Below are positions 1 through 33,548 of a stretch of DNA of 33,548 nucleotides, one piece after another. The stretch lies in NCBI GenBank assembly GCA_041622295.1, contig JBFJZC010000001.1, positions 1 to 33,548 of the forward strand, in the 5' to 3' direction. The notes under the pieces are model-generated. The model was given only the letters and a program-made list of their open reading frames with translations, was not told the DNA's origin and did not search any database. This DNA comes from Porticoccaceae bacterium. GTDB lineage: Bacteria > Pseudomonadota > Gammaproteobacteria > Pseudomonadales > Porticoccaceae. Made by a program: the position numbers and the translations under genes. Position 1 is the first letter of the stretch; each line of letters begins with the position of its first letter.

Positions 1-786
1 CGCGTCGCCCTCTGCTACCACCATTTTCAGTTTGGGGTGACGCTCAAACACACCACCAAATATAAACACGCCCATAATATCCTGCACACCGCGAATGATG
101 TTCATAAAGCCGTTGGCCGAATGCCCTCGCGCCGGCTTGAATGCGGACGAAACATCATGGCCTTTCATCGTCAGGATATGAAAGCAGACGGGCATATTGA
201 GATCGACGGCGCATTGCCACAGCGGATCATAATCGCGGTGATCGTAATCTTCATGTTGCGGATTGCCGGTCATCATCATGCCGCACATACCCATTTCCTT
301 GGCACGGCGAAAGTCTTCTATGGTTTCATCGACAGATGCCACGGCGGTTTGTGCGAGTCCGAACAGGCGGGTCGGTGCTTCACCGCAAAAAGTTTGTAGC
401 CAGCGGTTATAGGCATTGAAACAGGCGGATTTGTAGGTGTAATCCTCAAGGCCGCAGAGCACCATGCCCACCGAAGCATAAATGATTTCGGCACATATTT
501 TTTCTTCATCCTGAATAGCCAGGCGAGCACGCGGATTCCAGCTGGCTGGTGCCAGCTCGTCAAAACTGAGTCGGCGCTGTTTAACTAAATCCGCCGCTGG
601 GACCCCTGCGCCAGCCAGCAAACCCAGCGGCAGGGCCGTTGTCATGCCTTCAACCACAAACGCATCGACGCCGTATTTGTTCTTCTCAATGCGCGGTGCC
701 CTGCTGCGAAATTTCGGATCGATAAAGTCCACGTAGCAATGAGGTGGTTCAACGATATGGGAGTCTGCTGATATACAGGGTTTCAT
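1..786 (-). CDS. Amidohydrolase-2 (ACMSD-like metal-dependent hydrolase/decarboxylase) family protein; N-terminal 262 codons, C-terminus runs off the left edge
   Basis: Absent from the ORF track because the frame is open to the window edge. My translation of the reverse strand from ATG 786..784 reads MKPCISADSHIVEPPHCYVDFIDPKFRSRAPRIEKNKYGVDAFVVEGMTT...NIIRGVQDIMGVFIFGGVFERHPKLKMVVAEGDA, with no stop through base 1. AGGAGA (rc of 793..798) lies 6 nt upstream of the ATG. The N-terminal SADxHxxEP motif and the FGGVFERHP segment are typical of this family and are shared with the 9487..10683 paralogue. Confidence 0.8.
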   Translation of the reverse strand, partial: MKPCISADSHIVEPPHCYVDFIDPKFRSRAPRIEKNKYGVDAFVVEGMTTALPLGLLAGAGVPAADLVKQRRLSFDELAPASWNPRARLAIQDEEKICAEIIYASVGMVLCGLEDYTYKSACFNAYNRWLQTFCGEAPTRLFGLAQTAVASVDETIEDFRRAKEMGMCGMMMTGNPQHEDYDHRDYDPLWQCAVDLNMPVCFHILTMKGHDVSSAFKPARGHSANGFMNIIRGVQDIMGVFIFGGVFERHPKLKMVVAEGDA

Positions 787-802
787 GGGGGTTCTCCTAA
801 TT

Positions 803-840
803 AGTAGTTAAAAGTGAGTAGTTAAAAGTGAGTAATTGAA
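803..840. repeat. Perfect 14-bp tandem repeat AGTAGTTAAAAGTG x2 (803-816, 817-830) plus a degenerate third copy (831-840)
   Basis: Read directly from the sequence. It lies 4 nt upstream, in the minus-strand sense, of the amidohydrolase Shine-Dalgarno, within the divergent intergenic region 787..1098. Confidence 0.9.
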
Positions 841-994
841 CGGTGGAACCGTCGCAGTAAATTAATAAATTTGTATTGCTTTAGATCAAATAGCTGATAA
901 AAAATCTGCGCCCTTTGTCGACAGTATAGGCCAGTTGGGGCGTGGTTGATGTAAAGACTTAGCTTGTCGTCGCAGTTATTCCATGGGATGATTT

Positions 995-1023
995 TTGCGC
1001 ATTATGGCGATCACGCTTATAAA
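995..1023 (+). promoter_or_regulatory. Candidate sigma70-type promoter for the CBS-domain gene
   Basis: TTGCGC (995-1000), a 17-nt spacer, then TATAAA (1018-1023), about 75 nt upstream of ATG 1099. Motif match only. Confidence 0.3.
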
Positions 1024-1098
1024 TACACGCGCGCGTAGGGAATAAGAACAAAAAGTTGCTTTCAGGACACATGATGGCTGCTTGCAAAGGAGATAAGC

Positions 1099-1908
1099 AT
1101 GGAAAAGTGGCAGGTAGTGGCATTATTGGCCAGTGGCGGGGTACTGCTTATCCTGGCCGTTTTAGTCAGGGTCAGGTTCGGCGACAGGTACGAGCTTAAA
1201 ACCATTGACCTGGTATTACTGCTGCTGCCTCTACTCTTTGTGGCACTGGTAAGCGGCAAGCTGAAAATGCTTGACGCGTTTGGAGTGAAGGCTGATTTTT
1301 CAGAATTATTCAGCGGCGCGGCCCAAACAAAGATCGAGTATCAGGTTGTTGATACCGCCTCACCGCCAGTCGACGAAGTCGTGCGGATGCTGGAGATGGC
1401 GTCGAAAGGTGGGGTTCGGGAAATTCCCGACTTGGTGGCCCGCAAAACCGAAGCACTGGTTTTCCGTCTGGGTCACGGCGGATATTACGGCCCCGCCATT
1501 AACAGCTACGTGGATGCCCTGTATGCCAGCTCTTTTTTACAATACATTATCGTTCTGGACGAGGAGGGTAAGTTGTTTGGACTATACGATGCTCTTGATC
1601 TTGCGGTGTGGTTTCGTACCACCGGTGATCGGGCGTACCGGGATTTTGCCGACTGGTTAAATCGCGCGGGTACGGCGCGTGAGGAGTTGGCTAAATTGCC
1701 CGGCTTTGTCAGTAAACTGGATGCTGTCGCCAGGGATATGAGTAAGCGAGACGTGCTGCGTAAAATGGAAGAATTGAGCGCTGACAGCTTGCCCGTGGTG
1801 GATGGTGCCGGGCTTTTCGTTGGCACTGTGGAGCGTTCTCGGTTGACCTCCAGCCTGATCCTCGAAGTAGCCGACCGGATTGAATCCGGCGGGGCGAGCG
1901 CTCAGTAA
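1099..1908 (+). CDS. Membrane-anchored protein with a C-terminal CBS-like domain; function unknown
   Basis: 269-aa ORF. AAGGAG at 1087-1092 lies 6 nt before the ATG. Two N-terminal hydrophobic helices (VVALLASGGVLLILAVLV, LVLLLLPLLFVALV). The C-terminal segment DVLRKMEELSADSLPVVDGAGLFVGTVERSRL resembles a CBS motif. Confidence 0.7.
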   Translation: MEKWQVVALLASGGVLLILAVLVRVRFGDRYELKTIDLVLLLLPLLFVALVSGKLKMLDAFGVKADFSELFSGAAQTKIEYQVVDTASPPVDEVVRMLEMASKGGVREIPDLVARKTEALVFRLGHGGYYGPAINSYVDALYASSFLQYIIVLDEEGKLFGLYDALDLAVWFRTTGDRAYRDFADWLNRAGTAREELAKLPGFVSKLDAVARDMSKRDVLRKMEELSADSLPVVDGAGLFVGTVERSRLTSSLILEVADRIESGGASAQ

Positions 1909-2113
1909 TTGAACGCCTTGCCCTGTACAACGCAGTGACGATTTGTGTCCACTTGTTGCATACCGTCATATTCGAGGCCACCATACGGCAGCGCGATAAT
2001 TGTGAGCGGCCAGGAGCAGAATGTTCTGCCCCGATTTGCCGCGCTGTCGATGCGTTTGGCCTAAGCAATTAAATCTTTTCCGGGGCAGGTGTTTGTTTAG
2101 AATTTTAAGCGGT

Positions 2114-3616
2114 ATGGTCCCTCTCAGGATGTCAGTCGCAATACCCACTGTGACAGCCTGTCGAATCTCAGCAGTCATGCTCGGCGGAATGCTGGCTGTG
2201 CTGCTCGGTGGCTGTACATTGGCGCCGGAATATACCCGACCAGCCAATCACGCCTCGTCTGCTGATTACGCCCTGGCGGCAGATCAGTTGGTCGCTGGGG
2301 GCAATACTCGGCCTGCGGGGCAAGCCGTAGGGCATCGGCCTTCGCGCTGGTGGGAAAGTTACGGTGACACGCTGCTCAATAAATGGATCGCACAACTAAG
2401 CGCTGACAATCTGGATCTGCGTGCTGCGGCTGAGCGAATCGTGCAGGCTGATGAGCAGGTACGAATACAGCGCGGCGCCTGGTGGCCTGCGGTGGGTTTG
2501 ACCAGTAACAGCGCGCGCAGTTTTGCCCCTGCTCCTGGCGGTGCCCTGGGTGGCAGTCAGCAACGTGCCTACACATCCAGTGTCGACGCCGGCGCGACTG
2601 TTGCCTGGCAGATAGACCTGTTTGGGCGTGTGCGTAATGCGGTGGCATCGGCCGAGTACAGTGCGCTGGCCAGCGCGACGGACCACAGTGCATTGCTGCA
2701 AACACTGATTGTTGAGCTGGTCAGCCGTCGCGTGGCATTGGCGCTGCTCCTACGGGAAATCGATATTCAGCAGGACATTGTGCAGAGTCGGGAACAAACC
2801 CTGAACACGGTATCGCGGCGTTACGAGCTGGGGGTAAAAAATGCTTCCGCAGTCGATGTGCATACGGCTCGTGAAAATCTGACTTCAGCGCGTGCGCAGC
2901 TCGTTTTTTTGCAACAACAAATGGCTGCGACGCTGTTAGTGGTCGATGTCCTGCTAAATCAGCGTCCGGGCGCTCTGCAAGGCGTTGACACGCTATTCCC
3001 CGTCCTACCGCCAAACGATGCCCCACCTGTCGATACACCGCTGGCTCTGCTTGATCAGCGGCCAGACATCCGTGGTAGCGAGTTACGTTTAATGGCTGCC
3101 AATGCGGGTATTGGTATTGCCGTCGCAGACTTATTTCCAGATCTGACGATTTCAGCCAGTCGCGGTTTTAATAATGATCAGTTAGGCGGTCTGTTAACAA
3201 ACAATAACGCTGTGGGCGTGATCGCCGGTAAGATTTCGGCGCGCCTCTTTGAGGGTGGACGGTTAAGGGCGCAAATTCGATTGCGGGAATCCAGAATGCG
3301 GGAGCTAACCGCCGACTACGCAAGGACGGTGCTTGTCGCCATGGCTGAGGTTGAGACGGCGCTGATCCAGGAGCGGTTTTTGGGCGAGCAGATCGACAAT
3401 TTGCAGGCTGGCGTAGTGGCCTCCCGACAGGCTGAAGTTCTCGCTCAGGAGCGTTATCAACGCGGCATCACCCCCTTGTTGGAGTTGCTTGAAGCGCAAC
3501 GACGTCGGCAAAACGCTGAGCGCAGTTTGTTGGCGGCGCAGCGAGCGAGCTGGTCGGCGCGCATCAATCTGCATTTGGCGCTAGGTGGTGACTGGCTGGT
3601 CGAGGAAAGGTTGTAA
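2114..3616 (+). CDS. RND efflux outer-membrane factor lipoprotein (NodT/OprM family)
   Basis: ORF 2021..3616. Lipobox LLGGC after a hydrophobic signal (MLGGMLAVLLGGC TLAPEY). Two TolC-like repeat halves and the C-terminal ...LLELLEAQRRRQNAERSLLAAQRASWSARINLHLALGG typical of NodT-family OMFs. The start is uncertain: ATG 2114 or 2129 are more plausible than 2021, whose N-terminus is Cys/Arg-rich and not signal-like. Confidence 0.85.
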   Translation: MVPLRMSVAIPTVTACRISAVMLGGMLAVLLGGCTLAPEYTRPANHASSADYALAADQLVAGGNTRPAGQAVGHRPSRWWESYGDTLLNKWIAQLSADNLDLRAAAERIVQADEQVRIQRGAWWPAVGLTSNSARSFAPAPGGALGGSQQRAYTSSVDAGATVAWQIDLFGRVRNAVASAEYSALASATDHSALLQTLIVELVSRRVALALLLREIDIQQDIVQSREQTLNTVSRRYELGVKNASAVDVHTARENLTSARAQLVFLQQQMAATLLVVDVLLNQRPGALQGVDTLFPVLPPNDAPPVDTPLALLDQRPDIRGSELRLMAANAGIGIAVADLFPDLTISASRGFNNDQLGGLLTNNNAVGVIAGKISARLFEGGRLRAQIRLRESRMRELTADYARTVLVAMAEVETALIQERFLGEQIDNLQAGVVASRQAEVLAQERYQRGITPLLELLEAQRRRQNAERSLLAAQRASWSARINLHLALGGDWLVEERL

Positions 3617-3696
3617 AGCTCAGGCACTGCGGTTTTACAAGGTATGGTTTGAAAAGGCTGGTTTGAAGCGGCAGGGATGGTGGGGCGGCGGTTGAG

Positions 3697-3726
3697 GGAA
3701 CAGGGCATGATGGAACAGGGCATGAT
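3697..3726. repeat. 15-bp perfect tandem repeat GGAACAGGGCATGAT x2 with a degenerate third copy, inside a purine- and G-tract-rich intercistronic spacer
   Basis: Read directly: copies at 3697-3711 and 3712-3726, followed by GGGGAACAGAGG. GGG or GGGG runs at 3674, 3682, 3696, 3703, 3718 and 3727. Confidence 0.9.
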
Positions 3727-3799
3727 GGGGAACAGAGGTAGCAGAGATGGAGACCGCAGGGGCGGAGATTGATGTGAGCAAGGGGTCGCTGGATTAAAA

Positions 3800-4969
3800 A
3801 TGGTAAAGATAATTAGCCGCGAAAATCGACAGTTGGTGTTGGTGATAGTAATTATCGTCGGCGCCATCGTGCTATCGCGGATGCTGGGTGCTACCCGCAC
3901 GCTGCCGCAGGCGACAAGTAGCTCGGTGGGTCTGCCCGTTACCGCGACCGAATTAAGGAAGGGGGCTTATCCGGTGCAGATTCGTTCTACCGGGCGTGTG
4001 ATACCGCGTGGCACGGTGTCCATTACGCCTCAGGTGTCGGGTCGCGTGGTGTGGGTCAGCGATCATTTATACGGCGGCGGCTATCTGGTTCGAGATGAGG
4101 TGTTGTTTCGTGTCGAGGCCGCCGACTATGAAAACGATGTGGCTCGCGAACGGGCTGCCGTGGCAAAGGCGCAGACGGATCTGGCGCTGGAGCGAGCCGA
4201 AGCGGATGCGGCAGTGGCGGAATGGCGGGGCTTGAACCCGGGGGTGAAACCATCGCCGCTGGTGAGCCGGGTGCCACAAATCGCTCAGGCAGATGCCGAG
4301 GTGGCGGCAGCGAAAGCACGATTAGCTCAGGCGGAATTGAATTTGTCGCGCACGCATTACCGCTTACCGTTTGACGGACGGGTTATATCCAGCACACTGG
4401 AACCTGGGGCATATATTCTTGCCGGACAGAGTTATGGCGAAATATACAACCAGAACTCACTCGAAGTAGTTCTGTCCCTGGCCCAGGCGGATTTACCCTG
4501 GCTGCGTCGACCGGACGAGGTCGATGTCGACATCATTAACTTTAATGAGCAAGATGTTGAGCCAGGTGTCCAATCCGACCGCAGATCAATCGGCGGAAAG
4601 ATTCTGCGGATGGGCGCCATCCTTGACGATGCGACGCGGTTTCAGCAGGTCGTTATCAAACCGGTCGGTGACGGGAGTTTGTTACCTGGAATGTTGGTTG
4701 AGGTAGTGCTGCGCAGTTCACCCGTCGCGGACACCTGGAAAGTGCCAGCGTCTGCTGTTCAGTCAGGCCAGGTTATCTGGCAGGTGGATGAAAACGCCAC
4801 GTTGCGTCGCGTCGAACCGCAGGTCATCGCGACCCTGTCTGACAGCGTGATCGTGCGATTGCCTGTGAACACTGACTCTGTTTTGGTGGTGGACGCGCCC
4901 ATCAGCGGTGTTATTGAGGGCGCAAAAGTCGTGGTGCTTAACTCGCAGGATAAGCCTCGACGTGAGTGA
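3800..4969 (+). CDS. RND efflux periplasmic adaptor (membrane fusion protein, HlyD/AcrA family)
   Basis: 389-aa ORF. N-terminal membrane anchor LVLVIVIIVGAIVLS. Barrel-sandwich and coiled-coil signature (VSITPQVSGRVVWV..., ERAAVAKAQTDLALERAEADAAVAEW..., AKARLAQAELNLSRTHYRLPFDGRV). Positioned immediately upstream of the RND pump. Confidence 0.85.
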   Translation: MVKIISRENRQLVLVIVIIVGAIVLSRMLGATRTLPQATSSSVGLPVTATELRKGAYPVQIRSTGRVIPRGTVSITPQVSGRVVWVSDHLYGGGYLVRDEVLFRVEAADYENDVARERAAVAKAQTDLALERAEADAAVAEWRGLNPGVKPSPLVSRVPQIAQADAEVAAAKARLAQAELNLSRTHYRLPFDGRVISSTLEPGAYILAGQSYGEIYNQNSLEVVLSLAQADLPWLRRPDEVDVDIINFNEQDVEPGVQSDRRSIGGKILRMGAILDDATRFQQVVIKPVGDGSLLPGMLVEVVLRSSPVADTWKVPASAVQSGQVIWQVDENATLRRVEPQVIATLSDSVIVRLPVNTDSVLVVDAPISGVIEGAKVVVLNSQDKPRRE

Positions 4970-4985
4970 GGGAGATGCGGGTCGG

Positions 4986-7900
4986 GTGAATAATCGCTTA
5001 TCGCTCGTTGGGTGGTTTGCCAACAACAGCGTGGCCGCCAATATCATCATGGTTTTTCTGCTGGTGGGTGGATTTTTAGCTGCCCGTAGCATGATCACCG
5101 AAACGTTTCCTGCCCTGGATCCGCGTACCATTACCATTGCTACCCCTTACCCCGGCGCGACTCCCCACGATGTTGAAGAAAGTATAACGCGGCGTGTCGA
5201 GGAGGCAGTGATCGGCATACAGGGGGTCAAACGGGTCACCTCAAGCGCCAATGAAGGCGCCGGCGTGGTAACCGTGGTAATGGAGGATTTTGCCAACCAG
5301 AATCAGGTGCTGGACGACGTACAAACAGCGGTGGATGGCCTGGTTGATTTCCCGCCCGAAGAGGCCGAGGAGCCATCCATCATCAAAACCAAGCGCATTT
5401 CCAGCATGATGTCGCTGGCGGTGTTTGGTGCGGTCGATGAACGTACTCTCCACTACTGGGCGGAAAAGGTGGAAAGCGAGATGTTGCAGTTGCCGGAGGT
5501 AACGCTGATCGATGTCACCGGCGGACGCAATCTGGAAATTGCCATCGAGGTCAGTGAAGAAACACTGCGCCACTACGGATTGACCATAGACGATGTCTCT
5601 CGTCGCATCGCCGAGTTTTCTATCGATGTTCCGGGGGGAACCCTGCGCACTGAAGCCGGCGACATACTGATTCGAGTACAGAGCAAGCGTTATACCGGCG
5701 CAGAGTTTGCAGACATCACTATCCGCAGTCGTAAAGATGGCGCCAAGCTGAGGCTCAGCGAAATTGCAACCATTCGTGATGGCTTTGAGGACACGCAGGT
5801 CATCAATCACTACAACGGTAAACCGGCACTGTTCGTCCAGGTATCGCGCAGCGATACCCAGGATACCCTCGATACTGAGCGCGCCATCAAGGCCTATCTG
5901 ACCACCCTGCAGTTACCCGTCGGGCTCAATATAGAAATATGGCGGAATTCTACCGACGTGTTGCGCGATCGTATTAGCCTGATGGTGCGTAACGGCATTC
6001 TTGGCTACGTTCTGGTATTCCTCAGTTTGTTACTGTTTCTCGATTTGAAGCTGGCGTTCTGGACCAGTCTGGGTATACCTATATCGTTCATGGGTGGTCT
6101 ATTGCTGGTATCTTTTACCGGTATCACGATGAACATGATTACCCTGTTTGCTCTTATCATCGTACTGGGCATTGTGGTTGATGACGCCATTGTCACCGGC
6201 GAAAGTATTTTTAACGAGCAGGAGAAAAACCCGGACAATCCGAATGCGGTGCTGGATGGTGTGTTCCTGATCAAGGCGCCAGTCACCATCGGTGTGTTGA
6301 CCACCATTGCAGCCTTTGCCCCGTTGGTATTTTCGACGGGTGCCATGGCGCAAATCATGCTGCCGGTACCGCTGATCGTTATCGGCATCCTGGCGGTGTC
6401 ATTGATTGAAGCGTTTTACATATTGCCAGCTCACCTGGCTTCCACCTCTCGCTGGAGCCTCGGTTTGCTGGCGGCTCTGCGCGATAAAACCCATGGGGGC
6501 CTGGCGCGCTTTATTGAACATTGGGTGGTGCCTTCGATCACCCTCAGCCTGCGTTATCGCTACGTTGCCGTAGCGATAGGATGTGCGACCATTATTATTG
6601 CGCTGGGTATTTTTCAGGGCGGCTTCGTGCGCTTTATTTTCTTCCCGCAGATTGACAGCGATCACATCACCGTCAACCTCAAAATGCCGGTAGGCACCCC
6701 TTTCGAAACGACTTACCAATACGCCGCCAAAATTCTCGAAGCTGGCGAAACAATGGCCCGTGAAACAGACGCGTTGATTGATGCAGAGCTACCTGCAGAG
6801 AAATCTATCGTCGAGGCGATCTCATTCACTGTCGGCAGTCAGGGAGCAGATACGACAGGACCCATGGCGAGCAATGCCAGCGCTAACGCAACCAACCTGG
6901 CGCAAATCCGCATGGAACTGGTTCCCGGTGATCAACGGCCGTTTTCTTCCAGTGAGCTGGAGCGTCGCTGGCGAAAAAATACGCCGCTGATCCCTGGCGC
7001 GGAGAGCCTGACGTTCAGCAGCAGTCTGGTTCGCGCCGGCGATGATATAAATGTGGAACTGTCCCACCGTGATGAGCGGGTGTTAGCCAGCGCTGCTACT
7101 CAGCTCAAGCAGTCTCTTGGCTTGATTGAGGGTGTCAGCGAAGTAGAGGACAGCTTTGAACCGGGCAAACGAGAATACGTGTTTGCACTCACCTCGGCCG
7201 GATTAGCGGCAGGCCTGACACCGGTCGACATCGGTCGTCAGCTACGTTTTGCCTATTACGGCGCAGAAGTGCATCGTGTCCAGCGCGGGCGCAATGAACT
7301 CAAGGTGATGGTGCGTTACCCCCAGGCGCAGCGGCGGACACTTAGCGATCTTTACAATACCCGTATTCGACTTAAAGATGGCGCGGAAATGGATTTGCGT
7401 ACGGCGGCGGTGATTAGCGAGCAGCGCGGCTATTCGCGGATTGAACGGGTTGACGGTCATCGCATTGTCAGCGTCAGCGCCAACGTTGAAGAGGCAGTTA
7501 CCACGCCGGATGATGTTATAGCCAGCCTGCGTGAAACGGCGCTTCCCGAGCTTATGGTCGCGTATCCGGGTCTGTCTCACTCCTTTGCCGGGATCAGCCG
7601 TGATCAGAGCGACGATATGCAGTCGCTACTGCGCAATCTGGTGATCGCGGTGATGGTGATGTTTGTCATGCTGGCATCGCAACTGCGCAGTTACGTACAG
7701 CCGCTGGTTATTTTAAGCGCGATCCCTTTTGGATTCGTTGGCTCACTGTTGGGTCACCTGATCATGGGTTTCGATATCTCGTTTATATCCATGTTTGGCA
7801 TGATTGCTTTGTCTGGCGTAGTGATTAACGATTCTCTGGTACTGGTCGATTATTTCAATCATCTGCGGGCAGAGCAGGGCCTCGATACCAAAGAGGCGCT

Positions 7901-8156
7901 GATTGCCGCTGTGGCCCGTCGGTTTCGGCCGATTTTGCTAACCACTATGACCACCAGCCTTGGCCTGTTGCCGATGCTCCTGGAAACTAGCTTGCAGGCA
8001 AGATTTCTTATCCCCATGGCCATTAGCATTGCTTTTGGCATTCTTTATGCCAGCACGGTAATTATATTTCTGGTGCCAGCATTAATTCTCATCGCCGAGG
8101 ATTGCAAAGCGCTGGGCCGGACGCTTATTGGTCGACAAAACGAAGCGTCTACGTAA
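4986..8156 (+). CDS. RND efflux transporter permease (AcrB/AcrD/AcrF superfamily)
   Basis: ORF 4908..8156. The N-terminus LVGWFANNSVAANIIMVFLLVGGFLA matches the usual RND start. Twelve-TM architecture with two large periplasmic loops. Motifs include ALIIVLGIVVDDAIV and MIALSGVVINDSLVLVDY. I chose in-frame GTG 4986, with GAGGGA at 4968-4973 upstream, because it begins after the adaptor stop at 4969. The start could be as far upstream as 4908. Confidence 0.9.
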   Translation: MNNRLSLVGWFANNSVAANIIMVFLLVGGFLAARSMITETFPALDPRTITIATPYPGATPHDVEESITRRVEEAVIGIQGVKRVTSSANEGAGVVTVVMEDFANQNQVLDDVQTAVDGLVDFPPEEAEEPSIIKTKRISSMMSLAVFGAVDERTLHYWAEKVESEMLQLPEVTLIDVTGGRNLEIAIEVSEETLRHYGLTIDDVSRRIAEFSIDVPGGTLRTEAGDILIRVQSKRYTGAEFADITIRSRKDGAKLRLSEIATIRDGFEDTQVINHYNGKPALFVQVSRSDTQDTLDTERAIKAYLTTLQLPVGLNIEIWRNSTDVLRDRISLMVRNGILGYVLVFLSLLLFLDLKLAFWTSLGIPISFMGGLLLVSFTGITMNMITLFALIIVLGIVVDDAIVTGESIFNEQEKNPDNPNAVLDGVFLIKAPVTIGVLTTIAAFAPLVFSTGAMAQIMLPVPLIVIGILAVSLIEAFYILPAHLASTSRWSLGLLAALRDKTHGGLARFIEHWVVPSITLSLRYRYVAVAIGCATIIIALGIFQGGFVRFIFFPQIDSDHITVNLKMPVGTPFETTYQYAAKILEAGETMARETDALIDAELPAEKSIVEAISFTVGSQGADTTGPMASNASANATNLAQIRMELVPGDQRPFSSSELERRWRKNTPLIPGAESLTFSSSLVRAGDDINVELSHRDERVLASAATQLKQSLGLIEGVSEVEDSFEPGKREYVFALTSAGLAAGLTPVDIGRQLRFAYYGAEVHRVQRGRNELKVMVRYPQAQRRTLSDLYNTRIRLKDGAEMDLRTAAVISEQRGYSRIERVDGHRIVSVSANVEEAVTTPDDVIASLRETALPELMVAYPGLSHSFAGISRDQSDDMQSLLRNLVIAVMVMFVMLASQLRSYVQPLVILSAIPFGFVGSLLGHLIMGFDISFISMFGMIALSGVVINDSLVLVDYFNHLRAEQGLDTKEALIAAVARRFRPILLTTMTTSLGLLPMLLETSLQARFLIPMAISIAFGILYASTVIIFLVPALILIAEDCKALGRTLIGRQNEAST

Positions 8157-8173
8157 TGCGGGGCGCTTTTTTT
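8143..8173 (+). terminator. Weak candidate intrinsic terminator after the RND pump
   Basis: A T7 run at 8167-8173 follows the stop closely. Only a weak stem precedes it (AAGCG 8143-8147 with CGCTT 8164-8168, 16-nt loop). Confidence 0.3.
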
Positions 8174-8312
8174 AAAGGTCTATTGGAGGTTGCGTTGACG
8201 GCGCGATGGTTGACAGTCATCTGTGCAACTGTCTAAATGAAAAGCGCGGAGTAGAGCTAATAAAAAATACAGCGAGTCAGATACAGACATAACGAACCAG
8301 GGAGTCGAAATC

Positions 8313-8690
8313 ATGGAGTGTCCTAAATGTCAGCGTGAAATGCTAAGGCGGACATTTAACCGTGTCACTGTAGATAGATGCACAGGCTGTTTCGGTCTAT
8401 TTTGTGAGCCAGCCGCCATTGAGGACGGCAAGGAAGTGTGGCTGGCTGAAGCGGTGGTCGATATCGGTTATCCAGGCACGGGGGCGCGGTACGATACTAT
8501 TGACGATATCGATTGTCCTGAGTGCGAAGTCAAAATGGACAAAATTTCGGACCCGGAGCAGACACACATCTGGATGGAAACCTGCCCCCAATGTAATAAA
8601 ATATTCCTCGATGCAGGGGAGTTTACCGATCTGAAATACAACACCGTTCTGGATCGTATTCGCGGTTGGCGTAAAGGTCAGCGACCCTAG
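8313..8690 (+). CDS. Double zinc-ribbon protein (two zf-TFIIB-type CxxC...CxxC modules)
   Basis: 125-aa ORF. GGGAG lies about 9 nt upstream. Module 1 is CPKC...CTGC followed by GLFCEPAAIE. Module 2 is CPEC...CPQC followed by KIFLDAGEFTDL, the conserved tail of the zf-TFIIB-like bacterial family. Confidence 0.75.
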   Translation: MECPKCQREMLRRTFNRVTVDRCTGCFGLFCEPAAIEDGKEVWLAEAVVDIGYPGTGARYDTIDDIDCPECEVKMDKISDPEQTHIWMETCPQCNKIFLDAGEFTDLKYNTVLDRIRGWRKGQRP

Positions 8691-8706
8691 ATCCTGGCCT
8701 TTGGTG

Positions 8707-9174
8707 TCAAGTTTTCTTGGTCATTCTATCCAGTGCGCCCATGGCAAACGCGGACGCCACAAAAGTTAGATGCAAAATGATGTACCAGAGTAATTTGTCA
8801 TTGCTAATGTTCTGTGCGTTCATAAATATTTTTAATAAATGAATGCTGGAGATGGCCACAATACTGGCGGCGATTTTCATTTTCAGCGAAGACGAATCCA
8901 TTTTCCCCAACCAGCCGAGCTTTTCTTCTTCCTCCGCCACATTTAGCTGTGAGACGAAATTTTCGTAGCCGCTGATCATCACCATGACGAGGAGACCTCC
9001 AACCATGGCGATGTCGATGAGCGACAGGATGACCAGAATCAGGTCAGCTTCGGCAATCGCCAACACGCGGGGGAGCATGTGGAACACTTCCTGAAAGAAT
9101 TTTATGCCCAACGCGAGTAGCGCCAGCGCGAGTCCCAGGTAGATAGGTGCAAGCAGCCAGCGCGATCGATACAT
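8707..9174 (-). CDS. yqhA: UPF0114 family inner-membrane protein YqhA
   Basis: From Met29 of ORF 8707..9258 the protein is collinear with E. coli YqhA as I recall it: [30 protein letters not shown]...[19 protein letters not shown]...[29 protein letters not shown]...HLTFVASAF. The upstream 28 codons contain no credible alternative start. Confidence 0.9.
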
Positions 9175-9437
9175 GGTTTTTTCAATAACTACTTCAAGCT
9201 GACTTATTTGCAAGCTGTGGCATCCTGTGTGGGTAAGGTTTACGTTGCATCGCCGCACCAGGGCACGGCGGCGGGTGCGATTCTACTAGCGTCTATGTCT
9301 GAGTGCTACCTGTGGACGTAGATGCTGACAACCTGATATCACTGCTGTAGCAAAGCTGAACAGGGCAAGGCGATCTGCCATAAACAGGTCTGACTAAAGC
9401 CGGGCCCTGGCTGGCTCGGGAGAACAGGACGGCTTAG

Positions 9438-9474
9438 CCAACCTGCCTTGTCGGCGTAAGGCAGGTTGGGTTTT
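9438..9474. terminator. Perfect 12-bp stem hairpin (CCAACCTGCCTT / AAGGCAGGTTGG, 8-nt loop) followed by GTTTT on the plus strand
   Basis: Read directly: arms at 9438-9449 and 9458-9469, T-run at 9471-9474. It lies 13 nt beyond the stop of the minus-strand amidohydrolase gene and probably ends that transcript. The U-tract, however, is on the opposite strand. Confidence 0.4.
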
Positions 9475-9486
9475 AGGCGCGGGGTG

Positions 9487-10683
9487 TCAGGCCTGGTGTG
9501 GGGTGAAATTGAACAGGCGCGCTGCGTTGGTCCCCAGCAGCTTTTTTCGGGTTTCCGGTTTCAGATGACCCATGGTGCGTTCTATGGCTTCCGCAGAGTG
9601 GGGCCAGGTGCCTTCGTGATGAGGATAGTCATTGGCCCACAGAAAATTGTCGACCAGGTCAACGTCTTCAACCAGCGCCAAACCCGCCGGATCTTCCTGG
9701 AAACTTGAAAAGCCATGGGCGCGATAATAGTCGCTGGGCAGGCCCTGTAGCTTTGGTCGCGCCCACATATGGTGTTTTTTGTAGGCTTCGTCCATGGCGT
9801 TGAGCGCCCACGGAATCCAGCCAATACCCGCTTCGATGGTGGCGAACTTCAATTTTGAATACTTTTCGAGGACACCGGATGCGCACAGGCTGGCCACCGG
9901 TTCAATGGTCGGGGACAGGGAATGGGAAACATAATTGATGACTGCGCCGCCATTACCTCTGGCGGCCCGCGGGTCACGACCCGTGGAAATGTGGAAAGTG
10001 ATCGGCAGACCGGTTTCTTCAATCAGTGCCCACATAGGGTCAAACATTGGCAAGTTGTAGTTGGGGTCTTCATGGTGGTGCGCCCCGAATACGGGCTTAC
10101 ATGGCAGGCACAAACCCTTGAAACCGAGCGCCGCGCAGCGCTCGATTTCTGCCATGCCGGTGTCGATATTCGACGTGGTAATACAGGCCATTGGTGCGAG
10201 ACGATCGTTGTAGGGGCCAAATAACTCCCAGGCCCAGTCGTTCCACACGCGACACATCTCTGTCGCAAAGGCGGCATCGTTGGTGGCCCACATCATCAGG
10301 CCCTTGTTAGGGAAGAGGACTTCCGCATCGACACCGTCCATTTTCAGATCAGCCAGTCGACCTTCCGGCAACTTGCCGGCTTTATTGCGGGCCAGGTCTT
10401 CGCCGACAAAGGCGTGTTCGCGAAGTTTTACCCGGCGAGAGCCTTCAGATAAAGTCCATTTCTCGCCTTTTTCATCAACTTCTACTCGTGGCAGGCGAGA
10501 CCTGTATTTTTCTGCGACCCGGTCGCTAAACAAATTGGGTGGTTCGTTAACGTGACCATCAGCGGACACAATAAACAGCTTGTTGGGATCATCGGCCCGC
10601 GCAGTTTGTGGCCAGCCCTCGGTTCCAGGTGTTTCAAGACGCCACAGGTTGGGCTCATTGATCTTGATATTGCTCTGTTCCAT
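9487..10683 (-). CDS. Amidohydrolase-2 family protein, paralogue of the gene at 1..786
   Basis: 398-aa ORF. AGAGG lies about 9 nt upstream. Motifs: N-terminal SADGHVNEPPNLF, later FHISTGRD, IEAGIGWIPW, and WANDYPHHEGTWP near the C-terminus (metal-ligand His/Asp pattern of the ACMSD-like branch). Confidence 0.85.
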   Translation of the reverse strand: MEQSNIKINEPNLWRLETPGTEGWPQTARADDPNKLFIVSADGHVNEPPNLFSDRVAEKYRSRLPRVEVDEKGEKWTLSEGSRRVKLREHAFVGEDLARNKAGKLPEGRLADLKMDGVDAEVLFPNKGLMMWATNDAAFATEMCRVWNDWAWELFGPYNDRLAPMACITTSNIDTGMAEIERCAALGFKGLCLPCKPVFGAHHHEDPNYNLPMFDPMWALIEETGLPITFHISTGRDPRAARGNGGAVINYVSHSLSPTIEPVASLCASGVLEKYSKLKFATIEAGIGWIPWALNAMDEAYKKHHMWARPKLQGLPSDYYRAHGFSSFQEDPAGLALVEDVDLVDNFLWANDYPHHEGTWPHSAEAIERTMGHLKPETRKKLLGTNAARLFNFTPHQA

Positions 10684-10844
10684 GTTAGCGGCCTCTTTTC
10701 TATGGTGGATCGAATTGTGGGCTAAATTGCGGGTTTAGAGGGTGGGTCGAACTACCAGGGGTCTAGCGTTGCCAAGTAAGTGCCGATTCACGGCTATCTC
10801 CACATAGACCTTTTTCCATTAAGCAATCGTGCTTCCCTCAATGA

Positions 10845-11297
10845 TCAGGCAAGTTGCCACTGCACCAGCGTAAACGGCACTTTACCCTCGGGGTGGTGTT
10901 CAAATACGGCTGTAACCGGCGCACCGATGGTAATGTCCTGGCGCGGATCACCCAGCAGGTTGCCGACCATACGAATGTTGCTGGCTTCGGGCAGCTCAAC
11001 GAGTACGACAATATAGGGGCCGTGTTCCTGTAAGGCAGGGTGTACCGGATGCCAGACGCGCTCCCAGCTATAAATCAGACCTGTGCCCGTTACTTCGCTC
11101 CACCCCAGATCAAAAGACCGGCAACTGTGGCATAGCCACTCCGGGCCCCATTGCCACGCGTGGCATGATTTGCATCGCTGCACTAACAGTTTATTGTCCT
11201 TGAGACCCTCCCAATAGGGGGTGTCGAGTCCGTCCCGGCTCGGCATGGGGGCTGGCAGCCCTGGGGGAAGGTAGCTGTTTGAGTCCGCGCTGCTCAT
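10845..11297 (-). CDS. DUF35 family Zn-ribbon/OB-fold protein
   Basis: 150-aa ORF. Rubredoxin-like CKSC...CHSC followed by an OB-fold segment (GTGLIYSWERV...YIVVLVELPE...RMVGNLLG). Its ATG overlaps the stop of the upstream thiolase-like gene (ATGA at 11294-11297), the usual pairing for DUF35 proteins. Confidence 0.85.
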   Translation of the reverse strand: MSSADSNSYLPPGLPAPMPSRDGLDTPYWEGLKDNKLLVQRCKSCHAWQWGPEWLCHSCRSFDLGWSEVTGTGLIYSWERVWHPVHPALQEHGPYIVVLVELPEASNIRMVGNLLGDPRQDITIGAPVTAVFEHHPEGKVPFTLVQWQLA

Positions 11298-12478
11298 GAG
11301 AGAGTCTCCTGGCTGCCAAAAATACAGTTGCTGACCGGTGTCACCATGGGGCCTGAAGTGACCATGGACACCTTGGCTCCGGCAACCTGATTGGAGGACT
11401 CCCCGCGGATTTGGCGCACCGCCTCGATGATCAGCTCAAGGCCATGCATGTAACATTCCGCCAGATTGCCGCCGCTGGTGTTGAGTGGCAATTTGCCGGT
11501 AGGCGCCAACAGATTGTCGTAACGAATGAATTCGTTGGCTTCTTCATGGGTGCAGAAACCATGTTCAATGATTGACATCACCACGCCGCCGGTAAAGTTT
11601 TCGTAGCTTTGCAGCACGTCCACATCCTGCGGGCCGACACCAGCCATGCTGTACAGGCGCGGTGCCAGCGAGGTAAAACTCGACGTCGCGTAAAGTGGTG
11701 CGTTGTGACAGGGCGCCGCATTGCGATATTCAGAACCAGCAGTTGCGCCGAGTAGATAGGCTGGTTTCTGTTTCATGTTCTTCGCTTTATCGGCGGAGAC
11801 CAGCACCATGGCCGCGGCACCGTCGTTTTCCATGCAGCAGTCGTAAAGCTGATAGGGTTCGACGATCCAGCGCGCGTCATCATATTTCTCGGCGCTCAGG
11901 GGGCGACCGTGCATCACCGCCCTGGGATTATTCTGAGCGTGTTGATAGGTCGCCAGCGACACGGCTTTATAGGTGTCACGGGTGACACCTGTCTCATGGA
12001 GGTGCCGGGTGCAACGCATGGCGAACATCTGTGCTGGCGACATCATGCCATAGGGGATGGTGTAGGCCGGGTCTCCCGACACGCCGGACGATTTTGGCCC
12101 CTGGCCAAAGCGGGCAAACTGACCCTGCGCCAGGGCACGAAATACCACCACACAGTCTGCTACCCCCGTCGCGATCGCCGCCGCCGCATTGGCAACCGCA
12201 GCACTGCCCCCACCGCCACCGCCACCCCACTGCATATTGGCGAATTTTAGTTCGTGCATGCCGAGCGCGGCGGACAAACGCGACGGATCGCTGCGATCAT
12301 TGCTGAATGACGAAAACCCATCGATATCGCGGGGGTCAAGGCTGGCGTCGTCACAGGCCGCGAGAATGGCTTTTAGCGCCAGGACAAATTCAGGGTCTTG
12401 TGAACCGCCGCGTTTGTAATAGACGGTTTCACCAACCCCGACCACTGCGACTTTGCCCCTGAGCGTTCTGTTGATCAT
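11294..12478 (-). CDS. Thiolase-superfamily protein, SCP-x / lipid-transfer-protein type; probably not a Cys-dependent thiolase
   Basis: ORF 11294..12547. I place the start at Met24 (ATG 12478), giving MINRTLRGKVAVVGVGET, the normal thiolase N-terminus. C-terminal NTSGGNLAECYMHG motif is present. At the position of the CxxGS nucleophile motif the sequence reads GGGGGGGS (Gly tract 12206-12226). The HDCF-equivalent reads YDCC. Confidence 0.85.
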   Translation of the reverse strand: MINRTLRGKVAVVGVGETVYYKRGGSQDPEFVLALKAILAACDDASLDPRDIDGFSSFSNDRSDPSRLSAALGMHELKFANMQWGGGGGGGSAAVANAAAAIATGVADCVVVFRALAQGQFARFGQGPKSSGVSGDPAYTIPYGMMSPAQMFAMRCTRHLHETGVTRDTYKAVSLATYQHAQNNPRAVMHGRPLSAEKYDDARWIVEPYQLYDCCMENDGAAAMVLVSADKAKNMKQKPAYLLGATAGSEYRNAAPCHNAPLYATSSFTSLAPRLYSMAGVGPQDVDVLQSYENFTGGVVMSIIEHGFCTHEEANEFIRYDNLLAPTGKLPLNTSGGNLAECYMHGLELIIEAVRQIRGESSNQVAGAKVSMVTSGPMVTPVSNCIFGSQETLS

Positions 12479-12646
12479 ATTCAATTGCCAGTCGTGAGTA
12501 ATTTTTTTAATGGGTCTGTTTGTGTCGCTATAACGTCGAGCGGACAACCAGACTGTTTAGCGTGCAGGTCGCCATGTCTCGCGTGAACTGCCAGAGCGTA
12601 CGTTGTACCAACCGAATAATGGAGGCGTGGTGGACTTGCCGCGCGT

Positions 12647-12668
12647 GGCCAGGCTTGTACGCCTGGCC
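12647..12668. promoter_or_regulatory. Perfect 8-bp inverted repeat GGCCAGGC-TTGTAC-GCCTGGCC in the divergent control region; candidate operator
   Basis: Read directly. It lies in the roughly 450-bp non-coding region between the thiolase-like operon (minus) and the LLM oxidoreductase gene (plus). Any function is inferred. Confidence 0.3.
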
Positions 12669-12930
12669 TGGTGGGTCGCCCAGGCCCCCGATAAATTCAC
12701 GATACCGCACATTGCCGATCCGCCCGCATATGATGTCATCGCTCATGTGCTCGGATAGTTATAGTTGGTTCTCGCATCGCCTGTCAAACGAAGCAGTCAA
12801 GGGCTGCTGATTATTCTCTGTTGCGTGGCCTGCTTTTAGGTATATCCTTTAACAAAAACTGAGGGCGTACAGCGTAGCGAAGTACCCGGTTCACAACCCC
12901 GAAACCAGATAAAGGATGGAGAAGGTCGCC

Positions 12931-13965
12931 ATGAAAATAGATGTAATGAGTAATCCCCGAGAGCTCCACGCCATTCAAACACAGGCTCGGGACATAGAGC
13001 AGTCGGGATTCAGCGGCATTACTTTCACTGAGGGTGGTCGCACGGCTTATTTATCCGTTGCCGCAGCAGCGTTGGCCACGGAAAAACTCGAGTTTGCCAC
13101 CGGCATTGCTGTGGCTTTCCCGCGTAGCCCTATGGTCACTGCTGCTTGTGCCTGGGAACTTCAGGAGGCCAGTCGAGGCCGGTTTCGGCTCGGCCTTGGT
13201 ACCCAGGTGCGCGCTCACATTACTCGCCGCTACGGCGTCGAGTTCGATCCGCCGGGGCCGCGCATGCGCGATTATATCGGCGCCCTGAAAGCTATTTTCA
13301 AGGCGTACCAGGGCGAAGCAAAGCTTGACTACCATGGCCCCTATTATCAGTTGACCCTGCTGAACCAGATGTGGTCGCCCGGACCGATCGCTTACCCTGC
13401 GCCCGCCATCGACGCCGCAGCGGTCAACCCGTACATGCTGAAGATGGCTGGCGAATTATGCGACGGAGTGCAGGTGCATCCTTTCCATAGTCAAAAATAC
13501 ATCACGGATATGTTGCTGCCTGCGGTCGCCGAGGGCGCTGCTAAGGCCCAGCGCGATCCAGCCGAGGTTGAACTGCTAGTACCCGTGCTCACCATTGTTG
13601 GCAACAACGAAAAAGAAAAAGCCGCTTCGCGGGAGTTCTGCCGCCAACAGGTGGCTTTTTATGGCTCGACACCAAACTACGCTTTTCAGTTCGACTTACT
13701 GGGTTTTGAGGGCACCACTGCGAAAATACGTGAGCGCCAGAAAGCTGGCGATATGGCGGGTATGTCGGCAGTGATCAGCGATGAAATATTGCAACATTAC
13801 ACGGTCGAAGCCAGTTGGGATGATCTGGCAGACAGGCTGGTGGGTCGATATCGGGGCGTCGCTGAGCGCCTGATTATTTATACGGCGGGAATGGATTACG
13901 CCCGCGATCCGAGTTCCATTGGCCGCTGGGGAGAAGTCGCCAGAGCGGTGATTGCCAGGGGCTAG
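12931..13965 (+). CDS. Luciferase-like monooxygenase (LLM) class flavin/F420-dependent oxidoreductase
   Basis: ORF 12916..13965. Motifs: GFSGITFTEGGRTAYLSVAAAALATEKLEFATGIAVAFPRSPMVTA..., RFRLGLGTQVRAHITRRYG and FYGSTPNY, typical of the LLM family. I prefer ATG 12931 (GGAG at 12918-12921, 9 nt upstream) over 12916, whose SD-like AAGG abuts the ATG. Confidence 0.8.
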   Translation: MKIDVMSNPRELHAIQTQARDIEQSGFSGITFTEGGRTAYLSVAAAALATEKLEFATGIAVAFPRSPMVTAACAWELQEASRGRFRLGLGTQVRAHITRRYGVEFDPPGPRMRDYIGALKAIFKAYQGEAKLDYHGPYYQLTLLNQMWSPGPIAYPAPAIDAAAVNPYMLKMAGELCDGVQVHPFHSQKYITDMLLPAVAEGAAKAQRDPAEVELLVPVLTIVGNNEKEKAASREFCRQQVAFYGSTPNYAFQFDLLGFEGTTAKIRERQKAGDMAGMSAVISDEILQHYTVEASWDDLADRLVGRYRGVAERLIIYTAGMDYARDPSSIGRWGEVARAVIARG

Positions 13966-13966
13966 T

Positions 13967-14674
13967 TCACCGAGGTGGATCAAGATGACTGCCGGTAGAA
14001 TTATTCACCCGATACCAACCGGTGACACTGTAGCGATTATTCTGCGTGGCAAGCACTTCGTGCGGGAAGTCTTCGCTGAGGAAGACTACCAGCGTGCCTG
14101 CTAATGGCGCGACCCGGGCGACGATGTCGCTACCGGTAGCGGCGTAGATTATGAGTTCGCCAGCATCTTCGGGTACCCAGTTCGGGTTGAGATAGGCGAC
14201 CACGGATAGTCTGCGATTAGCCTGACCCTTGAATGCGTCATGGTGTGTTCTGTAAAAGTCGCCCGGGCGGTAACGGGAAAAATGGTTTTCAAAGGAAAAC
14301 AGGCCGAGCAAGAGCGTTCGATTAAGGTAGGTCTGGAGCTGCGCGGTCCAGGCCAACCATTGGCGTTGAGCCGCTGTTTCACCATCAATCCAGAGGATGT
14401 CATTGCGGCGAATTCCCTGATTACGCGTACGATAGTGCTGCCGCCCAACACCGCCTTTAGCAAAAATGCTGTCTGGAACTTGCTGGATTTCCAGCAATAA
14501 AGCGTTAGCCAACGCGGCTGGGAACGCATTGGGCGTTATGCTGTAACCGTGCTGCAGGAGATCATTTGCTATACAGGTGAAGATAGTATCTTCACTGGCG
14601 ACAGCAACCGTCTCGCACGCCCGATTATCGGATAGCAGATGGGCTGATGTGGGGAGAAGTTGCGATACAGTCAT
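13967..14674 (-). CDS. 2-oxoglutarate/Fe(II)-dependent oxygenase (prolyl-4-hydroxylase-like)
   Basis: 235-aa ORF. Facial-triad pattern HxD...H (YRTHHDAF ... FPHEV) and RxS (NNRYSVTGW) in a double-stranded beta-helix context. Confidence 0.8.
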   Translation of the reverse strand: MTVSQLLPTSAHLLSDNRACETVAVASEDTIFTCIANDLLQHGYSITPNAFPAALANALLLEIQQVPDSIFAKGGVGRQHYRTRNQGIRRNDILWIDGETAAQRQWLAWTAQLQTYLNRTLLLGLFSFENHFSRYRPGDFYRTHHDAFKGQANRRLSVVAYLNPNWVPEDAGELIIYAATGSDIVARVAPLAGTLVVFLSEDFPHEVLATQNNRYSVTGWYRVNNSTGSHLDPPR

Positions 14675-14964
14675 TAAAGGTCTTCTCGGGATCGAAGACT
14701 GCGCAGTATTTGCCTCCAGGCTGGTGGAGTAAAGGAATTTGTCTGTGTCGGGTCAATGTAGAATTTAATGCTGACTGGTCAATTAATATCTTGCCATTTT
14801 TGTGGTTTGGTCTTATATAGCAAACGCAGTGGGTGAGGCGTTCTGCCCGCTCACAATGTAGTGGTTGCCGACTGCACTGGTGTCGGTTCTCTGGGTAGCA
14901 CGACTGATATCAGATGGAAAAGTTCTGGGTGCAGACTCGGGACAAGGTACCGGACAAGGGCTTT

Positions 14965-17202
14965 ATGAGAAGTGTTATTCAAGAGCTGACACATATTGTT
15001 CAGGCCGTTTCGCTTGCCGATTCGCCCGACCAGCAGGTGTCGCTGATTGTCGAGTCGATCAGCCGCTCGATGGCTGTGGACGTCTGTAGCCTTTATCTGG
15101 CTAACGAGCAAGGCGATATGGTGCTGACGGCGACCCATGGCCTGGCTGGTACAGCAGTGCGAAAGGTGATTTTGCCTGCTGGTAAGGGCCTCGTTGGCCT
15201 GGCCGCCGCCAGCCGTCGCCCGGTTAATATTGCCGATGCGCCGCAGCATCCCGCCTATTTTTATGTGCCTGAGGCTGCGGAAGACCGTTTTCACGGTTTT
15301 TGTGCAGTGCCGCTAGTTTCTTTGGGAAAAACCATCGGTGTCCTGGTGGTGCAAAGCAGTGAAATACGGCAGTTTTCAAACGATGAAGAAGGTTTTTTTG
15401 TCACGCTGACGGCTCAGTTAGCGTTACTGCTGGTCAATTTTTCGCTATCCCCCTATGGCTCCGAAAATAATGTGCGCGTGCTCGGTGTTAGCGGCGCCCC
15501 CGGTGTGGCAATCGGGCATAGCCGATTCTGTGATCACGGCGAACTCTATCAGGTGCCCAGCGGGGTTTGCGAAAATGTCGAGGCTGCGCTCGCCGAATGG
15601 CGCGCCTTATTGGAGCAGGTACGCTATCAACTGGAGGACGAAAGAAAAGCGCTTGGTAAGGTGTTGAACGAAGAGGCCGGAGGTATTTTTACGGCTTACA
15701 GCATGTTGCTTGAAGATCCGGTATTTAATCTCCGGGTAGAGACCCGTATTCGGGAGGGGAACTGGCTGCCTGGTGCTTTACGCTTGACCATTCAGCACTT
15801 TGCCGAGTGCTTCCTGGCGATGGAGGACCCTTACCTGCAAGCTCGGCATGAGGACATTCGTCATCTTGGTAACAAGCTATATCAGGTGTGGCAGGGCGAT
15901 AAGGGGGCAACGTGTCAATCTGCAGTGGACGTGATACTGGTTGGGTCACAGGTCAGTGTCTCAGATATCGCCGCCGTTGCGGCTGGCCACCTACAGGGCA
16001 TTGTCAGTTTTGGCGGATCGCGTTTATCTCATGCGGCGGTGTTGGCTAACGCACTTGGCATCCCGGCGGTGATGGGCACGGGGGCAATTCCCGGTTTGAT
16101 GGATGGGCAGCCGCTGATTGTCGACGGACAACAGGGCCAGGTCTTTGTCAATCCGAGTGAAATCGTGTTGGGCGAATATCGCAAGCTGATTCGTGAACAT
16201 GATAAATTTATCCGTCAGCTGGATAATCTTCGTGAGCAACCAGCGCTTACCCAGGACGGCCAGCTCATTCATCTGTATACGAATACCGGTCTGTTGGCAG
16301 ATATTTCGCCAGGGCTGCGAGCCGGTGCGCAGGGTATCGGTCTGTACCGTACGGAAATACCGTTTATGGTGCACGACAGTTTTCCCTCTGAAGATGAACA
16401 GGTGGCGGTATATCGGCAGGTACTTGAAGCGTATCGAGGCAAGCCTGTTTATATGCGAACGCTCGATATTGGCGGTGATAAACAGTTGCCGTATTTTGCG
16501 ATACGGGGCGAGGACAATCCTGCGCTCGGCTGGCGGGGCATTCGTTTTTCCCTGGATAACAGCCAGTTGTTTATGACGCAGATCAGGGCTATGTTGCGAG
16601 CAGCGGAAACTGAGAGCAATTTGCATATTCTGTTACCCATGGTGAGTTCGACCCAGGAGATCGATGACTTCCAGGTGTTGCTCACCGAAGCAATGCGCCA
16701 GCTCATTGAGGAGGGTGTAGCAGTGGCCTTACCGCGGCTGGGAATTATGGTCGAAGTGCCTGCGGCCATTTCACAGATTCCGATTTGGGCCAAAAGACTC
16801 GATTTTATTTCTATAGGTTCCAATGACCTGAGTCAGTATCTACTGGCCCTGGATAGAAACAACGCGCGGGTTGCGTCGCGCTACGACCATGTGCATCCGG
16901 CTGTATTACATGAAATTCAGCGTATCGTGATGCATGCTCGGGCCGGGCAAATCCCGGTCAGTTTGTGTGGCGAAATGGCCGCTGACCCTGTTGCAGTTGT
17001 GCTGTTGCTGGGCCTGGGACTGCGGACCCTGAGCCTGAGTGCGGCTAAACTGCCCTATATAAAATGGCTAATAAGAACTATTTCGATACAGCAAGCTGAG
17101 GAGATCGTCAGTCAGGCGCTGCTAATGGATAATGCAAAAGCCATCAGGAGTCTGGTCGAAACTACGCTGAAAGAGCTGGGCTTGACGGAAATTTTTCATT
17201 GA
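14965..17202 (+). CDS. ptsP: Phosphoenolpyruvate-protein phosphotransferase PtsP (EI-Ntr) with N-terminal GAF domain
   Basis: ORF 14914..17202. From Met18 (ATG 14965) it is collinear with E. coli PtsP: GAF region (VCSLYLANEQGDMVLTATHGL...GLVGLAA...PVNIADAPQHPAYFY...FHGFCAVPL), phospho-His region (GGSRLSHAAVLANALGIPAVMG) and PEP-utilising TIM barrel (GIGLYRTE, RTLDIGGDK, NPALGWRGIR, FISIGSNDLSQY, VSLCGEMA). Confidence 0.92.
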   Translation: MRSVIQELTHIVQAVSLADSPDQQVSLIVESISRSMAVDVCSLYLANEQGDMVLTATHGLAGTAVRKVILPAGKGLVGLAAASRRPVNIADAPQHPAYFYVPEAAEDRFHGFCAVPLVSLGKTIGVLVVQSSEIRQFSNDEEGFFVTLTAQLALLLVNFSLSPYGSENNVRVLGVSGAPGVAIGHSRFCDHGELYQVPSGVCENVEAALAEWRALLEQVRYQLEDERKALGKVLNEEAGGIFTAYSMLLEDPVFNLRVETRIREGNWLPGALRLTIQHFAECFLAMEDPYLQARHEDIRHLGNKLYQVWQGDKGATCQSAVDVILVGSQVSVSDIAAVAAGHLQGIVSFGGSRLSHAAVLANALGIPAVMGTGAIPGLMDGQPLIVDGQQGQVFVNPSEIVLGEYRKLIREHDKFIRQLDNLREQPALTQDGQLIHLYTNTGLLADISPGLRAGAQGIGLYRTEIPFMVHDSFPSEDEQVAVYRQVLEAYRGKPVYMRTLDIGGDKQLPYFAIRGEDNPALGWRGIRFSLDNSQLFMTQIRAMLRAAETESNLHILLPMVSSTQEIDDFQVLLTEAMRQLIEEGVAVALPRLGIMVEVPAAISQIPIWAKRLDFISIGSNDLSQYLLALDRNNARVASRYDHVHPAVLHEIQRIVMHARAGQIPVSLCGEMAADPVAVVLLLGLGLRTLSLSAAKLPYIKWLIRTISIQQAEEIVSQALLMDNAKAIRSLVETTLKELGLTEIFH

Positions 17203-17241
17203 TGACTTTGGGAAGGGGTGATTTATCTGGGGGAGTAAAAT

Positions 17242-17742
17242 TTGAACAGTGACAGCTTGCTGTCCATCGCGCCTTATGACTGGCCGTCTATTGCCACGGC
17301 AATTTTTTGTGGCGCCATCATCGGTCTGGAGCGTCAACTCAGAGGCAAGCCGGTGGGTATTCGGACCTCATCAATAATCACCATGGGGACGTACATATTT
17401 TTACATTCGGCTATGTTGCTTAATAACGATGTTAGCGATCCTTCCCGCGTGATTGGTCAGGTGGTTACCGGTATTGGATTTTTAGGCGCGGGGGTAATGC
17501 TGGCGCGTGATGGCACGGTGGTGGGGGTTACATCCGCCGCGTCAATTTGGGTGCTGGCAGCTATTGGCGTTACGATTTCTCTCGGTCACCTGATGGCCGC
17601 GATAAAACTGTCATTGGTCACGGTGGCGATCCTCTATGGCGTTGAGTTTCTGGAACAACACACCAAGACATTTAGTCGTGGTGTGCATTCGCGATACAGC
17701 AATCGCCGAAAAACGGACAAGTCTGGAGGAAGTAAGCTGTGA
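17242..17742 (+). CDS. MgtC/SapB family membrane protein; short form without the C-terminal soluble domain
   Basis: 166-aa ORF with a TTG start. GGGAG at 17231-17235 lies 6 nt upstream. Family signature AIFCGAIIGLERQLRGKPVGIRTSSII plus GIGFLGAGVML...SAASIWVLAAIG. It begins 39 nt after the ptsP stop. Confidence 0.85.
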   Translation: MNSDSLLSIAPYDWPSIATAIFCGAIIGLERQLRGKPVGIRTSSIITMGTYIFLHSAMLLNNDVSDPSRVIGQVVTGIGFLGAGVMLARDGTVVGVTSAASIWVLAAIGVTISLGHLMAAIKLSLVTVAILYGVEFLEQHTKTFSRGVHSRYSNRRKTDKSGGSKL

Positions 17743-19205
17743 CCAATGTACTGGTGATCGTCGACAATGTAGAAGATATTGAGGCATATGATGCCAACGG
17801 TGTTGTGATTACTTTTGCTCAGTATCTGCAGGAACATCCCAAGAAAGGCGAAAAGAAAATCCGTCTTATTAATCTTTGTGATACCACGCATTACCTGAGC
17901 CGTGGTTATTATTGCTCTCTGCTGGCGGAGGCCCGTGGTCATCGGGTATTACCGTCGGTTAACACGATCAACGATCTGCGCAACGAACAGCTTTACATGG
18001 CGCAGATTTCGGAAGGGCTGTTCCCTGATAAAGGGAAAGAGCAGGACCCTGAGCCGGGTACCAAAGAAACGATTTATGTGTATTTCGGACACGCGTCCGA
18101 TCCGCGCTATGAAAAACTCGCACAACGTTTATTTACGCTATTTCCCGCGCCCAGTTTGAAAGTGGTGATGACCTGGAAATCCCGCTGGAAAATCAATAGC
18201 ATCCAACGCGTTGCTTTTGCCGGTTTGCCACACAAGCAACGACCGGCGTTCATGGAGGCATTGAATCGCTTTACTGAGCAGCACTGGAAAAGGAGCACCA
18301 GCAGGAAACGCTATCGCTGGGATATGGCTATTTTGGTTGAACCTGATGAAGCGATGCCGCCGAGCAATAAACTTGCATTGAGCAAGCTGGTCAAAGCCGC
18401 AGAAAAAATTAATATCAATGCCGACCTTATCACCGCCGCCGATTACACCCGGCTTAACGAATACGATGCCTTGTTTATCCGTACGACAACCGCCATTGAT
18501 CACTACACCTACCGGTTCTCTCGCAAAGCGGATATTGAGGGTATGGTAGTTGTCGACGATCCCACATCTATTTTGCGCTGTTGCAATAAAGTATTTTTAC
18601 AGGATGCGTTTACCTACAACAAAGTGCCATCTTTAGCGACGCAGGCGGTATTTGGTTTTGATGGCAAAACTGTCAGGGATATAGAACAACAATTTGACTA
18701 CCCCATGGTGTTGAAGGTGCCCGAGAGTTCTTTCTCGCGCGGTGTTTTCAAGGTGGCTGGACGCGACGAGCTGGTTAATCGGCTGGAGCAGTTGCTGGCT
18801 GAAACGGCCATCGTACTGGTGCAGGAATACCTTTATACAGATTACGACTGGCGTATTGGTGTGTTCAACAATAGACCGTTATTTGCCTGCCGGTATTTTA
18901 TGGCGAGAAACCATTGGCAGATTTATAATCACAGCAGCGAGCGCCATAGCAGTGGTGACTTCGAAACAATGCCCACATTTGAAGTGCCAAAACCAGTGCT
19001 CGACGCTGCGCTTAAAGCGTCGAAAGTGATTGGTGATGGCTTATATGGTGTTGACATCAAGCAGCTGGGAAAGCAGGCCTACGTAGTGGAAGTCAACGAC
19101 AACCCGAGTCTTGACCACAAAGTTGAAGACGTCTATTTGGGTGATGAGTTATATATGCTGGTGATGAACGAAATGGTCAGGCGCCTGGAGTTGCGAGGTC
19201 GATAA
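17739..19205 (+). CDS. RimK-like ATP-grasp ligase with N-terminal RLAN-type domain
   Basis: 488-aa ORF. The GTG start overlaps the upstream stop (GTGA at 17739-17742), with GGAGGA 8 nt upstream. The N-terminal ~190 aa (RLINLCDTTHYLSRGYYCSLLAEARGHRVLPSVNTINDL) match my memory of the RimK-like ATP-grasp N-terminal (RLAN) domain. The C-terminal half carries ATP-grasp motifs: YPMVLKVPESSFSRGVFKV, IVLVQEYL, DWRIGVFNNRPLFACRY, GLYGVDIKQLGKQAYVVEVNDNPS. Confidence 0.85.
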   Translation: MTNVLVIVDNVEDIEAYDANGVVITFAQYLQEHPKKGEKKIRLINLCDTTHYLSRGYYCSLLAEARGHRVLPSVNTINDLRNEQLYMAQISEGLFPDKGKEQDPEPGTKETIYVYFGHASDPRYEKLAQRLFTLFPAPSLKVVMTWKSRWKINSIQRVAFAGLPHKQRPAFMEALNRFTEQHWKRSTSRKRYRWDMAILVEPDEAMPPSNKLALSKLVKAAEKININADLITAADYTRLNEYDALFIRTTTAIDHYTYRFSRKADIEGMVVVDDPTSILRCCNKVFLQDAFTYNKVPSLATQAVFGFDGKTVRDIEQQFDYPMVLKVPESSFSRGVFKVAGRDELVNRLEQLLAETAIVLVQEYLYTDYDWRIGVFNNRPLFACRYFMARNHWQIYNHSSERHSSGDFETMPTFEVPKPVLDAALKASKVIGDGLYGVDIKQLGKQAYVVEVNDNPSLDHKVEDVYLGDELYMLVMNEMVRRLELRGR

Positions 19206-19679
19206 GTGGCTTCACCGGTTATTCGAAACGCTATCGCAGCCGATATTCCGATGCTGCTGGACATTGAAGCGAGCAGTTTCGCCAGCGACCATATTTCAAA
19301 ACGGCAATTCAATTACTTCCTGAAAAAAGCTAAAGCCAGGACACTCGTTGCCCTTGTTGACGGTATTGTTAGTGGCTATGCCATTGTGTTAATGCCTGCG
19401 CGAAAGAGCTACGCGCGACTCTATTCGATGGCGGTGGCAAAAAATATGAGAGGGTTTGGTATAGGTGATAGCTTATTGACGGCCGTCGATCAGGCGGTGG
19501 AAAATATCGGCTATTCTACGGCGGTGCTAGAGGTTCGGGTTTCCAGCGTTGGCGTAAGAAGGCTGTATGAAAAACACGGGTTTGTAGTTTGCCGCGTTCT
19601 GGGTGGATATTACGGCGATGGCGAAGACGGGCTCAAAATGAAAAAACAGATGGGGAGTAGCGATACTAAAAGATCGTGA
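19206..19679 (+). CDS. GNAT family N-acetyltransferase, RimI-like
   Basis: 157-aa ORF. The GTG start directly abuts the ATP-grasp stop (TAA 19203-19205), with GAGG 7 nt upstream. Motifs: acetyl-CoA motif A region MRGFGIGDSLL, then LEVRVSSVGVRRLYEKHGF....GYYGDGEDGLKM. This parallels E. coli RimI LEVRASNAAAIALYESLGF...NYYPT..GREDAIIM. Confidence 0.85.
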   Translation: MASPVIRNAIAADIPMLLDIEASSFASDHISKRQFNYFLKKAKARTLVALVDGIVSGYAIVLMPARKSYARLYSMAVAKNMRGFGIGDSLLTAVDQAVENIGYSTAVLEVRVSSVGVRRLYEKHGFVVCRVLGGYYGDGEDGLKMKKQMGSSDTKRS

Positions 19680-19700
19680 ATTTTGAGGGAATTATTTTTT

Positions 19701-20186
19701 ATGCTGAATAAAAACAGAAAAACTACTTGGTATGGAAAATTGGAAACCGCTACGTCGAGTACGGAGGTTATTTACGATCCGACACTACCGGAAGCACCAA
19801 AAAACCGTGTCTATCTTTACAATGTCGAGCGTGGACAAGTTATTCCATACGTTTGGGAGATAGTGAAGGACTTGCTGAGCGAGGCTGAAGGAGAAGAGCG
19901 GGCCAGGATTAAAAGCCGGGCAGGCAAGCGCTGGAAGGCCGCCCGCAAGACTTTTATGCAGGGCCGTATTATGTTGCCCAGGCAGCCGGTGTCCCCGGTG
20001 GAAACTAAAGTTGCCAAGCCGTCAGATGACGACGAAATTATCGATCTGGGTATTCGCTTTGATGACGATGAGGTTGATGACGTGGTCGATGACGTGGTCG
20101 ATGATGTGGATGAAGTTGATGAAGTTGATGAAGTTGATGAAGTTGATGAAGTTGATGAAGAGGAAAGCTGCGAAGAAGATAGCTGA
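19701..20186 (+). CDS. Orphan 161-aa protein with a basic central segment and a poly-Asp/Glu/Val C-terminal tail
   Basis: ORF track 19683..20186. I prefer ATG 19701, with GAGGGA at 19685-19690. It starts 21 nt after the GNAT stop on the same strand and is followed by a strong hairpin. 32 of the last 54 residues are Asp or Glu, with one Arg. The segment RARIKSRAGKRWKAARKTFMQGRIMLPR has 11 Lys/Arg in 28 residues. I recognise no family. Confidence 0.65.
   Translation: MLNKNRKTTWYGKLETATSSTEVIYDPTLPEAPKNRVYLYNVERGQVIPYVWEIVKDLLSEAEGEERARIKSRAGKRWKAARKTFMQGRIMLPRQPVSPVETKVAKPSDDDEIIDLGIRFDDDEVDDVVDDVVDDVDEVDEVDEVDEVDEVDEEESCEEDS
20076..20162. repeat. In-frame coding minisatellite: GATGACGTGGTC x2, then GATGAAGTT x5 perfect with degenerate flanking copies
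   Basis: Read directly. 12-mers at 20076-20087 and 20088-20099. 9-mers at 20109-20153 (five perfect copies, encoding DEV each), flanked by GATGATGTG (20100-20108) and GATGAAGAG (20154-20162). Confidence 0.95.
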
Positions 20187-20254
20187 GCGTAGCGAGGGGT
20201 CGGCATCAACGGCCTCCAATCTGTGCTGTTACGCTGGACTTTCTTAAGCTATAT

Positions 20255-20290
20255 AACCAGGCCCTGAGCACGATTGTTCAGGGCCTGGTT
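20255..20290. terminator. Perfect 13-bp stem hairpin between convergent operons; likely bidirectional terminator
   Basis: AACCAGGCCCTGA (20255-20267), 10-nt loop, TCAGGGCCTGGTT (20278-20290). It lies between the acidic-tail gene stop (20186) and the speB stop (20347). Flanking T/A runs are short (TT on plus, TATAT on minus). Confidence 0.65.
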
Positions 20291-20335
20291 AGTTCAGTAC
20301 GCGGTTGGTTAGTGTAGTACGCAGTTAGTTCGGTG
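20287..20335. repeat. Imperfect direct repeat with 20-nt period (GGTTAGTTCAGTACGC / GGTTAGTGTAGTACGC / AGTTAGTTCGG)
   Basis: Read directly: 16-mers at 20287-20302 and 20307-20322 differ at 2 positions, and a third partial copy follows. The first copy overlaps the 3-prime arm of the hairpin. Confidence 0.8.
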
Positions 20336-20346
20336 GCAGGTTGGAG

Positions 20347-21258
20347 TTATTCTGCGGATGCCGAACGTTGAATAATCCCCATCATTTTGTAAACCAGTAA
20401 AGCGGCGGAAAACTCGTAAGTGTGAAAGCCTTGAATAGGAGAAAACTCCATTAAGTCAAAGCCGATGATTTTACGCTGCTTTGCTACTGACTCGAATAAC
20501 GACAGCGTTTGATACCAGCCCAGGCCACCTGGCACCGGGGTGCCGGTTGACGGGAATATTGAAGGGTCCATGCCATCAATATCCAATGTGAAAAATACCT
20601 TGTCAGGAAAGTCGTCAGGTAAACTTATCTGCATATGATTTTTCGGAACTAATACGTCAGCGTCGAGGTGATGTACTGCGTAGAGTTTTCGCGTGGCGAT
20701 TTCTTCTTTACAGATGGCGCGAATGCCCAGCTGAAATAGCGGTATGTCTTCGTCGACAATACGTTTCATTACCGATGCATGACTGTAAGGGTTGCCCTCA
20801 TAAGCATCGCGTAGATCTGCGTGGGCGTCGATTTGAACAACACCAAAATCACTCATCCCCGCTGCCAGTAAGCCTTTAATAACGCCAAAGGTCACGGTAT
20901 GTTCCCCGCCCAGCGCAACAGGTATCCCGCCATGTTTGACGATAGCCTGTGTCGCCAGGGCGATATTGGCTATGGTCTGATCGGCATCGCCACTGACGTC
21001 AACCGGGGGGTGCGTGAAAATACCTTTTTCACAGGGTGAGCTGGCACCGTCCCAGGTTTCAAGTTGCCAGGAAGCGCCGAGAATGGCGGCGGGCCCAGCA
21101 GCCGTTCCACTGCCATAGGAAACCGATTTTTCATAGGGTACCGGCAGAATATGAAAGAAGGCTTCTTCTGGCTCCGGTTGCTTGAGCTCTGAACCGAGAA
21201 AGATGGGGTAACCAGGTGCGGCGAGTTGATCAAATTCACTCATAACCTTTGCTTCCAT
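20347..21258 (-). CDS. speB: Agmatinase (arginase/ureohydrolase family)
   Basis: 303-aa ORF. Mn-binding motifs of the ureohydrolase family: GGEHTVTFG, QIDAHADLRD, SHASVM, TLDIDGMDPS. Start is either ATG 21258 or ATG 21243 (Met6); neither has a strong SD. Confidence 0.85.
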   Translation of the reverse strand: MEAKVMSEFDQLAAPGYPIFLGSELKQPEPEEAFFHILPVPYEKSVSYGSGTAAGPAAILGASWQLETWDGASSPCEKGIFTHPPVDVSGDADQTIANIALATQAIVKHGGIPVALGGEHTVTFGVIKGLLAAGMSDFGVVQIDAHADLRDAYEGNPYSHASVMKRIVDEDIPLFQLGIRAICKEEIATRKLYAVHHLDADVLVPKNHMQISLPDDFPDKVFFTLDIDGMDPSIFPSTGTPVPGGLGWYQTLSLFESVAKQRKIIGFDLMEFSPIQGFHTYEFSAALLVYKMMGIIQRSASAE

Positions 21259-21345
21259 ACGTTGTTGAGCCTAACGTTCATAAAGCTTGCCTGCATTTGA
21301 AGTAATTTGGCCACTAGACCGTCTATTAGACCGCCTATGCGACTA

Positions 21346-22545
21346 TCAGGAAAGCCGGTTTTTGAAATCGTCGTATGAAAATGTGCGGACAATTCTAAGG
21401 TCGTCGGTGGTTGAATTCCAGATGGCAATTGAGGGTAGGCCAATACCGTTGAAGGTACTCGTTTTAACCATGGTGTAGTGGGCCATGTCGTCGAATATCA
21501 GGCGTTGTCCAATCTGCAACGGATTGTCAAAACTGTAATCGCCCATCACGTCCCCTGCAAGGCAGGTCTGGCCGCCAAGACGATAGGTGTAGGCTTTGGT
21601 GTCAGCTTCTCCGGCGCCAAAAATATTGGCACGGTAGGGCATTTCCAGTGTGTCGGGCATGTGGCATGTGGCAGAAGTGTCGAGAATTGCCAAATCCATG
21701 CTGTTGCGGGTGATGTCGAGGACTTCACTCACCAGTACGCCGGTATTAATGGCCGTTGCTTCGCCAGGTTCCAGGTAAACCTGGACGTCGTATTTCTTCT
21801 GGAAGCATTTTATGCATTCGATCAGGGCGTCAACTTCATAGCCCTCGCCAGTAATGTGGTGGCCACCGCCAAAATTAACCCATTGCAGTTGCGGCAGGAG
21901 TTTATGGAAGTGCCGTTCAATGACGGCGAGAGTTCGTTGCAGGGGTGCGAAACTCTGTTCGCAAAGGGTATGAAAATGCAAGCCGCTAATACCGTTCAGT
22001 TGCGAGCTTTGCAACGGCTGGTTCTCTGAAAGTTTGGGGTCAAACTCGGTCAGGGGGATACCCAGTCTGGAACCGGGTGCACAGGGATCGTAAATCGCAG
22101 CGGCGCCTTCGGAGTGGAGCGGGTTGATCCGCAGGCCAAACTGAAGTTCCGGACGTGCTTGCCTGGCCAGTTTTATAAGTGGCTGGTAACGTTCCCATTG
22201 GCTGAAGGAGTTAAATACCACGTGATGGGAAATCTTGAGGATCTCCCTGAGATCTGCTTCGGTGTATGCCGCCGAGTAAGTGTGAATCTCGCCGCCAAAC
22301 TCTTCGTGGCCTAGTCGCGCTTCGAACAGGCCGCTGGCGCAGGTGCCGGTGAGATATTGACTGATCAGCGGTGCGAGGCTAAACATCGAAAACGCTTTTA
22401 GCGCGAGTAGAACCTTTGCACCTGATTCGGTTTGTACGCGACTGAGGATTTTGAGATTCCGTTCAACTGCAATTTCATCCACCACGAAACAGGGTGAGGG
22501 TACGCGCGCTGCGTTGAAGCTGAGGAAGGTCTGGCTTTTAATCAT
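21346..22545 (-). CDS. nspC: Carboxy(nor)spermidine decarboxylase
   Basis: 399-aa ORF. Alanine-racemase-fold PLP decarboxylase with the NspC-type N-terminus (PSPCFVVDEIAVERNLKIL, LLALKAF) and FGGGHH, EPGEA, GQTCLAGD motifs. Adjacent to the dehydrogenase gene. Confidence 0.9.
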   Translation of the reverse strand: MIKSQTFLSFNAARVPSPCFVVDEIAVERNLKILSRVQTESGAKVLLALKAFSMFSLAPLISQYLTGTCASGLFEARLGHEEFGGEIHTYSAAYTEADLREILKISHHVVFNSFSQWERYQPLIKLARQARPELQFGLRINPLHSEGAAAIYDPCAPGSRLGIPLTEFDPKLSENQPLQSSQLNGISGLHFHTLCEQSFAPLQRTLAVIERHFHKLLPQLQWVNFGGGHHITGEGYEVDALIECIKCFQKKYDVQVYLEPGEATAINTGVLVSEVLDITRNSMDLAILDTSATCHMPDTLEMPYRANIFGAGEADTKAYTYRLGGQTCLAGDVMGDYSFDNPLQIGQRLIFDDMAHYTMVKTSTFNGIGLPSIAIWNSTTDDLRIVRTFSYDDFKNRLS

Positions 22546-22590
22546 GTATTCATGTCAACCCGGAGTTCGGCGTAATAAAGCTGATGTCAC

Positions 22591-23787
22591 TTAAATAAGC
22601 GAATAACCCGGCTCTTCTATCACCGTCCACGGTAAGCCGTATTTGTTCATATCGGCCATAAATGGGTCAGGGTCAAGCTGTTCCATATTCCAGACACCGG
22701 GCTTCATCCAGGTTTTCTCCAGCATCATTTTAGCCCCGATCATTGCAGGTACGCCGGTGGTATAGGAAATTGCCTGCGATTGTACTTCTCTGTAGCAAGC
22801 CTGATGGTCGCAGATATTATAAAGAAAAACGGTTTTTTCCCGCCCATCCTTAACGCCGCGAACCACGCAACCGATACAGGTTCTTCCCTGGGTGCGTGGT
22901 CCAAGTGTTGATGGATCCGGCAGCAGTGCTTTTAGAAACTGGATAGGAACAATTTGTTGGCCCTGATAATCTATGGGATGGATGCCGGTCATGCCCACGT
23001 TACCCAATACTTCCAGATGCTTGAGATAATTGTCGGAAAAACTCATCCAGAACTGCGCCTTTTTTAAGCTTGGAAAATTTTTGCTTAGAGATTCCAGTTC
23101 TTCATGATACAGCCTGTATATATCGAAAGAACCCACGTCTTCAGGGCAGGTAAAGCGCTGTTTGAGCGACATGGCCGGGGTGGTCACGAATTCGCCATTT
23201 TCCCAGTGTCGGCATTCTGCAGTCACTTCGCGGATATTAATTTCCGGATTAAAATTAGTGGCAAAAGCGTAGCCATGGTTGCCGCCGTTGACATCGATAA
23301 TATCCAGGTAGTGGATCTCGTCAAAATAATGTTTGGCGATATACGCGGTGAACACATTTGTGGCACCAGGATCAAAGCCGGAGCCCAGTAGGGCCATTAG
23401 ACCAGCCTTCTTAAACTTTTCCTGGTAGGCCCATTGCCATTTGTATTCAAATTTCGCGGTGTCCTGCGGCTCGTAATTAGCAGTATCCAGATAATGCACG
23501 CCCGCTTCCAGACAGGCATCCATGATAGTCAAATCCTGGTAGGGCAACGCAACGTTGATCACTAAATCAGGCTTTTCTTTATTAAAGAGGGATACCAGTT
23601 CCGGAACATTATCGGCATCAACTTGTGCCGTGCGTATTGGACGCTTCAGCTGGCTGGCGATAGCCTTGCATTTGCTTTCAGTGCGGCTGGCCAGAACAAT
23701 TTCATTGAAGATCTGGGGTAGTTGCGCACATTTGTGGGCGACGACACCACCAACGCCACCAGCACCGATGATTATTACTTTTGACAT
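22591..23787 (-). CDS. Carboxy(nor)spermidine dehydrogenase/synthase (saccharopine-dehydrogenase fold)
   Basis: ORF 22591..23871. I place the start at Met29 (ATG 23787, GGGAG about 8 nt upstream), giving MSKVIIIGAGGVGGVVAHK (Rossmann GxGxxG). Collinear with Vibrio CANSDH as I recall it: GFDPGATNVF, FATNFNPEINIRE, QAISYTTGVPAMIGAKMM, WNMEQLDPDPF. Confidence 0.9.
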   Translation of the reverse strand: MSKVIIIGAGGVGGVVAHKCAQLPQIFNEIVLASRTESKCKAIASQLKRPIRTAQVDADNVPELVSLFNKEKPDLVINVALPYQDLTIMDACLEAGVHYLDTANYEPQDTAKFEYKWQWAYQEKFKKAGLMALLGSGFDPGATNVFTAYIAKHYFDEIHYLDIIDVNGGNHGYAFATNFNPEINIREVTAECRHWENGEFVTTPAMSLKQRFTCPEDVGSFDIYRLYHEELESLSKNFPSLKKAQFWMSFSDNYLKHLEVLGNVGMTGIHPIDYQGQQIVPIQFLKALLPDPSTLGPRTQGRTCIGCVVRGVKDGREKTVFLYNICDHQACYREVQSQAISYTTGVPAMIGAKMMLEKTWMKPGVWNMEQLDPDPFMADMNKYGLPWTVIEEPGYSLI

Positions 23788-23898
23788 AATATACTCCCGG
23801 GTATTGGTTATCAGGGATAAAGGTAACAGCCAGTTGCCAGCTGGTTTCTGGAAGCGGAAATATTGTTCCAAAAGGCTATGGTCAATAGATCCGAGCGC

Positions 23899-25848
23899 TT
23901 AACGTTCAAAATAGGTGTAACCCTGCATGCTTTCCCTGAATGCGGTCAACATGGTCTGGCGCATCGCTACTGATATTTTGCCCTGACGGACAGCTTCCTC
24001 GGCGATGCGGCGAAACTGTTCCAGCATTATTTTCGGGTCGTACTCAACGTAACTTAGAACATCAGCGATGCTGTCGCCATGGAATTCGCGGACAAATTCA
24101 AAACCGCCATCCTCGGTGATACGCACGCTGACCACGTTGGTGTCACCAAATAAATTATGTAAATCCCCCAATGTTTCCTGATACGCGCCCACCAGAAAGA
24201 CACCGACGAGGTAGTCTTCCCCTTCTTTGAGCGAGTGTAGCGGCAAGGTTTTTCGCAGGCCGTCAGGTGAAGAAAAGTTATCAATTTTTCCGTCACAATC
24301 GCAAGTCAGATCAGCAATAATGGCCTCTCGTGTCGGTCGTTCGTCGAGACGGTGTATGGGCATAATGGGAAATATCTGGTCTATCGCCCAAATGTCTGGC
24401 AGTGATTGAAAAAGGCTAAAATTGCCGTAGTAAATATCAGAAAGCAACTCCGGCAAATTCTCCATCTCCGGAGGGATACGCTCAACTTCGCTGAGCAAAC
24501 TAGCAATACGCTCCAGTGCCGCCAGCGTTATGTTTTCGGCCAGCGCGCGGTCGCGCAAAGTTGCCTGGCCGTGGCGAAATAACTCCCTTATTTCGTCTCG
24601 ATAGTACAGCGCGTCGTTATAACACTCCTGAAAGGTCTTCGATGTGATCAGCGTTGGCACCGCAAACAGATTTTCTAACAACTCGTGACAATCGTCTGGG
24701 AGCGTCGTTGGAAGTGGGGTAGGTTGATGGTCGCGGACATCCAGAATGTTGAATATCAGCACGGATGAATAGGCGATAGTGGCGCGGCCGGACTCCGTGA
24801 TGATGACGGGGTGAGCAATATCCAGCGGGTCGAGACTTTCGCGAATTGTTTCGACGATATTAGTGCAGTATTCCTGCAACTTGTAGTTCATGCTGTGCGT
24901 GCTGTTGGTGCGGGCACCCTCGTAATCAACTGCGAGGCCGCCGCCCAGGTCGAGATAGCCCATCGGTGCGCCTTCGCTAATCAGGCCGCTATAAAATCGG
25001 CAAGCTTCGAGTACCCCGCCCCGGATGTTACGGATATTGGGGATTTGCGATCCTAGATGGCAGTGCAGTAGCTGCAGGCAATGTAACATATTGGCCTGTT
25101 TGAGCACGTCGACTACGTCAAGCAGGGCATTGGTAGAAAGACCAAAAATTGAGCGATCCCCGCTGTCTTCGTTCCAGTGCCCGTCAACGATCACAGAGGG
25201 TTTAATACGAACGCCAAGCAAGGGCTCAATGCCGAGCGCGCGGCTACGCTCAAGGATAGTGGGCAATTCTGCTGGCGTTTCAAGGACAAAGAAACAGGGA
25301 ATACCTATTTGCCTGGCGTACAGGCCGAGTTCGACAAATTCGGAGTCTTTAAATCCGTTACAGATAATCAGGCTGTCGTGATCCTGCAACTGTGACAGGG
25401 CGACAATCAATTCCGCCTTGCTGCCTGCCTCAAAACCGTGATGGTAATGGCGACCAAAATCGGCTATTTCTTCAATGACGTGGCATTGTTGATTGACCTT
25501 AATCGGGAAAACGCCGCGGTAGTGATTGTTGTATCCGTCCTGCTCAATAGCACTTGCAAAAGCCTCATTGAGCGTTTTTATGCGGTGGTCCAACAGGTTT
25601 TCAATGCGCAACACCGTGGGCATTTCCAGGCCCCGGGCTTTCATGCCAGCAATAATATCCATCAGTGGCACGGCAACGGTTTTGTCCCCAAAGCTGGCGT
25701 GAACCACCGTCTCACCCTGCTCTGAAATACTAAAGTATCCGCCGCTCCAGTCGTGGATTCCATAGAGCTCGATACTTTGCGCGGACGACCAGTCGTTAGT
25801 TGAGGCTATGTTTTTGGTTGCGATCTGTGTGGTCAAGTGCTCGTCCAT
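23899..25848 (-). CDS. speA: Biosynthetic arginine decarboxylase
   Basis: 649-aa ORF. GAGG lies 8 nt upstream. Collinear with E. coli SpeA: FPIKVNQ, EAGSKAEL, HCHLGSQ, DLGGGLAVDYEG, ITESGRA, NFSLFQSLPD.WAIDQ.FP..P, TCDCDG, VGAYQE.LG..HNLFGDT. Confidence 0.93.
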   Translation of the reverse strand: MDEHLTTQIATKNIASTNDWSSAQSIELYGIHDWSGGYFSISEQGETVVHASFGDKTVAVPLMDIIAGMKARGLEMPTVLRIENLLDHRIKTLNEAFASAIEQDGYNNHYRGVFPIKVNQQCHVIEEIADFGRHYHHGFEAGSKAELIVALSQLQDHDSLIICNGFKDSEFVELGLYARQIGIPCFFVLETPAELPTILERSRALGIEPLLGVRIKPSVIVDGHWNEDSGDRSIFGLSTNALLDVVDVLKQANMLHCLQLLHCHLGSQIPNIRNIRGGVLEACRFYSGLISEGAPMGYLDLGGGLAVDYEGARTNSTHSMNYKLQEYCTNIVETIRESLDPLDIAHPVIITESGRATIAYSSVLIFNILDVRDHQPTPLPTTLPDDCHELLENLFAVPTLITSKTFQECYNDALYYRDEIRELFRHGQATLRDRALAENITLAALERIASLLSEVERIPPEMENLPELLSDIYYGNFSLFQSLPDIWAIDQIFPIMPIHRLDERPTREAIIADLTCDCDGKIDNFSSPDGLRKTLPLHSLKEGEDYLVGVFLVGAYQETLGDLHNLFGDTNVVSVRITEDGGFEFVREFHGDSIADVLSYVEYDPKIMLEQFRRIAEEAVRQGKISVAMRQTMLTAFRESMQGYTYFER

Positions 25849-26258
25849 TCTCTAACCTCGTTACTGGACAGACGATGAATTGTCGCTGTTTTGCGGCGTC
25901 TGCTGCTTGCCTCTCCTGTCGATCAAGGTATGGGGCAGATTGGCGACACTTTGGGCGCTGGTTGCACGACGTGCTGATAAATAGACTGGCTGCGTCTTGC
26001 TGGAAGAGAGTGAGAATATCTGGCGAAGCCGTACACGGCCGTTGCGCGTAAGCGCATGACACCGGGTTGATATCTGTGGGTAAGAAGGCGTTGCCCTCAT
26101 CAAGCACTCCTCACTGCTGAGCTTTAATCTGCTGAGCAATATAAAAGGTTGTTAGCAAATTACGTTGCTTTCACGCCTTCATGCTGTGAGTGGCAGAAAA
26201 CGCTTGGGCTAGGTGTACATATAACTACAGGTAGAGCTTGAAATTCATATTTGTAAAG

Positions 26259-26345
26259 TGGTACCAGAGGCCGGACTCGAACCGGCACGCTTTTAAGGGC
26301 GCGGGATTTTGAATCCCGTGTGTCTACCAATTTCACCACTCTGGC
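26259..26345 (-). tRNA. tRNA-Leu, anticodon CAA (class II, long variable arm), CCA encoded
   Basis: Folded by hand from the reverse complement: GCCAGAG-TG-GTG-AAATTGGTAGA-CAC-A-CGGGA-TTCAAAA-TCCCG-CGCCCTTAAAAGCGT-GCCGG-TTCGAGT-CCGGC-CTCTGGT-A-CCA (87 nt). All stems pair. Position 1-72 is a G-U wobble rather than G-C. Confidence 0.9.
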
Positions 26346-26356
26346 GCAGGCCGAGG

Positions 26357-26384
26357 ATTATAACAGTGGCTGATGAGTGGTCAA
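26357..26384 (-). promoter_or_regulatory. Sigma70 promoter of tRNA-Leu
   Basis: On the minus strand: TTGACC (rc of 26379-26384), a 16-nt spacer, then consensus TATAAT (rc of 26357-26362). A GC-rich discriminator CCTCGGCC follows, and the mature tRNA 5-prime end is 11 nt downstream of the -10 element. Confidence 0.6.
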
Positions 26385-26433
26385 TGTGCTGGCCTAATTT
26401 GTTTGTTGCTATCGCCAGTCTGGATCTATTTAT

Positions 26434-26473
26434 CCAGAGGATAAAGGCAGTACCCAGAGGATAAAGGCGGTAC
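26434..26473. repeat. 20-bp tandem direct repeat CCAGAGGATAAAGGC(A/G)GTAC x2
   Basis: Read directly: copies at 26434-26453 and 26454-26473 with one mismatch. It lies in the divergent region between tRNA-Leu and queA. Confidence 0.9.
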
Positions 26474-26564
26474 GGGACTGGCGCGCACGAGGATTTAATT
26501 TGGTGATCTCGATGTTTTCCGCTAGGCTGGCGCGATTTTCGCGTGAGCCAACACCGTAGCCGTT

Positions 26565-28744
<2,180 letters not shown>

Positions 28745-28873
28745 TTGCGAAAGTACGTTCAACCCGGACAACGAAGCCGTAAGGATTGGGTAGAAAGGAT
28801 TGGTTCATATGCGTTCCGTTGCGCCATCTCCGTCCCTGTCACCTCAAGGGTGGGACGGCGATCTTGTCAGCAA

Positions 28874-28902
28874 TTGGTTGGCCTGGGTAATTACCCTATA
28901 AT
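28874..28902 (+). promoter_or_regulatory. Candidate sigma70 promoter upstream of secD
   Basis: TTGGTT (28874-28879), a 17-nt spacer, then consensus TATAAT (28897-28902), 33 nt upstream of the secD ATG. Motif match only. Confidence 0.35.
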
Positions 28903-28935
28903 GCCTCGCTTTTATCGGGATACAAACGCCAGCCC

Positions 28936-30789
28936 ATGAATCGCTACCCGCTGTGGAAATACCTGTTACTTGCCATCGTTGTGGCACTAAGCTTTATTTA
29001 TGCTGTCCCCAATCTTTACGTGCCTGACCCAGCGATACAAATTTCGGGTCAGAGCAGCGCGATGGTTATGGACGAAGCGGTCGTAGACAAAGCTCTCACT
29101 GCGCTGAAAGAAGATGGCATAGCCTATTTTGGTGAAACGCGTTCCGATCGAAATATTCTTATCAGGCTCGACCAAAGTGCGCATCAATTGGCCGCCAAGC
29201 GAGTAATTCAGCAGGCCCTGGGGCTCGATTACATTGTGGCGCTGAATTTGGCGCCGACGACTCCGGCCAGTTTGGAAGCGCTGGGCGGAAAGCCGATGAA
29301 ACTCGGACTTGATCTCAGCGGCGGCGTACATTTTTTGCTGGAAGTGGATACCGCCTCCGTGGTGAACAAGCATCTGGAAACCCAGTTCGGTGAGTTGAAG
29401 AAGGCTCTGCGGGAGGCAAAAGTTCGCTACAAGTCGGCGACGCAGGCGGAGGATCATCTGAGTTTTACATTTGCCGAGGCGGCGGCGCTTGACGAGGCAG
29501 TCAACGTTGTGCGCGCTGATTTTCGCGATTTATTACCCCTCAGCGAAGGGAGGACCGATCTGCCTCAGTTGACACTGAGCCTGTCCGATACCGCCGTTAG
29601 GGAAAACGAAGAGTATGCGGTTGCCCAGAACCTGACCACCCTGCGGAACCGTGTCAATGAACTGGGTGTCTCGCAACCCATCGTGCAGCGCCAGGGCCGT
29701 AATCGCATTGTCGTAGAGTTACCAGGCGTGCAGGATACGGCTGAAGCTAAACGAATTATCGGCAAGACCGCGAATCTGGAATTTCGTCTTGAAGCGCAGC
29801 CGGGTCGGGTAGTTGGCCGGGAGCAGTTTAAATTTCGGGATTCAGCCGCACAGCCGTCCACAGCCTGGCTGGAACGAAAAGTGGTGATTACCGGTGACCG
29901 GGTGACCAATGCGTCGGTTGGCTATGATGAAAATGGCCTGCCCCAGGTCAACATCTCTCTCGATAGCGGGGGCGGTCGCGCCATGCACTACGCAACTCGG
30001 AAGAACATCAAACGTCGCCTGGGGGTTTTGTTTATTGAATCGAAAGCTCGATTCGAAGAACGAGTCAATGAGCAAGGCGAGAAAGAGTCGGTCGTGGTGC
30101 CTTATGCTGAAAAAAGTATCATCAGTCTTGCCACTATACAGAGCGCGCTGGGCGTGCAATTCCGCATCACCGGGCTTGATAACCCGGAAGAGGCATCCGA
30201 ACTGGCCTTGTTACTTCGCGCCGGCGCGTTGGCGGCACCAATGCATTTTGTTGAGGAGCGCACGATTGGGCCGTCTCTGGGCGCTGAAAATATTGACGTG
30301 GGGTTGACGTCCGTAAAAATCGCCCTGGTTCTGGTATTGTTATTTATGATCGTCGTTTACCGGGTCTTCGGAATATTTGCCAATGCCGCGCTACTGATGA
30401 ACGTGGTGTTGCTGGTCGCGGTGATGTCGCTACTGGGTGCGACACTGACGCTGCCTGGTATAGCCGGAATCGTACTAACGGTGGGTATGGCCGTCGATGC
30501 CAACGTGTTGATCTTCGCCCGTATTCGGGAAGAGCTGGCAAACGGCGAGTCGGTGCAGCGTGCGATTGATGCGGGCTATGATCGAGCCTTTGTATCCATC
30601 CTTGATGCTAACGTGACAACACTGATTGTTGCCGTCATCCTCTATGTCATTGGTTCCGGTCCGGTACAAGGTTTTGCGGTGACCCTGTCCATTGGAATTT
30701 TAACCTCAATGTTCACCGCGATCATGGGTACCAGAGCCCTGGCCAACCTCGTTTACGGTGGCCGCGCCGTCGAAAAACTCTCGATTTAG
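28936..30789 (+). CDS. secD: Protein translocase subunit SecD
   Basis: 617-aa ORF. N-terminus MNRYPLWKYLLLAIVVALSFIYAVPNLY matches E. coli SecD MLNRYPLWKY. Also LGLDL.GGVHFLLEVD, the large periplasmic domain and a C-terminal 5-TM bundle (GIAGIVLTVGMAVDANVLIFARIREE). Confidence 0.95.
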   Translation: MNRYPLWKYLLLAIVVALSFIYAVPNLYVPDPAIQISGQSSAMVMDEAVVDKALTALKEDGIAYFGETRSDRNILIRLDQSAHQLAAKRVIQQALGLDYIVALNLAPTTPASLEALGGKPMKLGLDLSGGVHFLLEVDTASVVNKHLETQFGELKKALREAKVRYKSATQAEDHLSFTFAEAAALDEAVNVVRADFRDLLPLSEGRTDLPQLTLSLSDTAVRENEEYAVAQNLTTLRNRVNELGVSQPIVQRQGRNRIVVELPGVQDTAEAKRIIGKTANLEFRLEAQPGRVVGREQFKFRDSAAQPSTAWLERKVVITGDRVTNASVGYDENGLPQVNISLDSGGGRAMHYATRKNIKRRLGVLFIESKARFEERVNEQGEKESVVVPYAEKSIISLATIQSALGVQFRITGLDNPEEASELALLLRAGALAAPMHFVEERTIGPSLGAENIDVGLTSVKIALVLVLLFMIVVYRVFGIFANAALLMNVVLLVAVMSLLGATLTLPGIAGIVLTVGMAVDANVLIFARIREELANGESVQRAIDAGYDRAFVSILDANVTTLIVAVILYVIGSGPVQGFAVTLSIGILTSMFTAIMGTRALANLVYGGRAVEKLSI

Positions 30790-30798
30790 GAGCCGGTC

Positions 30799-31716
30799 AT
30801 GGCGACACAACGTGTATTTAATTTTATGGGGCATCGTGGGCTAATCGGCCTGGTGTCAGTCGTATTGCTGGTCGGTTCCCTGATGTCGCTGATGACCAGG
30901 GGTCTGGTACTTGGGCTTGATTTTACTGGCGGTACATTGATCGAAGTTGGTTACCAGCAAAGCATTGATCCGGACGTGATTCGTACGCGGCTCGAAGCCA
31001 GTGATTTCCGTAATCCTACCGTTGTGCAGTTCGGTGCGGAAACCGAGCTGCTGATCAAGCTTCAGGGTGAACCGGCCGCCGACCTCGGCGATCGCGTGCT
31101 GGCGATCTTGCAGGCCTCGGGAGAGGCGGTGGAGCTACGGCGTATCGAATTTGTCGGTCCGCAGATCGGCGACGAACTGCGTGACGACGGCGGGCTGGGA
31201 ATGCTGGCAGCGTTGGCCGTGGTGATGTTGTATGTGGCGATCCGCTTTCAGTATAAATTTGCCATAGCCGCAGTAATGGCATTGATCCACGACGTGGTGA
31301 TTACGCTGGGATTTTTTTCACTGCTGAGCATAGAATTTGACCTCACGGTGCTGGCCGCGTTGTTGGCGGTTATTGGCTACTCGCTCAACGACACGATAGT
31401 CGTATTTGATCGTATCCGGGAGAACTTTCGCCTGTTACGGGTCGCAGAGCCAATTGCTGTGGTCAATGAATCATTGAGCCAGACTCTGGGCAGAACCGTC
31501 ATGACGTCCCTGACCACCCTGATAGTTCTTGTTGCGCTGTTTATTTTCGGCGGAGCGTTAATTCATAACTTCGCCATTGCCCTTATATTTGGCGTGATCA
31601 TAGGTACCCATTCGTCTATTTATGTTGCCGCCAATACCCTGCTCAGTTTCAATATTTGCCGTGAAGACTTGTTGCCTACGGTAAAAGAAGGTCCGGAGTA
31701 TGACGGCCTGCCCTGA
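30799..31716 (+). CDS. secF: Protein translocase subunit SecF
   Basis: 305-aa ORF starting 9 nt after secD. Motifs LGLDFTGGT and GYSLNDTIVVFDRIREN, with six TM segments. Confidence 0.95.
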   Translation: MATQRVFNFMGHRGLIGLVSVVLLVGSLMSLMTRGLVLGLDFTGGTLIEVGYQQSIDPDVIRTRLEASDFRNPTVVQFGAETELLIKLQGEPAADLGDRVLAILQASGEAVELRRIEFVGPQIGDELRDDGGLGMLAALAVVMLYVAIRFQYKFAIAAVMALIHDVVITLGFFSLLSIEFDLTVLAALLAVIGYSLNDTIVVFDRIRENFRLLRVAEPIAVVNESLSQTLGRTVMTSLTTLIVLVALFIFGGALIHNFAIALIFGVIIGTHSSIYVAANTLLSFNICREDLLPTVKEGPEYDGLP

Positions 31717-32058
31717 CGGAGCCGAAGTCCGGGGAAAGTGTTGCAATACCCTGCCCAGTATTGACGCTCAGCGGAGTCTGTGCCGAGCTACTGGCCGCTT
31801 AGCGCCTCTGGAACTTCTGTTCTAATCCCACACTAGAACGCCGTAGCTGCAAACGAAACAGCCAGGCTGAAGCTGCTATGCATAAGTTAAACCGGCTACG
31901 CACAGGATGTACGACGCCTGCTGCGAACAACTCTGCGCATAGTTTTTGTCCGGCGAGTATGCCTTAATAGATGAAAAGGCGCGGTGACAGGTGAAACGGC
32001 GCGACCAAAATTGCCGGCGCAATAAAAAATAATTCAAAAATAGTCGGAGGTAACTAGC

Positions 32059-33291
32059 GTGACTGAAAAACACGTACTGGACGGTATTCGAGTGCTGGAT
32101 TTTACTCAGCATCTGGCCGGCCCCACGACCACCCGATTAATGGCTGAAATGGGTGCCGAAATCGTCAAGCTTGAACTCGCCCCCTGGGGTGATCAGGTAC
32201 GCAAGGTGGGTTATCTCAAAGGCGGGCGTTCGGCTTATTTTTTATCTCAAAATCGTGGTAAGCAAAGCCTGTGTGTGGACGTAAAAACTGACCGGGGTCG
32301 CAAGATACTGCTCGATCTGATTCCCCACTTCGACGTGCTGGTGGAAAACTTTGCGCCCGGTGTGATTGGGCGGCTGGGCCTGGACTGGCCGACAGTACAT
32401 CGGCTCAACCCAAAATTGATCATGTGTTCGATCTCTACATTTGGCCAGACCGGACCGCTTGCCGACCGACCGGGTTTTGATTACATAGGTCAGGCTTATG
32501 CCGGTGTGACCGGTTTGATCGGCGAGCAGGACGGCCCGCCCGTACTGCCGATGGTGGCTATGGGCGATGTGATGACCGGTGTACACGGACTCGCCGCTAT
32601 TAACGCGGCTCTGTTTCGTCGTGCGATGGGTGGCCCTGGTCAGCTTCTCGATATTTCCCTGCTGGACAGTTATTTTCATTGTCACGAATCCAGTGTCGGC
32701 ATGATTAGCGCCAGCGAGGGCCGCTTTGAACCGTCACGCGGTGGTTCCCATAGTCCGGGCCTGGCGCCGCTCGGGGCCTTCAAGGGTAACGACGGATATC
32801 TGATCATTATCGCGGTATTGCATCAATGGCCGGCACTCTGCAATGTCATGGGCAATCCGGGTTTATTGAAGGATCCGCGTTTTAAAAAAATTGGTGACCG
32901 GGTCAAAAACCGTTATGAGCTGGTAAAAATCATTGAAGACTGGATCGCCAGTTGCGGCAGCGATGATGAAGTAATTGCCAGACTTGAAGCTGAAAGGGTG
33001 CCGGTTGCTCCAGTCCTGACGCTTAAGCAGGCAATGGAGCACCCGCATCTGATTGAGCGGGGAACGGTGCGCACTGTTACTGAACGGGAGTTTGGTACGT
33101 TCCAGATGCCGGGTATGCCCTTGCGATTTTCCGAGTATGCCAATGATCTGGAGCTGCAGGCGCCGTTTCTCGGTGAGCACAATCGGCAGACACTACAGGC
33201 TCTGCTCGGCTATAGCGACGCCGAGATAGATCAACTCGAAGCGCAGGGCGTACTGGTCGCTGAAGTACTGCCCGATGCCAGCAGCGCGTAA
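32059..33291 (+). CDS. Family III CoA-transferase (CaiB/BaiF family)
   Basis: 410-aa ORF with a GTG start. GGAGG lies 8 nt upstream. N-terminal signature LDGIRVLDFTQHLAGPTTTRLMAEMGAEIVKLE, then ENFAPGV..RLGL and an MGDVMTG region (catalytic Asp context). Confidence 0.85.
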   Translation: MTEKHVLDGIRVLDFTQHLAGPTTTRLMAEMGAEIVKLELAPWGDQVRKVGYLKGGRSAYFLSQNRGKQSLCVDVKTDRGRKILLDLIPHFDVLVENFAPGVIGRLGLDWPTVHRLNPKLIMCSISTFGQTGPLADRPGFDYIGQAYAGVTGLIGEQDGPPVLPMVAMGDVMTGVHGLAAINAALFRRAMGGPGQLLDISLLDSYFHCHESSVGMISASEGRFEPSRGGSHSPGLAPLGAFKGNDGYLIIIAVLHQWPALCNVMGNPGLLKDPRFKKIGDRVKNRYELVKIIEDWIASCGSDDEVIARLEAERVPVAPVLTLKQAMEHPHLIERGTVRTVTEREFGTFQMPGMPLRFSEYANDLELQAPFLGEHNRQTLQALLGYSDAEIDQLEAQGVLVAEVLPDASSA

Positions 33292-33548
33292 CTAGCGTTC
33301 GCTTTCCATGACGGCGACACTTTTCACCTGCAGATAAACAGGTAAACCCGGTCGTAACTTCAGCGTACTGGCCGCGCGCCGGGTAATTCTCGACAGACAG
33401 CGCTGTCCAGCCAGGTCGACTTGCACCAATACCTGTGCGGGTTCATTGGTAGCGTTTAAAGAGACAATCGTGCCCTGTAAAAGGTTCTGAATGCTACTTT
33501 GCGAGGGCTTGCTCAAGGCCAGGCTGATATCTCTGGCAAATAGTTGCA
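33292..33548 (-). CDS. modC: Molybdate ABC transporter ATP-binding protein, C-terminal TOBE/Mop domain only; the rest lies beyond the right edge
   Basis: The track lists 33292..33516, but the frame stays open to base 33548. My translation of the extra codons gives ...QLFARDISLA before LSKPSQSSIQNLLQGTIV.... This parallels E. coli ModC ...RVRAQDVSLSLQPPQQTSIRNVL... and the C-terminal ...LKLRPGLPVYLQVKSVAV parallels ...LAIKPGLWLYAQIKSVSI. A standalone Mop or ModE-type TOBE protein is not fully excluded. Confidence 0.7.
   Translation of the reverse strand, partial: QLFARDISLALSKPSQSSIQNLLQGTIVSLNATNEPAQVLVQVDLAGQRCLSRITRRAASTLKLRPGLPVYLQVKSVAVMESER

Follow-up and report, generated by a model that had tools for sequence, protein, structure and literature searches.

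What four tightly packed genes of a Porticoccaceae bacterium make or modify, and whether all four belong to one system, is the question raised by this locus, which lies in a stretch of 33,548 nucleotides (the window). The original prediction read the genes as one four-gene module of an MgtC-like membrane protein, an RLAN-type RimK-like ATP-grasp ligase, a RimI-like GNAT and an orphan protein with an acidic tail, that could act either as a self-contained protein-tailing system or as a membrane-associated N-acetyl-peptide synthetase. The features of the locus are:

13967..14674, minus strand: P4H-like 2OG-Fe(II) oxygenase, divergent from ptsP (PF13640, 2.2e-21)
14914..17202, plus strand: ptsP (EI-Ntr; Pfam GAF, PEP-utilisers_N, PEP-utilizers and PEP-utilizers_C)
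17242-17742, plus strand: short MgtC/SapB-family membrane protein (TTG start, 166 aa)
17739-19205, plus strand: RLAN plus RimK-type ATP-grasp carboxylate-amine ligase (GTG start, 488 aa)
19206-19679, plus strand: short-form RimI-like GNAT acetyltransferase (GTG start, 157 aa)
19701-20186, plus strand: acidic-tail small protein (ORF 19683/19701-20186; ATG 19701 is the start of the homologues; 161 aa)
20100..20160, plus strand: 9-nt tandem repeat GATGAAGTT, 6.8 copies, encoding DEV repeats (TRF)
20253..20290, no strand assigned: G+C-rich hairpin AACCAGGCCCTGA / TCAGGGCCTGGTT, 13 perfect bp, 17 pairs in all

ORF calling and sequence inspection bear out the predicted packing of the four frames, in which the first three genes span window positions 17242-19679. 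The ligase GTG at 17739 overlaps the MgtC stop TGA (17740-17742) in a GTGA, the GNAT GTG at 19206 abuts the ligase TAA (19203-19205), and a 21-nt gap separates the GNAT stop at 19679 from the fourth-gene ATG at 19701. SD-like purine-rich motifs precede all four starts (GGGGGAG, GGAGGA, GCGAGG and GAGGGA), in agreement with the claim that each gene has its own SD. From this spacing, we infer that the module genes are co-transcribed. Because the MgtC start lies 39 nt after the end of ptsP and a terminator scan detected no terminator between the two, the unit may begin further upstream, possibly with ptsP as its first gene. Pfam returned the domains expected of the four proteins, namely MgtC, RLAN with RimK ATP-grasp, and GNAT, with no match for the fourth. 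The known partners said to be missing, rpsF and an asnO-type amidotransferase gene, were indeed found in neither case by Pfam scans of the larger window ORFs, and no C39-like, DUF2817, C9 or DUF155 gene turned up in any part of the window. PADLOC models of anti-phage defence gave zero matches for all four proteins.

The ligase carries an RLAN domain at residues 27-173 (PF14401, nt 17817-18257; 150.6 bits against a cut-off of 25, 3.4e-44), followed by an ATP-grasp part from about residue 195 to 488 (PF08443; 33.2 bits against a cut-off of 21, 5e-08). Both Pfam models place it among the RLAN-type RimK-family ATP-grasp proteins, an architecture common to >7900 homologues, and it is 48-71% identical to homologues from Porticoccus, Haliea, Pseudoalteromonas, Alteromonas, Colwellia and others. 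Its ATP-grasp Lys, QEY and D..E.N motifs align with those of RimK and LysX, and K326, Q362/E363, D439, E451 and N453 are invariant or nearly so among 68 homologues, which upholds the predicted set of ATP-grasp motifs behind an N-terminal RLAN domain. The top Foldseek matches of its AF2 model (pLDDT 86) are RimK, ArgX, LysX and Ddl. The ligase falls in no characterised group at the curated cut-offs, a point on which the original prediction stands: it scores 26.5 bits against the RimK equivalog (NF007764, cut-off 331), 66.4 against rimK_fam (TIGR00768, cut-off 143.4), 62.5 against the LysX equivalog (TIGR02144, cut-off 275.6) and 14.6 against the NAGGN synthetase Ngg (TIGR03103, cut-off 569). 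A literature search found no experimental paper giving the substrate or product of any RLAN ligase.

RimK of E. coli and Pseudomonas is the poly-alpha-L-glutamate ligase of ribosomal protein S6. The window ligase shares with it the ATP-grasp fold (PDB 4iwx, 5zct and 7qyr; TM ~0.8 on the RimK chain) and the Lys, QEY and D-E-N motifs, and probably the acyl-phosphate chemistry. Unlike RimK, to which it is about 19% identical, it has an extra ~190-aa N-terminal RLAN domain and no rpsF nearby, and its partners are a GNAT and an MgtC-like protein, whereas those of RimK are RimB or RimA. The GNAT is a general member of its superfamily (PF00583; 49.9 bits against a cut-off of 20.7, 4.6e-13) with an RGFGIG acetyl-CoA motif; RimI is its best HMM at 71.8-76.8 bits, and the score of 71.8 bits lies below the cut-off of the rimI equivalog (TIGR01575, 86.4). 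The pair could in principle be an ordinary ribosomal RimK for S6 glutamylation and RimI for S18 acetylation, lying beside a membrane protein by chance, as the best named HMMs of the two proteins, rimK family and rimI, would suggest. This identity is contradicted by the curated cut-offs given above, and the additional RLAN domain and an identity of about 18-20% to solved RimK structures speak against it as well, so that it is highly improbable. Indeed, no member of a curated characterised family was found among the module proteins at the curated cut-offs.

The pairing of the two enzymes is conserved. The surveys cover the 80 best-scoring loci each, with some redundancy. Among 61 fully flanked species-level reference loci, a GNAT lies ≤3.5 kb from the ligase in 51, and in 40 of the 61 it is encoded on the same strand directly 3′ of the ligase, mostly at a spacing of -11 to +5 nt and usually with an overlap of 1–11 nt; about 16% of the fully flanked loci have no nearby GNAT. 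The ligase and GNAT thus form a translationally coupled, conserved core. In 45 of the 61 loci the GNAT is fused to a papain-like (C39-like) DUF3335 domain, and the short form found in the window, which shares 33% identity with the GNAT part of one such fusion (L033), is a minority of 7 among the 51 GNAT-bearing loci. Several loci hold a DUF2817 protein between ligase and GNAT, with a weak match to AstE/AspA or MpaA-like M14 enzymes. The RLAN 'RimK family protein' and GNAT/DUF3335 pairs (PF14401/PF08443 with PF00583/PF11814) have the same ligase architecture as the window and an immediately downstream, translationally coupled GNAT; the window differs from them in the lack of DUF3335 and in the presence of MgtC, ptsP and the 2OG oxygenase. 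These pairs have been described computationally and are uncharacterised by experiment. The window module is an ordinary member of this known but uncharacterised system, which is widespread and found mostly in marine Gammaproteobacteria.

The third component is the membrane protein. It matches PF02308 at residues 18-139 of 166 (106.6 bits against a cut-off of 31.4, 1.4e-30) and shares this domain and the ERQxRGKPxGxRT and GIGFLGAG motifs with Salmonella MgtC and B. subtilis SapB. In contrast to these, the ~166-aa window protein has no C-terminal soluble domain, ending ~27 residues after the membrane domain, and has no mgtB-type transporters next to it. Its matches to the full-length MgtC equivalogs NF011912 (81.7 bits, cut-off 255) and NF007431 (91.1 bits, cut-off 214) cover only residues 17-132 and stay below the cut-offs. 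This short subfamily, 57-78% identical among aligned loci, adjoins the ligase-GNAT pair in 12 of the 80 ligase loci and in about 20 of the 75 MgtC loci, while ~70% of its loci have no ligase ≤5 kb away. It joins the pair in at least seven distinct gene orders in several genera. Such repeated joining supports a functional link, and also argues against the chance neighbourhood of an ordinary ribosomal pair and a membrane protein.

The surroundings of the module recur as well. The ptsP gene is inside a tight Lig-GNAT-PtsP-MgtC-2OG operon in three loci (L018, L126 and L135) and directly upstream of the MgtC gene in ~16 metagenome loci. The 2OG oxygenase is 52% identical to an orthologue (L029) that overlaps MgtC in a Lig-GNAT-MgtC-2OG operon, and its subfamily was found in 12 loci, directly adjoining the ligase, MgtC or ptsP in most of them; it is probably an accessory gene of an extended module. 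The 2OG, PtsP, MgtC, ligase and GNAT families recur together with their order shuffled. The MgtC subfamily, ptsP and the P4H-like 2OG oxygenase are therefore recurrent partners of the core, and the window contains all three.

The fourth gene behaves differently. In its protein a basic linker joins a conserved N-domain to an acidic (DEV)n tail, in which the GATGAAGTT repeat is longer in the window than in close relatives, by a 16-codon difference from L082, L083 and L085. The dN/dS ratio is 0.12-0.21, or ~0.15, in five of six comparisons (three relatives); the sixth, with L082 (99% identical), yields 0.05 on the basis of six differences. By this measure of its sequence evolution, the ORF is a real gene under purifying selection. 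Searches of Pfam, PHROG and PADLOC with the protein or its family gave no meaningful match. The protein was predicted to be an orphan, and this holds as to Pfam but not in the strict sense, since an exhaustive HMMER search found a small, uncharacterised family of 93 cluster representatives.

One possible role for the acidic-tail protein is that of a dedicated substrate of the ligase and GNAT, which would make the locus the predicted self-contained tailing cassette. Selection on the gene, its same-strand position 21 nt 3′ of the GNAT, which is shared by all four sequences from the window's lineage, and an acidic tail as in S6 and LysW are consistent with this role. However, the nearest sister locus (L081), with a ligase of 71% identity, lacks the gene: its MgtC-Lig-GNAT series is followed directly by convergent speB. 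The family HMM matched none of the 80 ligase loci, its sole match among the MgtC loci (L086) is the window's own species, and there is no acidic-tail ORF among 6492 ORFs ≤4 kb from the ligase in 81 loci. Seven other family members, six of them on contigs long enough to judge and one on a 1-kb contig, have no RLAN ligase, GNAT or MgtC gene nearby, and family members elsewhere are in unrelated, mostly monocistronic contexts. The C-terminal residue, unlike that of S6 or LysW, is not conserved and may be D, E, G, V, L, M, A or S among family members, and in the window's lineage the protein ends ...EEDS or ...EEDG. The arrangement recalls LysX/ArgX-LysW, in which a RimK-type ATP-grasp enzyme lies beside a small acidic-tail protein, and the best fold matches of the ligase include ArgX and LysX. 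LysW is a zinc-ribbon protein whose C-terminal Glu is invariant, but in the fourth-protein family the C-terminal residue varies and linkage to the ligase is not conserved; the ligase score, the variable C-termini and the lack of linkage elsewhere place the locus outside the LysX/ArgX-LysW systems. A self-contained tailing system with this substrate is thus not supported by the survey and is very improbable. The acidic-tail gene belongs to a stand-alone family and neighbours the module in this lineage only. Of the predicted four-gene module, MgtC, ligase and GNAT stand as a set that recurs in many marine bacteria and the fourth gene falls out; co-occurrence across genomes likewise holds for MgtC and GNAT with the ligase but not for the acidic-tail gene.

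The best explanation, held tentatively at somewhat under an even chance, is that MgtC, RLAN ligase and GNAT are a conserved three-gene module of the very widespread ligase-GNAT system, making an N-acetylated peptide-type amide. Two pathways provide the analogy: the animal NAT8L and RIMKLA/B make NAAG, with an aspartoacylase, and the bacterial NAGGN trio consists of the Ngg GNAT and ATP-grasp fusion, AsnO and an M42 peptidase. Both combine an acetyl-CoA GNAT with a RimK-type ligase, as the window does, and the AstE/AspA- or MpaA-like M14 hydrolase (DUF2817) and weakly M42-like protein of module-related loci extend the likeness. In contrast to NAGGN, the GNAT and ligase of the window are separate proteins, no asnO or M42 gene was found there, and neither pathway has a counterpart of the RLAN domain or the MgtC partner; with the Ngg score given above, the locus falls outside the NAGGN synthetase system. 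The likeness is one of logic, not orthology. The N-acetyl-peptide synthetase alternative of the original prediction is plausible. First, the GNAT would cap an amino group using acetyl-CoA. Second, the ATP-grasp ligase would form an acyl-phosphate on a carboxylate and add one or more amino acids, with glutamate the most probable one judging from the analogous RimK family. This would yield an N-acetylated dipeptide or oligopeptide-type amide, comparable to the products of NAT8L with RIMKLA (NAAG) or of Ngg (NAGGN), and in other genomes the compound would be turned over by the papain-like (GNAT-fused DUF3335) and M14-like (DUF2817) hydrolases. Through the MgtC-like protein the system would be linked to the membrane, by way of localisation, export or regulation, and the linkage to ptsP and the 2OG oxygenase hints at a coupling to glutamine/2-oxoglutarate status.

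Alternatively, the system may modify a target encoded at another site, either a protein or a ribosomally synthesised peptide, which is possible if rather unlikely. The ligase would then extend a C-terminus or side-chain carboxylate of a target recognised by RLAN, the GNAT would acetylate its N-terminus and the P4H-like oxygenase would hydroxylate a residue, and in other genomes papain-like and M14 peptidases would trim the modification. Consistent with such a target, the catalytic half of the ligase best matches RimK and the carrier-protein ligases ArgX and LysX, RimI is the top HMM of the GNAT, several loci show tight coupling to PF13640 oxygenases, the GNAT occurs as a fusion with a C39-like peptidase, and the predicted RLAN model resembles the peptide-substrate-binding ATP-grasp ligases PsnB, MdnC and ArgX. 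However, the surveyed neighbourhoods hold no conserved candidate substrate gene, every match to a characterised protein-modifying family is under its curated cut-off, and the RimK family includes small-molecule ligases, of which MptN and CofF match the ligase at similar levels to the protein-modifying families. Because most of the closest profile and fold matches (RimK, LysX/ArgX, RimI, P4H-like oxygenase, papain-like and M14 peptidases) are enzymes that modify proteins or peptides, a protein target is nearly as likely as a small molecule, and we infer either an N-acetylated peptide or amide product or the modification of an unlinked protein.

A more speculative and unlikely reading would join the RLAN ligase, RimI-like GNAT, short MgtC, EI-Ntr (PtsP) and P4H-like 2OG oxygenase into one membrane-associated, ATP- and acetyl-CoA-dependent pathway, yielding an N-acetyl-(hydroxy)peptide metabolite or tailing a protein, with its activity tied to the nitrogen-PTS glutamine/2-oxoglutarate signal; this lineage may have added the acidic-tail protein as a substrate or partner. 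If true, such a five-family pathway would be the first biochemical role assigned to the MgtC family and the RLAN domain.

The perfect 13-bp hairpin predicted after the fourth gene is present and extends to 17 pairs. It sits between the convergent acidic-tail gene and speB, which ends at 20347, and the 124-nt hairpin region has a fold z of -5.5 against shuffles. A U-tract is missing (neither strand has a run of 5 T in 8 after the stem), and the hairpin was not among the calls of the terminator scan; it is a candidate bidirectional terminator of the kind lacking a U-tract. It is kept in L082, where a G-to-A change makes a G-U pair A-U.

The window locus is an ordinary member of an RLAN 'RimK family' plus GNAT system that Pfam and NCBI already recognise. 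It is a minority variant of this system, with a short GNAT, with MgtC, ptsP (EI-Ntr) and 2OG-Fe(II) oxygenase genes present, and with one lineage-specific gene in addition. The genes concerned are listed below.

Genes of the module and its flanks in the window
13967-14674, minus strand: P4H-like 2OG-Fe(II) oxygenase (2OG), divergent from ptsP
14914-17202, plus strand: ptsP (EI-Ntr, GAF domain), ending 39 nt upstream of the mgtC-like start
17242-17742, plus strand: MgtC-like ORF, 166 aa, from ORF calling
17739-19205, plus strand: RLAN + ATP-grasp ligase (Lig) ORF, 488 aa, from ORF calling
19206-19679, plus strand: GNAT ORF, 157 aa, from ORF calling
19701-20186, plus strand: acidic-tail (fourth) ORF, 161 aa, start set by homologues
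20347-25848, minus strand: polyamine cluster with speB (agmatinase), nspC (carboxynorspermidine decarboxylase-like), CANSDH (saccharopine-dehydrogenase-like carboxynorspermidine synthase) and speA (arginine decarboxylase)

ORF calling and the sequence itself bear out the layout first described for the four genes from mgtC to the acidic-tail gene: the mgtC-like stop overlaps the ligase start in a GTGA (17739-17742), the ligase TAA abuts the GNAT GTG (19203-19208), a spacer of 21 nt separates the GNAT stop from the ATG of the fourth gene, and each of the four starts has a purine-rich SD-like motif 5-10 nt upstream. The mechanical ORF of the fourth gene opens at TTG 19683, and its homologues all start at the ATG-encoded MLNKN (ATG 19701). 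The hairpin at 20255-20290 has the 13 perfect pairs described, or 17 pairs when extended (element 20253-20290), and its region folds with z = -5.5 relative to shuffles. It has no U-tract and was not called by the terminator scan; with convergent genes on its two sides, it may be bidirectional. Rfam has no family in or near the module. Composition shows no marked anomaly and thus gives no sign of recent transfer, and a defence or phage origin was rejected by PADLOC and PHROG searches.

Pfam and NCBIfam returned the predicted domains, namely MgtC (1.4e-30), RLAN (3.4e-44) with RimK ATP-grasp, and GNAT, and no match of any kind for the fourth protein. The ATP-grasp motifs were also read correctly: Lys, QEY and D-E-N are invariant in 68 homologues and align with RimK and LysX. 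The ligase scores below the NCBIfam cut-offs of the RimK equivalog (26.5 bits, cut-off 331), rimK_fam (66.4 bits, cut-off 143.4), LysX (62.5 bits, cut-off 275.6) and MptN (47.2 bits, cut-off 350). By these scores it is not orthologous to any characterised enzyme in NCBIfam. The GNAT protein reaches 14.6 bits with the Ngg model (cut-off 569); its best model, RimI, gives 71.8 bits, under the cut-off of 86.4, and its RGFGIG motif is of the acetyl-CoA type. When the ligase was modelled with AlphaFold (pLDDT 86), its catalytic half came nearest to RimK, ArgX, LysX and Ddl. The ligase family is very numerous, with at least 7975 matching proteins, and all matches listed have the RLAN + ATP-grasp architecture. 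Its matches cover at least 584 reference species, mainly marine Gammaproteobacteria and including Porticoccus, Haliea, Pseudoalteromonas, Alteromonas, Colwellia, Neptunomonas, Microbulbifer and Teredinibacter, and the database name most often given to them is 'RimK family protein'. The searchable literature assigns a substrate to no RLAN-type ligase, and no experimental or functional study of these ligases, of DUF3335, of DUF2817 or of RimK-like proteins with MgtC was found in it. The one pertinent text there is a remark that DUF3335 often occurs fused to GNAT domains (PMC10318531).

The RLAN domain (17739-18314) contains an invariant block, N45-x-C47 ... G56-YYCSLLAEAR-66-x-H68 ... P72, and its profile has no match among PDB sequences at E <= 10. 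Modelled alone (pLDDT 82), it shows a weak Foldseek likeness to the whole ATP-grasp enzymes PsnB, MdnB/C and ArgX (E about 4e-5, TM 0.5-0.58, rmsd 7-10 A). Possibly RLAN is a module for substrate binding or a degenerate ATP-grasp-like one. This resemblance is no more than a suggestive lead, because RLAN and the catalytic half of the same protein show no significant similarity when their profiles are compared (hhalign probability, 3.9%); origin of RLAN by internal duplication of the ATP-grasp half gains no support from this result.

Gene neighbourhoods of the ligase were surveyed at 80 species-level reference loci by ORF calling, BLAST or HMM searches and de novo clustering, and adjacency was counted within a radius of 3.5 kb at the 61 of them whose flanks each measure 3 kb or more. 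A GNAT gene lies within this radius at 51 of the 61 and immediately downstream on the same strand at 40, where the ligase-GNAT gap clusters at -11 to +5 nt. The short GNAT of the window's type accounts for 7/61 loci. A papain-like (C39-like) DUF3335 domain, mostly fused to GNAT in a protein of ~370 aa, occurs at 45/61, and 10/61 have neither GNAT nor this domain. Less frequent neighbours among the 80 loci are an M14/MpaA/AspA-like metallopeptidase, DUF2817 (7 loci), DUF155 (9 loci), a LysR regulator (10 loci) and a recurrent upstream cluster of ~370 aa, C9 (8 loci), which has a sub-threshold M42 match and no NCBIfam match. None of DUF2817, C9, DUF155, the LysR neighbour and the C39-like domain is encoded in the whole window. 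Judged by neighbourhood, the core of the system is the ligase with GNAT, and not the acidic-tail protein.

The MgtC-like protein of the window consists of the membrane domain only and belongs to a tightly conserved subfamily of ~165 aa (57-78% identity among aligned loci), which adjoins ligase or GNAT at 12/80 ligase loci. In a reciprocal metagenome survey, the ligase was found within 5 kb of the subfamily gene at about 20 of 75 loci; most loci of the subfamily have no ligase within that distance. The gene order is PtsP-MgtC-Lig-GNAT in the window, in L086 from the window's own species and in L003, whose contig ends inside the ligase gene; MgtC-Lig-GNAT in L081, the nearest sister locus; Lig-GNAT-PtsP-MgtC in L018, L108/110 and L126/135; Lig-GNAT-MgtC in L029; Lig-GNAT/C39-MgtC in Pseudoalteromonas; Lig-DUF2817-GNAT/C39-MgtC in Oleiphilaceae; and Lig-MgtC with GNAT on the opposite strand in Neptunomonas. 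Because the association is kept through rearrangement across several genera, it supports a functional link of the MgtC subfamily with ligase and GNAT.

Two further families accompany this core. No terminator was detected in the gap between ptsP and mgtC in the window, and rppH, which usually precedes ptsP, is missing here. Elsewhere, ptsP lies directly upstream of the short MgtC subfamily at about 16 metagenome loci, and at some loci it is part of the ligase operon (L018, L126 and L135); L018, L090, L108, L116, L120, L123, L126, L135 and L140 show one or the other arrangement. The 2OG subfamily directly adjoins ligase, MgtC or ptsP at most of its 12 carrier loci and is often translationally coupled to these partners. 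Four Haliea loci without GNAT have its gene at the end of the ligase gene, with a 4-nt overlap of the ligase stop in L017, L020 and L025 and directly behind the ligase in L010; in L029 it is last in Lig-GNAT-MgtC-2OG, with 52% identity to the window protein. A tight five-gene operon, Lig-GNAT-PtsP-MgtC-2OG, is present in L018, L135 and L126, the last on a contig that ends inside the 2OG gene. The short MgtC subfamily, ptsP and the 2OG oxygenase are reproducible partners of the ligase-GNAT core. The five families of the window thus recur elsewhere in shuffled order, and its functional unit probably spans 13967-19679.

The fourth gene would stand outside this unit. Its dN/dS against three relatives is 0.12-0.21 in five of six pairs, comparable with the 0.13-0.30 of the neighbouring GNAT, and 0.05 in the sixth, the window against the 99%-identical L082 with six differences only; by this measure it is a real gene. 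Its acidic tail is coded by repeat units of 12 nt, 9 nt (x6.8) and 15 nt, in tandem and in frame (20072-20185); the number of copies of the 9-nt unit, which encodes DEV, is not constant and differs also between the window and L082, and the window has a 16-codon expansion. An opposite-strand ORF at 19817-20209 (130 aa, Ser/Thr-rich) was rejected as a shadow ORF, an artefact of the repeat. The protein had been called an orphan, and indeed its family has no Pfam, PHROG or PADLOC match and all members are annotated 'hypothetical protein'. A word-indexed search gave four close homologues only, and exhaustive HMMER searching with the first 111 residues gave 93 cluster representatives, of which 34 have E <= 1e-10, so that the protein is not a strict orphan. 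Members of ~125-145 aa combine a conserved N-domain (WYGxLxT...V..DP.LP.AP.G.VYLYN..R..IV.Y), a basic linker and an acidic tail, and many end in an (F/V)ELED(M/I)xF(D/E)-like motif.

The original prediction had proposed this protein as the module's own substrate, a role that the comparison leaves unsupported. In L081, whose ligase is 71% identical, MgtC-Lig-GNAT runs up to a convergent speB and the fourth gene is absent. The family HMM matched none of the 80 ligase loci and, among MgtC loci, L086 only; within 4 kb of the ligase at 81 loci, 6492 ORFs of 30 aa or longer include no acidic tail. Of the expected linkages to the ligase, those of GNAT and the MgtC subfamily therefore recur, and that of the acidic-tail family does not. 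Six other members on contigs long enough to judge have unrelated, mostly monocistronic contexts (upstream of gltX; beside a CHASE histidine kinase; between an alcohol dehydrogenase and galM/galK; near ThiC; near pdxS/pdxT; one further), and a seventh, on a 1-kb contig, also lacks the module genes. The family has no fixed residue at its C-terminus, unlike the substrates of RimK and LysX. Since the fourth gene always lies 21 nt behind GNAT in the window's lineage, its local recruitment to the module there is conceivable; across loci, it reads as a lineage-specific addition. Genes of the family are as a rule monocistronic, flanked by intergenic gaps of ~200 nt (L166-L168 at 5001-5399 / 462-860; L169, L171, L172, L174, L176), and in three places one member, P0125, precedes gltX (glutamyl-tRNA synthetase) by about 190 nt.

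The conserved pair combines a GNAT of the acetyl-CoA type with an intact RimK-clade ATP-grasp carboxylate-amine ligase, and the most economical reading is synthesis of an N-acetylated peptide-type amide, with turnover in other genomes. The product would be an N-acetylated dipeptide or an oligopeptide-type amide, the papain-like and M14-like hydrolases of related loci would turn it over, and the MgtC-like protein would associate the system with the membrane. NAT8L, RIMKLA and aspartoacylase, as well as the NAGGN trio, follow the same logic. Modification of an unlinked protein or peptide is nearly as probable, since protein modification is typical of all the families concerned (RimK, LysX/ArgX, RimI, P4H-type oxygenases and C39/M14 peptidases). 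EI-Ntr is a sensor of glutamine and 2-oxoglutarate, and the linkage to ptsP and to a 2OG-dependent oxygenase invites the speculation that the system is coupled to nitrogen or glutamate status. The comparative data narrow what to test to the ligase and GNAT core with its MgtC subfamily, ptsP and 2OG partners, and the survey offers cultured carriers for a knock-out of the system, among them Pseudoalteromonas haloplanktis ATCC 14393 (L060), Neptunomonas qingdaonensis (L036) and Microbulbifer variabilis (L068). The reproducible association of the five families is a useful lead to the function of RLAN ligases and MgtC-like proteins, and may give access to the biochemical role of MgtC-family membrane domains, a long-standing question.

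The polyamine cluster is convergent with the module, and the same arrangement follows the module in L081; speB is also found on the short contig L084. A polyamine link of the module was rejected, as speB/nspC/CANSDH are convergent with it solely in the window's lineage and L081, and at 0/80 reference ligase loci. On the other side, 9487-13965 encodes Amidohydro_2, ChsH2-like OB/zinc-ribbon, thiolase-like and luciferase-like monooxygenase proteins; this cluster, syntenic with L081, resembles a gene set for steroid or aromatic side-chain breakdown. Ordinary housekeeping context is also present: an RND efflux system (OEP, HlyD-like, AcrB-like) on the plus strand at 2021-8156 and, at 26259-31716, tRNA-Leu(CAA) on the minus strand and then queA, tgt, secD and secF.

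Follow-up and report, generated by a model that had tools for sequence, protein, structure and literature searches.

The window analysed here, a stretch of 33,548 nt at the start of a Porticoccaceae contig (JBFJZC010000001.1), contains an open reading frame whose product would join a Lys/Arg-rich segment to a long acidic C-terminus. Is this frame a gene, does its product stand alone, and what might such a protein do? A sequence-only reading had described an orphan protein with 11 basic residues in 28, followed by 32 acidic residues and a single basic one in 54. Both counts are exact: the basic stretch is aa 67–94 (RARIKSRAGKRWKAARKTFMQGRIMLPR) and the tail is aa 108–161 (SDDDEII...CEEDS), with R119 as its only basic residue. 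Under ordinary proteome composition, the binomial P is ~1e-4 for the basic run and ~6e-16 for the acidic run. The frame opens with an ATG at 19701 and closes with a stop codon at 20184–20186 (Table 1). The protein sequence shows neither a signal peptide nor a membrane segment; we take it to be a small cytoplasmic protein.

Table 1. Coordinates of the gene, its parts and its flanking features in the window, with the evidence for each.
Feature	Position	Strand	Evidence
Upstream genes of the apparent operon	17242..19679	+	Pfam and NCBIfam matches
MgtC-family gene	17242-17742	+	Pfam/NCBIfam
RLAN-RimK ATP-grasp ligase	17739-19205	+	Pfam/NCBIfam
RimI-like GNAT acetyltransferase	19206-19679	+	Pfam/NCBIfam
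Shine-Dalgarno-like GAGGG, 10 nt 5' of the ATG	19686..19690	+	Read in the sequence
CDS of the 161-aa protein, stop codon included	19701..20186	+	ORF list, orthologues, NG86 dN/dS, family representatives
Predicted folded domain, aa 1-88 (barrel and long helix)	19701..19964	+	AlphaFold2, truncated model, family consensus
Basic stretch, aa 67-94, 11 K/R in 28	19899..19982	+	Residue counts; helix models
Variable, predicted-disordered linker, aa 89-107	19965..20021	+	pLDDT, family alignment, dN/dS
Acidic tail, aa 108-161, 32 D/E in 54	20022..20183	+	Counts, dN/dS, family tails
In-frame tandem repeats encoding the tail expansion	20072..20160	+	Tandem Repeats Finder, orthologue alignment
In-frame presence/absence stretch, 48 nt (16 codons)	20097..20144	+	Metagenome contigs, orthologue alignment
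Hairpin between convergent stop codons, 17-bp stem, 4-nt loop	20254..20291	.	RNA fold

Five orthologues, 78–99% identical, retain the frame, the start codon, the ribosome-binding site and the architecture. Pairwise NG86 dN/dS ranged from 0.05 to 0.21 over the whole ORF, with dS up to ~1.0, and stayed below 0.35 in each of three segments, tail included. It was highest at aa 61–108 (0.14–0.32), where the linker falls, and 0.00–0.15 in the tail. Every length change among orthologues and natural variants is a multiple of three. The GAGGG motif sits inside the 21-nt gap between the GNAT stop codon and the ATG; its purine-rich GGG core (19688–19690) and its spacing from the ATG are common to all five orthologous loci, four of which have GAGGG and one (L001) GGGGA, and the ATG is invariant. 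The idea that the ORF is spurious, a product of intergenic tandem-repeat DNA that looks like coding sequence, could draw on the near-perfect 9- and 12-nt repeats that make up part of the tail, on mirror ORFs in alternative frames and on the opposite strand, and on our search for RNA or protein evidence of the locus, which found none. Set against these are the dN/dS values at substantial dS, the in-frame length changes and a non-repetitive 88-aa domain with 117 homologous clusters and a high-confidence predicted fold. The homologue clusters and dN/dS effectively rule this idea out, and we give it a negligible probability. With in-frame orthologues under purifying selection, the doubt over coding status that accompanied the sequence-only reading falls away, and the substitution pattern indicates that the ORF is a real, translated-type gene.

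RNA runs contained only 4–7% of the target gene's words, these coming from repeat matches, and one estuary metatranscriptome yielded a single 151-nt contig inside the upstream GNAT gene and none on the target gene. A metagenome scan with the N-terminal alignment recovered one TARA locus, and a genome-collection scan with the GNAT protein returned no close relative (best match 46% identical). The runs with matching reads were of marine, estuary and beach origin, and several more bore the label soil metagenome. Downstream, RNA folding of 20187–20346 gave −68.1 kcal/mol (z = −4.8), and the hairpin stem is partly kept in loci L036 and L008. No T-run follows the hairpin and a consensus terminator scan made no call there; it is probably a bidirectional terminator or an mRNA-stabilising stem. 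Scans upstream of seven family loci for LexA, Fur, sigma-32 and sigma-54 sites and for shared 8-mers gave nothing consistent.

The protein is not an orphan. A word-indexed protein search with the N-terminal query returned only 4 close orthologues, the same type of search with the family profile gave 10 matches and was swamped by acidic-tail words, and the family was revealed only through an exhaustive HMM search. Against 1.84 billion representatives, hmmsearch found 117 clusters at E <1e-3, of which 39 had E <1e-10; almost all are 110–150 aa long and align from residue 1, with E-values as low as 1e-25 for non-orthologues. Scored against the family N-terminal HMM, the window protein reaches 128.8 bits; it combines the 88-aa N-terminal profile with the acidic C-terminal tail that together define membership, and it has all the near-invariant residues of the alignment (W10, G12, L14, V23, L39, N41, Y50, V55 and L59). 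Named members, in Shewanella (such as ABO25139.1 of Shewanella loihica PV-4) and Granulosicoccaceae, are annotated "hypothetical protein". The remark that the N-terminal domain belongs to no recognised family has held up: the window protein had 0 matches in Pfam and NCBIfam, and PDB searches by sequence and by fold gave nothing significant. When 41 members were compared with Pfam at E up to 1, only scattered noise appeared and no Pfam family was matched by more than 3 of them. Searches of the literature on RLAN/RimK, RimK/MATCAP and the Shewanella accessions found no relevant papers.

We also considered a mobile-element or phage-borne gene, such as an anti-defence DNA mimic. PADLOC and PHROGs gave noise only (E 0.01 or worse), tblastn found no match among 50,697 phage and 72,556 plasmid records, and two scans of IMG/VR viral contigs found no relative. 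This origin was rejected; the family is chromosomal, neither mobile nor viral. We conclude that the gene belongs to a previously undescribed family of small cytoplasmic proteins of ~110–160 aa, mostly from marine Gammaproteobacteria.

AlphaFold2 with the family alignment gave pLDDT 82–96 (mean >90) over aa 1–90 and ~45–59 beyond, and a domain-only model reached pLDDT 86.6 and pTM 0.76. In these models aa 1–88 form a five-stranded SH3-like barrel (strands at aa 10–15, 20–25, 36–41, 46–51 and 59–61) followed by a long helix, placed at aa 65–88 in the full-length model and 65–90 in the truncated one, which bears the motif WKxARKxF with its conserved basic residues. The basic stretch is predicted to be mostly the solvent-exposed face of this helix. 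The linker has pLDDT ~45–51 and shows no conservation in the family alignment, where both its length and its sequence vary. The best Foldseek matches were weak and all SH3-like barrels (PWWP, WYL, KorB-C, SH3); nothing reached E ≤0.001 for the full-length and domain-only models against the PDB or for the full-length model against BFVD, and a PDB sequence-profile search returned nothing. The searches found no relative of known function by sequence or structure, so any mechanism is read from the architecture. That architecture is shared across the family: an 88-aa SH3-like barrel with a long helix, a variable disordered linker, and an acidic tail with hydrophobic or aromatic residues.

Of 130 family sequences, ~115 have an acidic tail, and the last 30 residues have a median net charge of −11. 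After the domain, the window protein carries a net charge of −28 vs a family median of ~−10, and its tail is the extreme of the family. Hydrophobic residues occur within the last 15 aa of all full-length members (86/86), and aromatic ones in 67/86. Endings of the type xLEDMxF[DE] recur across the family; the window tail contains the hydrophobic patch IIDLGIRF (aa 113–120), and its conserved end is VDEVDEEESCEED[SG]. Such a composition suggests that the family tail has short-linear-motif character. The last residue is Asp in 41/86 members and Glu in 14/86 (Asp or Glu in 55/86); the C-terminus reads ...CEEDS in the window protein and ...EEDG in one orthologue.

Part of the window tail is recent. 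Tandem Repeats Finder identified a 12-nt unit, GGTCGATGACGT, repeated 3.2 times at 20072–20109, and a 9-nt unit, GATGAAGTT, repeated 6.8 times at 20100–20160; together such recent repeats add 16 aa relative to most orthologues. The 48-nt presence/absence stretch is missing from the 145-aa orthologues and from a contig of metagenome run X3; the long form is present in runs X1 and X6. The window tail has been lengthened by slippage of the 9- and 12-nt repeats, and tail length is polymorphic, in frame, between natural populations.

In the window lineage, the gene is placed behind an mgtC/RLAN-rimK/GNAT operon, along which start and stop codons overlap or abut. It converges on genes for an arginase-family protein, a carboxynorspermidine-type decarboxylase, a saccharopine-dehydrogenase-type protein and an arginine decarboxylase. 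The order MgtC, RLAN-RimK, GNAT, target is also found in L036. The closest syntenic relative, L003, has the MgtC-RimK-GNAT/speB order without the target gene, and no family member lies elsewhere in its 18-kb locus. The neighbours are as the sequence-only reading had them, but the MgtC/polyamine setting is not a family trait: L003 lacks the gene and other contexts are unrelated. Other members adjoin gltX (L037), an EF-G paralogue (L039), recC or galM, and no RimK-family ligase lies near the gene in L037, L039, L040, L043 or L045. In a second, distant clade (L046/L047), a RimB-like + RimK_N + RimK fusion lies immediately upstream of the gene; members of this clade are ~34–37% identical to the window protein and 53% identical among themselves. 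A convergent Acetyltransf_CG gene is a further feature of the clade. In L047 a MATCAP/DUF1704 carboxypeptidase homologue is nearby, and rimBK and the gene are 200 bp apart, with AT-rich DNA and a promoter-like site in between. A RimK-type ligase and an acetyltransferase thus recur beside members of one other clade. Across the family, the gene mostly stands as a single cistron in variable surroundings, a pattern to be expected of a free-standing small regulator.

The explanation we favour, at somewhat less than even chances and with low confidence in the mechanism, is a real gene of a new family whose product is a tethered-tail adaptor or regulator. One partner, nucleic acid or protein, would serve as the docking site of the barrel-helix domain, and the flexible acidic-hydrophobic tail would bind the basic groove of a second partner, or compete with polyanions there. 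The disordered C-termini of SSB, Hfq and SspB work as such tethered tails. The leading candidates for a partner are a RimK-type glutamate ligase and the translation apparatus. Against this explanation, the C-terminal residue is unconserved, unlike the SSB tip, being Ser in the window protein and mostly Asp in the family. The basic character of the domain is not conserved either, its net charge having a median of +2 and a range from −6 to +8; the Lys/Arg-rich core is present in the window protein (+6) but is largely lineage-specific.

A more specific reading, that the protein is a substrate, docking partner or regulatory partner of RimK-type ATP-grasp ligases, strikes us as unlikely. The acidic tail would be extended with glutamates and trimmed, as the acidic C-terminus of S6 is by RimK with the RimB protease, with a possible second modification by the neighbouring acetyltransferase. 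The site at which RimK works is an acidic, disordered C-terminus (PMC7343187, PMC11957791). Between the RLAN-RimK and RimI-like GNAT pair and the start of the gene lie 21 nt, a spacing kept in four orthologous loci, and the distant L046/L047 clade adjoins a different RimK architecture together with an acetyltransferase gene. That makes 2 of ~6 independent contexts beside a one-to-few-copy gene family, for which we roughly estimate a chance P of ~1e-3 to 1e-4, uncorrected for the post-hoc choice. Yet RLAN-RimK has at least 7975 homologues vs the 117 clusters of the target family, L003 carries the ligase operon without the gene, four other contexts have no RimK within 6–8 kb, and the gap in L047 parts gene and ligase. 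The tail also rarely ends in Glu, and that of the window ends EEDS. E. coli RimK extends the C-terminal Glu of S6; the window protein has no such Glu(-Glu) terminus, and a rule taken from E. coli RimK and S6 may not hold for RLAN-RimK. In its fullest form, to which we assign a still smaller chance, the family would be a second protein-substrate class or dedicated partner of RimK-type ligases, its tail length set genetically by repeat slippage and enzymatically by acetylation and by the addition and removal of glutamates through RimK, RimB and a MATCAP-like carboxypeptidase. If so, bacteria would have an "acidic-tail code" like S6 and tubulin glutamylation, tuning binding by the barrel-helix domain.

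The protein could instead be a translation-associated factor: its domain would bind the ribosome or RNA, and its tail, mimicking acidic tails of the stalk-like or another kind, would engage translational GTPases or synthetases. A translation-linked neighbour (gltX in L037, the EF-G paralogue in L039, an S6-type RimK or a RimI-like GNAT in the window and L046/L047) occurs in 4 of ~6 contexts, and many ribosomal and RNA-binding proteins contain SH3-like barrels. Some tails (DDDFGGGFDLDMDD and DDGFGADYDSV, for example) look like the acidic ends, with Gly and Phe, of stalk P proteins from archaea and eukaryotes, a likeness that we take as a lead and no more. Between the gene and gltX or the EF-G paralogue lie 190–380 bp, so the genes do not form operons there; the translation theme was picked out after the fact, and Pfam, PDB sequence and fold searches revealed no similarity to any ribosomal or RNA-binding family. 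We consider this role improbable. Less probable again is the earlier proposal of a polyanion or DNA mimic, or of an Mg2+/polyamine buffer tied to the MgtC and polyamine genes, with a tail that self-inhibits a basic nucleic-acid-binding core. The extreme acidity of the tail, the Lys/Arg-rich helix and the flanking MgtC gene and speA/carboxynorspermidine-pathway/speB cluster speak for it, as do precedents: CarS is an SH3-like DNA mimic and the acidic tip of Hfq self-inhibits. But L003 keeps the MgtC/polyamine synteny without the gene, no other member shares that synteny, and one small protein could hardly buffer cations in bulk unless present in very large amounts. Typical members combine a tail of about −10 with a near-neutral domain. 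Over 86 members, domain and tail charge are positively correlated (Spearman +0.35), the opposite of compensation, and the self-inhibition idea thus finds no support.

The outcome is a clean definition of a conserved, apparently structured and unannotated small-protein family with no Pfam or NCBIfam model, literature or structural homologue. A folded domain with an acidic tail is a recurring regulatory design, known from SSB, Hfq, SspB and S6. A new tail-bearing domain found twice beside RimK-type ligases offers a testable lead on targets of RLAN-RimK and RimBK besides S6, and another on how repeat-driven variation in tail length affects such proteins. Since the family is present in cultured, genetically tractable Shewanella, it is open to study; should the ligase link fail, what is left is an ordinary hypothetical protein of modest interest.

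Among known systems, the closest in fold are PWWP/Tudor-like and WYL domains, which share with the predicted structure a five-strand SH3-like barrel followed by a helix. The TM-scores to PWWP are 0.42–0.44 and non-significant, and the resemblance appears to be at the level of fold class only. Membership of the PWWP/Tudor "royal family" was rejected (best Foldseek E 0.17, TM ≤0.44, identity 6–13%); the family alignment contains no PWWP motif or aromatic cage, and there was no Pfam match. An Hfq/Sm-like identity was rejected as well, the order of elements being reversed: here the long helix follows the barrel, whereas Sm proteins have an N-terminal helix and then five strands, with the Sm1 and Sm2 motifs. 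Hfq/Sm had no Pfam or PDB match, and neither the protein nor the family matched an SSB, Hfq or SspB profile in Pfam or PDB sequence searches.

By analogy, not by homology, the architecture matches that of SSB, and likewise the tethered tails of Hfq and SspB: a small beta-rich domain, a long variable linker and a short acidic-hydrophobic end. The predicted target domain, an SH3-like barrel with a helix, is neither an OB fold nor a canonical Sm fold. We therefore rejected SSB identity, as the predicted fold is not OB and SSB has no Pfam or PDB sequence match; SSB was not among the 50 Foldseek matches listed in each PDB search. A tip of the SSB D-D-D-I-P-F type was rejected too, the terminus being unconserved (Ser in the window, Asp or Glu in 55/86 members); the last residue in the target family is not a conserved aromatic. 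With S6 (RpsF) the protein has no sequence or fold relation. RimK modifies an acidic C-terminal tail (PMC4741518, PMC7343187, PMC11957791); in the window the ligase is of the RLAN subtype and the target tail has no Glu-Glu end, and RimK linkage is absent from most family contexts and from the closest syntenic relative. What the two systems have in common is a small protein with a disordered acidic C-terminus, as predicted for the target, and a target gene that adjoins a RimK-family ligase and an acetyltransferase in two separate clades.

We conclude that the target gene encodes a conserved small protein under selection. A word-indexed protein search recovered four close relatives (78–99% identical, 144–145 aa, one a fragment), and a TARA contig (locus L036) supplied a fifth orthologue. 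In the DNA of the orthologous loci (L001/L002, L007, L008 and L036), the start codon is kept and so is the purine-rich core of the ribosome-binding site, the order GNAT, 21 nt, target is identical wherever flanks exist, and all length differences are multiples of three. Whole-gene dN/dS was 0.05–0.21 (Nei-Gojobori; dS up to ~1.0), confirming by the comparison named in a sequence-only reading of this DNA that the gene is coding. By region, dN/dS was 0.02–0.18 for residues 1–60 (informative pairs), 0.14–0.32 for residues 61–108 and 0.00–0.15 for the acidic tail. Selection therefore acts on the tail at the protein level, and it is more than tolerated repeat DNA. A spurious ORF is excluded by the in-frame orthologues, the kept start and these ratios. 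An upstream TTG (19683) would lengthen the ORF; in alignments, the Met equivalent to 19701 is the start in all orthologues and family members. The single metatranscriptome contig found lies in the upstream GNAT gene and none on the target.

The ORF and the two charged segments of the sequence-only reading proved exact on recount. The basic stretch (residues 67–94) has 11 Lys/Arg in 28 (binomial P ~1e-4), and the acidic tail (residues 108–161) has 32 Asp/Glu in 54 with one basic residue (P ~6e-16), both far beyond chance against ordinary composition. The tail is partly encoded by two tandem repeats, and the window protein is 16 aa longer than most orthologues. Its length is still variable in nature: a contig from metagenome run X3 carries an exact 48-nt deletion (20097–20144), runs X1 and X6 have the long form, and the TARA orthologue shows an expansion of a different type (DDV/GDV). 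The acidic-hydrophobic tail grows and shrinks through repeat slippage. Mirror and shifted-frame ORFs at 19817–20209 (−; poly-Ser/Thr, SSTSST...) and 20011–20247 (+; MKLMKLMKL...) are by-products that the 9- and 12-nt repeats alone create, and could be mis-annotated by gene callers.

Coordinates of the features in the window and in related loci
Feature	Position	Strand	Remark
PtsP, GAF-domain PEP-utilising enzyme (enzyme I of nitrogen PTS type)	14914–17202		directly upstream of MgtC-RimK unit
MgtC-family gene	17242–17742	+	
RLAN-RimK ATP-grasp ligase	17739–19205	+	
RimI-like GNAT	19206–19679	+	
GAGGG (ribosome-binding site)	10 nt 5' of ATG 19701	+	within 21-nt gap after GNAT stop codon
Target CDS	19701–20186	+	ATG 19701, stop 20184–20186; 161 aa
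Tandem repeat, 12-nt unit, 3.2 copies	20072–20109	+	codes for part of acidic tail
Tandem repeat, 9-nt unit, 6.8 copies	20100–20160	+	codes for part of acidic tail
17-bp hairpin	20254–20291		between convergent stop codons
SH3-like barrel strands (predicted model)	aa 10–15, 20–25, 36–41, 46–51, 59–61		short helix before last strand
Long helix with conserved WKxARKxF (predicted model)	aa 65–88 (full-length), 65–90 (truncated)		after barrel
Family member P0125	L037		before gltX
Family member	L039		before EF-G paralogue
Family member	L040		after flavodoxin-like gene
Family member	L043		divergent from recC
Family member	L045		between alcohol dehydrogenase and galM
Fused RimB-like protease + RimK_N + RimK ligase (457 aa) and neighbourhood	L047 3015–5799; L046 1–330		

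The protein is not the orphan it had appeared to be. When the N-terminal 125 columns were run exhaustively as a profile against 1.84 billion representative proteins, 117 of these matched at E ≤1e-3 (39 at ≤1e-10), nearly all of 110–150 aa and aligned from residue 1. The consensus is MxxxxxKxxWYGxLxT...VIxDPxLPxAPxGxVYLYNxxRxxIVxYVxxIVxxxLxDL...WKxARKxF, with W10, G12, L14, V23, L39, N41, Y50, V55 and L59 near-invariant in the alignment. The remark that the N-terminal ~100 residues belong to no recognised family stands: Pfam gave no consistent model match among 41 members, and NCBIfam, PADLOC, PHROGs and PDB sequences gave none. Pfam, PDB sequence and literature searches found no model, structure or paper on the family, which is present in databases solely as unnamed proteins, "hypothetical protein" in every case. 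Named carriers are Shewanella (S. loihica PV-4, S. insulae, S. marisflavi and sp. UCD-KL21) and a Granulosicoccaceae isolate; the others are marine or estuarine metagenome bins. Phage and plasmid records and viral contigs yielded no member.

AlphaFold2 with the family alignment confidently predicts a barrel-helix domain (pLDDT 82–96, mean >90, over residues 1–90) followed by a disordered linker (~45–59 beyond); the domain-only model reached pLDDT 86.6 and pTM 0.76. Foldseek searches of PDB and BFVD gave nothing significant, and the weak top matches are all small barrels (PWWP, WYL, KorB-C, SH3; E ≥0.17, TM ≤0.44). The acidic tail is a family trait, with a median net charge of −11 over the last 30 residues. 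Among full-length representatives, the last 15 aa include a hydrophobic residue in 86 of 86 and an aromatic one in 67 of 86; recurrent ends are variants of xLEDMxF[DE], DFDxD or DWDDE. The window protein is the family extreme (net −28 after the domain, median ~−10) and among the longest members, and its domain is among the most basic (+6, median +2). Across members, domain and tail charges correlate positively (Spearman 0.35), the opposite of what tail-core charge compensation predicts, which speaks against the proposal that the tail self-inhibits a basic core.

The neighbours named from sequence are all present: the target is the fourth gene of a tight series (MgtC-family, RLAN-RimK, GNAT, target), towards which arginase-family, carboxynorspermidine-type decarboxylase, saccharopine-dehydrogenase-type and arginine decarboxylase genes converge. 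The ligase family is very large, with at least 7975 homologues; the window ligase and the GNAT could together N-acetylate a peptide that the ligase makes, or modify a protein. The nearest ligase from outside the clade (71% identical), at locus L003, lies in the same MgtC-RimK-GNAT arrangement opposite the same polyamine genes; there the target is absent, the GNAT gene and the arginase gene overlap end to end, and no family member was found elsewhere in the 18-kb locus. The next relative (65%) lies in PtsP-RimK-S20, without MgtC, GNAT or target. The gene was therefore added to the operon within a narrow lineage. The tight MgtC-RLAN-RimK-GNAT unit itself, with overlapping start and stop codons, is conserved (window 17242–19679, L003 9432–11947, L036 2579–5019), and in two lineages, with 71% identity between their ligases, it converges on a speA/carboxynorspermidine-pathway/speB cluster. 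The 3' untranslated spacer between target and speB contains 2.2 copies of a 20-nt tandem repeat (TGGTTAGTGCAGTACGCAGT, 20286–20330), which is longer in L036 and absent from L001.

The protein may be a tethered-tail adaptor or regulator, by analogy with SSB, Hfq and SspB, whose tails bind a basic groove of a partner or compete with polyanions. One partner would dock on the barrel-helix domain, while the tail would occupy a basic groove of a second or compete with polyanions. The design of small domain plus acidic tail is already of a known kind; the domain itself is without recognised relatives. A cation buffer or DNA mimic tied to MgtC and polyamines has lost its contextual support, since the target is missing from L003 despite synteny and the other members lie in unrelated places. 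Each of the members in L037, L039, L040, L043 and L045 has a ribosome-binding site of its own, and no upstream motif common to the family loci was found. On L037, 1.4 kb without a called gene (6573–8001) precedes P0125, and plasmid-type TrbL, T4SS and RepA_C lie further downstream.

For such an adaptor, the translation machinery is one candidate partner and RimK-type ligases are another. The members in L046 and L047 (53% identical to each other) lie a short way downstream of the RimB-like + RimK_N + RimK fusion ligase and converge on an Acetyltransf_CG gene. In L047 a 200-bp AT-rich spacer with a promoter-like site stands between ligase and family member, and a MATCAP/DUF1704 carboxypeptidase homologue stands beside the ligase; two candidate tail-trimming peptidases and a glutamate ligase share this neighbourhood. 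A RimK-type ligase, of a low-copy family, and an acetyltransferase adjoin the gene in 2 of ~6 independent contexts, more than we would expect by chance, in a small sample and as a pattern noticed post hoc. This testable ligase link and the tractable Shewanella homologues give the family its value. The tail would then be a candidate ligase substrate, as ribosomal S6 is of RimK (PMC4741518, PMC7343187, PMC11957791); the analogy is weakened at the terminus, however, where family tails mostly end in Asp and the window tail in Ser.
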